Assembly (NCBI GenBank): GCA_047519465.1
Contig: JAPVTA010000151.1
Span: 54,534-118,533, forward strand
Direction: 5' to 3'
DNA: 64,000 nt
Source of the DNA: Thermodesulfobacteriota bacterium
GTDB taxonomy: Bacteria > Desulfobacterota > BSN033 > UBA1163
The first letter of the stretch is position 1. Every line of letters starts with the position of its first letter. Positions 1 through 64,000 of this stretch are shown one piece after another. Made by a program: the position numbers and the translations under genes. The notes under the pieces are model-generated. The model did no database searches, was not told the origin of the DNA, and saw only the letters and a program-made list of their open reading frames with translations.

Positions 1-656
1 GCATTCAAATTGCCCAAATAGACCTTATTGTCCAGACCCAATTTGATTCTTGCCAATGCCCGGGTGATTTTCCTTGTGACAAATGTCTCACCTCTCCTTG
101 GGGATTCGTGATTAAACAGTATCCCATTACATGCAAAACCCTTATAGGCTTCTCGGTAGTTGGTCGTCATCCAAAAGGAATATACCTTTGCAGCCGCATA
201 GGGACTGCGAGGCCGAAAGGGCGTATTTTCATTTTGCGGTGGCGGTGAATCGCCAAACATCTCGCTACTCGAAGCCTGATAAAATTTTGTTGCGATCCCG
301 CTTCTCCGGATCGCTTCCAACATCCTTGTGGCTCCAATGCCCGTAATATCCCCAGTGTACTCGGGCATGTCAAAGCTCACGCGTACATGACTCTGGGCAC
401 CCAGATGGTAGATCTCTTCGGGCTGGACGTTATAGATGAGATTGGTCAGTTGACCCGAATCTGAAAGATCACCATAGTGAAGGTAGATCTTAGCCTTGGG
501 GTCGTGAGGATCGGTATAGAGATGATCGATTCTCTCCGTATTAAACGTGCTCGCCCTGCGGATCAAACCGTGGACTTCGTACCCTTTCTTTAGGAGAAAT
601 TCTGCCAAATAACTGCCATCCTGGCCGGTAATACCCGTAATCAGTGCTTTCCTCAT
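1..656 (-). CDS. gmd: GDP-mannose 4,6-dehydratase (N-terminal ~218 aa; 3' end runs off the window start)
   Basis: Absent from the ORF track because it is open at the window edge. Reverse translation from ATG 656-654 reads [47 protein letters not shown]...QASSSEMFG...SPYAAAKVY...[19 protein letters not shown]. This shows the GxxGxxG Rossmann motif, the YxxxK catalytic motif and the Gmd-typical NHESPRRG motif. Confidence 0.92.
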
Positions 657-671
657 CCCTTTTCCTTTCCA

Positions 672-2123
672 TCATCTTCCATAGTCATCGTCGAATCTTT
701 CAATATCATCCTCTTCGACGTAATCGCCGTTCTGGACCTCGATAATTTGAAGAGGGATTTTGCCCGGATTCTCCAAACGGTGCTTCACCGAGATGGGAAT
801 AAACGTGCTTTCATTCGGATGAACGTCGAAAACCTCTTCTCCCCTGGTAACTTTAGCCGTTCCCGAAACCACCACCCAATGCTCACTCCGATGATGATGG
901 ATCTGAAGGCTCAATTTGGCCTTCGGACGAAGCATGATTCTTTTTATTTTGTACCGATTGCCTTTTTCCAATACGGTATAATTTCCCCACGGTCTCTCCA
1001 CGGTTCGATGGACCAGATGCTCTTCTCGATCACTCTTTTTTAGTGCTTCGACAACCTTTCTTACCTCCTGGACCCTCTCCTTAGAGGTCACCAGGGTCGC
1101 GTCCGGGGTATCGACCACCACTGCATCTTTAAGCCCGATGGTCGCCACAAGCCTTTCCCCGGAAAAAATGATGGAGTTTCTGCTCCCGATATCGATAGTA
1201 TTCCCCTTCAAAATATTCCCTGCCTCGTCTTTTTTCATAATATCGTCCAAGGCAGTCCAGCTTCCCACATCCGACCACCTGAATTGGGCAGGAACCATCA
1301 AGATGTTTTCGCTCCGCTCCATCACCCCGTAGTCAATCGAAACACTTTCTATCGAATCATAAAGCTGTTTGATTTGATTTGTCTGTTCCGATTCATTCAT
1401 TGGTTTGACCGGTTCAAAAAGAAGGGCTTTTATCTCTTTGAGGATTCTGAAAAGGGAGGGAAGGTGTTGATTGATTTCCGATAGGATTTTAGAAGTCTTC
1501 CATACAAAGATGCCGGAGTTCCAAAAATAACTGCCATCCGACAGATAAGCTTTTGCGGTTTGGAGATCAGGCTTTTCAAAGAACCGCTCAACAGGTAGCA
1601 GACCGGTTTTCTTCGTTCCAGAATTCTTATCTACTTTAATATATCCATATCCGGTTTCAGGTCTGTTCGGTTTGATCCCAAAGGTAACAAGGCGGTCTTC
1701 CCTGGCTCCCTGAATCGCCAGTCCTAAATCCGCTAAAAATTTGTCCGTATCGGGGATCGCATGATCAGAGGGCATCACAGCCATCACGGATTCGGGAGAC
1801 AAGTGCTGGAGGTAAAGCGCGGCCAGGCCAACAGCCGGGGCAGTGTTTTTTCCGGTGGGTTCCTTGATGTACTTGATCTCTTTAGTCCATGCACCTAAAG
1901 CTTCAAGATGAAACCCTATGTCCTGTGCCTTATCTTCCGTTGTAACAATCCAAACATTCTCCGGGAGGAAAAAGCCGCTGACTCGTTTCATCGTCTGCCG
2001 GAGAAGGGACTCCTCTCCCGCAATCTGTAACATCTGCTTCGGCCAGGTCTCACGACTTAAAGGCCAGAACCGCGAGCCTGAACCTCCGGCCAAAATAACA
2101 CAAAAAAGATTTGGATCATTCAT
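672..2123 (-). CDS. manC: Bifunctional mannose-1-phosphate guanylyltransferase / mannose-6-phosphate isomerase (ManC/CpsB type)
   Basis: N-terminal LAGGSGSRFWPLSR nucleotidyltransferase motif and C-terminal cupin (WG.Y..L......KRI...P...LS.Q.H..R.EHW). The ORF extends to a TTG at 2153, but the ATG at 2123 (MNDPNLFCVILAGG) is preferred. The gene lies 15 nt upstream of gmd. Confidence 0.9.
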   Translation of the reverse strand: MNDPNLFCVILAGGSGSRFWPLSRETWPKQMLQIAGEESLLRQTMKRVSGFFLPENVWIVTTEDKAQDIGFHLEALGAWTKEIKYIKEPTGKNTAPAVGLAALYLQHLSPESVMAVMPSDHAIPDTDKFLADLGLAIQGAREDRLVTFGIKPNRPETGYGYIKVDKNSGTKKTGLLPVERFFEKPDLQTAKAYLSDGSYFWNSGIFVWKTSKILSEINQHLPSLFRILKEIKALLFEPVKPMNESEQTNQIKQLYDSIESVSIDYGVMERSENILMVPAQFRWSDVGSWTALDDIMKKDEAGNILKGNTIDIGSRNSIIFSGERLVATIGLKDAVVVDTPDATLVTSKERVQEVRKVVEALKKSDREEHLVHRTVERPWGNYTVLEKGNRYKIKRIMLRPKAKLSLQIHHHRSEHWVVVSGTAKVTRGEEVFDVHPNESTFIPISVKHRLENPGKIPLQIIEVQNGDYVEEDDIERFDDDYGR

Positions 2124-2387
2124 CTCTTGTGTTAAGACTTTCCTTCTGATCAATTTGGTTTTGCCGTTTGCTTGGCCATTTCCCGTAAAGATGCGGAAAG
2201 GTCCTGGTTAGTCACTTAAATAGTAATGTATAACAAATTTGGTGGGATTTGTCTAATCTCCGTAAGCCCTTGGAATTTCAAGGTATTCGGTCGCACCACA
2301 ATCGTCGTAGGATTAATTTTCACCCGCCGACTGAATGCGATTGCCCCGGAGAGTAACACCCACTTTAGCAGAAACGTAGGATAGTCC

Positions 2388-2445
2388 TTAGAGGCTTCTC
2401 AGACTTTAGAGGCTTAGTGAATTGCACTAATCTTTACAGGCTTAG
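2388..2445. repeat. Three imperfect direct repeats, TTAGAGGCTT / TTAGAGGCTT / TTACAGGCTT, in the 300-bp gap upstream of manC
   Basis: Copies lie at 2388-2397, 2406-2415 and 2434-2443. TTAGCAGA also recurs at 2365 and 2442. They sit in the only sizeable non-coding gap at the low-coordinate end of the glycan locus (the gaps at 16608-16758 and 17599-17830 lie farther in), directly 5' of manC on the transcribed strand. Confidence 0.35.
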
Positions 2446-2453
2446 CAGATAAC

Positions 2454-2951
2454 TTAGGTCACCCTTTTTACGAAGGATCTAATTGTTTCTATCAATTTTT
2501 TCCTCTCTGAAAAAGATCCGCTTCCAGAAGCCGCTCCCATACCGCCCTGAATTGTTTTTATTGCATTTTCTAGATCCTCAATTTCGTAAACCACATGAAC
2601 TAAGGGATTCCCTTCAATTTTTTGGGCGATCTCTACCTGGTGGTCGTCACGATTGAGCTCTCCATATTTAGTTCTTCTCGGAACTACAATGATGGGCTTC
2701 TCAAATTTGAGTGCGTTCAAGATCGTTCCGGTCCCACAGTGCCCCACTACGAGAGAGGCCTTTTTAAAATATTTTAGTATATCCTGATAGGAACAATATC
2801 GAAAGAAAGCTGCATGCTGAGGTTCGTAAGGAGCTGTCCCAATCTGCATGATAACCTCTTCTTTGATATTTCTTGCCACCTCATCCATTTTCTTGATGAG
2901 CCGTGTAAATTCTATTCCTTTCACTGCAGACCCGATTGTCACAAATATCAA
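2454..2951 (-). CDS. Alg13-like glycosyltransferase catalytic subunit (GT28 C-terminal domain; Cps14G/PssE type)
   Basis: The protein reads (M)IFVTIGS...SLVVGHCGTGTILNALKFEKPIIVVP...DDHQ.EIA. The TTG start overlaps the upstream TGA (TTGA), and the 165-aa size is typical of this family. Confidence 0.75.
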   Translation of the reverse strand: MIFVTIGSAVKGIEFTRLIKKMDEVARNIKEEVIMQIGTAPYEPQHAAFFRYCSYQDILKYFKKASLVVGHCGTGTILNALKFEKPIIVVPRRTKYGELNRDDHQVEIAQKIEGNPLVHVVYEIEDLENAIKTIQGGMGAASGSGSFSERKKLIETIRSFVKRVT

Positions 2952-3451
2952 AGCAGCCTCCCCCAGTAAACCGCCTTGGGTCTTTTCTTACTAAGAAGCT
3001 CTGGCCACTGAACAAGAAAAAGATCAACGATAGGATAAAGAAGTTTTCCGGTATAAGAATAATCTTTCACCCTGGCCAAAGACTCCATGAAGATTAGCTT
3101 GGTGCGGAAAAAGATTTTGCCAATATAGAAAGCAGGAACTGCAATCTCTGACCCTGTTGAAAAGAGGATGGATGGTCTTTCAATCCAGAAAATCCTAAGG
3201 AATGTAAACAGGCTCAAAATGATGGTCATACCTACAGCAACCCAGGAGGAATAACCTAGAATTAATCGGAGTCTGTAAACTCTCTTGACTTTGTCTAATT
3301 GAACGCCCGTCAGGCTAGGAAAATCATGAACAACCAAAAAGACATCGTGCCCGTCAAAAGCCTCGATGGTACTTAAGGCCTCGGTCAGGTGCCCTCCGGG
3401 TGAACAGATAAAACCGATCTTCTTGTTTAGCTTTGGACCTCGCATGGCCAT
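2948..3451 (-). CDS. Alg14-like membrane-anchor subunit of the split glycosyltransferase (Cps14F/PssD type)
   Basis: The motif IGFICSPGGHLTEAL is followed by a hydrophobic segment, and the gene is immediately 5' of and overlapping the Alg13-like gene. The ATG at 3451 overlaps the upstream stop (TAATG). The ORF-track start at 3487 would overlap the upstream gene. Confidence 0.7.
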   Translation of the reverse strand: MAMRGPKLNKKIGFICSPGGHLTEALSTIEAFDGHDVFLVVHDFPSLTGVQLDKVKRVYRLRLILGYSSWVAVGMTIILSLFTFLRIFWIERPSILFSTGSEIAVPAFYIGKIFFRTKLIFMESLARVKDYSYTGKLLYPIVDLFLVQWPELLSKKRPKAVYWGRLL

Positions 3452-5022
3452 TACCCTGGAGGAAGGCATTCTTTTCGAACTTCCCAAATACTCATCCCTT
3501 TATTTTCAAAGACAAGTTTTAAGAAAGGAAGTTCGGGCATCCTCCGGATGAAACTTTTAGGATAACCTCCAAGATGTTTGACTACCGAATCATCATAAAT
3601 CCTCGATTTTTTAACGACGATATAATCAACCTTATTGATCCTCAAGGATCTCATCACATCGTCTATGTTAGAGTTCCAGAAAAACATCCGGTTTATGTCT
3701 CCGTGATATTCCGGGTACTCATTCGCGAGAAGATGTTGTTCTACATCAAAAAAAGAGCTCCAGATGAACCTTCTTTCTGTTGCTTCAAGTAGACTATATT
3801 CTGGGTACATAAGGAGCGCATCTCTCGGAATCTGGACCTTAATATAAGAAAACCCTTCTTTGATCTCATGCGGTATCTGACGTTGAGTACGAACATACGT
3901 CAGTGTCGCTCCAAACTGAACCAAACAAATGCCAATGGTCAAGACAGATACCCACTTTCTCTCAAAAGCAATAACGCTTTTGGAGGCCAAAAGGCATAAA
4001 AACGGAACGATTGGAAAGAGATACCGGATATCAGAATTGAAACCGAATAGAAAAAGAAAAAAGACGAGATAGCTCGTCAGTAATCCAAAAATCAATACCT
4101 TGATTTCTTTTTTCTCCTTTCTAAAAAGCCCATATAGAAAATAGAAAATAAGGAATAAGATCAGAACTACGCCAAGGTACTTTGCAAGATCCAAGGGATT
4201 AATCAAAGAAGAATTGAGATATTCTTTGGTACCCCACAAATAATATCTCACGCGCGACAGAATGTTCTCCAGGAACGTCGCATTTCGTATTGTCACATTT
4301 CGCGTTATCCCGTACCCCTGAATCTGAAATTTGGAGCTTTCGATGTTCAGATATCGCCAACGCATATCCAAGAAAAATGTAATGGCCACGGGGATCACAA
4401 GGAAACTCAAGTCTCTCAGTTTCTTGAGAAACCCTATCCTCTCAAAATAGAGAGGAATCAGGGCCATTGCAGGAATCAGGAAGCAGGCATTTCTCTTGGT
4501 TAGATACATCAGGGAAAAAATGATCCCACCCCATAGATATTTCTTATCGATGACTAAGTAGAATGCCACCAAGGAAAGTGCCGTAGCAGGTACGTCGATA
4601 TAAAAGAGGATGCCGAAGGCCACTGTCATAGGCATAGTTGCCAATATCAGGCATGACCAAGCACCTTCTTCTTTACCAAATATCTTTTTTCCGGAAAGAT
4701 AAGTGAAAATTAATAGTAACGTATAAAAACACGTATGATAAATTTGTGCAACCGGGAAAGAAACCCTTCCGATCGTTCTCCATAGCGCCGCTAATACGCC
4801 ATCCCACAATGGATCTGTCGCATAGAAAAACCCTGGGGGATTCCCGGACTCATAAAGTGGATCATGACTCACCCGTTTTCCCGCTTCAAACATACTCTTA
4901 GCAAACCGGTAATGGTAGACCTCATCCCCGAGATAAAGTTCTGAGGTGAGCCCCGCAGTAAGAAGGCTGATAGAGGCGATAGCTATAAGAAAAAATACTT
5001 TCCTATTTTTTAATGTCTCCAC
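3451..5022 (-). CDS. Polytopic membrane protein, GT-C-like (PMT/ArnT-type) glycosyltransferase candidate, paralog 1 of 3
   Basis: It has about 10 or more hydrophobic segments and a first-loop motif LGDEVYHYRFAKSMFEAGKRV..DPLY.SGNPPGFFY. Conserved NSDIRYLFP and a soluble C-terminal domain (DYIVVKKSRIYDD..VKHLGGYPKSF) are present. The start is placed at GTG 5022 by homology with the paralog-2 start; the ORF-track ATG at 5073 reads through a gene relic. Confidence 0.6.
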   Translation of the reverse strand: METLKNRKVFFLIAIASISLLTAGLTSELYLGDEVYHYRFAKSMFEAGKRVSHDPLYESGNPPGFFYATDPLWDGVLAALWRTIGRVSFPVAQIYHTCFYTLLLIFTYLSGKKIFGKEEGAWSCLILATMPMTVAFGILFYIDVPATALSLVAFYLVIDKKYLWGGIIFSLMYLTKRNACFLIPAMALIPLYFERIGFLKKLRDLSFLVIPVAITFFLDMRWRYLNIESSKFQIQGYGITRNVTIRNATFLENILSRVRYYLWGTKEYLNSSLINPLDLAKYLGVVLILFLIFYFLYGLFRKEKKEIKVLIFGLLTSYLVFFLFLFGFNSDIRYLFPIVPFLCLLASKSVIAFERKWVSVLTIGICLVQFGATLTYVRTQRQIPHEIKEGFSYIKVQIPRDALLMYPEYSLLEATERRFIWSSFFDVEQHLLANEYPEYHGDINRMFFWNSNIDDVMRSLRINKVDYIVVKKSRIYDDSVVKHLGGYPKSFIRRMPELPFLKLVFENKGMSIWEVRKECLPPG

Positions 5023-5065
5023 GTTTTTCGATGACCCTTGCAGGCACTCCCACGGCAATGCAATA
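5003..5065 (-). pseudogene. Relic of the last 20 codons plus stop of a hexapeptide acetyltransferase gene (duplication scar)
   Basis: The minus strand reads YCIAVGVPARVIEKRGDIKK*. The intact gene 6700-7299 ends YCIAVGVPARVIKKRGEAQKK*. Nucleotide similarity covers about 50 nt (5015-5065 versus 6715-6765) and stops abruptly at TATTGC, with no acetyltransferase body upstream. Confidence 0.8.
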
Positions 5066-5147
5066 GATCTCATGCCTCTCTACCAAATCGTCTCAGGAAT
5101 CTTTTGAATCGATCATCTTCGTCCGTACCTCATTGGGAAAAACCGTC

Positions 5148-6722
5148 CTATTTTCCTCTGTTGACTTCCCATATACTCATTGCTTGATTCTCAAAGATTT
5201 TCCTAACTAATGGGAAGGTTGGAAGCCTTTCTACGAAAGATCTCGGATACCCCCCAAAGTGCTTGACTTCAGTATCATCATAGATTCTCGATTTATCTAC
5301 TACAATATAATCAAGCTTGTTTACCTTTATAATCTCCTTGATATCATCTTCTTTTTTGCTCCAAAACATGAGAGCGCTTTTATCGTCCATAAAATCGAAG
5401 GTTGGATATTTTTTACCCATCATCAAACTCTCAACTTGGAAAAAGTTAGCCCAAACAAATTTTCTCCCCGCTGCCTCGATAAATATATATCCAGGATACA
5501 TGAATAATGCATTGACTGGAGTATTCTGTTTTATAAATTCAAAACCCTCTCTCATTCCTGCTGGCACAAGTCGTTTCTGATGGACATAGAAGGCGCTCGT
5601 CAAGAGTTGCAGGACACAGATAGTCCATATCGAAACTTTGATCCATTTTGGATTTTCAATTATTCTAAAAGAAGAACCTGCAAGGGCACAAAGCAGAGGA
5701 ATCACAGGGAAAAGGTATCGGATGTCAGAATTAATGCCAAATAAAAACGCAAAAAACACAAAATATAATATAACACAAACCCATAACCGCAAATCTTCTT
5801 TCTTATTCTTTTTAAAGAGAAAATATAAAAACAGACCCGCGAGCAGCATGACACCAAAATACTGGATGACATCCTTTGGATTGATCAACGACGAATTCAG
5901 ATATTCTCGGGTACCCCATAGTTTGCCCCATAGTTTAGTCACTATATACTTCAATCTTGTTGCAATATACTCCGAAGTACTTGCAATGCCTACACTTGTA
6001 TATTTCCCCACGCCCGGTATTGTAAAAGTTGAACCTTCAATATAAATCCTTCTCCACCTCAAGTCAAAAGGAGCGAAAATCGCTGTTGGCAAAATCAATA
6101 GGATTGAATTCTTCAGTTTCCTGATTAACGATTCTTTGTCAATGAGCCAAAGAACCAACATAAAACCCGGGACCAAAAAGCAGCCATTTCTTCTCGTAAA
6201 ATACATAAGGGATATGCCCAACCCTGCTAAGAAATACCTTTTCTTTAGAAAAAGCAGTAATGAAAGAGCGGCAAATGCGGTTCCTGGTACATCCAAATAA
6301 AATAAGATGCTAAAACTGACGACCATCGGAGCACTTGCAATCAACAGCGCAGCAAAAATTCCCTCCCGTTTTCCATAAACTTGTTTCCCTATAAGATACG
6401 TGAGAATGATGAGAAGGAGGTAATAGAAAGTATGATAAGTCTGTGCCAAAGGAAATGATATGTTTCCTGTCAATCTCCATAAAATGGCCAGGAGCCCGCT
6501 CCAAAATGGCTCCGAGTTATAGAAATAACCCGGGGGGTTGCCCGTAGAGTAAACAGGGTCAAAAGGGACTCGCCTCCCAGCGGTATACATGTCTTTGGCA
6601 AACCGGTAATGACAGACCTCATCCCCCACCGAGACCTCAGAGGTCAAGCCTGAACTTAGCACTGTGACAGCAGCCAAAATAAGAATCAGTAAAAGCTCTT
6701 TATTTTTTTTGAGCTTCTCCAC
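5148..6722 (-). CDS. GT-C-like membrane glycosyltransferase candidate, paralog 2 of 3
   Basis: By eye it is roughly half identical to paralog 1 along its length (VGDEVCHYRFAKDMYTAGRRVPFDPVYSTGNPPGYFY; NSDIRYLFP; DYIVVDKSRIYDDTEVKHFGGYPRSF). The start is GTG. Confidence 0.6.
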   Translation of the reverse strand: MEKLKKNKELLLILILAAVTVLSSGLTSEVSVGDEVCHYRFAKDMYTAGRRVPFDPVYSTGNPPGYFYNSEPFWSGLLAILWRLTGNISFPLAQTYHTFYYLLLIILTYLIGKQVYGKREGIFAALLIASAPMVVSFSILFYLDVPGTAFAALSLLLFLKKRYFLAGLGISLMYFTRRNGCFLVPGFMLVLWLIDKESLIRKLKNSILLILPTAIFAPFDLRWRRIYIEGSTFTIPGVGKYTSVGIASTSEYIATRLKYIVTKLWGKLWGTREYLNSSLINPKDVIQYFGVMLLAGLFLYFLFKKNKKEDLRLWVCVILYFVFFAFLFGINSDIRYLFPVIPLLCALAGSSFRIIENPKWIKVSIWTICVLQLLTSAFYVHQKRLVPAGMREGFEFIKQNTPVNALFMYPGYIFIEAAGRKFVWANFFQVESLMMGKKYPTFDFMDDKSALMFWSKKEDDIKEIIKVNKLDYIVVDKSRIYDDTEVKHFGGYPRSFVERLPTFPLVRKIFENQAMSIWEVNRGK

Positions 6723-7299
6723 GTTTTTTGATTACCCTCGCAGGCACCCCTACGGCAATGCAATAAGGAGGGATGTCCTTTTTTACTACGGCTCCCGCTC
6801 CGATCACAGCTCCCTTTCCCAAGGTCACCCCCTTCGTGATCACGCAGTTTGAGGAGATCCAAACGTCATCCTCAATGGAAACTTCTTTAAAGGAGAGGGG
6901 TTGACGGTTCATAGGGATACTCAAATCCTGGTAGCGATGATCGGAATCCACAATGACATTCTGGGGACCAATGATCACATCATTTCCAATCTTAATCGAC
7001 AGGCCACTGAAGATGATCGTTCCTTCTCCGATGTGGACGCGGTCTCCGATCATAATCTTGCCATTAGGCGTTGTGCTAATGGTTGCACCTCTTAAAATGC
7101 GAACGCCATTTCCGATGAAAATTGCATCACGACTATTCCCGACAATTCTTACCCCTCCATAGAACTTAACGTTCTTGCCAACATTGCCCCCCATGGAATG
7201 AATCAACATTTTCCAAAACCAATATCTGAAGAAGAATCCAACATCAAAATATAGAAATTTAACAATTTCCCATAACATGAAGATGCTCTCCTCTAACAT
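6700..7299 (-). CDS. Hexapeptide-repeat (LbH) O-/N-acetyltransferase with an N-terminal hydrophobic segment
   Basis: Repeated [LIV]G-x4 hexapeptides are visible (IGNGVRI.., IGDRVHIGEGTII, IGNDVIIGPQNVI, ISSNCVITKGVTLGKGAVIGAGAVV). Confidence 0.8.
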   Translation of the reverse strand: MLEESIFMLWEIVKFLYFDVGFFFRYWFWKMLIHSMGGNVGKNVKFYGGVRIVGNSRDAIFIGNGVRILRGATISTTPNGKIMIGDRVHIGEGTIIFSGLSIKIGNDVIIGPQNVIVDSDHRYQDLSIPMNRQPLSFKEVSIEDDVWISSNCVITKGVTLGKGAVIGAGAVVKKDIPPYCIAVGVPARVIKKRGEAQKK

Positions 7300-7324
7300 C
7301 CTTTGGCTTCTCTAAGCTATATAA

Positions 7325-8344
7325 TTATCTCCCTCTCCACCATCGCAGGAGATAAGCTCCCCAGGCGGTATTTATCATCCACCAAACCCTTCTCCATAGC
7401 CATGTTCGGACAGGATTCAGACTTTTCTCATAAAAATAGAAAGGGTATTTCTGGGCTCCCCATTTCTCTTTAAAATTCATCAGAGCGATATCGTCTTTTT
7501 GGGAAGCCATAAGATCAAAAAACCTTCTTCCTGCTCGTATCGTTAAACAAATCCCGCGGTGGACAAGAAGGTCATTGGGACATAACGAAAGATATTTATC
7601 AATCGAAGCAGCAAAAAAGTAGTAGGTCGTCTCTGGAGAGAAAAGAAGGATGATTCCAGCAATAATCTCGCCCCTTAGTTTCGCCAACAGGATTTTCGCT
7701 TCTCCCTTTTTAACCAGATGGTGATAAATGGAGTGAAGCGCCTTCCTGCTCCATGTGTTATAGGCTTCATTTCGCTTCATCGTCTCTAAATATAGATTAA
7801 AAAGAATGTCAATCTCCTTCGAATCCGTTACTTCGTATATACTCACTCCAGATTTCTCCGCTTTTCGAACATCCCGTCTCACCCTCTTTTTATAATTGTT
7901 CCAAAGGGTTTCCTCTGTGGTATCGTCTAAATCCAACAAATGGGTATAAGCTGTTTCCTTTCGATACCCCTCTAATTCAGGGAACTGGACCTGAAAATTT
8001 TTCCCAATCCGAATAAAATGGACATGTTCCTTCTTCAATCGCTCCTCAAAGAATTGCAGAAATTCAGAAAGATATTCAAACTCTCCTAAAAAACCGCCAT
8101 AAGGAATATTAGAATAGAACATTCTCAATATCTTGAAATCGAGAATGATTCCAGGAAGAGCAAGGATAATTTTCTCATCTTTCTTAAGGCAATAAGAAAC
8201 CACCTCCGCATCAAATCCCTCTCTCAATACGCTTGACCATTCGGTCCGATTGAAGATAGAAGAGGAGTGGAAACTCATAAAGTCAACAAGTTCAGCATCA
8301 TCAAAGAACAGTCTTTCCAACTTCAAGGTTGAACCCTTTTCCAT
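7325..8344 (-). CDS. FemAB-like / GNAT (Acetyltransf_6-type) acyl- or aminoacyl-transferase
   Basis: The 339-aa protein has a two-lobed layout with ...NYKKRVRRDVRKAEKSGV.. and ..YYFFAASIDKYLSLCPNDLL.., typical of FemAB-related proteins in polysaccharide loci. Confidence 0.55.
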   Translation of the reverse strand: MEKGSTLKLERLFFDDAELVDFMSFHSSSIFNRTEWSSVLREGFDAEVVSYCLKKDEKIILALPGIILDFKILRMFYSNIPYGGFLGEFEYLSEFLQFFEERLKKEHVHFIRIGKNFQVQFPELEGYRKETAYTHLLDLDDTTEETLWNNYKKRVRRDVRKAEKSGVSIYEVTDSKEIDILFNLYLETMKRNEAYNTWSRKALHSIYHHLVKKGEAKILLAKLRGEIIAGIILLFSPETTYYFFAASIDKYLSLCPNDLLVHRGICLTIRAGRRFFDLMASQKDDIALMNFKEKWGAQKYPFYFYEKSLNPVRTWLWRRVWWMINTAWGAYLLRWWRGR

Positions 8345-9918
8345 AAAGCCGCTTCTGAATTCTCAAAAATCTTTACCCAGCCTTCCAGATGTGGAAGCTT
8401 CTCTACAAAAGATTGAGGATATCCTCCAAGGTGATGCACCTCACGATCGTCATAGATACGGGATTTCTTTATCAAAATATGATCGATTTCATTAATTCTA
8501 AGGGCATGATTCGTCTCTTCCGGATACCCCCAAAAAATTGTTCTCAAACTATAAACCGGACCCGATCTGGCCACTTTGAACGCACTCCAAATCACCCTCC
8601 GCTGTGCATAGATCAGAAGGTTCTCCTCAGGGTAGAGGATCAAGGCGCTCTCTGGCACGTTGTTTTTAATAAATTCAAATCCTTCCATCATCCCGGGAGA
8701 GATTTGCCTTTTCTGATGGACATAAAAAGAGGTACTGGCGAATTGGAGGATACATACGCCTATCAAGACCCACCTCCAAGATCTTCTAAGAGAGAGAAAC
8801 GAAGGAGTAATAAGAACAGCTAAGAAGGGGAGGATAGGGACTAGGTACCGCAAATCAGAGTGGACTCCAAAGACGATCAAGAATACAATGAGATAACTGA
8901 TCACAGGGACCCAGAGGCTAAGATCCTTTCTTTCCCATCGCCTAAAACGAAAAATATGAAATAATAGTAAAAACAGAAATACCAAACCAAGGTATTTGAT
9001 GAGGTCTATGGAATTCGTCAAATTTGAGCTTGAAAATTCTTTAACTATAATATTTTTAGCTGGACTTGTAACTTGTAGTCTGACGATTTGTTCCGGGATT
9101 TGTTCTACGATTCGTTTCGAGATTGGTTCTGAGGTTCGTTCCAAGATTCGTAACCACATTCCTTCCGAGATTCGTTCAAAAAATCGTTCCAAGATGCTTC
9201 CCTTACTGATGATGTTAAATTGGAAAGGTATATTTTTGTTTCGCCACAAAAAATCCGGGATGTAGATGGTGAGAACAGGCAGGGTGAAGAAGGTCATATT
9301 TTTCACAATCTTTAAAAGGTTTTTCTTCTCATTCCAAAAAATTAAAAAAAGGAATCCAGGGAAGAAGAAAACCGAATTGAGTTTTGTAAAATACATTAAA
9401 GCTGATGCCACACCCGCTTCAATATATCTTTTCTTAAGAATGAAATACATACTGAAGATTGAGAAAGTGGTTAATGGGATGTCCACATATAGGAGTGTAC
9501 TAAAGCTCACCATGGTCGGTATGGTGGCGATGATGAAAGCGGAGAACCAACCCGCTTCTTGGTTCCCTGTAACCTCTTTCGCCAAAATAAATGTCATCCA
9601 GACCAAAAGGATAAAGAATAGAATGTGATAGATTTGTGCACTCGTCTGATAAACCCCTCCGGTAATCTTCCAAAGAAAGGCTAAGCCAAAATGCCACAAA
9701 GGGGGATCATTATTAAAAAAGCCTGGAGGATTCCCAGATGCATAGAGAGGATCAAATGGAACCCTCTTCCCCGTATTGTAAATATTCTGAGCAAATCGAT
9801 AATGGTGGGACTCATCTCCAAGGGAGACGGGAGTGATGGATCCATTGATGACAATGATGGCGGCTTCCAAAAGAAGAAGGGCCCAGAATATCTTTACAGG
9901 AGATCGGGTTCGCACCAT
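8323..9918 (-). CDS. GT-C-like membrane glycosyltransferase candidate, paralog 3 of 3 (divergent, with a repeat insertion)
   Basis: It carries LGDESHHYRFAQNIYNTGKRVPFDPLYASGNPPGFF, HSDLRYLVP and DHILIKKSRIYDDREVHHLGGYPQSF. The ATG at 9918 avoids overlap with the upstream methyltransferase; the ORF-track start is 9972. Confidence 0.6.
   Translation of the reverse strand: MVRTRSPVKIFWALLLLEAAIIVINGSITPVSLGDESHHYRFAQNIYNTGKRVPFDPLYASGNPPGFFNNDPPLWHFGLAFLWKITGGVYQTSAQIYHILFFILLVWMTFILAKEVTGNQEAGWFSAFIIATIPTMVSFSTLLYVDIPLTTFSIFSMYFILKKRYIEAGVASALMYFTKLNSVFFFPGFLFLIFWNEKKNLLKIVKNMTFFTLPVLTIYIPDFLWRNKNIPFQFNIISKGSILERFFERISEGMWLRILERTSEPISKRIVEQIPEQIVRLQVTSPAKNIIVKEFSSSNLTNSIDLIKYLGLVFLFLLLFHIFRFRRWERKDLSLWVPVISYLIVFLIVFGVHSDLRYLVPILPFLAVLITPSFLSLRRSWRWVLIGVCILQFASTSFYVHQKRQISPGMMEGFEFIKNNVPESALILYPEENLLIYAQRRVIWSAFKVARSGPVYSLRTIFWGYPEETNHALRINEIDHILIKKSRIYDDREVHHLGGYPQSFVEKLPHLEGWVKIFENSEAALWKRVQP
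9082..9201. repeat. Degenerate 12-nt tandem repeat, about 10 units, in frame inside paralog 3
   Basis: Plus-strand units are gacgatttgttc, cgggatttgttc, tacgattcgttt, cgagattggttc, tgaggttcgttc, caagattcgtaa, ccacattccttc, cgagattcgttc, aaaaaatcgttc and caagatgcttcc. On the minus strand they encode GSIL-ERFF-ERIS-EGMW-LRIL-ERTS-EPIS-KRIV-EQIP-EQIV. Confidence 0.9.
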
Positions 9919-9925
9919 ATTTCGT

Positions 9926-10639
9926 TTATTTCGTTGCAAAAATGAAGAGTCGATCCAAAATCTTCGATCCAAGATGGATTGGAAGCAAGATGGGTTTGAC
10001 CGTCGAAACCTTCTTGAACTTTCCCCTAAGGGTTGTTGAGGGTGGAAAGCCGTGAAGCAAACTGCCTTTCATCTCGACCTCACGGAATCCTGCTTGGCGC
10101 AGTGAATCCTCCCAATGTTTCCAACCCTGAACATTGATATGAGTTGGGTCATCTCTTCCATAAATTAATTTCATATAGATATCCCTCGGTAGGGAATCTC
10201 CGTTGGGGGTAATCAAAAAGAGGAGGCCCCCTTTTATCAATATTCGATAAATCTCCTTGACGAAAAAGTCTTCATCCTCCACATGTTCAATCACATCGAA
10301 GGCGGTCACCGCATCGAAAAAGTTCGAATCGAAACTCGATTTCTCTTTTGAAAAATCAAGCTGGGTCACCTTCGCTTTCTCTAAACCCCTTAATTTCTGA
10401 ATGGCTGCTGTCGAGATATCTACTCCATATATTTCAGGGATCCCTGCTTCAACACAGGATCGCAAAAAATACCCAAATCCACACCCGATATCCAAAATTC
10501 TCTCCACCTTTCGCTTCCTCAACAACACCATCTTTAAATAAAAACGAACGATGGCTTTCCGTTCCTCATTGAAAACATATCGATCGCACAGCCATTCCCG
10601 GTAGTAAGACTCGTCAAATCTTTCGTCTTTCCTAATCAT
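9926..10639 (-). CDS. Class I SAM-dependent methyltransferase
   Basis: Motif I is ILDIGCGFGYF, followed by the acidic residue in GVDIS and motif AVTAFDVIEHV. Confidence 0.8.
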   Translation of the reverse strand: MIRKDERFDESYYREWLCDRYVFNEERKAIVRFYLKMVLLRKRKVERILDIGCGFGYFLRSCVEAGIPEIYGVDISTAAIQKLRGLEKAKVTQLDFSKEKSSFDSNFFDAVTAFDVIEHVEDEDFFVKEIYRILIKGGLLFLITPNGDSLPRDIYMKLIYGRDDPTHINVQGWKHWEDSLRQAGFREVEMKGSLLHGFPPSTTLRGKFKKVSTVKPILLPIHLGSKILDRLFIFATK

Positions 10640-11604
10640 AACGCTCGATCCCCTTCCTTAATACCATAATAAGTCACAAGGGATCCGTGTCCCGAGGCAC
10701 TCTCTAACTGCGTGCAAGGGCTCGACAAAAAAGTACAAAGGATCCAAGCCAGCCTTTGAAACAGAGGGTTCCCTCCCCTGCCTTCACTTGCCCAGGACCT
10801 TTGGGGATCAAGAGTCGGAAACAGGGAAATCACCAAGGTGGGCGGATGCCACCAGTTCATGAAATGGTCGATCTTCATCACTTTAAATCCAGCCTTTTTG
10901 AGCAGTGAGCTGAGGGTGTGAATATTAAAATAATAAAGGTCTCTTGGGACATCGAAAGCTGCCCATCTCTTCTTAAAGAGTTTATATTGCAAAGAATCCT
11001 TGTTCGGAACCTGAATGATCAAGAAACCGTCCTTCTTCAAGATCCGATGGATTTCTTTAATCACTTCATCAGGGTTATGAGTATGTTCCAAAACACTATA
11101 AAGAGTCACAATATCAAAAAATGCTTCTGGGAATTTAGCTGAAAGCAGATCTCCTTTTATCACATTTAGTTTCAAGTGCTCCTTTGCATAGCCTGCCGAA
11201 TCAGACGTCTCGACGCCGTAAGATTCAAACCCATTGTTTCTAAACACGTCAAGGCGATCACCTGTGCCACAGCCGATATCTAAAACCTTCCCCTGGGATC
11301 TCCCTGTAAATTTTACTACTTTCGAGACCTCGTCCCGTAGGAGATGATACCGGTAGCCCTTCTCTAATCTCCTAACCAATCTTATCAAAAAAGAATCGGC
11401 CTCCAGGGTTTCCTTCCAGGAATAAGTCTCCGGATAAAACCTTCCCATCTCTTCTTCGGAGGGCCTGGGGTTGATATAGAGAAGTCCACATCTCTGACAT
11501 TCGACAACATTAAATCCGTCTTCAGCAACACCAAATTTATCCTTCTTGCTAAAAAGGATCTGGATGTTATCAAGCCCACAAAGATTACAGTTCACATACT
11601 CCAT
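10636..11604 (-). CDS. SAM-dependent methyltransferase with an N-terminal CxxC...CxxC zinc-ribbon
   Basis: The N-terminus reads CNLCG...ECQRCGLLYINPRP, followed by VLDIGCGTGDRL and DIVTLYSVLEH. It is a paralog of 21761-22744. Confidence 0.8.
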   Translation of the reverse strand: MEYVNCNLCGLDNIQILFSKKDKFGVAEDGFNVVECQRCGLLYINPRPSEEEMGRFYPETYSWKETLEADSFLIRLVRRLEKGYRYHLLRDEVSKVVKFTGRSQGKVLDIGCGTGDRLDVFRNNGFESYGVETSDSAGYAKEHLKLNVIKGDLLSAKFPEAFFDIVTLYSVLEHTHNPDEVIKEIHRILKKDGFLIIQVPNKDSLQYKLFKKRWAAFDVPRDLYYFNIHTLSSLLKKAGFKVMKIDHFMNWWHPPTLVISLFPTLDPQRSWASEGRGGNPLFQRLAWILCTFLSSPCTQLESASGHGSLVTYYGIKEGDRAL

Positions 11605-12722
11605 TAAAATTCTCTTTTCCCAAATTCCCTGATCTCGTGGATAATCAAATCGACTTCCTCATCTTTCAAATCGGGAAAAAGAGGGAGGGTTAACAATTTT
11701 TTCCAGACGTTGTCGGAAACAGGTGTCTGGCCCAGAAAGGCATGATACATCTCATAGTGATTGTTCGGGATATAGTGCACCCCCGTAGAGATCCCCTTCT
11801 CCTGGAGATAGATATTGAGTGGATCCCTCTTCTCCACCTTGATCACATAATTGTGATGGGAAGGTTTTGCATAAGGTTTGATCGTCGGCGTTTCCAGCCA
11901 TTTCAGCCCTTTGAGGCCCCGGTTATACCTGTCCGTGATCTCTTTTCTCTTCTGATTCATCCGGTCCAGTTTTTTGAGCTGTACGAGGCCGATGGCTGCT
12001 GGAATGTCATTCATGTGGTACTTGAAGCCCACTTCTTCGACATTGTAGTACCACGAATATTTCTTATCCTTCTCTTCCCTTGACCATGTATCTTTCGAAA
12101 TGCCCATCCATCTCAGTTTCATCAGTCTCCCGTAGAGCTCTGGGTCATCGGTGGTAATCATCCCTCCCTCTCCGGTAGACATATTCTTGACGGCATGAAA
12201 ACTAAAGCAAGCGAGATCCCCCACAGAGCCCAATCTCTGCCCTTTATATTCCCCTCCACAGCCATGGGCTGCATCTTCTATCACCCGGATATTCCCAGCT
12301 TTGGCCATCTCCAAAATGGGATCCATATCACAGGCATGCCCTCCATAGTGGACGACTAAGACGGCTTTTGTCTTTGGAGTAATATTCTTTCTAATTTCAC
12401 TCGGATCAATATTGAGGGTATCGGGTTCAATGTCCGCAAAGACAGGAGTGCCTCCGTTGTAAAGGATGGCATGATTAGTTGAAACAAATGTCATCGGGGT
12501 CGTAATCACTTCCATATCTTTAATCTCGAGAACTTTTAATGCTAGATGGAGGGCAGCCGTTCCTGAGTTGAGAGCTACAGCAAATCTCGTCCCAATATAC
12601 TCAGCAAACCTTTCTTCAAACGCTCTGGTCTTCGGGCCCAAACCGATCCATCCCGTTTTGAAAGGTTCCCGGAGTGCCTCCAATTCCTCTTCCCCGAAGC
12701 AAGGTTTAAACACAGGTATCAT
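11604..12722 (-). CDS. DegT/DnrJ/EryC1/StrS-family PLP-dependent sugar aminotransferase
   Basis: The protein reads MIPVFKPCFGEEELEALREPFKTGWIGLGPKTRAFEERFAEYIG...NSGTAALHLAL...FSFHAVKN (PLP lysine). The start is moved to ATG 12722, preceded by GGAAGGGAG. The ORF-track 5' extension to 12989 overlaps the upstream GT2. Confidence 0.85.
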   Translation of the reverse strand: MIPVFKPCFGEEELEALREPFKTGWIGLGPKTRAFEERFAEYIGTRFAVALNSGTAALHLALKVLEIKDMEVITTPMTFVSTNHAILYNGGTPVFADIEPDTLNIDPSEIRKNITPKTKAVLVVHYGGHACDMDPILEMAKAGNIRVIEDAAHGCGGEYKGQRLGSVGDLACFSFHAVKNMSTGEGGMITTDDPELYGRLMKLRWMGISKDTWSREEKDKKYSWYYNVEEVGFKYHMNDIPAAIGLVQLKKLDRMNQKRKEITDRYNRGLKGLKWLETPTIKPYAKPSHHNYVIKVEKRDPLNIYLQEKGISTGVHYIPNNHYEMYHAFLGQTPVSDNVWKKLLTLPLFPDLKDEEVDLIIHEIREFGKREF

Positions 12723-12736
12723 TGCTCGCTCCCTTC

Positions 12737-13765
12737 CTATTCCCTTAAGGCAATCTGTCTTGCGGAAATTCCATATTGCCTGATCAGTCTGTAAACTTCC
12801 TTGTTGGAAATCCTTTTCTTCTCTTGAATAGCCCTTCTCTTCCGAATCATTAGGGGAAGGGATCTCCAAATCGAAAGATAGACCTTTATCAATATCTTGA
12901 TAAGCGCTGTCTTCGAAAAATCGCTTGTAAACCGCCCGGCTGCTCCCTCCCCGGTAAAGGCTCCGTAAGCCTGCAACACATACCGCCAAAACGTGTAGAA
13001 TTGACCAAAGAGGAGTAGAGAGATGGGGAAACTCTTAATCGCCACCCAAATTCGATTCCTCTCCACCAAAAACGCCTTAAATGGGGAGTAAGTCCCGGAA
13101 CTGGCGGAGTGAAAATGGTAGACGATCGCTCTGGGGTTGTACATGCACTTCCAACCTGCCAGTTGTGCTCTCCACCCCATATCCGTCTCATCGGCATAAG
13201 CAAAGAAATCTTCGTCATAAAGGCCTATATCTTCTAACATCTCACTGCGATAGAGGCAAGCACAATCGCTCGCAAAGAAAACCTCGGCTTCTTCATTATA
13301 ACGGTCCCCTCTTTCCAACCTTCCTCTCCCAATGGAAAGACCATCCGGGCAGACCACAATGCCGGCAGCGTCGATGAGGTCCTCCTCATATTCAAGAAGA
13401 ATCTTAGAAGCACAGGCACCGTACCGAGCATTTTTTTCGATGCCCCTCTTCAATTCTTCGATGCAGTTCGGGTCCAGGCGGGTGTCGTTGTTCAACATCA
13501 TAATATACCTTCCCTGAGATACTCGGATTCCAACATTATTTCCTCCTCCAAACCCTAAATTCTTTCCGTTGATGAGCAATTTGACGTCGGGAAATCTCTT
13601 CCTTACTAATTCGGCCGAACCATCCGTCGATGCATTATCTACCACAATCAGTTCCAAAGGATCGTAGGTCTGTTCTCGAAGGGAATTCAGGCACTTCTCC
13701 ACTACCTGTTGACCATTCCAGTTCAGGACGACGACGCTGATCAGCGGCGAGTCAGGCTCCATCAA
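12737..13765 (-). CDS. Family 2 glycosyltransferase
   Basis: Motifs ISVVVLNWNG......L.SL..QTY..LELIVVDNASTDGS and NNDT are present. Confidence 0.85.
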   Translation of the reverse strand: MMEPDSPLISVVVLNWNGQQVVEKCLNSLREQTYDPLELIVVDNASTDGSAELVRKRFPDVKLLINGKNLGFGGGNNVGIRVSQGRYIMMLNNDTRLDPNCIEELKRGIEKNARYGACASKILLEYEEDLIDAAGIVVCPDGLSIGRGRLERGDRYNEEAEVFFASDCACLYRSEMLEDIGLYDEDFFAYADETDMGWRAQLAGWKCMYNPRAIVYHFHSASSGTYSPFKAFLVERNRIWVAIKSFPISLLLFGQFYTFWRYVLQAYGAFTGEGAAGRFTSDFSKTALIKILIKVYLSIWRSLPLMIRKRRAIQEKKRISNKEVYRLIRQYGISARQIALRE

Positions 13766-15051
13766 TTTTTCACCGTTCTTTCATCCACATGATAAACCAT
13801 GTAAACATTTACTCCAAAGAGACAAAGAGCCACGATGCCCACCGCAACAAGCACCTGGGTTAAGGTCTTGTGAAAGAGGAGAATGGATCCAGTTTGACCT
13901 ATGGTCGAAAAGAATAGCGGGTAAAGAAACCCTCTTCGCTGAGTGGAGAGATGGTAATAAAGCAGGATGAGAATGAAAGAGAATAAGCTCATATTGATGC
14001 AAAAAAACCTAACCAACGGGATACATTCTAAGTAAGCCTTCCCGCTCACAACCCTAATAATAAGAGAAGGGAAAAACAGACCAACGAAGACCGCCAAGCC
14101 ACAAAAAGTGAGTGCAATCATCAGCCCTCGTTTCAAGATTGGGGGACCCTCCTGCGCTCGGCCTTGGCCCTGCAGTGCAATAAGCTTGGGGAACATCACC
14201 ATCACCACAGGGATGGGAAGAAAAAGGATGATCTTTCCAACCATCTGAGCGATAGAATAGTACCCTGCCTCTATTGGCGTGAAAAAATGTTTAACCAAGA
14301 TTAAATCAATATTGGTGAGCACCATAAAACATAGGAGAGTGATCCCCACAGGCAAAAAATACTGGTACACCTCTGAGATATAAGCTGGATCAGATTCTTC
14401 GACGCTTTGTTCAGACTTTGACTCATTTCTCTTTGGCAGGAAACCGCCTAAGATGATGAGAGATAAAAAGAAAGTCGCCCCGTAAGAAAACGCAACGGCT
14501 CCCATCGCTCCTAATAGCCCAAAACCCAAGAAGACGAAAAGGATCCCCAAACCCAGTTTAAGACCGCTGTTCATAATGAGGTTAAAAGTGAGTGAACCAA
14601 ACTTTTGCAGGCCCTGAAGCCCTCCCCATGGAATTGGGATAATCATCGCAAAAAACAATCCAGCGGCTAAAAGAATAATCAATCCATAAGAGGAGATTTG
14701 GAGAAAAGAAGAGATGAATCGGATACCGACCACAATGAACAAAAAAATAGCAAAGCCAACGATCAGCATCAATATCAGAAGGTGCCGAAGCAGTCTGTTC
14801 GTTCGTTCGTATTTATCCTGGACCTGAAAGGAAGAAATGAATTTTGTCACCGCTGTTTGAACCGTACTCGCGGGGACAGAGATGATCATGAATAATGCCA
14901 TGAGAGTATTCAGCTGCCCATAGTCGATAGGGGGAAGGTACCTCACCATAAAAAGATGATAAAAAAGGTTGAAGAGGTTGAAGAGACTAACACCTACAAA
15001 CATCAACCCGGTGTGCCGGAGAAATTCATCCTTCAATCTTAAGATCTTCAA
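13762..15051 (-). CDS. Wzx-type (MOP superfamily) oligosaccharide flippase
   Basis: The 429-aa protein has about 12 hydrophobic helices. Its position inside a glycan locus and the 4-nt overlaps with both neighbours fit this call. Confidence 0.65.
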   Translation of the reverse strand: MKILRLKDEFLRHTGLMFVGVSLFNLFNLFYHLFMVRYLPPIDYGQLNTLMALFMIISVPASTVQTAVTKFISSFQVQDKYERTNRLLRHLLILMLIVGFAIFLFIVVGIRFISSFLQISSYGLIILLAAGLFFAMIIPIPWGGLQGLQKFGSLTFNLIMNSGLKLGLGILFVFLGFGLLGAMGAVAFSYGATFFLSLIILGGFLPKRNESKSEQSVEESDPAYISEVYQYFLPVGITLLCFMVLTNIDLILVKHFFTPIEAGYYSIAQMVGKIILFLPIPVVMVMFPKLIALQGQGRAQEGPPILKRGLMIALTFCGLAVFVGLFFPSLIIRVVSGKAYLECIPLVRFFCINMSLFSFILILLYYHLSTQRRGFLYPLFFSTIGQTGSILLFHKTLTQVLVAVGIVALCLFGVNVYMVYHVDERTVKN

Positions 15052-16607
15052 TAAATCACCCCGTAAACGATGATCAAATTCCCGGCCTTTCCCGTAAGTC
15101 TATAACATTCTCTTAAATCCGTTAATCGAATGGATTCTTTAAAATCCGGATTCAACTCATGAGTGTGTCTATTTACTAAAATGTACTTAACCCCCCTTTC
15201 TCTTGCAAGCTGAATAATCTCCTTATAGGACTTGCCGGGGGTCCCGGGCGTATAAACTCCGGGCGGCAATAGAACAAATTCTCTTTCACCATAGAATGCT
15301 TCGAGAGGGCTATTACTCATAATGATAGCGCCTTGGGGTGTATTCTGTCTTAGCCACAGCCCTACCATTTTCTCTTCTGCACGACCTCGCCTCTCCGGCG
15401 TCAAACTCTGAGGCAACTGCACCAGGAGGCTTAGAATGATCAAAAACGAAACCCACTTCTCAGGGTTCGATATTTTGAACCTCTGCAAATACCTTGGAAC
15501 TTCCAAAATACCAGTGCCCGCCCAGAATAGTGAAATAGGTATTAAGGGAACAGAAAAACGGATGCTGGACTTTGTAAAAGTAGACAAAGAAACTAAGTGA
15601 AATAAAACAAGAGAGGCAAGGAACAATTCCCCTTTCACTCCCTCTTGTCTCACCCTTATCAATCCAAAAAATAAAAATACCCATAAAGCAAAATGATAGG
15701 CCCTCAGATAATGGTAGGCGGTGAACGGAATGAATCGAGTAATGTTTTTTACCATCTCCAGAATCTTACGGCTCCTTGCTTCGGTTTTCGGCACCTCAGC
15801 TGGTTTTGTTGCTTGAATACCGACTTCTGAGGGGGGATCCTTTTTCTCCTCAACCCGGTTTAATACCTCGGATTGGACTGTCCTCCCTTTTTTGCTAATC
15901 AACCATTGACCTGTCTCTCGATGGATATAAAGAAGATAAGGGATGGTGAGGATGAATAACGGCAAAATCAAAGCACCGATTAGAGCCATTTTTTTGAACC
16001 ATCTTTCCTTTATCCCACCGTAGATAACGACCCAAACCAGAAGAACGAATAAATATCCAATTCCCTCCGGCCTCGTAAGATAAGCCAAGGGTAAAAACAA
16101 TCCTGAGACGATCAACCCAAGAATCCTCCCTCGCTTCAATCCCACCCAAAAAAAATAAACGGATAAAGTAATAAGACCCCAGTAGGTGGCTTCGGAAAGG
16201 AGCATTCCGGAGTAGGTCACCAAATAGGCATGAAAAGAATAAAAAAGGCCTGAAAAAATAGCCTCCTTTTGCCCTATTGCCTCTTTTACAAGGTAGAAAA
16301 CAGGGATTAAGGTGATGGTCCCAAAAAATAGGGAAATCAATCTGCCAGCCATTTCCACATAGTGAGGACTGGGTGAAACCAACCAAATCAGAAAGGGATA
16401 AAGGGGATGTAAAGCTGAAGACAGCCCTTTTGCAAAATCATGTCTTAAGAAATCTCTTGCCATGAATCCATAGCCTGCTCCGTCATAGGCAATTCCTTTT
16501 CCCATCAGAACCGCATAAAGTCTCAATCCAAAGGTAATCCCCAGGAGGATCAAAAGTATCTGTTTTTCGCTAAGGTCTTCTATAAAAAGCACGATCTTAC
16601 TAATCAT
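15048..16607 (-). CDS. GT-C family (ArnT/PMT_2-like, GT39/GT83-type) membrane glycosyltransferase
   Basis: The 519-aa polytopic protein has a first loop ..GIAYDGAGYGFMARDF.. and a soluble C-terminal domain. It is distinct from the three paralogs above. Confidence 0.6.
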   Translation of the reverse strand: MISKIVLFIEDLSEKQILLILLGITFGLRLYAVLMGKGIAYDGAGYGFMARDFLRHDFAKGLSSALHPLYPFLIWLVSPSPHYVEMAGRLISLFFGTITLIPVFYLVKEAIGQKEAIFSGLFYSFHAYLVTYSGMLLSEATYWGLITLSVYFFWVGLKRGRILGLIVSGLFLPLAYLTRPEGIGYLFVLLVWVVIYGGIKERWFKKMALIGALILPLFILTIPYLLYIHRETGQWLISKKGRTVQSEVLNRVEEKKDPPSEVGIQATKPAEVPKTEARSRKILEMVKNITRFIPFTAYHYLRAYHFALWVFLFFGLIRVRQEGVKGELFLASLVLFHLVSLSTFTKSSIRFSVPLIPISLFWAGTGILEVPRYLQRFKISNPEKWVSFLIILSLLVQLPQSLTPERRGRAEEKMVGLWLRQNTPQGAIIMSNSPLEAFYGEREFVLLPPGVYTPGTPGKSYKEIIQLARERGVKYILVNRHTHELNPDFKESIRLTDLRECYRLTGKAGNLIIVYGVIY

Positions 16608-16758
16608 CTATTTGGAATCCTCTTTCTCCAAGATTTATATTTATTTAATTGCAAATTTCCAAAAGATCAAGGGTCGCTTGGTATAAATTCTTAATATTTA
16701 CGCGTATCTTCGTCGTAAGAGCAGTCAGAGAAGTTGACAGAGCCGATTTTGTTTCCTT

Positions 16759-17598
16759 TTACATCAGTCCCAGAATGTGATCGACTCTTGTAAATTTGAA
16801 ATGTTTTAACAAGAATTCCAATTTTCTTATGGCACTCGGGACACCGTAGTATGAACGAATACGGTTGGAAACAGATAATTTCAGTCTCGGCGTTTTTGGA
16901 TCGCCTTCCCAGGGATGATAGTAAATGAGGAACGAACGATGCCGACTAAGTCTCTTCAACCCCCAGTAAAGGAGAGGGAGGGGGTACATCCTGAAATAGC
17001 CTCCCCCTGCTATGGGAATCCTCAGTTTCCCAAAGGTCAGCAAGGAGATGGGAAACTCAATCAGGGGACTTTGAGGATCTTCCTTCCTTAAGTCTTCCAA
17101 TGAGATTCGATAAGGATGGGCCGGTGCCCCGCTTATCCCATAAAGTGGACTTATTTTCGCAGGAAAGATGCTTGAATCATATTGGTACCCAAATTCCAGA
17201 AGAACCTTAAGGGCCCATTTGGTACGATTATCAAGAGAAAAACAAGGGGCGCGGAACCCCTTCATCCGAACATCTCCAAGAATCTCTCTCACGACGGAAT
17301 GGAAACGTTTAAGTTCTTCTCGAAAAAGACTTTCATCCAATTTACATAATAGGGTGTGCGAATAACCATGACAGCCAATCTCATGTCCTCTTCGAAAAAT
17401 AGACCGAATCAGTTCAGGATTCTGTTCGGCAACTTCCCCCACTACAAAGAAGGAAGCTTTGGCTTGATGGCGGTCAAGGAGGTCGAGAATTGGCCGAGTC
17501 GCCTCTGCTGCCCGAGAGATAGGGGACCTTCTTCCCTCCACCAGTTCCGAGTGATACCATTCCTCTAAATCAATCGACAAGGCATGCATCACAGTCAT
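16759..17598 (-). CDS. Polysaccharide deacetylase (CE4 NodB-type with a C-terminal extension)
   Basis: The protein shows HALSIDLEEWYH, ..ASFFVVGEVAE.. and ..GHEIGCHGYSH... Confidence 0.75.
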   Translation of the reverse strand: MTVMHALSIDLEEWYHSELVEGRRSPISRAAEATRPILDLLDRHQAKASFFVVGEVAEQNPELIRSIFRRGHEIGCHGYSHTLLCKLDESLFREELKRFHSVVREILGDVRMKGFRAPCFSLDNRTKWALKVLLEFGYQYDSSIFPAKISPLYGISGAPAHPYRISLEDLRKEDPQSPLIEFPISLLTFGKLRIPIAGGGYFRMYPLPLLYWGLKRLSRHRSFLIYYHPWEGDPKTPRLKLSVSNRIRSYYGVPSAIRKLEFLLKHFKFTRVDHILGLM

Positions 17599-17830
17599 CT
17601 CAGCGTTTCGATAACCTCATTCATCGTATGGTATGCATCAGCCCATGATGATCCAGGCACTCTTTTTGTTATTTCAACGTGCAGGTTATCTGTGGGAAAC
17701 AAGAAAAATCAAGAAGGGATAAAAAGGAGGGCGGCTGAGGACAACCCCTTCATGGTATCACCCTTTGAAATAGATTCAACGTGATAATTTCAGGGGGGCG
17801 ACCCGAGAGTTTCCGGCTTTTTTGGACTTT

Positions 17831-18973
17831 TTACGAATTCATCCGATGCCCAGAGCACTTTCTTAGGATCTGTACGATTTTTTCCGCTGCCTTCCCGTCT
17901 CCAAATATCTTGTTTCCCTCAGGATGCCGACTCCGTAATTCTAAACGGTGGACCTCTCTCTGAATCCTCTTCCCCTCCGTTCCTGTCAATACATTCCACC
18001 CGCTCTTAATCGTCTCGACCCATTCGGTCTCCTGCCTTAAAGTAATACAAGGGACTCTTAGCCAATAAGCCTCTTTTTGAACTCCCCCCGAATCCGTCAG
18101 GATGGCCTTCGCATTTCTTTCGAGCGTGAGCATATCGAGATAGGATACTGGCTCAATGAATTTAATCTTATTGAATTCGGAGAAGAGATGAGAGACCTTG
18201 ATTTTCTTCTTTGTCCTTGGATGCAGCGGAAGGACGACAGGAGTTCCTTTCCCAATCTCATTTAAGGCTCTGCAGACGGATGTTAGCCTTCTTGGGTCGT
18301 CAGTATTCTCGGCGCGGTGGAGGGTGGCCAAGTAGTAACTCGCGCCTCGTGTCCCGTGTCTCGTGTCAAAACCCAAATGTTTAAGAATCCTTGATCTTTT
18401 CTCAGCTATTTTAGAATAATAAAGGATTGAATCGTACATCACATCGCCTACGTTTTTAACGACCTTTGTCCTCCTGTCTTTTATCCCTTCCATCGATAGA
18501 TTCCGAACAGCCAGGTAAGTGGGACAGAAGAGAAAAGTGGAAAGATGGTCCGTTAGAAGACGGTTGATCTCTTCTGGCATCGTCGGGCTATAGCTTCTCA
18601 AACCTGCCTCCACGTGGCCGATAGGAATCTTGAGTTTTGCCGCAGCCAAAGCCCCCGCCAGCGTCGAATTTGTATCACCATAAACAATGACCGCTTCAGG
18701 TCTTTCCTTTTGAAGCACCATCTCAATACGTTCGAGCATCTTCCCAGTCTGCCAGGCATGAGAGCCCGAACCCACCCCCAGATGGTAATCCGGCTTGGAA
18801 AGTTTAAGCTCTTCAAAAAAAACCTTATCCATCATGTAGTCGTAATGCTGCCCAGTATGGACCCAAATCTCCCGAATTCGTTTTCTTCCTCTATTTGACT
18901 TCTCGATTGCGCGATGGACCGCTCCCGCTTTGATAAATTGGGGTCTTGCGCCCACAACGGTCACAATCTTCAT
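17831..18973 (-). CDS. wecB: UDP-N-acetylglucosamine (or UDP-HexNAc-uronate) 2-epimerase, non-hydrolysing WecB/WbpI type
   Basis: The protein reads MKIVTVVGARPQFIK...HTGQHYD..M...FF.EL...PD..L.VGSGSH..QT......VYGDTNSTLAGALAA.K..IP..HVEAGLRS. The ATG at 18973 follows GAAGGA; the ORF-track start at 19051 adds 26 non-homologous aa. Confidence 0.85.
   Translation of the reverse strand: MKIVTVVGARPQFIKAGAVHRAIEKSNRGRKRIREIWVHTGQHYDYMMDKVFFEELKLSKPDYHLGVGSGSHAWQTGKMLERIEMVLQKERPEAVIVYGDTNSTLAGALAAAKLKIPIGHVEAGLRSYSPTMPEEINRLLTDHLSTFLFCPTYLAVRNLSMEGIKDRRTKVVKNVGDVMYDSILYYSKIAEKRSRILKHLGFDTRHGTRGASYYLATLHRAENTDDPRRLTSVCRALNEIGKGTPVVLPLHPRTKKKIKVSHLFSEFNKIKFIEPVSYLDMLTLERNAKAILTDSGGVQKEAYWLRVPCITLRQETEWVETIKSGWNVLTGTEGKRIQREVHRLELRSRHPEGNKIFGDGKAAEKIVQILRKCSGHRMNS
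18347..18367. repeat. Heptanucleotide tandem repeat (TCGTGTC CCGTGTC TCGTGTC) inside the epimerase CDS
   Basis: Three 7-nt units (21 nt, in frame) fall within the TRHGTRG stretch of ..LGFDTRHGTRGASYY... A related array lies at 20741-20767. Confidence 0.7.
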
Positions 18974-19130
18974 TCCTTCAACCTTCCCTTTGGAACATTC
19001 GCGTATAAGTCTCTGCGTTAAGGTTACGAAGCCAGTTTCGGATATGGTCAAAGGGTTACGGCTAAATAACCCAAAAAATGCAACGCTACCCTCTCATGAA
19101 ACGGGCATCCTTGCCACTACCCTCTGACCT

Positions 19131-19709
19131 CTATTTTTGAATCAACTTCACTCCGGCACGGTCTTTTTTATATCGCCTACCGCAGGCCTTACAGATTGCC
19201 TTTCCGGATCGGAAAGTAATCTCCTCAGCACATTCGCAGACCCATCCTTTCACTTTCCCCGGATTTCCATAAACCAATGCATAATCCGGGACCGCCTTGG
19301 TCACGACAGCACCGGCTCCAATAAAGGCGTATTGGCCAACCGTATTTCCACAGACCATTGTCACGTTGGCGCCAAGGGTCGCACCTTTTCTTACCAAAGT
19401 CTTCCGAAATTCTTTCTTTCTCGATATGAAGCTCCTGGGGTTGAAGACATTTGTAAAAACCATAGAGGGCCCACAAAAGACATCGTCTTCTAAGATGACT
19501 CCGTCAAAGATAGAGACATTGTTTTGAACCTTTATATTATTTCCCAAGACTGCACCTGAACCGATAAAGGCATTTTGACCGATGATGCAGTTCTCCCCAA
19601 TCCTTGCGCCCGACATGATGTGGGTGAAGTGCCAGATTTTTGTTCCCTTCCCAATCTCAACGGGCTCATCCACGACAGCCGTGGGATGGACAAAGTACTC
19701 CTTTTCCAT
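19131..19709 (-). CDS. LbH N-acetyltransferase, WbpD/WlbB-like (acts on 3-amino sugar nucleotides)
   Basis: The protein reads [42 protein letters not shown]... It has a C-terminal Cys cluster, CEC...CKAC. Confidence 0.7.
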
Positions 19710-19712
19710 TCC

Positions 19713-20723
19713 TTATTCTCCTTCGAGGCGGACTGGAAACCCTTTCTTCTTCAAAGACTCCTGGGCAGCCATAAGAATTTTTACCACTCTGACTCCGTCC
19801 CTGCCCCCGGTTTTAGGCTCTTTCCTCGATTCGATGCTTTGGATGAAATGTTCTGCCTCAGCGCGGAGCGGCTCTGCTATCTTAATACTCGGAATAGTAA
19901 TATCTCCAAATCTCAAGCTGAGATATTCCCCATAGGTATCATAGGAGAGATTCCTAACCCCTTTGTCATAGATCTTCAGTTTCTCAGAAGCCTCCATATC
20001 ATCGAAGACCACCATCTTTTTTGAGCCCACGATGGTGATCCTTCTTAACTTGTGAGGATCCAGCCAGCTTAAATGAATATTACACATCTTGCCGTCAGAG
20101 AATTGAAGCCCGAGAAACACCACATCTTCAATCCCCCTTTGAATATAACTTTCTCCATGAGCGGTCACTGCAACGGGCTCTTCCTCGAGGAGGTACAGGA
20201 TGACGGATAAATCGTGGGGGGCAAAAGAAAGAAGGGCATTTTCATCCTGACGGATCACGCCGAGGTTAACTCTTTGCGTATAAATATAATAGATCCTTCC
20301 CAACTCACCCGACCCGACCATTTCCTTCAACCGATCGACGACAGGATGATAGATCAAGAGATGACCGACCATGAGGATTCTTTTCCTCTTCTTCGCGATC
20401 TCCAACATGTCTTCGGCATCTTTTGTATTCATGGCCATGGGTTTCTCTACCAACACATCTTTATCGGCTAACATCAATTCTTTTGAAAGAGGATAATGGG
20501 AGAGAGCTGAAGAAGCTACTACGACTCCTCTCACCTCTGGGTCCTGAAGGACGGGATTCAAATCCTCGACCATCTTCGTTTGGGGGTATATCTTCCCTAA
20601 TGGCAGCAATTTCGAAGGATCTTGATCACAGACATATTTTAGTCGAACATTGGGAACTTCGGAAAATACCCTGATGTGGTTCTTCCCCCATGCCCCAGCT
20701 CCCACCACAGCAACGTCAATCAT
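19713..20723 (-). CDS. Gfo/Idh/MocA-family NAD-dependent sugar-nucleotide 3-dehydrogenase (WbpB/GnnA-like)
   Basis: The N-terminal Rossmann fold reads IDVAVVGAGAWGKNHIRVF and is followed by EKPMA. The gene is adjacent to the WbpD-like acetyltransferase. Confidence 0.7.
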   Translation of the reverse strand: MIDVAVVGAGAWGKNHIRVFSEVPNVRLKYVCDQDPSKLLPLGKIYPQTKMVEDLNPVLQDPEVRGVVVASSALSHYPLSKELMLADKDVLVEKPMAMNTKDAEDMLEIAKKRKRILMVGHLLIYHPVVDRLKEMVGSGELGRIYYIYTQRVNLGVIRQDENALLSFAPHDLSVILYLLEEEPVAVTAHGESYIQRGIEDVVFLGLQFSDGKMCNIHLSWLDPHKLRRITIVGSKKMVVFDDMEASEKLKIYDKGVRNLSYDTYGEYLSLRFGDITIPSIKIAEPLRAEAEHFIQSIESRKEPKTGGRDGVRVVKILMAAQESLKKKGFPVRLEGE

Positions 20724-20740
20724 GGAACCTCCTCTCTAAA

Positions 20741-20767
20741 TCGTGTTTCGTGTCCGTGTCTCGTGAC
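20741..20767. repeat. Heptanucleotide-type tandem repeat (TCGTGTT TCGTGTC CGTGTC TCGTGAC), intergenic
   Basis: It lies directly upstream of the WbpB-like start and shares the 18-19-nt core TCGTGTCC(C)GTGTCTCGTG with 18347-18367. Confidence 0.7.
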
Positions 20768-20822
20768 CGGTAATACCCTCCAAATCCCTTTTAAAATTTG
20801 AGCTTTGCCATTTGACATTGGC

Positions 20823-21821
20823 TTATCTCCTTAACCCCATTCCTTCTGGGCACAACCTTAGATGCCACCAAAACAGATAGGCATAGATGGAGAGTTTTTT
20901 TCGCCAGCCCTTTACAATGAAGAAGGTCGCCAGAGAAGCCGCAGTCATCATCAGCAGTTCGAATACCAACCTGATTGACAACCCACTGAGAAGAATCAGC
21001 CACTGCAACCTCCCTCTATTTTTTTTGAAAAAATGGTAGCGAGAACGAAAATACTCAACCTTTGCCCTTTTTCTTTCTGCCTCAGCGCTCTTCCCTTGAA
21101 AATGATAGACTTCAGCCTGAGGGACATGATAGACCTTCCAGCTCGCCCTCTTGATGCGATAACACCAATCTGTTTCTTCGAGAAAAAGAAAATAGTCCTC
21201 ATCCAATAAACCCACTTGCTCTATTGCTTCTCTCCTGACCGCCATGCAGGCACCGATCACTGAATCCACTTCAACGGGTTCAGAATAGTCTCTCTCCTTT
21301 CCTGGAAACTTTTTCGGAAAAAGCCATCTCAGCAGACTCTTATTGAGGAGCTCCGTAGCCAAGGATGGGAAATTGGCGATAGAGCTCTGTTTCGACCCAT
21401 CTGAATTGAGCAGTTGCGCTCCTGCCACCCCGACATCGGTATGAGCATCCATAAATAAGGCTAATTGTTCAATGGCTCCATCCTTCACGTGTGTATCCGG
21501 ATTTAGAAGAAGGACATATTTCCCAGACGCTTTTCGAAGCCCCTGATTGACAGCCTTCGAAAATCCCAAGTTTTCCTGATTTTGGATGACGTGAACCGAA
21601 GGAAAGACCTTCTTCACTTCACTTCCGCTCTCATCGTAAGAGCCATTGTCCACTAAAATGACTTCCGAGCCCAGTCCCTGTCCCTTTTCAAAAATAGATG
21701 TCAGGCAAGGGAGAAGATATTCTTTCGTATTCCAACTGACGATGACAATGGATAAATCGATCAAGGCTTGATAACCTCCAAATACATCAGATCGCCAAAT
21801 CTTAACCGGTCCACCGCCCAA
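20823..21821 (-). CDS. Family 2 glycosyltransferase
   Basis: Motifs LSIVIVSWNTKEYLLPCLTSI....EVILVDNGSYDES and NPDT are present. A TTG at 21764, preceded by GGAGG and overlapping the upstream TGA, is an alternative start. Confidence 0.85.
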   Translation of the reverse strand: MGGGPVKIWRSDVFGGYQALIDLSIVIVSWNTKEYLLPCLTSIFEKGQGLGSEVILVDNGSYDESGSEVKKVFPSVHVIQNQENLGFSKAVNQGLRKASGKYVLLLNPDTHVKDGAIEQLALFMDAHTDVGVAGAQLLNSDGSKQSSIANFPSLATELLNKSLLRWLFPKKFPGKERDYSEPVEVDSVIGACMAVRREAIEQVGLLDEDYFLFLEETDWCYRIKRASWKVYHVPQAEVYHFQGKSAEAERKRAKVEYFRSRYHFFKKNRGRLQWLILLSGLSIRLVFELLMMTAASLATFFIVKGWRKKLSIYAYLFWWHLRLCPEGMGLRR

Positions 21822-22744
21822 AAAATGGGACGAAGAAGAAACCTTAGAAAACGACTATCCGCTATGGGCCGAGGTACTTGAAACACGGCACCCTGATCGT
21901 ATCGGTCGTTTATCCAATATTGAAGACTCACCGAGAAATTCCTCTTTGTAGAATCGAACCAGAGGGCATTAATCTTCAGATCCAATGTGGAAAGAAGCTT
22001 TTGAATCGTCTTCGGAGTAAAGGAAAACAGGTGTCGGGGAACATCCAAACTGAACCACCACTTGCCGAACAGCCGGTAGTTTAAGCTCCTTGCATTCTGA
22101 ACAGAGATATAAATTCGACCTCTTGGCATGAGGATCCTCTTGATCTCAAGAAGGATTTCTTTCGGGTTGGGAAGGTGCTCCAGTACAAAACTCATCCTGA
22201 CCACGTGGAAGAAATGATCGGGATAATTTGCTTCACGGAGGTCTCCGGTGAAAACAGAAAGCCCCTTTGACCTGGCCCGGCCGGAGGCTTCGGCGTCGAT
22301 CTCGACTCCGTATACTTGCCAACCCATCAATTTCAACTTATAAAGCTCTGTTCCGTTCCCGCACCCTATATCCAGAAGCCTTCCACCCTCTACGAAGGGA
22401 ATGGAATGCCGATACCTAATTCGAAATGGGAGGAGGACGATTTTTTTAAAGAGATGTCTATTCTTCTGCAAATTGGAATAACACCCATATCCCCAATAGG
22501 TCTCCAATGCCTTTCTCCTGAACCACGAATAATCTCTGTAATGGGAGGGATCGGGGGTATAGTAATCTCTTGGATAATACGCTTTCAGCTCCTCCGGCTC
22601 AGGTTGAGGGTTGATAAAGATGAGACCGCATTCCCGGCACTGCACCATCTTAAACCTGCCGGGAACTCCGTAGAGCCGGTCCCATCCTTCAAAAAGAAAG
22701 CGATGTTGATCAGACCCGCAAACTTCACAAGGAATCGTTTTCAC
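21761..22744 (-). CDS. SAM-dependent methyltransferase with an N-terminal zinc-ribbon (paralog of 10636-11604)
   Basis: The N-terminus reads CEVCG...VQCRECGLIFINPQP, followed by LLDIGCGNGTEL and VVRMSFVLEHL. Confidence 0.8.
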   Translation of the reverse strand: MKTIPCEVCGSDQHRFLFEGWDRLYGVPGRFKMVQCRECGLIFINPQPEPEELKAYYPRDYYTPDPSHYRDYSWFRRKALETYWGYGCYSNLQKNRHLFKKIVLLPFRIRYRHSIPFVEGGRLLDIGCGNGTELYKLKLMGWQVYGVEIDAEASGRARSKGLSVFTGDLREANYPDHFFHVVRMSFVLEHLPNPKEILLEIKRILMPRGRIYISVQNARSLNYRLFGKWWFSLDVPRHLFSFTPKTIQKLLSTLDLKINALWFDSTKRNFSVSLQYWINDRYDQGAVFQVPRPIADSRFLRFLLRPIFWAVDRLRFGDLMYLEVIKP

Positions 22745-22795
22745 TTCTCAAGCCGCTTTTTCTCCTAAAATAATCGGGGGCACTTCCTCCTCCGC

Positions 22796-23806
22796 TCAAA
22801 CTTTTTTGTGCGAGACCTTTTGCACCAGCCGCTCCAAGACAGAGAAGAAGCGGGGTGCGCAGACCTGATCCGTATAGTCTCTCATAACCCTCTTCCTCCC
22901 CTCGCGGCCCATCTGCTCTCGCAACCCCGGATTTTCGATGAGGAGGGAGAGCTTTTCTTCCCATTCCTCAGGGGTGATGGCCCACAATCCATTGGTCCCG
23001 TCTTCCACCAAATCCTTGTTGATTCCCACAGGGGTACAGACCACGGGGACACCTACTCCCTGGTATTGGATAATCTTGAGGCCGCATTTCCCCCATGACC
23101 ACGGATCATCAACGAGAGGCATTAGCCCGATATCAAACCCCTGAAGATCAGCCACCTCTTCCTCTGGCTTCCAGTTTTTCTTTACGACCTTCATCCGGTC
23201 ACAGTCGAAAAAAGTGTCACAGACAATCTTCAGCTCCACCTGAGGATATCGCTCACCCAACCTTTCGAAAATAGGCCTCATCTTCTCCAAATAATGAATG
23301 GACCCGTGATCTCCGATCCACCCAAGGGTCACTTTTCCCCGCTCAACTGGATACGTTTTCAACGGATATCTCTGTTGACTAATCGCCGTGGGGATGACCT
23401 CGACATTTTGATTCAACGGAAGTACTTGGCTCTTCAAAAATTCATTTCCGGCAATGACGAAATCAGAGTTCTTGATCATCTGGACAAAACGCCTTCTACG
23501 GGTTGAAGAAAACGGGTCTTTGGCCTTTGAGTTTCGATACATCACGGAATCATCAAAATCATAAACGATCCTTTTCGCCTTTCTTCTCAACAGCCCAAGG
23601 CGAGGCTGGCTGAACCTTTTTCTTTGAAGAAAAACAATATCGTATCGGGAGAGATCGTTAAAGAATCGAAAATTCTCTTTCAGGGTCCTGGGATAGAGGC
23701 TGACCTCGGTCTCCACCCCTTTGGACTGTAAATAGGGAATGTATTGAAGCACCCGATACCGACTGGTGGCCACTGAAAAACCTTGAATCAGAAAGAGAAC
23801 CTTCAT
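22796..23806 (-). CDS. GT-B fold glycosyltransferase (GT4-like), tandem paralog A
   Basis: The protein reads MKVLFLIQG...GLMPLVDDPWSWGKCGLKIIQYQGVGVPVVCTPVGINKDLVEDGTNGLWA. The ATG at 23806 is chosen by alignment with paralog B; the ORF-track start is 23866. Confidence 0.75.
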   Translation of the reverse strand: MKVLFLIQGFSVATSRYRVLQYIPYLQSKGVETEVSLYPRTLKENFRFFNDLSRYDIVFLQRKRFSQPRLGLLRRKAKRIVYDFDDSVMYRNSKAKDPFSSTRRRRFVQMIKNSDFVIAGNEFLKSQVLPLNQNVEVIPTAISQQRYPLKTYPVERGKVTLGWIGDHGSIHYLEKMRPIFERLGERYPQVELKIVCDTFFDCDRMKVVKKNWKPEEEVADLQGFDIGLMPLVDDPWSWGKCGLKIIQYQGVGVPVVCTPVGINKDLVEDGTNGLWAITPEEWEEKLSLLIENPGLREQMGREGRKRVMRDYTDQVCAPRFFSVLERLVQKVSHKKV

Positions 23807-23854
23807 ATTACATTCCCCGCACATGGAATACTGGGAAGGTGGAATAGGCATGCC

Positions 23855-23909
23855 GTAGGGGCTCAATTCATTGAGCCCTATTAATGGGCTTGATAAATCA
23901 AGCCCCTAC
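23855..23909. repeat. Twin 20-bp perfect palindromes between the two GT4 paralogs
   Basis: GGGCTCAAT-tc-ATTGAGCCC lies at 23859-23878 and GGGCTTGAT-aa-ATCAAGCCC at 23886-23905. They are bracketed by complementary GTAGGGG / CCCCTAC. Confidence 0.85.
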
Positions 23910-23914
23910 CATTT

Positions 23915-24913
23915 TCAACACCGACCAAGGCCTTGGAGAACTTGAAAGAACTTTTCAGAAGCGACCGCCAAGGAGTATTCCCGTTCCACCGTCACTATTC
24001 CCTTTAGCCCCATTCGGTGCCTGAGCTCCTGATTTTGTATAAGGTCTGATAAACGATCCACCCATTCTTGATAATTCGTCGCCCAAAAACCATTCTCCCC
24101 GTTTTGAACAATATCCGAATTGATTCCCACGGGTGTGCAGACGACGGGTACTCCAACACTGAGATATTGGATGATCTTCAATCCGCATTTTCCTCTCGAC
24201 CATAGATCATCGTCGAGGGGCATCAGCCCGATGTCGAAGGAGATCAGATCCTCGTTCTCATCTTCCAATTTCCACATTTTCTTGACGACAGGAAGGTGCA
24301 TGGAGTCATAAAAATCATTGCTCACGATCTTTAACTTGACCCGTGGAAATCGTTGGCGTAGGGTCTCAAAAACAGGTTCCAATTTTCTGAGGTACTTCAG
24401 GTTTCCCTTGGTTCCAATCCATCCTAAAATGACCTCCTCACGGTTAGAGATTTTCTTCTTTTTTGGATAGAGATTCGTATCGATGGAGGTGGGAATGACA
24501 AAGACCTTTTTCTCCGGATCCACTTTCAGGACTCGGTTCTTTAAAAACTGGTTCCCTACTGTCACGACATCGCTTCCTTTCACCATCGATCTGAATTTCA
24601 GCCACCTGGATAGAGAATGAGGGTGAGGAGAACCGGAAGACCTGTACATAACCGCATCATCGAGATCGAACAGGATCTTCGAGGACTTTCTGCGGATCCA
24701 ATAAAACTCGAAAGGAGACAATAGTCTCCTTTGAATACAGACCACATCGAACAGGGGAAGCTGCCGGTAAAGGGCCAACCGCCGTTCATTCCATGAACCG
24801 GAGAGGGGTTGCCACTTCGGTTCCACCCGCTGAGCGATCAGGTAGGGGAAATACTGTTCCACCCGGAACCGATGGCCCTGATCACTCGAATGGGTGAGGA
24901 AAATGATTTTCAT
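23915..24913 (-). CDS. GT-B fold glycosyltransferase (GT4-like), tandem paralog B
   Basis: The protein reads MKIIFLTHS...GLMPLDDDLWSRGKCGLKIIQYLSVGVPVVCTPVGINSDIVQNGENGFWA. Confidence 0.75.
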   Translation of the reverse strand: MKIIFLTHSSDQGHRFRVEQYFPYLIAQRVEPKWQPLSGSWNERRLALYRQLPLFDVVCIQRRLLSPFEFYWIRRKSSKILFDLDDAVMYRSSGSPHPHSLSRWLKFRSMVKGSDVVTVGNQFLKNRVLKVDPEKKVFVIPTSIDTNLYPKKKKISNREEVILGWIGTKGNLKYLRKLEPVFETLRQRFPRVKLKIVSNDFYDSMHLPVVKKMWKLEDENEDLISFDIGLMPLDDDLWSRGKCGLKIIQYLSVGVPVVCTPVGINSDIVQNGENGFWATNYQEWVDRLSDLIQNQELRHRMGLKGIVTVEREYSLAVASEKFFQVLQGLGRC

Positions 24914-25554
24914 CTTGTGCCTTTCGACTTCTTCTCTGCAACCACCAAAATGGACTTGGCGAAGTCGATGCCCAAATATCGGTGAAGTGGAGACGTCACA
25001 TAAACCCTGAAGAGATAACGGTGGAACGCATCATTATAGGTTCGATACATCGCCTTGATTTGAAAATCATGGGCGAGGAGGAGACCACCCAGCTCATCAT
25101 AACAATAGGCCACCTTATGCGTTGCATCCCTCCAAAACCGGCTGGGATTGAACACATTGGGAGTGGTCAGGATCAATCGTCCTCCCTCGTTGAGAAGATC
25201 ATGAATCTTCTTAATAAGCTGAACCCCTTCTTCAAGGCTCAGATGTTCGATGACCTCAAAAAGAAAAACAACGTCAAAAGACTCTTGAATCTCCTCCAGG
25301 CTGTAAAAGTCGTGTACCACTTCTCGATCAATATCCATGCTCTTATAGATTAATTTGGGGAAATGGCATCTCAAGCGCTCCTGAAGATTTCGGTTCGAGG
25401 CTCCGAGGTCAAGGATCTTTTCTCCATCCCGAATATTTTGCACCATTAAAGGAAATCTCTTCCGGAGGATCTTCAAAGCCCAGATGTCAGGGTACCTTTT
25501 GTGAATTCTCCCGCGGTACTCGAACATTTTGCTCCACGAGACCCTTTCACTCAT
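24910..25554 (-). CDS. Class I SAM-dependent methyltransferase (degenerate motif I)
   Basis: Motifs ILDLGASNRNL, MDID, VVFLFEVIEHL and GGRLILTTPN are present. Confidence 0.6.
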   Translation of the reverse strand: MSERVSWSKMFEYRGRIHKRYPDIWALKILRKRFPLMVQNIRDGEKILDLGASNRNLQERLRCHFPKLIYKSMDIDREVVHDFYSLEEIQESFDVVFLFEVIEHLSLEEGVQLIKKIHDLLNEGGRLILTTPNVFNPSRFWRDATHKVAYCYDELGGLLLAHDFQIKAMYRTYNDAFHRYLFRVYVTSPLHRYLGIDFAKSILVVAEKKSKGTR

Positions 25555-26122
25555 CGACTTTCACCCACTGTTTGAGATCAAAATCGTATCGCTTAATCAC
25601 TCTTGCCGGAGCCCCGACCGCTACGGAATAAGGTGGGATATCGCTGTTAACGACGGAGTTTGCTCCGATAACAGCATGACGGCCGATCGTAACGTTAGGG
25701 AAGACAAATACGTTCGCTCCGATCCAGCAATCCCTTTCTATCCGAACGGGTCCCCCTTCCGATACTTCTTGTAACTTGACAGGAATCTCCACATTCTCGT
25801 ATTGATGAGAATGATCTACAATGATCACCCCCGGACCCAACAAAACATTTTCTTCTATCACAACACTGTTTCTTACAGCGATGATATTATAATTTCCTAT
25901 GTGGACATCATTGCCAATTTTTAAAATGAATTCCTTCGAATCTCGATGTTTCGGATGGACGTAAATGTCTGCATTCTTTCCAATTCTGACATTGTCCCCA
26001 AGGGAGATAAGTCGAGGCCTAACAATTTGGCCCCCTGGCCGGATATAAACATTCCTGCCACAATGTCCAAATAGCAGCTTGTTCTTTATATTTTTTAGAT
26101 ATCTCCAGACTCTCTTTTTCAC
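25547..26122 (-). CDS. Hexapeptide-repeat (LbH) acetyltransferase
   Basis: Hexapeptide repeats are visible, and the C-terminus IGANSVVNSDIPPYSVAVGAPARVIKRY parallels that of the 6700-7299 product. Confidence 0.8.
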   Translation of the reverse strand: MKKRVWRYLKNIKNKLLFGHCGRNVYIRPGGQIVRPRLISLGDNVRIGKNADIYVHPKHRDSKEFILKIGNDVHIGNYNIIAVRNSVVIEENVLLGPGVIIVDHSHQYENVEIPVKLQEVSEGGPVRIERDCWIGANVFVFPNVTIGRHAVIGANSVVNSDIPPYSVAVGAPARVIKRYDFDLKQWVKVDE

Positions 26123-26137
26123 AACCTTCTCATACCT

Positions 26138-27307
26138 TCAATTTCTACTGGCAGAATACTTCCCCAGGATATTTCTGATCTCCTCCCAGTTTCTCTCAAG
26201 CGAATAGGATTCTGCCAAATGACGGGCGGCAATCGAAGCCGTCGTTAGCTTCTCACGGTTCAAAAAAAACAGAATCTTCCCTCCCAAGGCTCGATCATCT
26301 CGGGGGTCGGAAATGACAAAACCCTCTTGGCCTTGGGTGATAATCCCACTGGCCCCATTATAGCGAGTGGTGATCACCGGAACTCCGCTCGCCAATGCCT
26401 CTAACACGGCGAGCGAACAGGCGTCATAAAAGGTCGGGTGGACGAGAAGATCCGACGCCCCATAATATTTTTCTGGTTCTTTCGTGGAGCCAGCAAAAAT
26501 CACTTCTTCGAGCATTCCCACATCCTTGGCCAAACTTAAGTAAGAATCTTGACGATCTCTTCCCAGAACAAGAAGTTTGAAAGGAGACGGTCCTTCTTTC
26601 TTGATTTTAGCTAATACCTTGATCAGGAAACCCAGCCCTTTCATCCGAAAATTATTTGAGACAAAGAGGATTACCAGCTCCTCTGCCCCGATACCGTGCC
26701 GGCCTCTGATCTCGCCTCGATATTGACGATTCCTCGGATGGAAGCGTTCAACATCGACCCCGTTATAAACCACGGCAATCCTTTCCTCCGGGATACGATA
26801 CCAACGCATCATGTCCTGTTTCACCAAGTCGGAAATGGCAATGATTGCTCGAAAGCGATTCCCTTGATAAGGAGCGTCCTCAACCCAACCGCTCACCCAT
26901 TGTTTCGGGCTGAAGATTCTCCCCAAAACTTTTGTCGTCCAAAGAATTGGATGGTCATAAGCGCCGAGGCTTCGCCAGAACCACGCCCAATGTACCCCTC
27001 CATGGGGTTGAAGAACATCCGCCTTGAGCGTATTTCCCACGCCGAAGGTAATGTCATAATTTCCATTCTCTATTGCTTTCGTCGCCCTGATCGCAAAAGA
27101 GAGAAGTCGAAGACTCCTTGGAAATGAGATAGTCTTGACGGAATGGAAAAACATCCTCGGGTCTTCTTCATCCCGGTGCTCTGCATAGACATGGACCTCG
27201 TAGCCCTCCGCCGCCATTCGACCGCATAAGTCAACCAAGTATCTTTCAGCTCCTCCCCTCTTTTTAGAGAAATCCCGAAGCCCTATGGCAAACCTTATCT
27301 TTTTCAT
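26138..27307 (-). CDS. GT4 glycosyltransferase (WaaG/RfaG-like)
   Basis: The motif ..HPTFYDACSLAVLEALASGVPVITT..GASGII..G.EGFV. matches the E-x7-E region. The ATG at 27307 overlaps the upstream TAA (TAATG). Confidence 0.8.
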   Translation of the reverse strand: MKKIRFAIGLRDFSKKRGGAERYLVDLCGRMAAEGYEVHVYAEHRDEEDPRMFFHSVKTISFPRSLRLLSFAIRATKAIENGNYDITFGVGNTLKADVLQPHGGVHWAWFWRSLGAYDHPILWTTKVLGRIFSPKQWVSGWVEDAPYQGNRFRAIIAISDLVKQDMMRWYRIPEERIAVVYNGVDVERFHPRNRQYRGEIRGRHGIGAEELVILFVSNNFRMKGLGFLIKVLAKIKKEGPSPFKLLVLGRDRQDSYLSLAKDVGMLEEVIFAGSTKEPEKYYGASDLLVHPTFYDACSLAVLEALASGVPVITTRYNGASGIITQGQEGFVISDPRDDRALGGKILFFLNREKLTTASIAARHLAESYSLERNWEEIRNILGKYSASRN

Positions 27308-28170
27308 TATGATGAATGACGTCCCCCACCGCGCCGTCGCCAAAGCGCTGTTGGCGCGTCGGCGACCTTCCCCTCTCTCCCAAGGGGGGAGGGATGGGGC
27401 GAGTGGACTCCCCGGCCTTTAATATATCGTCGATCTTTCTCTGCCATGAGAAAGAGCTTTCTGCCAAGGATGAGATCGCCGGACAACACATGTCTCAGAA
27501 TTTCTCTATTCCTCTCCCTCTGGTTCGAGTTTCTTTCTCTCCTGAAAGCTCGCCATGTCGCTAAATAAACGATAGGATAGAGGGGAGCGAATAGCATCGC
27601 ACGATGGCTGTAACCATGGGTAGTCACCTCCAGAATTCGAAATCCGTTTCGATGAAGGTGAGCTCTCAATTCATAATAGCTGGCCAGATGGATGTGATCC
27701 CCGCCTGCATAATCATCGACCTCGTTGACCGGTCTCCCCGTAAAAAGATCGAAACCCACCAGAAGGTTTGCCATTCTCGATTTCAGATTTAAAATATTCG
27801 GTGTGATGATCAAGAGCTTCCCTCTCTCCTTGAGGATTCGAAAGCATTCTCTGAGGAAGAAAATCGGGTTTTCCAAATGTTCAATGCCGTTGGAACAGAG
27901 GACATAGTCAAAGGTCCCGTCTGATAAGGGTAAGTCGAGGTTGAGATCAGCCTTTTCACACGGGACCTCTTGGACAGAAAAAAGACTGGGGTCGATATCC
28001 ACGGCGACCACATCAAAACCCGCTTCTTTCAATTTCCTGGAGATCATTCCCGGGCCTGCGGCGGCATCCAATATTGTCCCATGATCGCCATAGCGGGTAA
28101 AGAGTTCCATCACTTTATCATGAGGGTGTTGCAGTCCGAAGATTTTAATGATCAATGGCCCAACCTTCAT
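27307..28170 (-). CDS. Class I SAM-dependent methyltransferase whose last ~37 codons are read from a palindromic repeat element
   Basis: Motifs ILDAAAGPGMISRKL, AVDIDP and YVLCSNGIEHL are present. The tail ..GRGVHSPHPSPLGREGKVADAPTALWRRRGGGRHSS is encoded by 27310-27420. Confidence 0.75.
   Translation of the reverse strand: MKVGPLIIKIFGLQHPHDKVMELFTRYGDHGTILDAAAGPGMISRKLKEAGFDVVAVDIDPSLFSVQEVPCEKADLNLDLPLSDGTFDYVLCSNGIEHLENPIFFLRECFRILKERGKLLIITPNILNLKSRMANLLVGFDLFTGRPVNEVDDYAGGDHIHLASYYELRAHLHRNGFRILEVTTHGYSHRAMLFAPLYPIVYLATWRAFRRERNSNQRERNREILRHVLSGDLILGRKLFLMAEKDRRYIKGRGVHSPHPSPLGREGKVADAPTALWRRRGGGRHSS
27339..27405. repeat. GC-rich REP-like element (two adjacent imperfect palindromes)
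   Basis: The first palindrome is cgccgtcgccaaagcgctgttggcgcgtcggcg. The second, ccttcccctctctcccaaggggggagggatgggg, shares the core CCTTCCCCTCTC..CCCA..GGGG..AG..GGA.GGGG with the element at 36142-36189. Confidence 0.65.
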
Positions 28171-29315
28171 CCACTCTTGTTCCCTCTCATAAAAATTCCG
28201 ATTTGCTGGGCGACTTCTTCCATTTCGGGCTCTTCCATTTCGGGGAAAAAAGGAAGAGAGAGAATCTTATGAGACCATTCGTTGGTCAAGGGCAGGTCTC
28301 TTCGCCGATACCCCATTTCTTGGTAAGCCTTCTGAAAAGGAATAGGGATGGGGTAATGGACAAGCGTCTCGACCCCCTTCCTTTTCAAAAATGTTTGGAG
28401 AGCATCCCTCTTCCCCGTTTCAATCGTGTAGAGATGATAGACGTGCCGCATTCCCTTCTTCTCCGAAGGACAGACCACCCCTGAAGGAGAAAGCAACTTT
28501 GTATACAGCTCAGCCTTTCTCCTCCTTGCTTCATTCCACCGATCCAAGTATTTTAACTTGACTCGAAGGATGGCCGCTTGGATTTCATCCAATCGACTGT
28601 TGTGTCCCTTCAGAACATGCTGATACTTGTTCCTCTCTCCGTAACATCGGAGGAGTCTGAGTTTCCGGTCATAGTGTTGATGGTCGGTCACCACCATCCC
28701 GCCGTCCCCGTATCCTCCCAAGTTCTTGGTCGGGTAGAAACTGAAACAACCCATCGCCCCAAATGAACCCACCTTCTTTCGTCCGTATTTTGCGCCGTGG
28801 GCTTGGCAGGCATCTTCGATGACGACGAGATCATAACGATTTGAAATTTCCATGATTGAACCCATATCCGCGGGATGGCCATAAAGGTGGACAGGAACGA
28901 CGGCTCGAATCTTTTGTCCGCTTTTCTTTGTCTCCTCTCGTTTCAAAAGAAGCTCCAGGCCATTGGGATCCATCGTGTAGGTTTTGGGATCAATGTCGAT
29001 GAAGAGGGGCTTCGCCCCCGTAAAGGAGATGGCCAAGGCCGTGGCCACAAAAGAATTTGCCACAGTAACGACTTGATCTCCCTCTCCAATGCCGGCTGCT
29101 TTCAAAGCCAGATAGAGAGCATCCGTCCCGGAACCCACTCCCACCCCATGTCGAACCCCACAATAACGAGAGAATCCCTTCTCAAAGGCAGAGACTTCCT
29201 CTCCCAGAATGAAGCGGCCTTTCTCATACACCCGTTGGGTCGCCGAGAGGATTTCGCTTCTGATCTCCGTATGCTGCCTGGTTAAATCTAAGAAAGGAAC
29301 CAACCTTAACCCCAT
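28167..29315 (-). CDS. DegT-family PLP-dependent sugar aminotransferase (WbpE/GnnB-like)
   Basis: The protein reads PFLDLTRQH.EI..E......RV...G.FILGEEV..FE..F..YCG..H.VGV.SGTDAL.LAL...FSFYPTKNLG. Confidence 0.85.
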   Translation of the reverse strand: MGLRLVPFLDLTRQHTEIRSEILSATQRVYEKGRFILGEEVSAFEKGFSRYCGVRHGVGVGSGTDALYLALKAAGIGEGDQVVTVANSFVATALAISFTGAKPLFIDIDPKTYTMDPNGLELLLKREETKKSGQKIRAVVPVHLYGHPADMGSIMEISNRYDLVVIEDACQAHGAKYGRKKVGSFGAMGCFSFYPTKNLGGYGDGGMVVTDHQHYDRKLRLLRCYGERNKYQHVLKGHNSRLDEIQAAILRVKLKYLDRWNEARRRKAELYTKLLSPSGVVCPSEKKGMRHVYHLYTIETGKRDALQTFLKRKGVETLVHYPIPIPFQKAYQEMGYRRRDLPLTNEWSHKILSLPFFPEMEEPEMEEVAQQIGIFMRGNKSG

Positions 29316-29440
29316 TTCAAATTTTAGATTTCAGTTGCAAGGTCCAAAACGGAGAGATTTCCCTTCTCGGCTCATCGACCCAGATCCTTGAATTTTCTTT
29401 AACTTCCAATTTGCAATTTGAAATCTGCAATTTGCAATAT
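29312..29440. repeat. A/T-rich TTGCAA / GAAATC repeat and inverted-repeat block
   Basis: The segment ccaatttgcaatttgaaatctgcaatttgcaat (29406-29438) contains two copies of CAATTTGCAAT. The segment tagatttcagttgcaa (29325-29340) is the near-complement of ttgcaatttgaaatctg (29411-29427). Confidence 0.75.
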
Positions 29441-29445
29441 CTTTC

Positions 29446-30441
29446 TCACCAATATTCCTTCTTGTATTTCCGATAGAACTCGATGGTTCTTCGAAGCCCT
29501 TCCTCGAGACCCGTCTTCGGCTCCCAACCCACCATGCGTTTAATCTTGGAGATATCGGTATAATAATCTCCGGGTTCGACTTCCTTTCTTTCCTGCGTAA
29601 ATTCAGTAAAGGCCGTCTTGCCGGTTCCGGCAATCTTTACAATCCTGTTTGCCAGGTCGATGAAACTGATGGGCATTCCCGTCCCCACATTAAATACTTC
29701 TCCATAAGCCCGATCGCAGGCGGCCACCTGCAAAAAACCATCCACGAGATCATCCACATACAGAAAATCTCTCAAGATCCGTCCGTCTCCGAAGACAGGA
29801 ATGATTTCGTTATCGATGGCCTTTCGGATGAACCAATTGAGGACACCATATTCGTCATGGGCCATCTGATGCCTTGGCCCATAGGTATTCGTAATCCGAA
29901 GACAGGCGCCCCGAATTTTGTGAACATCGTGATAGACGAGAATCATTTTCTCCGCCGATAAATTGGTCACCGCATAGATCCCCTTGGGATTGGTGGGATG
30001 GTCTTCTCCCACGGGCAAGGTCACACTGGAACCGTATTCTCCCCGAGTTCCGGCAAAAATGAGCTTCGTCTCTGGGTTGAGCTTTCGGCACGATTCGAGG
30101 AGAACCAGTGTTCCTCGACAGTTGATGTCCAGATCCTGAATCGGATTCCGGATACTGTCCACATGGTTCACCTGTCCAGCGAGGTGGAAAATGAATTCCT
30201 GTTCTTTCACTAAATAATCCATGGAATGTCCGTCTCTCACATCGGTGAAATTGATGTGGACGCGATCAGCGATCTCTTTCACGTTGAAGAGGTTTCCTCC
30301 CAGGCGGGGCATCATATTATCCACAATCGTCACCTTTGCCCCTGATGCAATCAAACGAGCCGACAGGTTCGATCCGATAAAACCCAGGCCTCCTGTCACC
30401 AATACCCGCTTCCCTTTGAAGGCACTTTGATCAGGAGTCAT
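29446..30441 (-). CDS. NAD-dependent sugar-nucleotide epimerase/dehydratase (extended SDR)
   Basis: It shows RVLVTGGLGFIGSNL and a Y-x3-K motif in GIYAVTNLSAEK. Confidence 0.8.
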   Translation of the reverse strand: MTPDQSAFKGKRVLVTGGLGFIGSNLSARLIASGAKVTIVDNMMPRLGGNLFNVKEIADRVHINFTDVRDGHSMDYLVKEQEFIFHLAGQVNHVDSIRNPIQDLDINCRGTLVLLESCRKLNPETKLIFAGTRGEYGSSVTLPVGEDHPTNPKGIYAVTNLSAEKMILVYHDVHKIRGACLRITNTYGPRHQMAHDEYGVLNWFIRKAIDNEIIPVFGDGRILRDFLYVDDLVDGFLQVAACDRAYGEVFNVGTGMPISFIDLANRIVKIAGTGKTAFTEFTQERKEVEPGDYYTDISKIKRMVGWEPKTGLEEGLRRTIEFYRKYKKEYW

Positions 30442-31210
30442 TCTTTCTCTCCTTATTCGAAATCTTCAGTTCCCATAGCTTGGCATATTTGATAAAAACA
30501 TAGAACATGGTAGAGACGATGATGATCAGGCCGGGCAAACCGTCCCTAAACCCCGATTTGAGGAGATATTCTTTGATGAATCGAAAGGGAGGATGAAACA
30601 GAAGTTTAGAAAGGCTAAACTTTTCTCCGCTCTCAAACAGATCGGCTGCGGCAATGTCGGAGTATTTATCGATCGTCTGGATCTGGTCGGAAATACCCTG
30701 GTAGGTATAATGGTGATACTGGTTCTTTAAAACCCCCACCTTCCCCTCCACCATCAACTTGGCATGAAGGCCCCCTTCCCATCTGCCCTTGTCCCTTCGA
30801 TAAAGACGGATCTCACCATCTGGATACCATCCGCCGTATCGAATCCATCTTCCCAGGTAGTGAGTGCGCCGATAGACAAAATATCCATCTAAATCCTTTG
30901 CCCTTTTACTCAACTCCGCCTGAATCTCGCCGGCCAGCTCCGGAGGAATTTCTTCATCGGCGTCCACAAACATGATCCAATCCCGAGTCGTGAGATCAGC
31001 GGCATACTGATACTGATCACGATGTCCCGTCCACTTCCTCTGAAATATTTTGTCGGTATATTGTTTGCAGATTTCGTACGTCCCGTCCTGGCTGAAGGAG
31101 TCAACGACCACCAGTTCCTCGGCCCAGGAGAGGCTCTTCAGACATTGTTCAATCGTCCTGCGATTATTGGTGGTGAGGACATAGACAGAAACCGGAGCTT
31201 TTTCGATCAT
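30431..31210 (-). CDS. Family 2 glycosyltransferase (LPS-core WaaE/KdtX-like) with a C-terminal membrane helix
   Basis: The protein reads VSVYVLTTNN..TIE.CL.SL.WA.ELVVVDSFS.DGT...........FVDADEE. It overlaps the heptosyltransferase gene. Confidence 0.7.
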   Translation of the reverse strand: MIEKAPVSVYVLTTNNRRTIEQCLKSLSWAEELVVVDSFSQDGTYEICKQYTDKIFQRKWTGHRDQYQYAADLTTRDWIMFVDADEEIPPELAGEIQAELSKRAKDLDGYFVYRRTHYLGRWIRYGGWYPDGEIRLYRRDKGRWEGGLHAKLMVEGKVGVLKNQYHHYTYQGISDQIQTIDKYSDIAAADLFESGEKFSLSKLLFHPPFRFIKEYLLKSGFRDGLPGLIIIVSTMFYVFIKYAKLWELKISNKERKNDS

Positions 31211-32265
31211 TTCTTCTTGTGTCTCAGTTGCTTATCGACGACTTTTTCTACTTCATCCACTGTGACGAGTTCCATGCATCGATGATCCGTCGGACAAACC
31301 CTCTTCCAGCACGGACTGCAAGGGACACTCTTTCTGACCACCATATGACCTTCTCCCCATGGACCTGTGACGAGAGGGGGCGTTGATCCAAAGAGAGCAA
31401 CGACAGGAGTGCCGACGGCAGTGGCCACGTGCATCGTCCCAGTGTCATTGGTCACAAGGAGAGCACATCGCTCCAGAAGCGCAGCCAGTTGAAGTAAACC
31501 AGTCTTTCCCGTCAAATCGATTCCTTCTGTCCCCAGATGATGTAGAATCTCATCGACGACGGGACGCTCTTCCTCCTTCCCAAAAACAAGAATCTTGGCT
31601 TGCCATTTCTCGACCAGCCTCTCTCCCAATCTCCCGAATCGATCTGGATACCAACATTTGGCTAAACCATACGTCGCACCAGGATTCATGGCAATGATGG
31701 GCTTCCGTTCTGGGATCCCCAGGTCCTTCAACGTTCGATCTGCCCACCTTCGATCTTCTTCTCTGAGAAATATCTGGGGAGAAGGAGGATCGTTTATTCT
31801 TCCCAACGGTTCAAGCAATTTCTGATAATAGTAGACCCTGTGGACACCAAGCACCTCCTGCGTTCGGCGAATGCCATGGGTGAGAAAGAGCGAACGCCCT
31901 TCGCTTCGATAACCAATTCGGAGCGGGATTCGGGCCAAGTAGATATGGAAGGCGGATCGGAAAGACCGTGGGAGAATGACCGCTAGGTCAAAATTCCTCT
32001 CGTTCAAAGATTGGCTGAGGTTCAAATCTTCCCAGATAGACCCGATCCCTCTTTTCTTTTGAAAAGGGATGATCTCATCCACGTATGGAAATGTTTTCCA
32101 CAGATCGACGAGATAGCTTGGGATTAAGATAGCTAAGTGGGATTTTGGAAAAAGGGTCTTTAGTTGCTGAACGGTTGGATAGCTGAGAACAGTATCCCCT
32201 ACCCAGTTTACCCCTCTTACCAAGATACGATTGACTTGACTAAAATTGCGTTTCAAGAGATCCAC
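31207..32265 (-). CDS. waaF: ADP-heptose:LPS heptosyltransferase (GT9), WaaF-like
   Basis: The protein reads ILVRGVNWVGDTVLSYPTVQQLK...TGKT.L..LAALL..C.L.VTNDTG.MH.A.A.G.P.VALFG. Confidence 0.75.
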   Translation of the reverse strand: MDLLKRNFSQVNRILVRGVNWVGDTVLSYPTVQQLKTLFPKSHLAILIPSYLVDLWKTFPYVDEIIPFQKKRGIGSIWEDLNLSQSLNERNFDLAVILPRSFRSAFHIYLARIPLRIGYRSEGRSLFLTHGIRRTQEVLGVHRVYYYQKLLEPLGRINDPPSPQIFLREEDRRWADRTLKDLGIPERKPIIAMNPGATYGLAKCWYPDRFGRLGERLVEKWQAKILVFGKEEERPVVDEILHHLGTEGIDLTGKTGLLQLAALLERCALLVTNDTGTMHVATAVGTPVVALFGSTPPLVTGPWGEGHMVVRKSVPCSPCWKRVCPTDHRCMELVTVDEVEKVVDKQLRHKKK

Positions 32266-32411
32266 TCCTTCCCAAAGGTTATGTCAGTTTCTATGAGGCG
32301 ATTCTGAGCGAGGCTTTACACACTGTCCTAAGGGCTTGATTGGCCTCGCCGAACGGATCAAACACGGAATCCTTGGGGAGATGCCCAGTCCAATAAGTAA
32401 ACAGCCCCTTC

Positions 32412-33161
32412 TCACTGCGGATGAATTCGCCTGGCATAGACGTACCCACCGTTATGGCTCATCCTAACCTGAAAACCCAATTCCCTAAGTCTTAAAGGAA
32501 TATCGATGGAAAATTCTTGCGGAACACGATGCGTCTCCATGGTTATTCCCACTATTTTAGCCGCAGTTTCCAAGCTCATATTCCTTAGGATATCATGTTC
32601 TGCGCCCTCGCAATCTAACTTCAGAAAGTCAATTCGTGGTAAACCCTCTCCCTTGATGATATCCTCGATCGAAACCGTAGGAATACATCCCGTCTTAATA
32701 TTCGTGATTCCCCTTTTGTATAATGAATAATCAGCCGAGGAGCCTCCTTGATAGGTGTAAATATCTTGACATCCACTTCTTCCGGAAACCGCCATTTCGA
32801 AGATAGACATATTCTTCAGGTCGTTTAGTTCCATATTCCCTTTGAGCATTCGATAATTAGTGTGCTCCGGCTCAAAGGCAAGCACCTTCTGAACCATTCG
32901 CGCGGCCATAATAGAGAACGATCCGATGTGGGCTCCCACATCGACAACAATAGAGTCTCTTGTAATCGGAACAAAATCCTTCGTATAGTTTTTCTTAACA
33001 AAATTTGATTTTACGATTCTCAGGTCGTCCGTATTCGGCCGCAGCCTAATTCTTAAACCGCTTCGATGAACCAACTCAATTTCTTTACGCAGAAATCCGT
33101 AACGCCCTGCATAAAGCATATACCAATTCTTGAACGCAACCACATTCTTTAGGAGCGACAT
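32412..33161 (-). CDS. FkbM-family methyltransferase
   Basis: Motifs VVDVGAHIGSFSIMAA..V.KVLAFEPE..N...L..N and LKLDCEGAEHDIL are present. The ATG at 33161 follows AAGGA; the ORF-track start is 33257. Confidence 0.75.
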   Translation of the reverse strand: MSLLKNVVAFKNWYMLYAGRYGFLRKEIELVHRSGLRIRLRPNTDDLRIVKSNFVKKNYTKDFVPITRDSIVVDVGAHIGSFSIMAARMVQKVLAFEPEHTNYRMLKGNMELNDLKNMSIFEMAVSGRSGCQDIYTYQGGSSADYSLYKRGITNIKTGCIPTVSIEDIIKGEGLPRIDFLKLDCEGAEHDILRNMSLETAAKIVGITMETHRVPQEFSIDIPLRLRELGFQVRMSHNGGYVYARRIHPQ

Positions 33162-33291
33162 CCAAGGGTCCTTTTCTTGTCTCTGACGGCTCCTGAGCTT
33201 GGCCGGGACGTACCCTGCAAGCCCCGTCTTCCACCTCTGGCAGGTTGCACGGGTCAAGAGGCATCATATTAAAATGAAACCACCTTGCCGG

Positions 33292-33322
33292 GAAGCCCCG
33301 CCCTGCGTCCAGGGGGGGCTTC
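33292..33322 (-). terminator. GC-rich stem-loop overlapping the stop codon of the upstream heptosyltransferase gene
   Basis: The sequence is gaagccccgccctg-cgtc-cagggggggcttc, which gives 13 of 14 paired positions. No U-tract follows it on the transcribed strand, so terminator function is doubtful. Confidence 0.3.
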
Positions 33323-34382
33323 ATAACGTGCCTAACATCTCTTTCGTTGCGTTAAAAACTTCATCCGCTGAGATAGCCTTTATACAAACAAGTTTTCTGC
33401 AGGAATACTCGTGGCATGGGTTGCACCCCACTTCTTTTCTTACCTTGATGTGACTTCCAATAGGTTCATTCTCAACGGGGTCTGTCGGTCCGTAAATCAC
33501 GACAGCGGGGACTCCCATGAGGGAAGCAATATGCATCGGTCCAGTATCTCCTCCGATATAAAGATCGCAGTTTCGATATACCTCTCCCAACTGCGTTAAA
33601 GATTCGGTTCTTGGCGCCAACAGTGACGGCTCTTTCATCTGTTTTCGAATACCGTCTACCCACTCGAATTCCCCGTCTCCCCAAGTGAAGAGAACGGTCG
33701 CATGGAGTTCCTGAATCAATTGATCCGACAATCGGGCATACTGATCGGGCATCCATCGTTTGAAGAAAGCCTTTCGGCTCGTTCCCGGATGGATGGCGAT
33801 CAAAGGCCTATGAAGGGATGCTGATGATGCCTTAAAGAATGATTCCACATATTCCCGATCTTCCGGGGGGATATGAAGACTATACTTGAGTTCTTTCAGC
33901 CCCAACCCCATCCCCTTCAGCAGTGCAAGATTTCTTTCAAAGCGGCCAACCCTTGCTCTTGGAAGCTTCACCTTCACATTTGAAAACAAGAAATTCCCTT
34001 CCCTGGTTGACCTTCGATCATATCCAATCCTCTTTGGAACCCCTGACAGAAAGGAAAGAACACCGCTCTTCAGAATTCCATGAAAATCGAGAGCTACATC
34101 AAACTTTCGCCTCCGAAGATATTTGACAAATGCCCATATCTCCCCGAGGGTCCCCCATATGCTCCTCAGCGATTTTATCCCCCTGGTCCACCTCTTCCTT
34201 GGAAATAAGATCACTTCGTCAACCTCTGGTTGACTTTCCAGGAGGGCTCGAGAGGGTTCTTCAACAATCCAGGTGATGAAGGAGAAAGGATAATGCTCTT
34301 TTAAGGCTTTCACTACGGGGAGTGTTCGGATAACATCCCCCACCGCACTCAGCCTTAAAATCAAAATTTTTTGGGTTTCCAT
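33321..34382 (-). CDS. GT9 heptosyltransferase-family glycosyltransferase (WaaC/WaaQ-like)
   Basis: The protein reads ILILRLSAVGDVIRTLPVVKALKEHYP...GGDTGPMHIASLMGVPAVVIYGPT. It is the first gene of the minus-strand locus. Confidence 0.8.
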   Translation of the reverse strand: METQKILILRLSAVGDVIRTLPVVKALKEHYPFSFITWIVEEPSRALLESQPEVDEVILFPRKRWTRGIKSLRSIWGTLGEIWAFVKYLRRRKFDVALDFHGILKSGVLSFLSGVPKRIGYDRRSTREGNFLFSNVKVKLPRARVGRFERNLALLKGMGLGLKELKYSLHIPPEDREYVESFFKASSASLHRPLIAIHPGTSRKAFFKRWMPDQYARLSDQLIQELHATVLFTWGDGEFEWVDGIRKQMKEPSLLAPRTESLTQLGEVYRNCDLYIGGDTGPMHIASLMGVPAVVIYGPTDPVENEPIGSHIKVRKEVGCNPCHEYSCRKLVCIKAISADEVFNATKEMLGTL

Positions 34383-34605
34383 TGTTGAAACATTACCCTA
34401 TTACCCGTTAATTTTCAATAGCAAATACGAGAACTTTTCGAAATAACTGTTAAATTTGAAACGAAACTCCACAATCCCCCAGTCGCCCGTCTTCCTCAAC
34501 GACTAGCCTCCCTTGCCTTCTCTCTCCCCACTGCCTACCACAGGCAAGAGGAAATTAGGGGCATGGAAAAAGAATTGCTGCGTCTGTATTAATATTTAGG
34601 AAGAT

Positions 34606-35616
34606 GTGGTAATAAAGAAGAAGTTACCAATGGAAAATACAATTCTTCTCGCAGTGTTTTTAAGTATCTCTTTAATGGCCAAGACTGCCGGCGCAGTAGC
34701 CTCGGAACACGAAGCTCAGTCAATACCTGTCTACGCTGGTTTCGCCCAGATCGACCCAACCAAGAATTACTTTATCCTCGTTGGGGACACACAAACCACA
34801 AGTCACTGGGAGTTCTGGCGGGAAAGGAATGATAGAGAACGAAAGATGATCCTTGATGAAATCACTAAGCGCGAGCCGGCCTTTGTGATCCATCTTGGTG
34901 ACCTTACAACTCGGGGAAGCTCTGAGAAACACTGGCAGGAATTCGATGAGAGGCACAAAGAATTTCGTGAGAAGAAGATCCCCTATTTCCCGATTTTAGG
35001 CAACCACGAGTTTTATGGCAGCAATAACAAGGCACTTCACAACTATTTTGAGCGTTTTCCCCATCTTCATCAAAGGCGGTGGTACAGCTTCACCTGGGGT
35101 AATACCGCAATGGTCATGGTTGATTCCAATTTCTCAACTTTGACGAGGGAACAAATCGAGCAACAAGCCCGGTGGTATCTGGACGAACTTGAAAAATTCG
35201 AAAAGGAAGCGAAAATTGATTTTATTATTGTCTGTTGCCACGAACCGCCTTTTACAAACAGCCGGGTAGTCCGTCCAAACGAGAAGGTCAAAGCTTATTT
35301 TGCTGACCCTTTTCTTCGATTCCAAAAGACCCGCTTATTTTTCAGCGGTCACAGTCATTCGTACGAGCGGTTTCAAATGGACGGCAAGTTCTTCGTTGTT
35401 TCCGGAGGAGGAGGTGGGCCGAGGCATAAGGTTATTGTCGACCCCCGAAAACAACGCTACCAAGACCTCTTTTCTGGCCCTGAACTTCGTCTTCTCCACT
35501 TCTGCGAGATACGAAGAAGAAGTGACGATAACCTTATCTTTAGAGTCCTGTGCCTCGAATTGGATCAAACATTTACAGTAGTTGACTCGTCCACCATTTC
35601 GAAAATAAGAAGATAA
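34606..35616 (+). CDS. Secreted calcineurin-like metallophosphoesterase
   Basis: A signal-peptide-like N-terminus is followed by the motifs LVGDTQ, HLGDL, GNHE, CCHEPPF and GHSHSYE. The start is uncertain, either GTG 34606 or ATG 34630. Confidence 0.75.
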   Translation: MVIKKKLPMENTILLAVFLSISLMAKTAGAVASEHEAQSIPVYAGFAQIDPTKNYFILVGDTQTTSHWEFWRERNDRERKMILDEITKREPAFVIHLGDLTTRGSSEKHWQEFDERHKEFREKKIPYFPILGNHEFYGSNNKALHNYFERFPHLHQRRWYSFTWGNTAMVMVDSNFSTLTREQIEQQARWYLDELEKFEKEAKIDFIIVCCHEPPFTNSRVVRPNEKVKAYFADPFLRFQKTRLFFSGHSHSYERFQMDGKFFVVSGGGGGPRHKVIVDPRKQRYQDLFSGPELRLLHFCEIRRRSDDNLIFRVLCLELDQTFTVVDSSTISKIRR

Positions 35617-35621
35617 GTATA

Positions 35622-36026
35622 TTATCCTGCGAGGCAAACTAAGAATTTTTCAGGCAGGCTTCTCGTTTTACCACTTGTATCTACACAGATGTGTCTGGTT
35701 TCTCCCTCTGCAATCAGTTCTTCCTTCTGACCTCCACGGAGGACCTGATACCCGAAGGTGATCATCCGTCTGTTAGCTTCCTTCAGACGGGTTCGCACAA
35801 CGACTGTTTCATCGTATCGGGCGGAACTTCGATACCGGCAATGAGCGTCGATGACAACAAGCTTATATCCAAAGGCCTCCAAATCGGCATAGCGGAATCC
35901 CCTTTCCCGACAAAATTCAGACCGGCCTACCTCAAACCATACGAGGTAGTTCGCATAGTAAGCGACCCCCATTTGATCCGTCTCTGCATACCTCACTCGG
36001 ATATCGACATCCACCAGGTCTTTCAT
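35622..36026 (-). CDS. 4HBT/YbgC-type acyl-CoA thioesterase
   Basis: The protein reads MKDLVDVDIRVRYAETDQMGVAYYANYLVWFEVGR.EF.R. The ATG at 36026 is used because the ORF-track extension to 36149 runs into the REP element. Confidence 0.8.
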   Translation of the reverse strand: MKDLVDVDIRVRYAETDQMGVAYYANYLVWFEVGRSEFCRERGFRYADLEAFGYKLVVIDAHCRYRSSARYDETVVVRTRLKEANRRMITFGYQVLRGGQKEELIAEGETRHICVDTSGKTRSLPEKFLVCLAG

Positions 36027-36141
36027 GTAAAATTCCTTAACGAATAACTCGAATGACAGCGAATTCACCCAATAAGAACGCGTTGATATTCCACCTTGCT
36101 TTTTGAAAAATTCACCAAGATACCCAGCTTGTAGCCGCTCG

Positions 36142-36189
36142 CCCCTCACCCTTCCCCTCTCCCCACTGGGGAGAGGGAGGGGTGAGGGG
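36142..36189. repeat. GC-rich REP-like palindrome
   Basis: The sequence cccctcacccttcccctctcccc-actg-gggagagggaggggtgagggg has arms of about 20 bp with a few mismatches. It generates the spurious ORF 36103-36381 (..LTLPLSPLGRGRGEG..). Confidence 0.8.
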
Positions 36190-36223
36190 ATTCGTCTTAT
36201 TCGCTGTCGTTCGGTCCATTCGT

Positions 36224-37093
36224 TTATAATGCTCTTAAATACTCAGGCCGTAACAATTCCGGATCCTTCCTTCGGAGGATTTCTCGAATTCGCTCAAGGG
36301 CTTCTTCTTTCTGTTCTGGCAATCGAATCCGGAGAGGGAGGTAATTGGAGGCGTGATTGGAGGCGAAAAAGCAATCCGTGAATTCGCAATCCGTAATCAT
36401 CCTTTCCAGTTCTTGGATCAGACCGAAAGGAGTAGGTAAGACCAATTCTCCCGTTTTGATTTCCTTCGCAATGGGTGTCCCGGGAACGATCATCAAAGAA
36501 AGTGCGCCAACGTAGTCCGGATCCATCTCCGAGAGGACTTTTCCGGTCTCTACAGCGTGCGTTTGACTGCCTTCAACCCCTCCGAGGCCCAAAATCACGG
36601 TCACTGAGAGAAGTATCCCTGATTCTTTTACCCTTTTCCCCGCACGAAGCAGCTGGTCCACAGTGGCATTCTTCTTAATTCGTTTCAATATTTCCGGGTC
36701 TCCAGACTCCAAGCCCTGATAGACTATTCCCAGACCCAGATCTTTTAGGGCCTTAAGCTCCTCCGCCTTTTTCCGAAGGATATCTTTTGCATTGGCGTAA
36801 ATCCCAACTCTTTCGAGCCCCTTTAATCTTGCTTTCAGATAAGACAGGATTTGAACCAGTCCGCTTTGAGGAATGCTCAACGCATCCCCATCTGCCAAGA
36901 ATACTCTTCGAATCTTATGCGAACTCACCTCATCGATATCCTCTCTGATCTCCTCGAAGCTCTTTATCCTGAAGCGCTTTCCTTGATAGGCCCCGCAAAA
37001 GGTACATCGGTTGTAAGAGCAACCCACCGTGACCTGGAGGATCAAACTGTCTGCTTCGCTGGGAGGCCGGAAGATCATCCCCTCATATTTCAT
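36224..37093 (-). CDS. Radical SAM protein with non-canonical cluster spacing (CX4CX2C)
   Basis: The protein begins MKYEGMIFRPPSEADSLILQVTVGCSYNRCTFCGAY. I verified the codons directly: tgc tct tac aac cga tgt acc ttt tgc. Confidence 0.75.
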   Translation of the reverse strand: MKYEGMIFRPPSEADSLILQVTVGCSYNRCTFCGAYQGKRFRIKSFEEIREDIDEVSSHKIRRVFLADGDALSIPQSGLVQILSYLKARLKGLERVGIYANAKDILRKKAEELKALKDLGLGIVYQGLESGDPEILKRIKKNATVDQLLRAGKRVKESGILLSVTVILGLGGVEGSQTHAVETGKVLSEMDPDYVGALSLMIVPGTPIAKEIKTGELVLPTPFGLIQELERMITDCEFTDCFFASNHASNYLPLRIRLPEQKEEALERIREILRRKDPELLRPEYLRAL

Positions 37094-37114
37094 TTTGCTC
37101 TCCTTAATAAAAAT

Positions 37115-37195
37115 AAAGGGGACAGGCTACTTTTTGTTCTCATCGGAACCATGCTTACGGCCCTCCCCACCAAAAACTTGCCTGTCCCCTTTTTT
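37115..37195. repeat. Long-loop inverted repeat, copy 1 (arms AAAGGGGACAGGCTACTTTTT / AAAAACTTGCCTGTCCCCTTT)
   Basis: The arms lie at 37115-37135 and 37172-37195. There are 13 perfect bp, a 3-nt mismatch and then 5 A-T pairs, with a loop of about 36 nt. The element contains the last ~24 codons and the stop of ftsB and ends 22 nt before the radical SAM start. Confidence 0.85.
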
Positions 37196-37468
37196 GTCTT
37201 CGAATTGATAAATGATCTCCCCTTCCTTGACCATTCCCAGTTCCTTCCGGGCGATCTCTTCAATATACCGTTTATCACTCTGTAGCCGTTTGACCTCTTC
37301 CTTCAATTTTTGATTCTCCTCCTCCAGCTTGACATTCTTCTCCTTGATCCGGGCCAGCTCCTTCTGGAGACCGAAGAGGTGAAGGATTCCGTTTTTTCCA
37401 AAGAAGGTGAGGGACCCAAGAACCAAGAGGGAAATAAGAATTAAAATAAGAATACGCTTTTTTCTCAT
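37127..37468 (-). CDS. ftsB: Septum formation initiator FtsB/DivIC family protein
   Basis: It has an N-terminal TM helix and a coiled coil, LQKELARIKEKNVKLEEENQKLKEEVKRLQSDKRYIEEIARKELGMVKEGEIIYQF. The C-terminal tail DKKGDRQVFGGEGRKHGSDENKK is encoded by the repeat element. Confidence 0.85.
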   Translation of the reverse strand: MRKKRILILILISLLVLGSLTFFGKNGILHLFGLQKELARIKEKNVKLEEENQKLKEEVKRLQSDKRYIEEIARKELGMVKEGEIIYQFEDKKGDRQVFGGEGRKHGSDENKK

Positions 37469-37479
37469 TCCAATACATC

Positions 37480-37566
37480 AAAAGGGGACAGGCTACTTTT
37501 TAATAGCTCAAGAGAGATTCGGAGCCCACTTTTCTGCAAGGAAAAAAGTAGCCTGTCCCCTTTTTT
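37480..37566. repeat. Long-loop inverted repeat, copy 2 (perfect 22-bp arms)
   Basis: The left arm aaaaggggacaggctacttttt lies at 37480-37501 and the right arm aaaaagtagcctgtcccctttt at 37543-37564 (inside the A/T-flanked block aaaaaagtagcctgtcccctttttt, 37542-37566), separated by about 41 nt. The left arm is identical over 21 nt to 37115-37135. The element fills the gap between the TonB-like stop and the ftsB start. Confidence 0.9.
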
Positions 37567-38391
37567 CTACTGGAGCTTAAATTTAATGGGGATGATCCCA
37601 GATTGTTCAACCTGAGGTTGATCTTTCGGGAGCGGAGCAAAGCGCCACTGTTTCAAGTACTGGATGGCAATCCTTTCCAGCTCTGCATCCCCTTTAACCA
37701 AGGGGACAACTCGATCCACTGCGCCAGTAGGCAATACCCAAAGTGTTACCTCGATCTCTGCCTCTACCTTTAGCTTAACCTGAGGAAGACTGGGTCTCTC
37801 CAATATCCTCCGGCTGACCAGAACTCCCTTTATCCCCAGCCGGAGGTTTTCCTCCAGCGGCTTTTCCTGAAGATTTCCTTCCCAGGACTTCAGAAGCCTT
37901 CCGATCACTTTCTCCGTTCCCTTATCCTTTCGGGAGGTGAAGTCGGTTGCGTCCTTGAGGGCCGGAGTAGGAGCTTCCGGAAGAAGAAGCTCCTCCCTCT
38001 TTTTCAAGTAGTCTTTTAGCTCTTGATCCATTTCCTTGAACTCTGACGAATTTTTCAGGACTCTCACCTTCTCTCCGCCGTTGGGAGATTCAAGCTTTCT
38101 TACTCGAGGATATTCTGGGGCAAGGGCCCTCCAATCCTCCCGGGCGCTGGTTTCTTCCATCTTCTTAAGAATGACTTCCTCCCGTATCCGTTTCTCCTCG
38201 GGAGGAATCAAGCCTTTCTCCCACCCCAAAATCCTCTTGCTTTCATGGGTGAGAGCTCTCCATCCATCCTTCAGGCGAACGGGGAGGTCTGGGACAAGGA
38301 AAAAAATACAGGCCAAGCACACGACGAAGATAAAAAGAACGGCGATAAGAAGAAAGGTAAGCCTCCGGTTTCTCGTTGATCGCACTCGCAT
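37567..38391 (-). CDS. TonB/TolA-like energy-transducer family protein (N-terminal anchor, charged linker, TonB_C-like domain)
   Basis: It has a TM helix at residues ~12-33, an E/K/P-rich middle region and the C-terminus ..VTLWVLPTGAVDRVVPLVKGDAELERIAIQYLKQWRFAP... Confidence 0.6.
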   Translation of the reverse strand: MRVRSTRNRRLTFLLIAVLFIFVVCLACIFFLVPDLPVRLKDGWRALTHESKRILGWEKGLIPPEEKRIREEVILKKMEETSAREDWRALAPEYPRVRKLESPNGGEKVRVLKNSSEFKEMDQELKDYLKKREELLLPEAPTPALKDATDFTSRKDKGTEKVIGRLLKSWEGNLQEKPLEENLRLGIKGVLVSRRILERPSLPQVKLKVEAEIEVTLWVLPTGAVDRVVPLVKGDAELERIAIQYLKQWRFAPLPKDQPQVEQSGIIPIKFKLQ

Positions 38392-41300
38392 CAGCGAATA
38401 CCCCCGCTATCCATCTGATTGAGCATTTTTCTGGCCATCTCTTTTCGATCTTGCCTCTTGCTCATATCCAACAGCTTTAGGTAAGCCTGTTTGGCCTCGG
38501 GGATTTTCTTCTGTTCCATATAGAGAGTCCCCAATTTCAGAAGGGCCTCTTCCATCAGGTCGGGCTGACCGGGATAGAGGTAAATGACCTTTGAAAATTG
38601 GACCAAAGCCGATTCCCTGTTTCCAGCTTCCAAATAGACTTCTCCCATTTTGAATTGAGCCTGGGAGGCCACAGGTTCTTCAGGGCTTCGAGCCGCTACC
38701 GAAAATGCAGCGACGGCCTCTCCGAATTTCTTCTGGCCGAGGTAGAGATTTCCTAACCTCAATTGTCCTTCAAACTGGATGTCATCCTGTGGAAAACTGC
38801 TCACCAGTTCTTTCAAAACCTTCTCGGCCTGATCCGACTTCTCCAAGCCCCGATATCCCTCCTCCATCCCCAAATAGGCTCTCTTGGCCAGTGGATGCTG
38901 CGGATGATTCTTAATTAACCATTCGTATTGTTCGATGGCTTTGGAGTAATCTTTAAGAAGGAGATAGAGTCCCCCCTGTTCGATATAGGCTTCAACGAAA
39001 AGATGCCCTTTTGGAGACCGACGAATCACTTTGTCCATCTCCTCAACGGCCTCAGCCCATCTCTTATCCTGTTTTAAGAGAAGGGCGATATCGAACTGGG
39101 CCTCCTCGGCCCACTCACTATTCGGGTAAAGGCTAACCAGTTCTCGATAGGTCTTCACCGCTTTCTCCTTCATCCCTTCTCGTTGGTAGTAACCCCCCAG
39201 CTGCATCAAGGCCTGACTGGAGAGGTCGTGTTGAGGGTATCGCTTTAGAAAAGCTTCAACTCGGGAAACAAAGGAGTCATACTTCTTTTCTTGAACAAGA
39301 CAGAGGAGGATTCCAAAATCGGACTCGGGTGCCTCTTTTGACTTGGGATAGGCCCTCACCACACGGGAATAGGAATTGGCGGCCTGAGCATACCCCTTTA
39401 GGTTATAGTGGCTGTCTCCTATTTTTAAAAGTGCGGAGGGCACATGCGGGCTTTCGGGGTACTTTTGGGCAAGACGTTGAAACTCCTCAACCGCCTTTTG
39501 GAACTCTTTCTTCCGGAAATAGGACCATCCGATCCAGTATTGGGATTCATCGTTAAAAGAGCTTGCGGGGTTCGATTTTAAGAGCGTTTGAAATTGGTGG
39601 ATCGCCTCGTCAAATCGCTCCTCTCGATAGGCTACCCATCCGAGGAGATAGTGCGCCTTCTCTTTGCTCTCGTTCTCTTCCGCAGCAGAGGTCAACCGTG
39701 TCAAATAGCTCTTTGCATTCTGATAGTCGTTCTGGTTTAAATAACATTCTCCTACCATCAGAAAGATAGGGGGCGTGGAACGATATTCAGGGAATTCCGT
39801 CAGGATCTTCAAAAAATACTGGTTCGCCTCCTTCCACTCTCGCCTTTGGTAATGGTACCATCCCAAATTGTTCAGCCCTTTCGGATATAAGGCCGGATCC
39901 CCCCGCAATCTATCTACATATCCGACCCCCTTTCGATAATCCTGTTTCGAAAGAGAGGCCTCGGCTAACCAATAAAGAATTTCGTTCTTCTCCGCTAAAT
40001 TAGGGAATTCGGCAAGGAGTTTTTCCCAGTATTGAATGGCCACTTCGTATTGTTTTAGATAAAAATGGGCGTAGCCCAACTTTGAGAAAACTTCCGGTTC
40101 AAGTCTTGCCCTTCCCCTTTCCTCCAAGGCTTGACGGTATGAGTCGATCGCGCCTGCATAATCCTTTCGATTAAACAGGCTCTCTCCCAGCATGAAATGG
40201 GCCAACTCGTTAAGTTCGCTTTCGGGGTAAGTCTTGACGAATTGACGAAACGTATTTGCGGCAGGGGAATATTCTTTCTTGCCGAAGTAATATTGCCCAA
40301 TATCAAACAGGCATTGCTCTAACCACGGAGAGGAGAGAAACTGGGAAAGAAACCTCTGATAGAGGAGCGTGGCTCCCTCTACTTCGTCGGCGCCCAAATA
40401 GGTCTTCACAATCCCCCAGAAGATCGGGTCTGAAAGTTTTGTTCCGGGGGAGGTGAGGAGAATATCCTCAAAGGTCTTTCTGCCTTCTGAGAATTGTCCC
40501 ATAGAGACCAAGCTCCAAGCCAAGGCATAACGGGAGCTCTCTTCCAAGGGATGTCCCGGATAACGCTTCAAGAAATCCTTGAATTGGTTTACCGCTTCCT
40601 TGAATCTTTTGAGACGAAAGGTGCTGGCACCGATCAAATACTCAGCCTCGGGTCGCAACTTCCCACCCGGATACTTCTGAAGAAGCGTCTCCACTTCCCG
40701 AAGAGCCTCTGAATATCGGCCAAGCTGATAGAGGGAGTAGCCGGACCAAAACAGAGAAGACTCAGCAATGGGAAGGGTAGGAGTTTTTTCGTGAACTTGA
40801 TGAAAAAACTGATGTCCCTCCACATAGACACCGTGTTTGAGTCGAATCCACCCACATGCATAGAGGGCATAGGCGTAGAACTTACTTTCAGGATATTTTT
40901 CAACTACCTTGTAGAAATGCGAAAACGCTTCGTCATCCTTTGCCTGGTGAAATCTTGCCTCTCCCATCCAATAGTAAGAAGGCCCGATCAACTCACTTTG
41001 AGGATATTGCCGGATGAGCTTCTGGAAAGAAGTGATGGCATCCTCGTATGCCCCTTTCATATAGCGGTACCTTCCCTGTTCATAAAGGGCTCGATCCCCT
41101 ACAAAGGGTTTTGCAAGGCCCGAGGTGAACCGACTCGAATAGGCACAGCCGGGCTGAGTGGTGGAAGGGCTCATCTTTGTCATCGGACCTATGGCGTCTT
41201 CTCTCAAATCCAGGGAATTTGTCCAGGGTTCTTCCTTTATCCCTTGCCCCATCATCACAGGAAGGCGAATCTCCCTCTTCTCAATCCACTTCGTTTCTTC

Positions 41301-41432
41301 CTTCCCGAAGAAAGTAATTTCAGAGGGTCCGTTATGATTCCGGTATTGTCCCCGGCTTTGGAGAACGGGAAAAGAAAAGGTGATCGAAATCAACAGACAA
41401 AGGCTTAAGATCTTAACCAATGAGTTAGACAT
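38391..41432 (-). CDS. Large secreted tetratricopeptide-repeat protein (many YbgF/CpoB-like TPR units)
   Basis: It has a signal peptide and a 1013-aa body with repeated ..Y..A...F..L...YP.S....A.Y.LG..Y.. units throughout. Confidence 0.8.
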
Positions 41433-41561
41433 ACTCTATCCTGCCTAAAAAGTATCAAATGTTTAAAAAAAAAGTCAAGGAGGGATAAAGTTTTTATTGG
41501 CTTTCGGAGCACTTACCGGCCAAGGATTGACAGAATTTCCATATTCGTGATAGCTTTGCTC

Positions 41562-42305
41562 ATGATGAGAAAGGCAACTTTCGTAACCCTGGCGTTTTTT
41601 ATTTTCTCCATAGCCTTCATACAATGCACCGACGGGGCGAGGGTCTCCGAATCAAGCCCGAAGGGGGATTTCAAAGTCATGCGTGCGAAGATGGTGGAAA
41701 CTCAAATCAAAGCCAGAGGAGTGAAAGACCCTCGCGTCCTTTCTGCGCTCCTCAAGGTCGAGCGACACCGATTCGTCCCCGAAGAATATTTGAACTCGGC
41801 TTACGCGGATCAACCTCTTCCCATTGGAGAGGGCCAAACCATCTCACAGCCTTACATCGTTGCCCTGATGACAGAGCTTTTAGAGCTAAAGGGGGATGAA
41901 AAGGTGTTAGAAATCGGGACGGGTTCGGGATATCAGGCTGCCATCTTAGCGGAATTGGCCAAAGAGGTTTATACCGTCGAGATCGTTGAATCCCTCGCCT
42001 CCACGGCAAAGAATCGACTCTTGGAATTGGGTTATCAGAATGTGAAGGTGAAATTCGGGGATGGATACTTAGGGTGGCCTGAGGCTGCGCCCTTTGATGC
42101 CATCATCGTCACGGCTGCACCCGACCACATCCCGCAACCCCTCCTCGAGCAGTTGAGGGAGGGCGGCCGGATGGTCCTGCCGGTGGGAAGATATGCGCAG
42201 GAATTGAAAAGAGTTCTAAAACGGTCAGGAAAGATTGAGATAACCGATATCACCCCTGTTGTCTTCGTCCCCATGACCGGCGAAGGTGTGAAACAGAAGA
42301 GATAG
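41562..42305 (+). CDS. pcm: Protein-L-isoaspartate O-methyltransferase with an N-terminal signal/anchor
   Basis: Motifs [39 protein letters not shown] and FDAIIVTAA are present. The ATG at 41562 is preferred; the ORF-track GTG is at 41547. Confidence 0.9.
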
Positions 42306-42484
42306 CTGTCAAAATAATTATGTGGAATTCTTCCTGTAATCGAGGATTCCGAATTTCAGCCCCAAATACTATATTTCGAGTGGAAACAAATAATTTTTCC
42401 ATCCAATCCCTCCAACACCGCTTTCCGAAATTCACCGAACAAATTTGTGCATAATGGGATAATTTTCATAAGTCAATTTTTTGT

Positions 42485-42513
42485 TTGACAAATACAAAAA
42501 TTTTTGATATAGG
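42485..42513 (+). promoter_or_regulatory. Sigma-70-like promoter candidate (TTGACA-17 nt-TATAGG) in a 700-bp A/T-rich gap
   Basis: The sequence is ttgaca aatacaaaaatttttga tatagg. A weak hairpin plus T6 lies about 430 nt downstream (42918-42950). Confidence 0.3.
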
Positions 42514-43008
42514 AATAACCATTCTTTTTGCTTCAATTCGTAACCGTTTTGTGGAACAAAAGGTGAAGACGAAAAACGACCTTTTTAGAGTATTATCATT
42601 TTTTCTTTTATTTCCATCTTTATTTTTTGCCACACCAGAATATGTTCAAAGCGAAGACCTTGATCCTGACGAATCGTTAGATCGTTTTGCGATACCCCAA
42701 AATTCAGTGGCTTCTCCAACCATACGGAAAGATTGTTCATCAATTTGTAGTTTTTCTAACTCCTGTTGTTCTAAAACTGGTTTCATCCCATACCGCCAAT
42801 CATGGAACACCTATCCACGACCAGTCACCTCCGAACTGATTTTTTCAGTCACCCTACGTTGTTAGCCTTCTCTACTCTCCTTCTATAACTCTCAATCGAT
42901 AAAGCTAGACGCTTCGTGAGACGGGGACGGAAAGGGTCCGGCTTTTTTACTTAGATTAGACAACCGGGAATTTTGTAAGCATCAAAGCGAAAGAGAGGAG
43001 GAAAGGTG

Positions 43009-43587
43009 ATGAAAAGATTATTTTTGATTTTAGTATGTATCGTTTTTGTCATGACATCTGCAGCTTTACATGCTCAAGAGAAAAGATTCCCTCTCGGAAA
43101 AAACGGCAATTTTGCAGTGAAACTGGATTACATCCGCTTCACTGACGGCCATTTTAAGAAAACCGGTGCAGAGGATGATGGGTTATATATTGGACTTGAA
43201 GGGTATGCCAGAATTTACCAGAATTTATACCTCGGTGCAGAGGTCGGAGGGGCTACTAATATTACGATATTTGGAGAAGACGTAACTTTTTTTCCTATTG
43301 AGCTAAACGCAAAATACGCAATAGAGCCTGTCCGTAACCTTGCCGTAGATTTCGGTGCTGGGGGTTCTTACAGTTATGCTAGACTTGAGGATCATCCTCT
43401 TTTTGGGATCGCTAGGAAAAGAAGTGATTGGCTGTTTGGCGGACAATTTTTTGCAGACCTGACATACAAAATTCACTGGTTCTCCATCGGTGTCAACGCG
43501 AAGTACCAAATAACCCAAGATTTCAGAGACGAGGGTATTGACTTTGGCAACTGGAGAATCGGTGCACAGATAGGTGCGGTGTTCTAA
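43009..43587 (+). CDS. Small outer-membrane beta-barrel protein (OmpW/OmpA-barrel-like)
   Basis: RBS AGAGGAGGAAAGG precedes the start. A signal peptide ends ..ALHA-QE, alternating amphipathic strands follow, and the C-terminus is ..IGAQIGAVF with a terminal Phe. Confidence 0.75.
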   Translation: MKRLFLILVCIVFVMTSAALHAQEKRFPLGKNGNFAVKLDYIRFTDGHFKKTGAEDDGLYIGLEGYARIYQNLYLGAEVGGATNITIFGEDVTFFPIELNAKYAIEPVRNLAVDFGAGGSYSYARLEDHPLFGIARKRSDWLFGGQFFADLTYKIHWFSIGVNAKYQITQDFRDEGIDFGNWRIGAQIGAVF

Positions 43588-43699
43588 GTTGTTCGGTACC
43601 CATAGGCCTGATGATTTCTACCATAATCTTCGACTCATGAAGCATACTTCTGTCGCAGTTAGGTCGGTGAAAGATTCGGACGGATTTAAGGGTTCCTGG

Positions 43700-43889
43700 A
43701 TTCCTGCTGGAGTTTAGCCCGTACGTGATACGGGGCAGGAATGACATTTTTAGAGGTAGCCTTAAGGAATGATGTAATACCTATCAGAAAATGAGTTTCA
43801 GGGAAAGCTCCCAGCCCTAAAGGGCGCGGAGCTTTCCCGCAAGGTGGTTCTTTCACATTGTGCCCCTCCCTGCCTGCCGGTAGGCAGGG
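43700..43889. repeat. Cluster of three unrelated hairpin/REP-like elements at a convergent gene junction
   Basis: The first is ATTCCTGC..(CCCGTAcgtgaTACGGG)..GCAGGAAT at 43700-43742. The second is GGGAAAGCTCC-16 nt-GGAGCTTTCCC at 43801-43838. The third is CCCTGCCT-gccggt-AGGCAGGG at 43868-43889. Confidence 0.8.
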
Positions 43890-43938
43890 ACCCGGCCCTG
43901 GGGGACCGGCTTGCGGGGCACGGACCGGTCAAAGTGAA

Positions 43939-45285
43939 TTACTTTTTCTCGTCTTTTCTCCTCCTCCAATATTCGAGCCTTTTTTTAATCTCCTTCTCAA
44001 ACCCTTGTTCCGTGGGGTGATAATAAGTCCTTCCCTTCAGGTTCTCGGGAAGATATTCCTCTTCGACGAAGTGATCTGGATAGTCGTGAGGATACTTGTA
44101 GTCCTTTCCATAACCCAGATCTTCCATCAATTGGGTAGGTGCATTTCGAATGTGAAGCGGAACAGGCATATTCTCGACCTCTCGAATATCCCTCTGCACC
44201 CTCTGATAAGCGGTATAGATCGCATTCGACTTCGGAGCCGTGGCCAAATAAACGGCCGCCTGGGCCAACGCCAGATTTCCCTCCGGTAGACCCACAAAGT
44301 GAAAAGCCTGCTGAGCGGCGACTGTCACCTGCAATGCCTGAGGATCCGCCATCCCAACATCTTCCGAGGCAAACCGGATCATCCGGCGTGCAATGTAGAG
44401 TGGATCCTCACCCGCCTCCAACATCCTTCCAAGCCAGTAAAGGGCCGCGTCCGGGTCACTTCCTCTCAGGCTCTTATGCAATGCTGAAACGAGGTTATAA
44501 TGCTCTTCCCCAGATTTGTCGTAAAGATACGCTTTCCTTTGAAGAATCTCTTTTAAATCCTCTCTCTTGATCCGACGCATACCCTCCTCGCCGGGAGGTG
44601 TTGTCAAAACGAGCATCTCTAAAGTGTTCAAGGCCGCCCTCGCATCTCCATTCGCCAACTGGCAAATACCTTTGATAACCTCCGGCTCGATTGCAGTTCG
44701 GTATTTGCCCAACCCCCTTTCTCTATCTGCCAATGCCCGATTCAGGATCAATTCAATCTCTTCCTCCTTTAAGGATTGGAGGGTGAAGACTTTTGTACGG
44801 GACAGCAAAGGGGAAATCACTTCGAAGGATGGGTTTTCTGTGGTGGCCCCGATGAGGATGATGGTTCCTTTCTCCACGTGGGGCAGGAAAGCATCCTGCT
44901 GAGCTTTGTTGAATCGATGGATCTCATCCACGAAAAGAATCGTCCGTCTCTTACTATATTTCCATTCCTCTTCTGCCTCCTGGATGACCTCTTTGATCTC
45001 TTTGACCCCGGAAAGGACAGCGCTAAAGGCGAGGAATTGAGCGCCCGTGCTGGAGGCGATGATCATGGCCAAGGTGGTCTTGCCGGAGCCGGGAGGCCCC
45101 CATAAAATCATCGAGGGAAGATGATCGGATTCGATTGCCAGGCGGAGAACCTTTCCTTGCCCTAGGAGGAGATCCTGGCCAACAAATTCATCCAATGTCC
45201 GGGGCCTCATCCGATCGGCAAGGGGAGCCTCCCCCTTAAGAATTCCCATTTCTTTTTTCTTGAAAAGTTCTGTCTGCCTCTTCAT
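43939..45285 (-). CDS. rarA: Replication-associated recombination protein A (AAA+ ATPase RarA/MgsA)
   Basis: Motifs LAD.MRP..LDEFVGQ, LWGPPGSGKTTLA, FVDEIHRFNK.QQD and GDAR.ALN.LE are present, along with a MgsA C-terminal domain. Confidence 0.92.
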   Translation of the reverse strand: MKRQTELFKKKEMGILKGEAPLADRMRPRTLDEFVGQDLLLGQGKVLRLAIESDHLPSMILWGPPGSGKTTLAMIIASSTGAQFLAFSAVLSGVKEIKEVIQEAEEEWKYSKRRTILFVDEIHRFNKAQQDAFLPHVEKGTIILIGATTENPSFEVISPLLSRTKVFTLQSLKEEEIELILNRALADRERGLGKYRTAIEPEVIKGICQLANGDARAALNTLEMLVLTTPPGEEGMRRIKREDLKEILQRKAYLYDKSGEEHYNLVSALHKSLRGSDPDAALYWLGRMLEAGEDPLYIARRMIRFASEDVGMADPQALQVTVAAQQAFHFVGLPEGNLALAQAAVYLATAPKSNAIYTAYQRVQRDIREVENMPVPLHIRNAPTQLMEDLGYGKDYKYPHDYPDHFVEEEYLPENLKGRTYYHPTEQGFEKEIKKRLEYWRRRKDEKK

Positions 45286-45566
45286 CTACTTTTCCCCATC
45301 AAGGGCTTCGCTTTAAATCTTTGGGATATTGCGGACCCTCTTCCTTGTATAGCGCTATCCCCAATTCATTCCGGGAACACGCCTCTTCTAAAAAGCGAAG
45401 GAAGATGAGAAACTTCATGACTCTCCAAAATGCCATTCCATGATTTGCATTTTATCTCAAATTTCAAGAAATGTGAAAGGTTTCCTTCTACCCAAGGTTC
45501 GGTTTGGTCTCTTACCTTCAGCCCTGTGAAACTTTTAACGAGGACTCCCTTTTCGGTTTTTTTCTA

Positions 45567-45594
45567 TTGACAATGCCACGGAGGATGTTAAAAT
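45567..45594 (+). promoter_or_regulatory. Sigma-70-like promoter candidate for the IclR gene (TTGACA-16 nt-TAAAAT)
   Basis: The sequence is ttgaca atgccacggaggatgt taaaat, located 39 nt upstream of ATG 45633. Confidence 0.4.
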
Positions 45595-45632
45595 AACATA
45601 CAGTGAAATAGCAGTCCATTTAGTGACACGCA

Positions 45633-46466
45633 ATGTCCCTCCTCCAAAAAGAACCTTTTTACAACAGGTCACTCGAAAGGGCTCTCAAGATCTTATGCAC
45701 CTTCCACAGGGATCGACAAGCCTTAACCCTAAGCCAATTATCAAAGATTTTAAACCTCTCCAAAACGACGGTTTCAAGACTCTCTTCGACTTTGATCAAA
45801 TATGATTTCATTAAGTGGGACCCGTATTCAAAACATTATTCCCTTGGTTTAAAGCTGTTCGAATTGGGAAGCGTCATCTTTTCATCCTTTTCCGTCAGAA
45901 GAGTCGCCCTATCACATTTAAGTCAACTTCAAGCCAGGTTGGGTAAAACAACGTTTCTGGGAATCTTACAGGATGATGAATTAGTCTACATCGACAAAAG
46001 AGAGGATCCCAGGAATCCCATCCTGTTTGCATCTCAAATAGGAACGCGGCGCCCGCCCTATTTTGGGATGCTCGGACAGATCCTGATGGCCTATTTACCG
46101 GATAGCGAAGTCAATAGATTATTAAAGAAAACCCCCTTAAAACCGTTAACCAAAAGATCTCTCACGAACATAAAGGAATTTAAGGAGAGGTTACGCAAGA
46201 TTCGTGAACAAGGATTTTTCGTTGATCAGGAAGAAGCCTTTGACGGTGTCACAGGAATCGCTGCCCCTGTTCGAGACTATAGTGGCAACGTGATTGCTGG
46301 AATAGGAGTCGGCATTTTTTCTTCATCTATGGATTCCAACCAAACAAGAAAAATAATAAACGATGTTGTGGAGACGGCGAAGAAGATTTCCCAAGAGATG
46401 GGCTACCTTGAGAGAGGAGGATCCTCACGATTCCAGACGAAATCGACAAAGTCCTCAAGACCATGA
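45633..46466 (+). CDS. IclR-family transcriptional regulator
   Basis: It has an N-terminal wHTH (SLERALKILCTF......LTLSQLSKILNLSKTTVSRL) and a C-terminal effector domain ending ..GVTGIAAPVRDYSGNVIAGIGV... Confidence 0.88.
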   Translation: MSLLQKEPFYNRSLERALKILCTFHRDRQALTLSQLSKILNLSKTTVSRLSSTLIKYDFIKWDPYSKHYSLGLKLFELGSVIFSSFSVRRVALSHLSQLQARLGKTTFLGILQDDELVYIDKREDPRNPILFASQIGTRRPPYFGMLGQILMAYLPDSEVNRLLKKTPLKPLTKRSLTNIKEFKERLRKIREQGFFVDQEEAFDGVTGIAAPVRDYSGNVIAGIGVGIFSSSMDSNQTRKIINDVVETAKKISQEMGYLERGGSSRFQTKSTKSSRP

Positions 46467-46629
46467 CGACATGTTCTTAAACCGTAGAGATGTCGTGGCA
46501 AGAAAAGGGTCCATATTCTCGGATGGAATAAAAATCGGGTGAAACGGTTCCAGATGTTTGGTCAGCATCTTATGGGCAACAGATCGGTTCCTAAAATTTG
46601 GGGCCGAAATAAACCAGGAGGTGGGAGAA

Positions 46630-47919
46630 ATGAGACAAAAAGGCAAAGGAGAAAATGGTGTGAGTCGGAGGAAGTTCATCAAAATGGTGGGAGCTGCTGG
46701 CGTTGCCACCTTCGGAGCATCTCTCTTTCCCAAGATCTCTAAAGCGGCGAGGGATCATATCCTGATTGGACACCCGGCACCGATCACTGGTCCGATTGCG
46801 CCCTTCGGAGAAACATCATTGTGGGCAGATGAACGCGTCGTCGCGGAGATTAACAAGGGGGGTGGCATTCTAATCAAGGAATTGGGAAAAAAGCTGCCAG
46901 TTAAAGTTAAATCGATGGACACGGAAAGTAATCCTACGAAGGCTGCAGAGGTGGCGAGCAAGCTGATTTTGCAGGATAAGGTCGATTTGATGGTCGTCCT
47001 TCATACCCCTGACACGGTCAATCCGGTAGGGGCCACCTGTGAGAGGTACGAGGTCCCATGCATCTCCTCGGTGGCGCCTATTGAGCCCTGGTTGACCGGA
47101 GGCCCCTACAAATGGACCTTCCACTTCTTCTGGAACTTAGGGCAGATCATCAACGTCTTCACAGGAATGTGGAATCAATTTGCTGATAAGACCACCAAAG
47201 TGGTGGGCGGTTTCTGGCCCAATGATCCTGATGGAACAGTTTGGGCCCAGGAGTTTCCGAAAAAACTCGGGACCATGGGCTTTAAAGTCGTGGACGTGGG
47301 AAGATTCCCGTATGGCATGCAGGATTTCGGCGGGTTCATCAATACATGGAAAAAAGAGAAGGTGGATATCTTGACAGGAGTTCCTATCCCACCCGATTGG
47401 GCCACCTGCTGGAGACAGTGCCATCAGCAGGGTTTCGTTCCAAAGATGGCCAGTATTGGAAAGGCGATCCTCTTCCCTGCTGCTGTAGAGGCGATAGGCG
47501 GTAATATTCCCAATGGTCTTACGAGTGAAGTCTGGTGGACGCCTTTGCATCCATTTAAATCATCCTTGACCGGAGCCACCTGCCAAGCCTTAGCGGATGC
47601 TTGGACCCAGACGACGAAGAGGCAGTGGACCCAGCCGCTTGGGTTTGATTATGCGGCCTTTGAGATTGCTGCCGATGTTTTGAAGCGGGCCGGGTCGTTA
47701 GACAAGAAGAATATCAGGGAAGCCCTGTCCAAGACCAGTCTCAACACCGTGGTGGGGCCCATCAAATTTAACGAGAAGAATTTTTCCCTCACTCCCTTGG
47801 TAGGCGGTCAATGGGTGAAGGGAAAGAAATGGCCCTGGGAACTTCAGATCGTCTACAACAAGGAGGCGACCAATATCCCGACCACGGGAAAGATGGTCTT
47901 CCCCATTCCCAAATCATAA
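46630..47919 (+). CDS. ABC transporter periplasmic substrate-binding protein (LivK/Peripla_BP_6 type) with a twin-arginine-like signal
   Basis: RBS GGAGGTGGG precedes the start. The N-terminus is MRQKGKGENGVSRRKFIKMVGAAGVATFGASL, and the protein is about 430 aa. Confidence 0.8.
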   Translation: MRQKGKGENGVSRRKFIKMVGAAGVATFGASLFPKISKAARDHILIGHPAPITGPIAPFGETSLWADERVVAEINKGGGILIKELGKKLPVKVKSMDTESNPTKAAEVASKLILQDKVDLMVVLHTPDTVNPVGATCERYEVPCISSVAPIEPWLTGGPYKWTFHFFWNLGQIINVFTGMWNQFADKTTKVVGGFWPNDPDGTVWAQEFPKKLGTMGFKVVDVGRFPYGMQDFGGFINTWKKEKVDILTGVPIPPDWATCWRQCHQQGFVPKMASIGKAILFPAAVEAIGGNIPNGLTSEVWWTPLHPFKSSLTGATCQALADAWTQTTKRQWTQPLGFDYAAFEIAADVLKRAGSLDKKNIREALSKTSLNTVVGPIKFNEKNFSLTPLVGGQWVKGKKWPWELQIVYNKEATNIPTTGKMVFPIPKS

Positions 47920-47966
47920 AAGAAATGTGATCCGGCCTAGCCGGAACTGAGTGGGGTTTGCAGCTT

Positions 47967-48072
47967 AAAAATCCGAATATCGAAACTCGAAATCTCAAAA
48001 CTTTTTGTTTGGAACATCTGAAATTCGGTCATTTGAGATGGTTTCGAGTTTCGGATTTCGTGCTTCGGATTT
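47967..48072. repeat. Imperfect long inverted repeat built from TCGAAA / TTCGGATTT motifs
   Basis: The left arm is atccgaatatcgaaactcgaaatctcaaaa. The right arm is tttgagatggtttcgagtttcggat, followed by ttcgtgcttcggattt. The matching blocks are atccgaa, actcgaaa and tctcaaa. Confidence 0.8.
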
Positions 48073-48135
48073 AGACCCGCTTGATCGCAAATAATCTTGC
48101 TGGCATTTTGCGCACAATTTTATTCATAAGAAGCT

Positions 48136-48861
48136 ATGTCCTCCATCCTGACCGTTAAAAATGTGAGCAAATCTTTCGGAAAGGTGACAGCCGTACATGA
48201 TCTCAGCTTTGAAGTGGAACAGGGGAGGATCCTGGGAATTATCGGCCCGAATGGTGCAGGGAAAACGACCCTGTTCAACCTGATCGCGGGTGAGATCAAA
48301 CCAGATTCGGGGAAGATTACATTCAACGGAACAGATGTGACGCTGACCCAGACTTACAGAAGGTGCCGGATGGGGATTGCTCGCACCTACCAGATCCCGA
48401 GACCTTTCGTGAACATGACAGTGCTCGAAAATGTGCTTGTGGGTGTTGTCTATGGGGGAGGCGTTGGAGGCAGGAAATCGAGGGAACGATGTGAAGAGGT
48501 TTTGAAAAAAACCGGATTAATATCGAAGAGAAATGTTTTAACAGAATCTCTACCCCTGTTAGATCGGAAAAAATTGGAGCTGACCAAAGCCCTTGCCACG
48601 AACCCAACCCTTCTTCTCATCGATGAAGTGGCGGGAGGCCTCACTGAATCGGAAGTGGAGGAGATCCTCGAAACCATTAACTCGTTAAGGAAAGACGGCA
48701 TGACGATTCTCTGGGTGGAACACATCATGATGGCCATGAAGAAGGGCCCAGACCGCTTGTTGGTGATGGATTTTGGTGAAAAGCTTGTCGACGGAAAACC
48801 GGAAGAGGTGCTTCAATCAGAAGAGGTTCACAAGATCTATTTAGGGGAAGAGGAAGATTGA
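48136..48861 (+). CDS. ABC transporter ATP-binding protein (LivG-like)
   Basis: It has Walker A GPNGAGKTT, a degenerate signature, and Walker B LLLIDEVAGGL. Confidence 0.88.
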   Translation: MSSILTVKNVSKSFGKVTAVHDLSFEVEQGRILGIIGPNGAGKTTLFNLIAGEIKPDSGKITFNGTDVTLTQTYRRCRMGIARTYQIPRPFVNMTVLENVLVGVVYGGGVGGRKSRERCEEVLKKTGLISKRNVLTESLPLLDRKKLELTKALATNPTLLLIDEVAGGLTESEVEEILETINSLRKDGMTILWVEHIMMAMKKGPDRLLVMDFGEKLVDGKPEEVLQSEEVHKIYLGEEED

Positions 48862-49568
48862 TGACCATGCTTGCCGTGAATAATTTGAACCTCTCCTACG
48901 GAGGATTTCAAGCCCTCGTGGACATTACCCTCCAGGTGAAAAGAGATCAGATCGTATCCATTCTTGGGTCCAACGGTGCAGGGAAGTCGACGCTTCTTAA
49001 GGCGATCTCTGGACTTCTGAAACCAAGCTCCGGAAGCATCCATTATGACGGAGGGAGGATCGATCATCTCGATCCTCATGAGATTGTAAGATTAGGACTT
49101 GCTTTGGTTCCGGAAGGACGAAAAATTTTCCCCAGCCTCACCGTCTTGGAGAACCTCCTGATCGGGTCCTATGTGCCCGAGGCCCGCCGGACCAAAGACG
49201 AGCAGCTTGAAAATGTCTTTGAACTTTTCCCAAGGCTGAAGGAGAGGAAGGGTCAATTCGGATCAACCCTGAGCGGAGGGGAGCAGCAGATGCTCGCCAT
49301 CGGCAGGGCCCTGATGTCACGGCCCCGTCTGATCGTCTTCGATGAGATCTCTCTGGGCCTCAGTCCAATCATTGTCCAACATCTCTACGAGACCGTCCAT
49401 CGAATCAAACAAAGAGGGATGGTGGTGGTCTTGGTGGAGCAGGATGTGAAGAGAAGCCTCAGGACCGCTGATTTCGCTTATATTCTGCAGGAAGGAAAGA
49501 TCAGGCTGGAAGGAGATCCACGGGGTTTCACCGAAGAGGAGGTCAAGAAGGCCTATTTCGGCCTTTAA
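48861..49568 (+). CDS. ABC transporter ATP-binding protein (LivF-like)
   Basis: It has Walker A GSNGAGKST, signature LSGGEQQML and Walker B LIVFDEISLGL. The ATG overlaps the upstream TGA. Confidence 0.88.
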   Translation: MTMLAVNNLNLSYGGFQALVDITLQVKRDQIVSILGSNGAGKSTLLKAISGLLKPSSGSIHYDGGRIDHLDPHEIVRLGLALVPEGRKIFPSLTVLENLLIGSYVPEARRTKDEQLENVFELFPRLKERKGQFGSTLSGGEQQMLAIGRALMSRPRLIVFDEISLGLSPIIVQHLYETVHRIKQRGMVVVLVEQDVKRSLRTADFAYILQEGKIRLEGDPRGFTEEEVKKAYFGL

Positions 49569-49634
49569 CTACAAAATATTTCTTAAAACGAATGAGATTC
49601 ATCCGAAGATAGAGAAGAAAAGGAATCGAGTCTG

Positions 49635-50498
49635 ATGCTCACTTTTTTAGAGCCATTCATCAATGGGATTCTGCTCGGCGGCCTTTATGCCGTGATCAGC
49701 ATCGGTCTTTCAATGATCTTCGGAATCATGAGGCAGGTCAACCTGGCTCACGGCGAATTAATGATCCTTGCGAGTTATTTCAGTCTCATCTTCATCCAAC
49801 TCTTGGGGCTCCATCCACTTCTGACTTTCCTTTTCGTCCTCCCCGCAACCTTTCTGTTAGGCTACATGATCCAAACCTTTCTTTTTAACCGGGTTTTAGA
49901 AAAAGGGATCGAGCCCTATCTCATGATCTCTTTCGGACTCTCCATCATCCTTCAAAATGCCATGCTTCTTATCTTCACTCCCGATGCCCGCACCCTAAAG
50001 ACAGGTCTGGCCATTGAGAGTCTCGATGTCTTTGGCCTGTTCCATGTGCCGGTGATCTACCTCGTCGACTGCGCTGCGGGTTTTCTCGTGTTGAGCCTGC
50101 TCCATACAATAATGAAAAGAACATATCTGGGATGGGCGATTCGGGCGGCATCAGATAATTTGACGGCAGCCAAACTGATGGGAATTAACCCCAAAAGGAT
50201 CTACGCCTTAGCCATGGGGATGGCTGTGATCACGGCTGCCATCTCAGGAGTGCTGGTGGGGATGACTTTTACCTTTTACCCCCATTCTGGTACGCAATAC
50301 CTCATCATCGCCTTTGGCGTCGTCATCATTGGGGGTTTGGGAAGCCTGCCAGGAACTTTTTTAGGAGGGTTGATTCTTGGCGTTTCTCAGTTAGTCGGTG
50401 GCCGGATCATTGGCCCCGGACTTCAATTGCTGTGCGGATACATCATCCTGCTCATTGTGTTGACGATCAGGCCCCAAGGATTATTGGGAAGGAAGTAA
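49635..50498 (+). CDS. Branched-chain-type ABC permease (LivH-like)
   Basis: The 287-aa polytopic protein begins ..GILLGGLYAVISIGLSMIFG....NLAHGE... Confidence 0.85.
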   Translation: MLTFLEPFINGILLGGLYAVISIGLSMIFGIMRQVNLAHGELMILASYFSLIFIQLLGLHPLLTFLFVLPATFLLGYMIQTFLFNRVLEKGIEPYLMISFGLSIILQNAMLLIFTPDARTLKTGLAIESLDVFGLFHVPVIYLVDCAAGFLVLSLLHTIMKRTYLGWAIRAASDNLTAAKLMGINPKRIYALAMGMAVITAAISGVLVGMTFTFYPHSGTQYLIIAFGVVIIGGLGSLPGTFLGGLILGVSQLVGGRIIGPGLQLLCGYIILLIVLTIRPQGLLGRK

Positions 50499-51445
50499 TG
50501 CTTTCGATGTCATCCCATCGAATTCGTATCATTGGAATCATTTTGCTATTAGGAGCTCTTGCCACGCTTCCCCTTTGGGCTTCCCGTTACATGGTGAGCA
50601 TCTTCTTGCTCATCTGTCTCTACATGACCTTGGCTTCCATGTGGAACTTGTTGGCTGGCTATTCAGGTTTGATCTCCTTGGGACAGCAGATGTTTATTGG
50701 AATAGGGGGATACTCCCTTGCCGTGTTGTGCATGTACTATGGGCTTCCCATTTTTCTCAGCCTTCTCCTGGGAGGGATGATATCGGTCCTCCTTGCGATC
50801 CTCATCTCCGTGCCGATCTTCAGAATGAAAGGTGTCTATTTTGCAATCGGGACATGGATCATCGCCGAGGCATTAGGAATCTGTTTCAGCAACTGGGGAT
50901 ATGTCCGATACGGGATGGGCCTTTTTATACAGCCGGCTTATAAACTCTCCATCTCGACGATTTACTATGGCGCGCTGGTCATCTGTTGCGGTTCCATTGC
51001 TCTGATCTATTTCCTCCTTCGTTCCAATTTGGGCCTTGCCCTGATGGCCATTCGGGATGATGATGGTGCTTCCGAGGGCCTGGGGGTCAACATTTTTCGC
51101 TGCAAGTTTACCTGTTTCCTGTTGAGCGCGTTTGTTACCGGCGTGACAGCGGGTGTCTTGTACCTGAACACAATCTTCATCCAACCCTTCGAAGCCTTCG
51201 GCATCGGCTGGACCGTCAAACTCCTCTTCATCGTCATCATCGGAGGTCTGGGGACAGTGGCAGGCCCTATTGCGGGAGCGGCCATTTTCGTCATTTTGCA
51301 GCAGTACCTTTCTGAATACGTCGGTTTCAATTTAATCATTTTTGGGACGATTACTATTGTAGTCATCTTTTTTGCGCCCAAAGGTATTGTCGGAACATTC
51401 CAGGAGAGATTGGGGTTCGAAATCTTTCCAGTCAGACGTCGCTAG
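50498..51445 (+). CDS. Branched-chain-type ABC permease (LivM-like)
   Basis: The polytopic protein contains ..NLLAGYSGLISLGQQMFIGIGGY... The ATG at 50498 overlaps the upstream TAA; the ORF-track start is 50432. Confidence 0.85.
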   Translation: MLSMSSHRIRIIGIILLLGALATLPLWASRYMVSIFLLICLYMTLASMWNLLAGYSGLISLGQQMFIGIGGYSLAVLCMYYGLPIFLSLLLGGMISVLLAILISVPIFRMKGVYFAIGTWIIAEALGICFSNWGYVRYGMGLFIQPAYKLSISTIYYGALVICCGSIALIYFLLRSNLGLALMAIRDDDGASEGLGVNIFRCKFTCFLLSAFVTGVTAGVLYLNTIFIQPFEAFGIGWTVKLLFIVIIGGLGTVAGPIAGAAIFVILQQYLSEYVGFNLIIFGTITIVVIFFAPKGIVGTFQERLGFEIFPVRRR

Positions 51446-51492
51446 GAAGAGAAAGATCGCGATGGAAAAGAATTCTTTCGAGGTGAGGATGG

Positions 51493-52455
51493 ATGATGTT
51501 CACAAAGAGATTCGACGAATTGAATAAAGACATGTTTCAAGAGTGCGGAGGGAAGGCGGCCCACCTGGGCGAACTCACCCGCCTGAAACTAAACGTCCCG
51601 AATGGTTTTAATGTCCTCGGCCATGCCTTTTACTACCACTTGAAGAAGAATCTTCTTGAGGATCCGATCAGGCAGATCGCAGAGAGGATCCGCTATGACG
51701 ATTTCCAAGACCTTGAAGAGAAGACGAAAGAGATTCGGGAGTTGATCGTGAATGCGCCCGTCCCCCCGGAGATCGAACGGGAGATCATTGAGAATTATGA
51801 AAGACTTTCACAGGGTCAACCAAAACCCTTCGTGGCCGTTCGGTCGTCCGTCGCTGTCAAAGATTCTTCGATCTCTTCTTTTCCAGGGATGATGGATACC
51901 TTCCATTATATTCAAGGAGGAGCGAAGGTGGTGGAAAAGGTGAAGGAATGCTGGGCTTCGGTCTGGTCAGGCCGCGCTGCCTTTTCCCGTCACTCCAAGG
52001 GGATAGAACACACCAAAGCCATCATTGCCCCAACGATCCAATTGATGGTGAACTCAGAAGTGGCGGGGGTGCTCTTTACCGTCAATCCCGTCACCGGGTC
52101 GAGCGACGATATCGTGATCGAGGCGAATTGGGGATTGGGAGAATCCGTCGTCTGCGGAAAATGTCTGTGTGATTTTTATACCGCTGACAAGAATCTCTTC
52201 TGCATCAAAGTAAAGAAAATAGCCAAGAAGCGACAAGCTTATGCGCAGAATAAGGAAGGGGGGGCGGATTGGGTTGAGGTGGAACCCGAGAAGATGGGCA
52301 TGTCCACCCTTTCGGAGGGCCAGGTAGAGGAGCTTTGCAGGGTCGCATGTGTGATCGAGGGGCATTATGGTTACCCCCAGGATATTGAGTGGGCCTATGA
52401 AAAGGGTGCATTATATATCTTGCAAGCCCGCAGGGCAAAGGCTGGTGGCGAGTAA
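51493..52455 (+). CDS. PEP-synthase/PPDK N-terminal ATP-grasp (nucleotide-binding) domain protein, stand-alone (phenylphosphate synthase beta-like)
   Basis: The protein shows GGKAAHLGEL, FVAVRSSVAVKDSSISSFPGMMDT (compare canonical VAVRSSA.AED...SFAG), ECWASVWS.RA, AGVLFT.NP and DIEWAYEKGALYILQARR. At 320 aa it has no swivel or TIM-barrel domain. Confidence 0.8.
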   Translation: MMFTKRFDELNKDMFQECGGKAAHLGELTRLKLNVPNGFNVLGHAFYYHLKKNLLEDPIRQIAERIRYDDFQDLEEKTKEIRELIVNAPVPPEIEREIIENYERLSQGQPKPFVAVRSSVAVKDSSISSFPGMMDTFHYIQGGAKVVEKVKECWASVWSGRAAFSRHSKGIEHTKAIIAPTIQLMVNSEVAGVLFTVNPVTGSSDDIVIEANWGLGESVVCGKCLCDFYTADKNLFCIKVKKIAKKRQAYAQNKEGGADWVEVEPEKMGMSTLSEGQVEELCRVACVIEGHYGYPQDIEWAYEKGALYILQARRAKAGGE

Positions 52456-52586
52456 TGCGAAGGAGGGGAGGTGAACGGACAGGACCACAAGATCAAGAAA
52501 GAATGAAGGCGGGTTTATCCTCTGCCTCTGGAGTTTGGAACACGACGATCATTTGAGAAAAAATGAAAAAAGGAGGATGAGTGTTT

Positions 52587-53621
52587 ATGGCACAAAGAAC
52601 GGTGGATGTACATTGTCATTGGTACCCTAAAGAATATATGGATTATCTTATTTCAAGGGGATCGGCGAATTCTCCCTACTGTATGCACGATGGGGGGACC
52701 CATTACCGGATGTGGTATAAAGGCGTGTGCGTCGCTCATATCGACAGGGCGGGACATTACGATTTAAGGGCAAGGGTTGAGGACTTAGATAAAGCAGGTC
52801 TGGATACCCAACTTCTCACTGTAACCATCCCCGGCCCGGAATCTCTCGAAAGAGACAAAGGGGTCTATTGGGCGAAGAAGCTCAACGATGCTCTCGCCAA
52901 AGCAGCACAGGATTATCCAGGACGCTTTTATCACATGGCTTCGCTTCCTTATCAGGATCCTGACGAAGCTTGCAAAGAACTGGAGAGATGTCATCAGATG
53001 GGTTGCGTTGGCATCCAGATGTTCTCCAACTTCAACGGAGAACTCGTCTACCTCGAGAAGTTCCACCCCATTTACGAGCTGGCGAACAAGTGGGAACTTC
53101 CTTTCCTCATGCATCCCGCTGTTCCGCTCACCGCACCCGTCATGGATATGATGAAAATCCCCTATCAGCTCTGGGCGTTTACCCTGGATACGAGCATGGC
53201 CGTTTTAAGCCTCATCTTCCAAGGTGTCCTTGATAAGTTCCCGCAGATGACCCTTGTCCACGGACACCTGGGAGGAATGGTTCCCTATTTCGTTCGCCGA
53301 CTGCAAGATTCCTACAGGGGTTACGCGAAGGAATGGGGCCTTGAACTGAAGGAGTCCCCAGACCTCACCTATAAGAAAAGGGTCTATCCGGATACGACCT
53401 CTTTTTATGTCCCCGCCATGAAATGCTGTCTGGAGTGGATCGGACCTGAACGCATGGTCATGGGAACGGACTATGCCCATCGTGTGGGCGATCCTGAAGG
53501 AGCCATCAGGGCAATCAAAGACGTGGGGAAGCAGGTAAAACTAAAAAAGGGAGAAGTGGATCTCATCTTGGGAAAGAACCTTGAGAAGCTTTTCAAACTC
53601 CCGTCGATGAAAAAGAAATAG
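52587..53621 (+). CDS. Amidohydrolase-2 family metal-dependent hydrolase/(de)carboxylase (ACMSD/LigW/resorcylate-decarboxylase superfamily)
   Basis: The N-terminal VDVHCHWYP carries the HxH metal motif, and later ..MHPA.. and ..MGTDYAH.. provide the Asp/His motif. RBS GGAGG lies 10 nt upstream of ATG 52587. Confidence 0.7.
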   Translation: MAQRTVDVHCHWYPKEYMDYLISRGSANSPYCMHDGGTHYRMWYKGVCVAHIDRAGHYDLRARVEDLDKAGLDTQLLTVTIPGPESLERDKGVYWAKKLNDALAKAAQDYPGRFYHMASLPYQDPDEACKELERCHQMGCVGIQMFSNFNGELVYLEKFHPIYELANKWELPFLMHPAVPLTAPVMDMMKIPYQLWAFTLDTSMAVLSLIFQGVLDKFPQMTLVHGHLGGMVPYFVRRLQDSYRGYAKEWGLELKESPDLTYKKRVYPDTTSFYVPAMKCCLEWIGPERMVMGTDYAHRVGDPEGAIRAIKDVGKQVKLKKGEVDLILGKNLEKLFKLPSMKKK

Positions 53622-53725
53622 GGTTGAGATCGCAGGGCGTGGGAAGACTCTTTCTTATCGAGTGCCTTTCGCCCAGCGGCTCCACTCGACATCCAGAGCC
53701 GTTCTGAGCTCGAAGGAACAAAAGG

Positions 53726-54469
53726 ATGGAGATTACAGCCAAGTGGGTCGGCTTCGATTTTGGACAGTGTCTGATGGACCCCTCTGGTCTTCGCAATCAC
53801 CTGGTCATCGGGGATGTATGCAAGGAGACGGGGGAACCAGAGAAGATCGACGAGCGAATTCATAAGTATCGGGTATTGAAGGAGAAATATGGCAGCTATG
53901 GAGCCATCAAAGAAGGACACCGGGACGAAATCCTAAGATATGTGTTTGAGAATAATGCCGAGGCCATGGAGATTTTTGCCTTGAAGGAGCAGGAGTATCT
54001 TAAGGTCCCAGAAGGCATTGAAGAGGTTCTTCAATACTTAAGGGATCAGGGGATCAAAAGAGCGGTTGTGGCCGAGCTTAAGAAGACCCTCGGGCCCATC
54101 GGCACAGATATTGTCACACGGTTCTTGAAGAGGAACCATTTGCTCGATTATTTTGACCAGGTCATTACACCCCAAGGGTGTGTGGATCTCCAGGATGGAT
54201 CGGTCGACCTACGATATAAAGGAAAGACGAAGGAAGAGGGTACGTTATACGATGAACTCGCCCAGGACCTCCTCAAGCAGGGCATTCAGACATCGGAGGC
54301 GGTGATGATCGGCGACAAACTGTGGACCGACATCACTCCTGCAAAGAAGAGAGGGTTCCATACGATCCAGTATATCGGCTATATCGACTACGGACGATCG
54401 AAGGATGCCGATTTCGTCATCTCCAATTTTCGCGAGATGAAAGGGATCGTGAAAGGGATGAGGAGATGA
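53726..54469 (+). CDS. HAD-superfamily-like protein with degenerate catalytic motifs
   Basis: Motif I is GFDFGQCL, so DxG replaces DxD. The motif II position reads VVAE, with no Ser/Thr. Motif IV, MIGDKLWTDI, is intact. Confidence 0.55.
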   Translation: MEITAKWVGFDFGQCLMDPSGLRNHLVIGDVCKETGEPEKIDERIHKYRVLKEKYGSYGAIKEGHRDEILRYVFENNAEAMEIFALKEQEYLKVPEGIEEVLQYLRDQGIKRAVVAELKKTLGPIGTDIVTRFLKRNHLLDYFDQVITPQGCVDLQDGSVDLRYKGKTKEEGTLYDELAQDLLKQGIQTSEAVMIGDKLWTDITPAKKRGFHTIQYIGYIDYGRSKDADFVISNFREMKGIVKGMRR

Positions 54470-55152
54470 AAACCCCGAAGCATTTGATCATTGAATACGA
54501 AGATCAATCCGCAAAGACCATTCCCTTCAGCCAACTGGACAGGTCTATCTGGCGGGAACTCTCGCGGACAGGCCTCTGCTCCCCGCCGACCGAGTGGGTG
54601 GAACCTTCACAGAGCTACCTCCTGCTGCGCTGGAAGGACGGATGGCAGGAGGTGGTCGCCACGGGCCAAGACGCCGTCGATCTGTTGCGTTACTACATTC
54701 TCGAAAGGGTGGAAGAGACGGGAAGAGCGGTTCTTGAAACGGGGGTGGACTATCCTCTTCTCCTCACGGTGAAACGGCTTCCAAAGACGTTAGAGAGCCT
54801 GACCATCGTGAATGGCAACGCTGCGAAAGCATACCATGTGGAGCCGAAGGGGAAGAAAGAAGAGGGAAATAAGATAGAGCATGTGGAGTACGATCGGGCA
54901 GAGCGCCATTTCCAGCCTCACGCCCAAGAGACGGGAGAAGAAGGCATTCAGTCCATGGCCCGCCTCCTAACAGCGGAGATGACAAAAAAGGATCTGACGC
55001 CCAAAAAACTTCTGGATCTCGAGCCGGGTCAAAAAGTTACAAAGTACAAAGAGTTGGCAAAAGCGATGAGAATCAGGGCGATGGAAAAACAGGAGGATCT
55101 TTACGGATTCTTACAACTCATGGTCGGAAAACTGGCGGCCTCTGAGAAATAA
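54466..55152 (+). CDS. Hypothetical soluble protein (228 aa, K/E-rich C-terminus), translationally coupled to the HAD-like gene
   Basis: The ATGA start/stop overlap is at 54466-54469. I see no TM segment and no recognisable motif. The ORF-track 5' extension to 54322 overlaps the HAD gene. Confidence 0.5.
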   Translation: MKTPKHLIIEYEDQSAKTIPFSQLDRSIWRELSRTGLCSPPTEWVEPSQSYLLLRWKDGWQEVVATGQDAVDLLRYYILERVEETGRAVLETGVDYPLLLTVKRLPKTLESLTIVNGNAAKAYHVEPKGKKEEGNKIEHVEYDRAERHFQPHAQETGEEGIQSMARLLTAEMTKKDLTPKKLLDLEPGQKVTKYKELAKAMRIRAMEKQEDLYGFLQLMVGKLAASEK

Positions 55153-55157
55153 ACTCC

Positions 55158-55222
55158 GTTAGAAATGTAACCCCCCTGCAGAGCCCCGCACCGCATGGTG
55201 TACAGGGCAGAGCAGTGAGGCA
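55158..55222. repeat. Intergenic inverted repeat GTTAGAAAT ... ATTTCTAAC with an inner CCCTG/CAGGG pairing
   Basis: The outer arms lie at 55158-55166 and 55214-55222, between the orphan gene and the swivel-domain gene. Confidence 0.7.
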
Positions 55223-55273
55223 CTATTTCTAACTGGGTAAACGCTGCCGATTTCCGGGGACGGAGGGTTCACG

Positions 55274-56998
55274 ATGTACGAAAGGTTGAATCTCGACACA
55301 CATGACCGAAGCATCTCAGGGTTAAGAACGCTTCGAGTCCCTGAGGATGAGGATATCTTCTGGTTTCGGGATGATCTACACCAGCCCTATCCCATCTCTC
55401 CCTTGGGAATGACCACTATTCAAAAACATCATTCCTGGGGGTATCACGTGGCCGCCGAGGAGACGAAATTGCCGCCTTCCAAAGGGGGTCATGTCAAAGT
55501 TTATAAGGGAAGAGTCTTCTTAGGATTCGAGGGGATTACGGATGCCGAGGAGGTCGGCAGAAGGGCTGCCGAATTTGGAAAGCTCCTCGATTACTGCAAA
55601 ACTCACTGGGATGAATATTACACGCTCCATATCGAAGAGGTGAAGCAGGGTCTTCACTTCATGGCCAGTGTGAATGATGGGATGTCCGACCACGATTTAC
55701 ACTATGCCCTCCGCAGAAGCGAGGAGATTAATAAGAGAAACTGGGAGATTCACTTCACGTTAATGTATGTGGCGGACGCCCTCTATTTTGAATTCGAAGC
55801 CTTCTGCAAGGAGCATGGATCGGAGGAGAAGGACTTCGTCGGTATGCTCAAGGGTCTTGAGACCATGGCCACGAGAACAGACCTCTCGCTGTGGGAGCTG
55901 ACGAAGTCGGCAGAGGAGTTGAAAATAGGTGAAACCTTCCTCCAGAAGGACCCCAAATTGCTTTTAGGTGAGCTGGAGAAAGATTCAAAAGCAGTGAAAT
56001 GGTTGGAGGCATTTCACAAATTTTTGGATGTCTTTGGCCACCGGATTACAGCCGCTCACCTGGATGTCATGTTTCCAACATGGATCGAGGACCCCTCACC
56101 CGTGATGGAAACGATCAGGACCTATATCCCCAAGGTGAGACAGGGGTGGGAATACAAAGGGGAGAGGGAGAAGATGTTGAAAGAGGGGCAAGAGACGGTG
56201 GATCATTTCATGGCCAAACTGAAAGATGAAGAAAAGCAGAAGTTTAAACAACTTCTCGACATAGGCAAGAAGATCTATCAATTTCAAGAGGATCATGGCT
56301 TTTACATCGATGGGGCCTCCACCGCCCGGCTGCATGATGTGGCCATGGTCTGCGGAAGAAGACTAAAACAGTATGGGCTTCTCGAGACACCGGAAGATGT
56401 CTTTTTCCTCAACTACAGCGAGCTCGAGGAGGTGCTGTCCGGCTTGGCCCGAAACCGGGCAGCGGCCGTCTATCACTACCGTCGGATGGTAGCTCCCTTG
56501 GTTAAAGAAAGGAAATGGGGATGGTATCAGGTTGGAGAGATTCAGGAGGCTCCCCTCACCCTTGGAGCCGCCCCTGAAAAGCTAAACGATCCGATCATGA
56601 TCAAAGTCTTTGGAATGATCGATGAAGTGATTAAGGCGGGAAAGGTCGAAGAATTGAAGGTCATGGATGTCTTCGAGGGTTATCCTGGGGCCCCGGGTAT
56701 TGTGGAAGGCCCGGCGCGGGTGATCACAAGCTTTGAAGGCTTTCCGAAGTTGCAGCCCGGGGAGATTCTCGTCTGTCCATATACGGCCACGGCTTGGACA
56801 CCTCTCTTTCCGAAGATCAAGGGAGTGGTCACGGATACCGGCGGGATGCTGACCCATGCGGCGATCACGGCGAGAGAGTATCGAATTCCAGCGGTGGTTG
56901 GGACGTGGAGGGCGACCCGATCCATTTCGGATGGAGACATCATCAGGGTGGATGGCAACGCAGGGACCGTAGAGGTCTTGAAGAAGGCGAAAACCTGA
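55274..56998 (+). CDS. PEP-utilising-enzyme mobile (phosphohistidine swivel) domain protein with a large N-terminal substrate-domain candidate (phenylphosphate synthase alpha / rifampin-phosphotransferase-like architecture)
   Basis: The C-terminal domain is GYPGAPGIVEGPARVI....L.PGEILVCPYTATAWTPLF..IKGVVTDTGGMLTHAAITAREYRIPAVVGT, where TH is the phospho-His. The protein ends right after the swivel domain and has no PEP/pyruvate TIM barrel. The N-terminus contains FWFRDDLHQPYPISPL. Confidence 0.75.
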   Translation: MYERLNLDTHDRSISGLRTLRVPEDEDIFWFRDDLHQPYPISPLGMTTIQKHHSWGYHVAAEETKLPPSKGGHVKVYKGRVFLGFEGITDAEEVGRRAAEFGKLLDYCKTHWDEYYTLHIEEVKQGLHFMASVNDGMSDHDLHYALRRSEEINKRNWEIHFTLMYVADALYFEFEAFCKEHGSEEKDFVGMLKGLETMATRTDLSLWELTKSAEELKIGETFLQKDPKLLLGELEKDSKAVKWLEAFHKFLDVFGHRITAAHLDVMFPTWIEDPSPVMETIRTYIPKVRQGWEYKGEREKMLKEGQETVDHFMAKLKDEEKQKFKQLLDIGKKIYQFQEDHGFYIDGASTARLHDVAMVCGRRLKQYGLLETPEDVFFLNYSELEEVLSGLARNRAAAVYHYRRMVAPLVKERKWGWYQVGEIQEAPLTLGAAPEKLNDPIMIKVFGMIDEVIKAGKVEELKVMDVFEGYPGAPGIVEGPARVITSFEGFPKLQPGEILVCPYTATAWTPLFPKIKGVVTDTGGMLTHAAITAREYRIPAVVGTWRATRSISDGDIIRVDGNAGTVEVLKKAKT

Positions 56999-57011
56999 GG
57001 CAAAGATCCCT

Positions 57012-58856
57012 ATGCCGTTTCGGAAAAGGCTTGCAAAGATCGATTTAACTGAAAGAAAAGTAGAGGTTGAGGAACTGCCTGAAGGGATCGTGACGAAATT
57101 TCTTGGGGGCAGGGGGATGAATATGTACCTTCTCGCAAAACGGTTTCATCCCAGGATCGATCCTCTCGGTCCGGAGAATCCTCTCGTGTTTGGTATAGGA
57201 TACTTAACAGGAACGCTGAGCCTCGGAGGCCGGATGAATGTCTCGGCCATCTCTCCTGAAACAGGGTATCTGGGTGATGCCAATATGGGGGGGGATTTTG
57301 GAGCGGAACTCGCATACACCGGACTCTCGCATCTTGTCATCAGTGGAAGGAGTGAGAACCCTGTTTATCTATCGATTGAAAATAACCGAATTGAAATTCG
57401 CGATGCCCGGCCTTTGATAGGGCTCGATACCGTTCAAACGCAAAAGGCGATCCGGCACGAATTGGGAGATAAGAAGATCCAGGTGGCTTGCATCGGTCTT
57501 GCTGGAGAAAACCTCGTAAGGTTTGCGGGGGTGAGAAGCGGTTTGAAGAGCAGCGCGGCCCGAACCGGAATGGGTGCGGTGATGGGATCCAAAAAATTAA
57601 AAGCGATAGCGGTTCGGGGGACTCAGGATCTCCCTGTGAGGGATCCTCGAGGGCTCTTGAGTTATTACCAGGATCTTGTGAAGGGCCTGATGGAGAGAAA
57701 ATGGGTACAGGCCCTTGGTCGGTTCGGAACGCCATTGATGGTTGCCACAGGGAATGCGATCGGCCTGTTGGCGGTGCACAATCACCAAAGGACCAGTGTG
57801 GGCGAAGCAGGATCGGCCCTGGTAGCAGAAAACCTGGATCGATATTCGACCGGAATGGTCGCTTGCAGGAGTTGCCCGGTTCATTGCCGCCATCGGCTCA
57901 GGATAAACGATGACATCACCGGAGAGGGGCCTGAGTATGCCTCCGTCGGGTCCATGGGATGGAAGATCGGAAGTTTGAATCTGGACAACATTCTCCATGC
58001 GGCAGAACTCTGCAACCGCTACGGGTTGGATACCATCTCGACAGGCTCTTATATTGCCTGGGCCATGGAACTTTACCAGAGAGGAATTATTGATGAAAAG
58101 GTGGTCGGCTTTCCATTGGATTGGGGGGATCGAGAAGGAATCGAAAAGATCATCCACGGGATTGCCCGAAGAGAAGGGTTTGGTGATCTTTTGGCGGAGG
58201 GATCCTTCGCGCGAGAGCGATTAGGGTCGAAGGCCGCCGAATTCCTTTTACAGGTGAAGAACCTCCCTTTTGAGATGACCGATGAGAGGCCCACAAAAAG
58301 TTTCTCTCTGGGAATGGCGACAGCCAGCCGGGGAGCCTGCCACATGCGAAGCAGACCGTCTTTAGATGTTCTCATGCTTCCCTCTCCCCTCCTGGAGAAA
58401 CTCTATGGGGGAGGAGTCAGCAACGATTTCACCTCCTACCGGGGAAAAGGAAGAATGGTCTGGTGGCATGAACTTCTCTATGCCGTCGCCGATTCTCTTG
58501 GCGTTTGCAGATTCATGGCCGTCTTCAGCAGTCCTCATTCTCCACAGTATAAAGAATTTAGCAATCTCATCACGCTCGCTTCGGGGCTGAAGATTTCAGA
58601 AGAAGATTTAAAGAAGGTGGGGGAAAGAATCTGCACTTTGGAGAGGAGAATGCTCAACTTGTGGGGGATCGACCGCAGACAGGATCGACTTCCCGACAGG
58701 TACTTCGAACCGATTGCGGATGGACCGGCCGAGGGGCACCGGATTGATCCGATCGGATTCAACACAATGTTAGAGGAATACTATGACCTTCACGGTTGGG
58801 ACCGAGACGGAAGAGTCACCCAGGAAGGAATAAAAAGGCTGGAAATCCCACTTTGA
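57012..58856 (+). CDS. Aldehyde:ferredoxin oxidoreductase family tungsto-/molybdopterin enzyme
   Basis: Motifs ..FLGGRG.N.YLL, GGR.NVSAISPETG, GENLVRFA, ACRSCPVHC (Cx2Cx3C), GEGPEYASVGSMG, CNRYGLDTISTG, ATASRGACH and DSLGVCRF are present. Confidence 0.88.
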   Translation: MPFRKRLAKIDLTERKVEVEELPEGIVTKFLGGRGMNMYLLAKRFHPRIDPLGPENPLVFGIGYLTGTLSLGGRMNVSAISPETGYLGDANMGGDFGAELAYTGLSHLVISGRSENPVYLSIENNRIEIRDARPLIGLDTVQTQKAIRHELGDKKIQVACIGLAGENLVRFAGVRSGLKSSAARTGMGAVMGSKKLKAIAVRGTQDLPVRDPRGLLSYYQDLVKGLMERKWVQALGRFGTPLMVATGNAIGLLAVHNHQRTSVGEAGSALVAENLDRYSTGMVACRSCPVHCRHRLRINDDITGEGPEYASVGSMGWKIGSLNLDNILHAAELCNRYGLDTISTGSYIAWAMELYQRGIIDEKVVGFPLDWGDREGIEKIIHGIARREGFGDLLAEGSFARERLGSKAAEFLLQVKNLPFEMTDERPTKSFSLGMATASRGACHMRSRPSLDVLMLPSPLLEKLYGGGVSNDFTSYRGKGRMVWWHELLYAVADSLGVCRFMAVFSSPHSPQYKEFSNLITLASGLKISEEDLKKVGERICTLERRMLNLWGIDRRQDRLPDRYFEPIADGPAEGHRIDPIGFNTMLEEYYDLHGWDRDGRVTQEGIKRLEIPL

Positions 58857-58875
58857 AACGGGAAAAGATATTTCC

Positions 58876-59316
58876 ATGAGAATTGGGATCGAAAAAATGA
58901 AGTGCACGGGTTGTCATCTCTGTGAGATGGTCTGTTCCCTCTTTCATTCGGGCGCCATCAACCCTTCCAAGTCGGCGATCCGCATTTTAAAGGACGATCT
59001 GGAGACCGATCTGCATACGCCTGTGGTTTGCCATCAATGTAAAAAGATGACGTGCCTTAAGGAGGAAGAGGCTGATGAAGCGATCGAGAAGTCCAAATTT
59101 ATCTGGCCGAGCCGGAGAGCGGACGTCTGTCCCTTTGACGGGTTGACGGTTTTCGAAGATTCGGCCTATCACTGCGATCTTTGTGGAGGAAGCCCGCAAT
59201 GCGTCTCCGTCTGCACCAACGGTGCGATTTGGGTCAAAACCGGAAAGGGGGAGAACGCGAGGCTCATGAAAGGGGATGACGAAATATGCAAGGGAGGAAG
59301 AAAAGATGAGTTATGA
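58876..59316 (+). CDS. Small poly-[4Fe-4S] ferredoxin-like electron-transfer subunit
   Basis: It shows CTGCHLCEMVC, then CHQCKKMTC, CPFDGL and CDLCGGSPQCVSVC. It lies 20 nt downstream of the AOR gene. Confidence 0.75.
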   Translation: MRIGIEKMKCTGCHLCEMVCSLFHSGAINPSKSAIRILKDDLETDLHTPVVCHQCKKMTCLKEEEADEAIEKSKFIWPSRRADVCPFDGLTVFEDSAYHCDLCGGSPQCVSVCTNGAIWVKTGKGENARLMKGDDEICKGGRKDEL

Positions 59317-60490
59317 AAAGCTTTTTTCGTCCGTCACGATGAGAGGCGTTACCTTTCCAAACCGTATCCAGCGGACATCCATGGTTTCCGGACTCTCTAC
59401 GGAGGAGGGTTGGGTCACAGAGGATTTAAAGAAGCGATATCAGAGGGAAGCAAAAGGCGGACCGGGATCCATTGTGGTTGAGGCGGCTGTCATTATCCCA
59501 TCGAAGAGCCCTTTCAATCTTCGGATCAGCGATGATCGCTTCGTACCCGGCCTGACCGAGGTGGTGAAGGCGATACGCGAAGCGAACCGTGAAGTCAAGA
59601 TTGGCATCCAGCTCATGCAACATCTTAAGCTTTCCCGAACGGGCTGGAGACAAAAGGTTGAGGATTTCAAAACGGAAGAACTTCCAAATATCGTGAATGA
59701 CCACGCGGCAGCTGCGAAGCGTGCCCGATCGGCCGGATTCGATTTTATTGAGATCCACATGGCCCATGCCTATGTTCTCTCTTCATTCTTATCCCGGGCG
59801 AACAAGAGAACCGACGGGTATGGAAGCAGTCTTGAAAACAGGATGAAGTTACCCATCGAGGTCTATCAGGCAGTGCGCCAGGCCGTCGGAAATGATTACC
59901 CTCTTGGTATCCGCATCAACGGCGAGGATTTCCACGTGGAGGGAAACACTTTAGCTCAGAGCACCCGGATCGCTAGGAGGTTTGCCGAGCTCGGGGTGGA
60001 CTATATCAGCGTCTCTGCTGGAAGTCGGTTCGAGGATGCGAAGATCCCACCCGAGGGGAGTCCCCCGGATCCGATGTCCGGCTACAGTGGCCATCGCATG
60101 AGCCCATGGTTCTGGTGGCCTGATGGGACCCACCTCTATCTGGCGGAGGGAATCAGAGAAGCGGTCCGGGAAGCCGGATTTAAGACTCCCGTTGTCGCAG
60201 CGGGCAAGATCAGGGAACCTAAACATGCCGAAGAGATCCTCGAAAAGGGCAAAGCCGACATGATCGGACTGTGCCGATCTCTCCTCTGCGACCCGGACTG
60301 GCCTATCAAAACAAAGGAAGGGAGAGAGAAGGAGATCGTTCGATGCGTTGCCTGTAACTGGTGCCTCGAAGCAGACTCAAGATATGAAAAGGTCAACTGT
60401 GACCGTTGGCCCGAAGGAAGCATCCACGCCCCTGCTTCTTTCCAAACAAAGATGGCGCGGCCCGGCCAATTCAAGAAGGAAGACCTGTGA
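59306..60490 (+). CDS. Old-yellow-enzyme-family FMN oxidoreductase with a C-terminal Cys cluster and no FAD/NAD(P) domain
   Basis: The protein reads MSYEKLFSSVTMRGVTFPNRI......EAAVI, then FDFIEIHMAHAYVLSSFLS...N.RTD.YGSSLENRM, then CVACNWC-x11-C. RBS GGGAGGAAG precedes the start. The gene overlaps the ferredoxin gene by 11 nt. Confidence 0.8.
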   Translation: MSYEKLFSSVTMRGVTFPNRIQRTSMVSGLSTEEGWVTEDLKKRYQREAKGGPGSIVVEAAVIIPSKSPFNLRISDDRFVPGLTEVVKAIREANREVKIGIQLMQHLKLSRTGWRQKVEDFKTEELPNIVNDHAAAAKRARSAGFDFIEIHMAHAYVLSSFLSRANKRTDGYGSSLENRMKLPIEVYQAVRQAVGNDYPLGIRINGEDFHVEGNTLAQSTRIARRFAELGVDYISVSAGSRFEDAKIPPEGSPPDPMSGYSGHRMSPWFWWPDGTHLYLAEGIREAVREAGFKTPVVAAGKIREPKHAEEILEKGKADMIGLCRSLLCDPDWPIKTKEGREKEIVRCVACNWCLEADSRYEKVNCDRWPEGSIHAPASFQTKMARPGQFKKEDL

Positions 60491-60532
60491 AATCAAACTC
60501 CGCGCGACAGAGATGAAAAGGAGTGGGTGAGG

Positions 60533-62188
60533 ATGAGCCTCATGGAATTTCCAAGATACAGAGAAGCCGACGTCGAGAAGTACACGAAATATAGGTGGTG
60601 GCTCGGAGTGACATTCAGCGACCTCCTTGATAAAGCGGCGGATCTCTATCCGAAGAAGGAAGCCTTGATTGACGATTGTGTCAGGTTGACGTATGGGGAA
60701 TTACGGGAACGAGTGGATCGGCTTGCGATCGGACTCCTCCATCTCGGTCTTGGGAAGGGAGATACGGTCTTGTTACAACTTCCGAACTGGGCTGAATTCG
60801 TCTTTTCCTATTTTGCTTTACAGAAGATAGGATCCATTCCTGTTCTACTCATTTCTGGATACAGGCAGCTCGAAGTGAGCCATCTCGGCCGCTTAACCGA
60901 AACGAAGGCATGGATTGTACCGGATCGCTACAGGAAAATGGATTATCTTTCCTTCATCGGAGAGGTGAAGAAAGAAAATCCCCAGCTCCGATATATTATC
61001 TCAGCCAGGGCTCAGAGTCAGGAGGGCATTTTCACCACAAGTCTGGAAAGAATCATGGAGAGAGAATTAAGCGATGAGGACCGGCATCAATTGGTGGCCA
61101 GGAGACCTGGCCCGAATGACGTGGCTCATATTCTTCCGTCGGGAGGAACGACGGGCTTGCCCAAAGGGATTCCCCGCACTCATAATGATTACATCTGCAA
61201 CGCAGAGTATGTGGCAAGAGTAGGGGAGATGAGCAGCCATGACATCTGGTTAGTGGCCGTTCCAGTCGGACATAATTTGGGCCTGCTGGTTGGAGTGACA
61301 GGGTGTCTCTTTATGGCGGCCAAGCTTGTTCTTCTCGATTCGACCAGGCCCGACGACATTTGCGTCACGATCCAGAGAGAGAAGGTCTCCTTCATGCCCA
61401 TTGTGCCTAGCTTGCTTAAGAGGATTCTCGACCTCGAGAGATTGGGGGAATATGATCTGAGTTCTCTTAAAAAGATCTCTGCTGGGGGAGAAGCAAGTTC
61501 CCCTGAGCTTGTCTGGAAGGCCTATGAGAAGATGGGCTGCACCTACATCAACGAATTTGGGATGAGTGAGGGATTGCTCTGTCGGACCCGCTTGGATGAC
61601 GACATCGAAACAATCAGGACGACCGTTGGAAAACCATGCTGTCCCTATGACAAGGTGAAGATCTTAGATGACGGAGGAAGAGAGCTCCCTTTGAATCGAG
61701 ACGGGGAATTGGCAGCGAAGGGACCGGGCATCTTTGCCGGCTACTTGAAGAACCCTGAAGAGAACAGGAAGTCTTTTACGAAGGATGGATTCTTTCGGAC
61801 AGGCGATCTGGCACGGATCGACGATTCAGGGAATATCCGGATCACAGGAAGGATAAAGGACATCATCATCCGTGGCGGGGAGAACATCAGCCCTGCGCAA
61901 GTGGAAGATCTCTTGATTTCCTTTCCAGGTGTTGCGGATGCGGCAGTCATTGGCATAGAGGACAAAGAGTTGGGTGAGAAGGTCTGTGCCTATATCCGGC
62001 CCGCTTCCGGAGCAAAATTAGACCCTGAGGAGATTAAGAAATTTATGGAAGGCCGGGGGGCTTCCAAATTACTCATCCCGGAACGGTTTGAGTTTATCGA
62101 TTCCCTTCCGATGACTCAGGCAGGAAAGCATGATAAAAAGGCTTTGAGAGACGACATCAAGCGAAGGACAGGGTCAGTCTCATTATAA
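60533..62188 (+). CDS. AMP-forming aryl-acid ligase (ANL superfamily; EntE/DhbE-like, possible aryl-CoA ligase)
   Basis: The N-terminus ..EKYTKYRWWLGVTFSDLLDKAADLYP.KEALID is EntE-like. It also has the AMP motif PSGGTTGLPKGIPRTHNDY, then GYLKNPE, FRTGDLA and a C-terminal GK. Confidence 0.85.
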   Translation: MSLMEFPRYREADVEKYTKYRWWLGVTFSDLLDKAADLYPKKEALIDDCVRLTYGELRERVDRLAIGLLHLGLGKGDTVLLQLPNWAEFVFSYFALQKIGSIPVLLISGYRQLEVSHLGRLTETKAWIVPDRYRKMDYLSFIGEVKKENPQLRYIISARAQSQEGIFTTSLERIMERELSDEDRHQLVARRPGPNDVAHILPSGGTTGLPKGIPRTHNDYICNAEYVARVGEMSSHDIWLVAVPVGHNLGLLVGVTGCLFMAAKLVLLDSTRPDDICVTIQREKVSFMPIVPSLLKRILDLERLGEYDLSSLKKISAGGEASSPELVWKAYEKMGCTYINEFGMSEGLLCRTRLDDDIETIRTTVGKPCCPYDKVKILDDGGRELPLNRDGELAAKGPGIFAGYLKNPEENRKSFTKDGFFRTGDLARIDDSGNIRITGRIKDIIIRGGENISPAQVEDLLISFPGVADAAVIGIEDKELGEKVCAYIRPASGAKLDPEEIKKFMEGRGASKLLIPERFEFIDSLPMTQAGKHDKKALRDDIKRRTGSVSL

Positions 62189-62279
62189 CAGATCAAGGAA
62201 CACCCAATCGAACAATTGCCATTCATTCTTCTTATGTTTTATAGAATCGATAGAAAGGTCGAAGGAGGTGCATCTACCC

Positions 62280-64000
62280 ATGGCTAAAGAAAGAAAGGTA
62301 ATCTTCACCGACTGTACGCTCTGCTACCATAGTTGCGGCACAAAGGTCACCGTCGAAGGTGGAAAGGCAGTCAAGGTGGAAGGGTTAGAGTCTCATCCCT
62401 TAAATAAAGGCAAACTTTGTCCAAAGGGAGAGGCCGCCCTCAATAACATCTATAGTCCGAGTCGGGTAAAGTATCCCATGAAAAGAGTGAACGGAAACTG
62501 GGAGAGAATCACATGGGATCAGGCGCTGACAGAAATAGCGAATAAACTTTTGAGGCTGAGGGAAGAATATGGTCCCTCGATGCTGGGGATGTTTAGCGGA
62601 TCGATTGGGGTTGAAAACCTGGAGATGGCCGGTTTAACCCAGAGATTCAAAGCAGCCTTTGGCTCTCCCAACTTCTTCTCCGTGGAAAGCATCTGCTATC
62701 GGATGCGAATTCGAACAAGGCAGATCACCTTTGGCAAATACCCGACCGAGGAGCTTGATTCAAATCTTTATATCCTCTGGGGTCACAACCCTGATGAATC
62801 TGACTTTCCTTTGCAACTCGCGATCGGGGAAAATCTGAAAAAGGGGGCAAAACTGGTCGTGATCGACCCCAAGAGGATTCCTTTGGCGGATCATGCAGAA
62901 ATGTATCTCAGGATAAGACCCGGTACGGACGGAGCACTGGCCCTTGCGCTGATAAACGTGATGATCAGTGAAAGGCTTTACGATGCCGATTTCATCGAGA
63001 AGTACACCTACGGGTTTGATCAGCTGGTCCCCCATATACAGAAATATACTCCAGAGTGGGCTGAGAAGATTACCTGGATCCCTGCCGAAGACATCCGGAA
63101 GCTCGCCCGCCTCCTTGCAAAGACAAAAGGAGCAGGCATTTACCAGGGGACCAATACCCAGGATCAAACAGCCAACGGTACTCAGAACAGTCGCGCCTTC
63201 TCCATTCTTCAGGTCATGACCGGAAATATAAATAACCCGGGCGGATGGGTGATCAGCCCTCGGTTGAAGCTGGGCGACGTTACCCTGGAGGTGCAGGGAG
63301 AACCCCTTGGAGCTGACCAATATCCGCTTTTCCATGAGGTATGGGGTAGAAGAAGCCCTTACGGCGTGGTCACATGTGTTCCTGAAAGCGTCCCGCAAAA
63401 AATCAAGGCGTTCTTTGTGATTGGAGGAAATCCTGTTGTTTCGATGCCAGACTCTAACGCTTTCAGGTCAGCCTTTAAGAAACTGGAATTGCTCGTCGTG
63501 CACGACCTGTTCATGACCGAAACGGGAGAACTCGCTCATTACATGCTGCCCGCCTGCTCACACCTGGAGAAGTGGGGGTTGGCCTATACCTATAATGTGT
63601 GCCACTGTCTCCCCTATCTCATGCTCAGGAAAAAGGCCATCGACCCCTTTTATGAAAGCTGGTCGGAGTGGAGACTTTTTACGGAACTTGCCAAGAAGTT
63701 GGGTATGGGAGGTCAATTCCCTTGGAAGTCGGAGGAGGAGCTCGTGGTATTCGAATTAGGACCTACTGGGTTGACCTTCAAACAGCTTCTGGAAGAAAAA
63801 CCAGAAGGGGCTTTTTATCAACAGAAGGCATACGGAATGAAAGAGGTGAAGTTTTCGACACCGACGCGGAAGATTGAGATATACAGTGATGCATTAGAAA
63901 AGGTGGGATTTGACCCTCTCCCCACATATCTGGAGCCGCGGAAAAGCCCCGTCAATTCGCCAGAATTGTTGGAAAAATATCCATTGATACTTTCGACAGG
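62280..64000 (+). CDS. Molybdopterin (bis-MGD) oxidoreductase catalytic subunit, N-terminal ~573 aa (3' end runs off the window)
   Basis: It is absent from the ORF track because it is open-ended. RBS GGAGG precedes ATG 62280. Translation gives MAKERKVIFTDCTLCYHSCGTKVTVEGGKAVKVEGLESHPLNKGKLCPKG (Cx2Cx3C...C FeS-0 motif), a candidate Cys ligand in ..FFSVESICYRM.., and ..LVVIDPKR....A...L.IRPGTDGALALA... Confidence 0.85.
   Translation, partial: MAKERKVIFTDCTLCYHSCGTKVTVEGGKAVKVEGLESHPLNKGKLCPKGEAALNNIYSPSRVKYPMKRVNGNWERITWDQALTEIANKLLRLREEYGPSMLGMFSGSIGVENLEMAGLTQRFKAAFGSPNFFSVESICYRMRIRTRQITFGKYPTEELDSNLYILWGHNPDESDFPLQLAIGENLKKGAKLVVIDPKRIPLADHAEMYLRIRPGTDGALALALINVMISERLYDADFIEKYTYGFDQLVPHIQKYTPEWAEKITWIPAEDIRKLARLLAKTKGAGIYQGTNTQDQTANGTQNSRAFSILQVMTGNINNPGGWVISPRLKLGDVTLEVQGEPLGADQYPLFHEVWGRRSPYGVVTCVPESVPQKIKAFFVIGGNPVVSMPDSNAFRSAFKKLELLVVHDLFMTETGELAHYMLPACSHLEKWGLAYTYNVCHCLPYLMLRKKAIDPFYESWSEWRLFTELAKKLGMGGQFPWKSEEELVVFELGPTGLTFKQLLEEKPEGAFYQQKAYGMKEVKFSTPTRKIEIYSDALEKVGFDPLPTYLEPRKSPVNSPELLEKYPLILST

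Follow-up and report, generated by a model that had tools for sequence, protein, structure and literature searches.

A block of five genes, all on the plus strand at 51493-56998 of the window (the whole 64-kb stretch of Thermodesulfobacteriota DNA analysed here), was identified from an ORF list and domain searches, with domain E-values far past chance. On balance, we favour the view that it serves to carboxylate a phenolic compound, probably a phenol such as hydroquinone, at the ortho position in two steps driven by ATP. The original prediction had listed a PPDK_N ATP-grasp protein, an amidohydrolase-2, a HAD-fold protein, an orphan and a His-swivel protein, all of which were found. The block and its neighbours are the following:

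45633..46466, plus strand: IclR-family regulator, PcaR/PobR-like, heading the cluster (PF01614, PF09339)
46558..51445, plus strand: Liv-type ABC uptake system, five genes (ORFs; L001 orthologues with PF13458, PF00005, PF02653)
46558/46630-47919, plus strand: its substrate-binding protein
48136-48861 and 48858-49568, plus strand: its two ATPases
49635-50498 and 50432-51445, plus strand: its two permeases
51493..52455, plus strand: nucleotide-binding (ATP-grasp) half of the split kinase, 320 aa, PpsB-like (PF01326 PPDK_N, E 2.5e-84)
52581..53621, plus strand: amidohydrolase-2 of the ACMSD/LigW non-oxidative (de)carboxylase type, proposed carboxylase (PF04909, E 4.8e-27)
53726..54469, plus strand: HAD-fold protein with C1 cap, 247 aa, proposed aryl-phosphate-cleaving or phosphoryl-accepting partner (HAD_2, Hydrolase, Hydrolase_like)
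54466..55152, plus strand: system-specific 228-aa protein with beta-rich N-domain and helical C-domain, coupled to the HAD gene
55274..56998, plus strand: phospho-His swivel subunit with N-terminal substrate domain, PpsA-like, 574 aa (PF00391)
57012-58856, plus strand: tungsten-type aldehyde:ferredoxin oxidoreductase, AOR (PF02730, PF01314)
58876-59316, plus strand: small 4Fe-4S protein
59276..60490, plus strand: old-yellow-enzyme (OYE)-family flavoprotein with C-terminal CxxCxxC...C, lacking an NAD(P)H/FAD domain (PF00724)
60527..62188, plus strand: aryl-acid AMP/CoA ligase of the salicylate/2,3-dihydroxybenzoate (DHB) type (PDB matches)
62280..64000, plus strand: Mo/W bis-PGD oxidoreductase, truncated at the end of the window (PF04879, PF00384)

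The outer two genes of the block correspond to the predicted two-gene machine of the PEP-synthase type. The 320-aa protein contains GGKAAHLGEL and VAVRSS (among 37 homologues, GGK, VRSS and further motifs are invariant) and aligns over its full length with PpsB of Azoarcus KH32C (35% identity). For the 574-aa protein, the alignment with Azoarcus PpsA runs from one end to the other (26% identity over 95% of its length), in agreement with the PpsB-plus-PpsA-like architecture that had been proposed. In it, PF00391 spans residues 494-564, leaving 10 residues before the stop; the motif GGMLTHAAI is present, its TH invariant among homologues, and a Pfam search found no PEP/pyruvate barrel (PF02896) in this protein or anywhere in the block. 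Despite the full-length homology of both halves to canonical PpsA/PpsB, the family of the 574-aa protein forms its own clade in a neighbour-joining tree of the His-swivel subunit alone, computed with few references and without support values. The canonical Azoarcus pair adjoins ppcBDAG-UbiD-UbiX. Homologues of UbiD, UbiX, PpcA/B/D/G and PpsC were not detected by tblastn in the whole 64-kb window, as anticipated for a UbiD/UbiX-type carboxylase; nor does such a pair co-vary with the block, a separate canonical pps/ppc cluster lying nearby in only 1 of 85 loci. In Rhizobium a sister split kinase neighbours biotin carboxylase, BCCP, HAD and acetoacetate-CoA ligase genes, so the combination of kinase, HAD and carboxylase recurs.

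The predicted PF04909-like metal amidohydrolase belongs, judged by its sequence, to the non-oxidative decarboxylase branch. It matched LigW (3.3e-32), human ACMSD (1.7e-29, full length) and gamma-resorcylate decarboxylase (4e-25) in the PDB and keeps all ACMSD catalytic residues; metal ligands, catalytic His and the two Arg that bind the carboxylate are retained. H11/H13, a His in MHP (~177), another in GHLGG (229) and the Asp of GTDY (297) are present, and Arg56 and one Arg of the RR pair (~239-240) align with ACMSD Arg47/Arg235; the active-site residues are conserved in 38 homologues. Translation likely starts at the ATG at 52587, giving a product of 344 aa. In vitro, decarboxylases of the amidohydrolase-2 family carboxylate phenols at the ortho position.

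The Pfam HAD matches of the 247-aa protein, which has 514 database homologues, are weak, though over threshold, and its AF2 model (pLDDT 86) retrieved the C1-cap HADs PH1655 and NANP in Foldseek (E 5e-12). Motif I (GFDFGQC) keeps the nucleophile Asp, while Asp+2 is replaced by Gly, invariantly in 23 locus and 30 database homologues; motif IV (GDKxxTD) and KGKTK are retained. Of the two defects predicted, the missing second Asp of motif I was therefore confirmed, whereas the absence of a motif II Ser/Thr is limited to the window copy because this position alternates between Ala and Ser among homologues. The term "crippled" did not hold, as the protein is strongly conserved with its nucleophile intact, and hence not decayed. 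Lack of the general acid/base Asp+2 nevertheless makes ordinary phosphatase turnover doubtful. Phenylphosphate carboxylase combines a HAD-type delta subunit with a decarboxylase-family core; no sequence similarity was seen between the HAD protein and PpcD or between the orphan and PpcG. The orphan proved to be translationally coupled and devoid of known motifs, as foreseen: its start codon and the HAD stop overlap in ATGA, a short way downstream of GAGGAG, and Pfam and NCBIfam searches assigned it to no family. A search of its AF2 model (pLDDT 85) against the PDB gave no fold match (best E 0.025, TM <0.3). It is represented by only 106 clusters among 1.84 billion proteins, has no larger relatives and is split into 116 and 94 aa in Peptococcaceae.

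Conservation was scored in 51 well-flanked loci from at least 8 phyla. The amidohydrolase gene lies within 10 kb in 40 of the 51, and between the two kinase genes in most loci; it is found between or beside them in Thermodesulfobacteriota, Syntrophorhabdales, Bacillota, Chloroflexota, Acidobacteriota, Actinomycetota and Alphaproteobacteria. Against the favoured reading, the carriers include many MAGs of uncharacterised physiology, and in class III loci the His-swivel gene has neither an ATP-grasp nor an amidohydrolase gene within 10 kb. The 40 amidohydrolase-positive loci contain either the HAD gene (21 loci, 20 of them with the orphan beside it) or a gene for an inositol-monophosphatase (IMPase)-family protein (16 loci), never both, and three have neither. 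A partner with a phosphatase fold is missing only rarely and takes one of two unrelated, mutually exclusive forms. The block is thus conserved across many phyla, although not as all five genes: the conserved unit is the trio of ATP-grasp, amidohydrolase and His-swivel genes plus one phosphatase-fold partner, either HAD and orphan or the IMPase-family protein. The checks proposed with the original prediction did not refute it.

By homology, the ATP-grasp subunit would pyrophosphorylate the 574-aa subunit at its swivel His, and the 574-aa subunit would hand the beta-phosphoryl group to the substrate hydroxyl to yield an aryl phosphate, AMP and Pi, chemistry likened to that of phenylphosphate synthase. 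For the second step, gene content and active-site conservation suggest that the HAD protein and its coupled 228-aa partner, or in other lineages the IMPase-family protein in place of HAD, would remove the phosphate, and that the ACMSD/LigW-type metal enzyme (52581-53621) would then attach CO2 at the ortho position of the freed phenolate. An ortho-hydroxybenzoate would result, which in anaerobes may be converted to a CoA thioester by the salicylate/DHB-type ligase and reduced by the Fe-S OYE; in some aerobes a gentisate-1,2-dioxygenase-like enzyme may cleave it instead. Such an aryl-phosphate synthase joined to a dephosphorylating ortho-carboxylase would realise the principle of the phenylphosphate route in a new form, an idea that, with carboxylation deduced from gene content, we hold to be slightly better than an even guess.

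The flanking genes were inspected for further clues. The IclR-family gene, also upstream of the block in six other loci (L006, L008, L009, L011, L012, L085), scores 144 bits against TIGR02431 (pcaR_pcaU), under the cut-off; it is preceded at 45567-45594 by a sigma-70-like promoter match (11/12), a class no better than chance. The Liv-type ABC genes adjoin the kinase genes in 30 of the 51 loci, and the transporter ligand cannot be deduced because the PDB matches are distant amino-acid binders only. Downstream, the AOR (8.6e-113 to P. furiosus AOR; match to BamB only partial) occurs in 8 of 51 loci and stands between the PpsA-like and OYE genes only in the closest relatives (L006-L008, L061); with the small 4Fe-4S gene it forms a lineage-specific insert (57012..59316). 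The OYE gene, likely starting at 59306 and present in 30 of 51 loci, encodes the Cys motif read off its translation and matches thermophilic-type ene-reductases (2e-43) as well as NCR and DCR. The ligase (32 of 51 loci) matches salicylate-AMP ligase 5wm2 (8.4e-107) and DhbE (2e-105); it keeps the DhbE His-Asn contacting the 2-OH and lacks a Ser aligned to DhbE Ser240, the 3-OH contact. The truncated Mo/W oxidoreductase, 87% identical to a 683-aa orthologue in relatives, follows the ligase in L007, L009, L061 and L085; in close relatives it accompanies the cluster. Seven loci, of class II, encode a gentisate-1,2-dioxygenase-like bicupin (1.6e-69 to E. coli GDO), adjoining an FAH-family hydrolase gene in Roseiarcus fermentans; against the favoured reading, a dioxygenase gene is missing from the majority of class II loci. 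The NCBIfam matches of this protein (TIGR02272, 267 bits), the ligase (TIGR02275, 421 bits) and the SDR are all under equivalog cut-offs. Taken together, the ligase with Fe-S OYE in anaerobe loci and the dioxygenase-like protein in some aerobe loci point to an ortho-hydroxybenzoate product.

Alternatively, the kinase might serve dehydroxylation, the amidohydrolase alone acting as a reversible (de)carboxylase, which we consider unlikely. A ring OH of a later intermediate, such as gentisate or gentisyl-CoA, would be phosphorylated and removed reductively by the OYE with phosphate leaving, and the HAD or IMPase protein would clear mis-phosphorylated products. Gentisyl-CoA is reported to lose both hydroxyls reductively, in a way that has no explanation so far (PMC3727088). 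The adjacency of OYE and ligase genes in 30-32 of 51 loci, extra 'damage-control' phosphatases near the block in several loci and the HAD lacking Asp+2 would also fit. However, the kinase is linked most tightly to the amidohydrolase, not to the OYE, and many class II loci comprise the trio, an IMPase-like gene and an ABC transporter without OYE or ligase, while some contain a ring-cleaving dioxygenase for which dehydroxylation is unneeded. Moreover, phenol carboxylation by the amidohydrolase-2 decarboxylase family is thermodynamically uphill, which argues for ATP coupling and against kinase-free carboxylation.

Less probable again is a non-aromatic substrate for the same enzymes, whereby the enol of a (e.g. 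cyclic) ketone would be phosphorylated, as PEP synthase does with pyruvate, carboxylated to a beta-keto acid, CoA-ligated and degraded in a beta-oxidation-like manner. The amidohydrolase resembles along its full length ACMSD, an enzyme with a non-aromatic substrate, and shares HxH with ACMSD and IDCase, in place of the ExH motif of phenolic-acid decarboxylases. BadH-like SDR, cyclohexanecarboxyl-CoA-dehydrogenase-like ACAD, ECH and 3HCDH genes are common neighbours, and acetoacetate-CoA ligase and biotin carboxylase beside the Rhizobium kinase suggest ketone carboxylation in the sister family. Yet alicyclic-type neighbours are equally expected after ring reduction of an aromatic CoA ester, and the 2-OH-contacting His-Asn of the salicylate/DHB-type ligase, the dioxygenase-like gene of aerobic loci (once with the FAH hydrolase), the PcaR/PobR-like regulator and the presence of the block in hydroquinone fermenters all speak for an aromatic compound.

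It is very improbable that the kinase is a split rifampin-phosphotransferase-like enzyme inactivating a toxic phenolic amid unrelated catabolic genes. Among solved structures, the 574-aa protein matches Listeria rifampin phosphotransferase best (3.5e-30), homologues carry a precomputed PF27448 Rph_4th domain, and other split kinases have NRPS or P450 surroundings; but that match covers mainly the swivel domain (residues 451-569), whereas the PpsA match is full-length, and a stand-alone resistance gene would not be expected to keep its neighbours across phyla, as the kinase does with amidohydrolase, phosphatase-fold, transporter and catabolic genes. Descent of the two genes from a rearranged ordinary PEP synthase or PPDK, suggested by the best NCBIfam matches of the ATP-grasp protein (PEP synthase N-terminus), is refuted, since these reach 292 bits against a cut-off of 598, the block has no PEP/pyruvate barrel, the 574-aa protein resembles PpsA and PRK08296, and not PEP synthase, over its N-terminal 450 residues (best NCBIfam match PRK08296-type, 306 bits versus a cut-off of 578), and both are intact genes whose conservation extends over hundreds of sequences (39-92% identity).

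For the favoured ATP-driven ortho-carboxylation, hydroquinone to gentisate is the most likely conversion, with phenol to salicylate and 4-aminophenol to 5-aminosalicylate ranking below it. Two cultured hydroquinone fermenters, Syntrophus gentianae (L002) and Pelotomaculum terephthalicicum JT (L027), carry the block, and growth of P. terephthalicum on hydroquinone is documented (PMC10989887). According to PMC3727088, citing Gorny & Schink 1994, anaerobic hydroquinone breakdown proceeds by carboxylation to gentisate, through an uncharacterised carboxylase, and then via gentisyl-CoA. If our reading is true, the block would be a candidate for this step, for which the hydroquinone carboxylase of fermenters is uncharacterised.

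The five genes at positions 51493-56998 are all co-directional. The original description of them as two halves of a PEP-synthase-type kinase bracketing an amidohydrolase, a HAD-fold protein and an orphan protein proved correct, since gene set, domains and the ATGA coupling of the HAD and orphan genes were confirmed, and tblastn searches across the 64 kb with canonical phenol-cluster proteins matched only PpsA and PpsB, in line with the absence of UbiD and UbiX that had been noted. The block belongs to a cluster that starts with an IclR regulator gene at 45633 and extends to the window end.

Genes of the block and downstream of it (window positions)
51493-52455, + strand, ATP-grasp protein (320 aa)
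52581-53621, + strand, amidohydrolase (start probably at 52587)
53726-54469, + strand, HAD-fold protein
54466-55152, + strand, orphan protein (228 aa)
55274-56998, + strand, His-swivel protein (574 aa)
57012-59316, + strand, tungsten-type AOR and 146-aa 4Fe-4S protein, between the kinase and OYE genes
59276-60490, old yellow enzyme (OYE; start probably at 59306)
60527-62188, AMP/CoA ligase
62280-64000, + strand, Mo/W bis-PGD oxidoreductase (PF04879 and PF00384), cut by the window end

The 320-aa protein is an ATP-grasp protein of the PPDK_N family (PF01326, E = 2.5e-84), and the 574-aa protein carries a PEP-utilizers swivel domain (PF00391) at residues 494-564 with the motif GGMLTHAAI, whose TH is invariant among homologues. 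Their genes lie 2.8 kb apart, separated by three others. No block protein had a Pfam match to the PEP/pyruvate TIM barrel (PF02896). Residues 25-570 of the 574-aa protein could be aligned with PpsA of Azoarcus sp. KH32C (26% identity over 95% of the length, E = 2e-64), and the 320-aa protein with the PpsB of this strain (35% identity over 315 residues, E = 1e-60). The solved relatives of the larger subunit cover chiefly the swivel domain (Listeria rifampin phosphotransferase, 3.5e-30). Its nearest NCBIfam entries were PRK08296 'hypothetical protein' models (306 bits vs a cut-off of 578), and the models for PEP synthase and for Rph scored far under their cut-offs, with 220 and 129 bits for the two halves against 999 in the case of NF041857 (Rph). 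Lacking both the barrel and such scores, the halves do not resemble fragments of PEP synthase or PPDK, as had been surmised. In a neighbour-joining tree of His-swivel proteins, built from a small reference set and without support values, the window protein and about 60 relatives formed one clade, with Azoarcus PpsA outside it together with the Rhizobium, Thermomicrobium, Rhodococcus and Natribaculum plasmid split kinases. Given these alignments, the NCBIfam scores and the separate clade, the window pair is best classified as having phenylphosphate-synthase architecture while representing a paralogous family and not the orthologue. The predicted PpsA/PpsB type thus holds as full-length homology to both subunits but not as common descent with Azoarcus PpsA inside one clade.

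Rph and the PigC/RedH-type phosphotransferases share with the window kinase the ATP-grasp, substrate-binding and swivel-His modules, the transfer of phosphoryl to a hydroxyl and the lack of a barrel. They are, however, single polypeptides, whereas the window kinase is encoded by two genes with three between, and the similarity is weak outside the swivel domain. An analogy with the steroid 25-hydroxy kinase/lyase was discarded, because the phosphotransferase family of that kinase is an unrelated one (PMC8449060). A search for entries identical to the 574-aa protein came back empty; 506 database relatives were found at E <= 1e-20, with a top identity of 92%. In one relative's locus (L001, Deltaproteobacteria chromosome CP070752, positions 6348-7307) the ATP-grasp gene is called in two pieces of 284 and 34 aa, which reflects either a frameshift or a sequencing error of that assembly.

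The amidohydrolase matched PF04909 (E = 4.8e-27; 95.9 bits vs a gathering threshold of 26.4). Its solved relatives are LigW (3.3e-32), the ACMSD enzymes of human and Pseudomonas (about 1e-29, full length) and the gamma-resorcylate, 2,3-dihydroxybenzoate, salicylate and iso-orotate decarboxylases. Since all of these belong to the non-oxidative decarboxylases or their kin, the earlier placement among (de)carboxylases, and not among lactam or nucleotide hydrolases, is borne out. Across 38 homologues from related loci H11, H13 and the His residues of MHP and GHLGG were kept, as was the Asp of GTDY; they align with ACMSD His6, His8, His174, His224 and Asp291. In the alignment with human ACMSD, the Arg of IDRAGHYD and the Arg of FVRRLQ fall on Arg47 and Arg235. 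In ACMSD these positions presumably provide the HxH motif and third His for the metal, the catalytic His (GHxGG), the metal Asp (GTDY) and two Arg for the substrate carboxylate. Judged by its decarboxylase relatives and the conserved catalytic set, the amidohydrolase looks like an active (de)carboxylase, not like a lactamase or nucleotide hydrolase. With ACMSD it shares the metal-binding residues, the catalytic His and Asp and the Arg pair, and with the other LigW-type decarboxylases (5-carboxyvanillate, i.e. LigW itself, gamma-resorcylate, 2,3-dihydroxybenzoate and salicylate) the PF04909 fold. Its identity to every solved decarboxylase is nevertheless low (bit scores about 90-115), and the known amidohydrolase-2 decarboxylases work singly and without ATP, whereas the window enzyme is encoded amid kinase genes and a gene for a phosphatase-fold protein.

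The HAD protein was modelled as a C1-cap HAD fold (AF2, pLDDT 86), and Foldseek placed it nearest to PH1655, NANP/HDHD4 and L-2-haloacid dehalogenases (E = 5e-12, TM about 0.62). It lacks the DxD of motif I: in all homologues seen this motif reads GFD[FY]GQC, with the nucleophile Asp kept and the general acid/base at Asp+2 replaced by an invariant Gly. Motif III (KGKTK) and motif IV (GDKxxTD) are invariant or nearly so. With these motifs and 514 database homologues at 60-97% identity, the protein is, as far as conservation can tell, constrained and specialised rather than decayed. The original prediction of a crippled HAD is therefore accurate with regard to Asp+2, but not if it is meant to imply decay. 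Loss of this residue would matter little where the leaving group is good, such as a phenolate. The ATG of the orphan gene overlaps the HAD stop codon as ATGA and lies behind a GAGGAG. No family match to the orphan protein was obtained in Pfam or NCBIfam. Its model (pLDDT 85) comprises a beta-rich and a helical domain; despite this confidence a fold could not be assigned, the best PDB match having E = 0.025 and TM <0.3. When 1.84 billion representative proteins were searched with a profile, only 106 clusters were recovered, each matching the orphan in full or half length. Two genes (116 and 94 aa), corresponding to the beta-rich and the helical domain, encode the orphan in Peptococcaceae BRH_c4b and Pelotomaculum terephthalicicum (positions 9299-9930 in loci L004, L005 and L023; about 9180-9900 in L027, the P. 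terephthalicicum locus). Orthology of the HAD protein with PpcD and of the orphan with PpcG was rejected: BLASTP detected no similarity in either case, the HAD cap classes differ, and the orphan has 228 aa vs 85 aa.

In a scan of one genome per species, 85 carriers of the 574-aa protein were found, mostly MAGs. They belong to Thermodesulfobacteriota, Syntrophorhabdales, Syntrophaceae, Desulfatiglandales, Peptococcaceae, Chloroflexota, Acidobacteriota, Actinomycetota (Gaiellales) and Alphaproteobacteria (Xanthobacteraceae, Rhodospirillales), plus one Archaeoglobaceae. Of these, Pelotomaculum terephthalicicum JT, Desulfocarbo indianensis and Roseiarcus fermentans are isolates; a separate look-up showed that Syntrophus gentianae also carries the block, alongside an ortho-hydroxy-aryl acid ligase and a candidate reductase. 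Three arrangements were distinguished. Class I, which includes the window, has ATP-grasp, amidohydrolase, HAD, orphan and His-swivel genes, usually followed by OYE and AMP ligase genes; it often also includes genes for an enoyl-CoA hydratase and a 3-hydroxyacyl-CoA dehydrogenase, together with those for a Liv-type ABC transporter or, alternatively, a 370-aa membrane protein. In class II (Alphaproteobacteria, Chloroflexota, Acidobacteriota and others) the ATP-grasp, amidohydrolase and His-swivel genes are joined by one for an inositol-monophosphatase-family (IMPase-like) protein (PF00459, 96 bits) and by an ABC transporter. Class III (Desulfobacterales-like) combines OYE, ligase, BadH-like SDR, acyl-CoA dehydrogenase, ABC transporter, His-swivel and gamma-carbonic-anhydrase/PaaY-like genes, with HAD-orphan-amidohydrolase genes upstream in some loci. 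In seven Desulfobacterales-like loci (L037, L039, L045, L057, L065, L070 and L072) the His-swivel gene lies between the ABC transporter and the gamma-carbonic-anhydrase/PaaY-like gene, and no ATP-grasp or amidohydrolase gene was found within 10 kb.

Counts refer to 51 non-redundant loci flanked on each side by 5 kb or more. The amidohydrolase gene was present within 10 kb in 40 of these and the ATP-grasp gene in 36. Among the 40 amidohydrolase-positive loci, 21 have the HAD gene, 16 the IMPase-like gene, three neither and none both; 20 of the 21 loci with the HAD also have the orphan. Conservation of the five genes as a unit, which had been anticipated, therefore applies to the HAD+orphan type (21/40) but not to the 16/40 loci with an IMPase-like gene instead. 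Homologues of UbiD, PpcA, PpcB and UbiX were absent from the window and from 84 of the 85 related loci; the one exception, L066, has a UbiD/UbiX/PpsC set close by that constitutes a separate canonical phenol cluster. In 11 of the 51 loci, most of which lack the ABC transporter, a multi-pass membrane protein of about 370 aa adjoins the kinase genes (among others at 5198-6256 in the S. gentianae locus L002, 11854-12963 in L004 and 11771-12886 in L034). It matched no Pfam or NCBIfam family and may be a substrate permease. Additional phosphatase genes, encoding a DUF89/ARMT1 'damage-control phosphatase' and a NagD-type HAD (PF13344), recur near the block (loci L002, L016, L034, L047, L061, L064, L076 and L085), which would be consistent with a pathway passing through a reactive phosphorylated intermediate.

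Downstream of the block, the insertion of AOR and 4Fe-4S genes was confined to the window and its closest relatives (L006-L008, L061). A BamB-like dearomatising reductase was considered for the AOR and dismissed: it matched 1aor (8.6e-113), and BamB only partially, indicating a genuine AOR. It may feed aromatic aldehydes to the ligase step or supply low-potential electrons. The Mo/W oxidoreductase, the orthologue of which has about 685 aa, is FdhA/PhsA-like but under all NCBIfam cut-offs, and no twin-arginine signal motif was seen by eye in its translated N-terminus. Its gene follows that of the AMP ligase in the window and in loci L007, L009, L061 and L085, and that of a PpsA-like protein in L077, a MAG of Archaeoglobaceae. 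The enzyme may serve the same pathway as a hydroxylase or dehydroxylase. PDB relatives of the ABC binding protein were only distant amino-acid binders and uninformative as to its ligand. Promoter and terminator counts between 45 and 64 kb were at chance level and hence did not resolve operon limits. The first 45 kb of the window, examined for aromatic-pathway genes, proved to be a polysaccharide biosynthesis locus on the opposite strand, from 1 to about 42 kb; the sign of the GC skew flips near 42-46 kb, where the coding strand changes.

Features upstream of the cluster (window positions)
672-42000, - strand, large surface-polysaccharide locus: four paralogous PMT_2-type membrane glycosyltransferases, three methyltransferases, DegT aminotransferase, GT2 and GT1 transferases, FemAB-like acyltransferase, UDP-GlcNAc 2-epimerase, ManC
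38391-41432, 1013-aa TPR protein within this locus
43939-45285, MgsA/RarA

Clues to the product came from the ligase and from class II dioxygenases. The ligase is most similar to salicylate-AMP ligase (5wm2, 8.4e-107) and DhbE (1md9, 2e-105), yet is not an EntE/DhbE equivalog, as its TIGR02275 score (421 bits) is under the cut-off of 724. It keeps an HN pair aligned with that of DhbE and lacks the Ser aligned with the DhbE 3-OH contact; in DhbE, the His-Asn pair presumably contacts the ortho-hydroxyl and the Ser the 3-OH. Seven class II loci encode a bicupin of the gentisate/salicylate 1,2-dioxygenase family (E. coli GDO, 1.6e-69; TIGR02272, 267 bits, under the equivalog cut-off; 5-aminosalicylate dioxygenase, 245 bits). 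In Roseiarcus fermentans a gene for an FAH-family hydrolase, the other enzyme type of the gentisate pathway, precedes the gentisate-dioxygenase-like gene. The locus of this cultured alphaproteobacterium (L051, strain DSM 24875, positions 2652-15748) unites ATP-grasp, amidohydrolase, His-swivel, IMPase-like, ABC transporter, FAH and gentisate-dioxygenase-like genes. The substrates of ligases and dioxygenases of these types are aromatic acids whose hydroxyl is ortho to the carboxyl, so an ortho regiochemistry is expected; amidohydrolase-2 decarboxylases running in reverse likewise place the carboxyl ortho to a hydroxyl.

Anaerobic breakdown of hydroquinone starts with carboxylation to gentisate by an 'uncharacterized carboxylase', followed by formation of gentisyl-CoA and its reductive dehydroxylation, according to a review (PMC3727088) that draws on work with Desulfococcus Hy5 and a fermenting bacterium (Gorny & Schink 1994). 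Pelotomaculum terephthalicum grows on hydroquinone, and P. isophthalicum is not described as doing so (PMC10989887). Both hydroquinone users, S. gentianae (L002) and P. terephthalicicum (L027), carry the block. The former is presumably the fermenting bacterium of the 1994 work. Among the 80 of 85 loci that were listed, neither a further Pelotomaculum nor any named Syntrophus isolate was encountered; as the scan was pattern-based and the listing comprised these 80, their absence is weak evidence. Since both users have the block and carboxylation to gentisate has been reported, hydroquinone to gentisate is the preferred substrate/product pair; the same genes would suit a conversion of phenol to salicylate or of 4-aminophenol to 5-aminosalicylate. 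The gene-based steps agree with the intermediates reported for S. gentianae and Desulfococcus Hy5 (hydroquinone, gentisate, gentisyl-CoA, benzoyl-CoA), co-occurrence being the sole link between the S. gentianae pathway and the block. No assignment of genes to this pathway was found in the literature searched.

A working model starts from the gene content, the motifs, their conservation and the mutually exclusive phosphatase-fold partners, all of which were observed directly. ATP-grasp and swivel subunits would form an aryl phosphate while converting ATP to AMP and Pi; the HAD+orphan pair, or the IMPase-like protein, would remove the phosphate at or near the amidohydrolase metal site, where the phenolate would be carboxylated ortho to the oxygen. 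The resulting acid would be ligated to CoA, and in anaerobes the Fe-S OYE, together with the BadH-like SDR, ECH and acyl-CoA dehydrogenase of relatives, would reduce and process the ring. It is also possible that the kinase acts later, in an ATP-dependent dehydroxylation, which would leave unexplained why kinase genes surround the amidohydrolase gene in loci without OYE or ligase. A ketone or enol as substrate of kinase and carboxylase would be compatible with the ACMSD-like amidohydrolase and the alicyclic-type neighbours, but the types of ligase and dioxygenase speak against it. Synteny and domain content contradict both a resistance-type phosphotransferase and a pair of broken PEP synthase genes. 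Returning to the aryl phosphate route, we speculate that the keto tautomer of a hydroquinone-type ring, an enedione and thus a classical OYE substrate, could underlie the reported 'reductive dehydroxylation'. Taken as a whole, we advance tentatively, and regard as more doubtful than probable, the proposal that the block is the missing hydroquinone carboxylase system (hydroquinone to hydroquinone phosphate to gentisate) and the first ATP-driven carboxylase with a metal-dependent catalytic subunit of the amidohydrolase superfamily, that HAD+orphan and IMPase-family proteins are its interchangeable dephosphorylating modules, and that it occurs in at least eight phyla and leads in anaerobes into a new CoA route based on OYE, in aerobes into cleavage of the gentisate ring.

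To our knowledge, ATP-driven carboxylation of phenols has one known enzymatic build, PpsABC with the UbiD-type PpcABCD (Thauera/Aromatoleum/Azoarcus, Geobacter), plus its aniline counterpart. As reference we used the cluster on plasmid pAZKH of Azoarcus sp. KH32C (L086), with the order ppsA, ppsB, CBS-domain ppsC, ppcB, ppcD, ppcA, ppcG, UbiD, UbiX. These clusters and the window block are alike in their split ATP-grasp and His-swivel kinase without PEP/pyruvate barrel, in a logic leading from kinase via phosphatase-fold protein and decarboxylase-family enzyme to aryl-CoA ligase, and in catabolic gene context with a transcriptional regulator. They differ in the carboxylase core, which is UbiD/prFMN with UbiX in PpcABCD but an amidohydrolase-2 metal enzyme without UbiX in the window; in the HAD protein, of the C1-cap class and unrelated in sequence to PpcD; in the small partner, unrelated to PpcG; and in regiochemistry, para for phenylphosphate carboxylase and probably ortho for the window system. 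The Azoarcus PpsC query gave no tblastn match in the 64-kb window. By these comparisons the window system appears to work like phenylphosphate synthase/carboxylase but falls outside its carboxylase family because it lacks the defining UbiD/UbiX core. A PpsAB-like kinase combined with an amidohydrolase-2 was not described in the literature searched, with subscription journals outside the coverage. On Rhizobium leguminosarum plasmid pRlBT01c (L087, positions 6899-15704) a split PpsA/PpsB-like kinase is followed by BCCP, biotin carboxylase, a hypothetical protein, HAD and acetoacetate-CoA ligase. The set may carry out a kinase-driven carboxylation of a ketone (acetone?) in another build, and kinase, HAD and carboxylase thus seem to recur with different carboxylase types.

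If the proposal is true, a second build from another carboxylase superfamily would imply that 'phosphorylate, then carboxylate' evolved modularly, and an ortho-carboxylation pulled by ATP, not by molar bicarbonate, would be attractive for biocatalysis. Hundreds of metagenome entries now called 'PEP-utilizing enzyme' or 'pyruvate, water dikinase' would also be re-annotated. We know of no enzyme of anaerobic hydroquinone degradation that has been identified since the physiology papers of 1994. The cluster supplies candidate genes for the carboxylase, the gentisate-CoA ligase and the gentisyl-CoA-reducing system, and Syntrophus gentianae, Pelotomaculum terephthalicicum and Roseiarcus fermentans are carriers in culture in which the hydroquinone/gentisate idea can be tested, R. 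fermentans being a convenient one.
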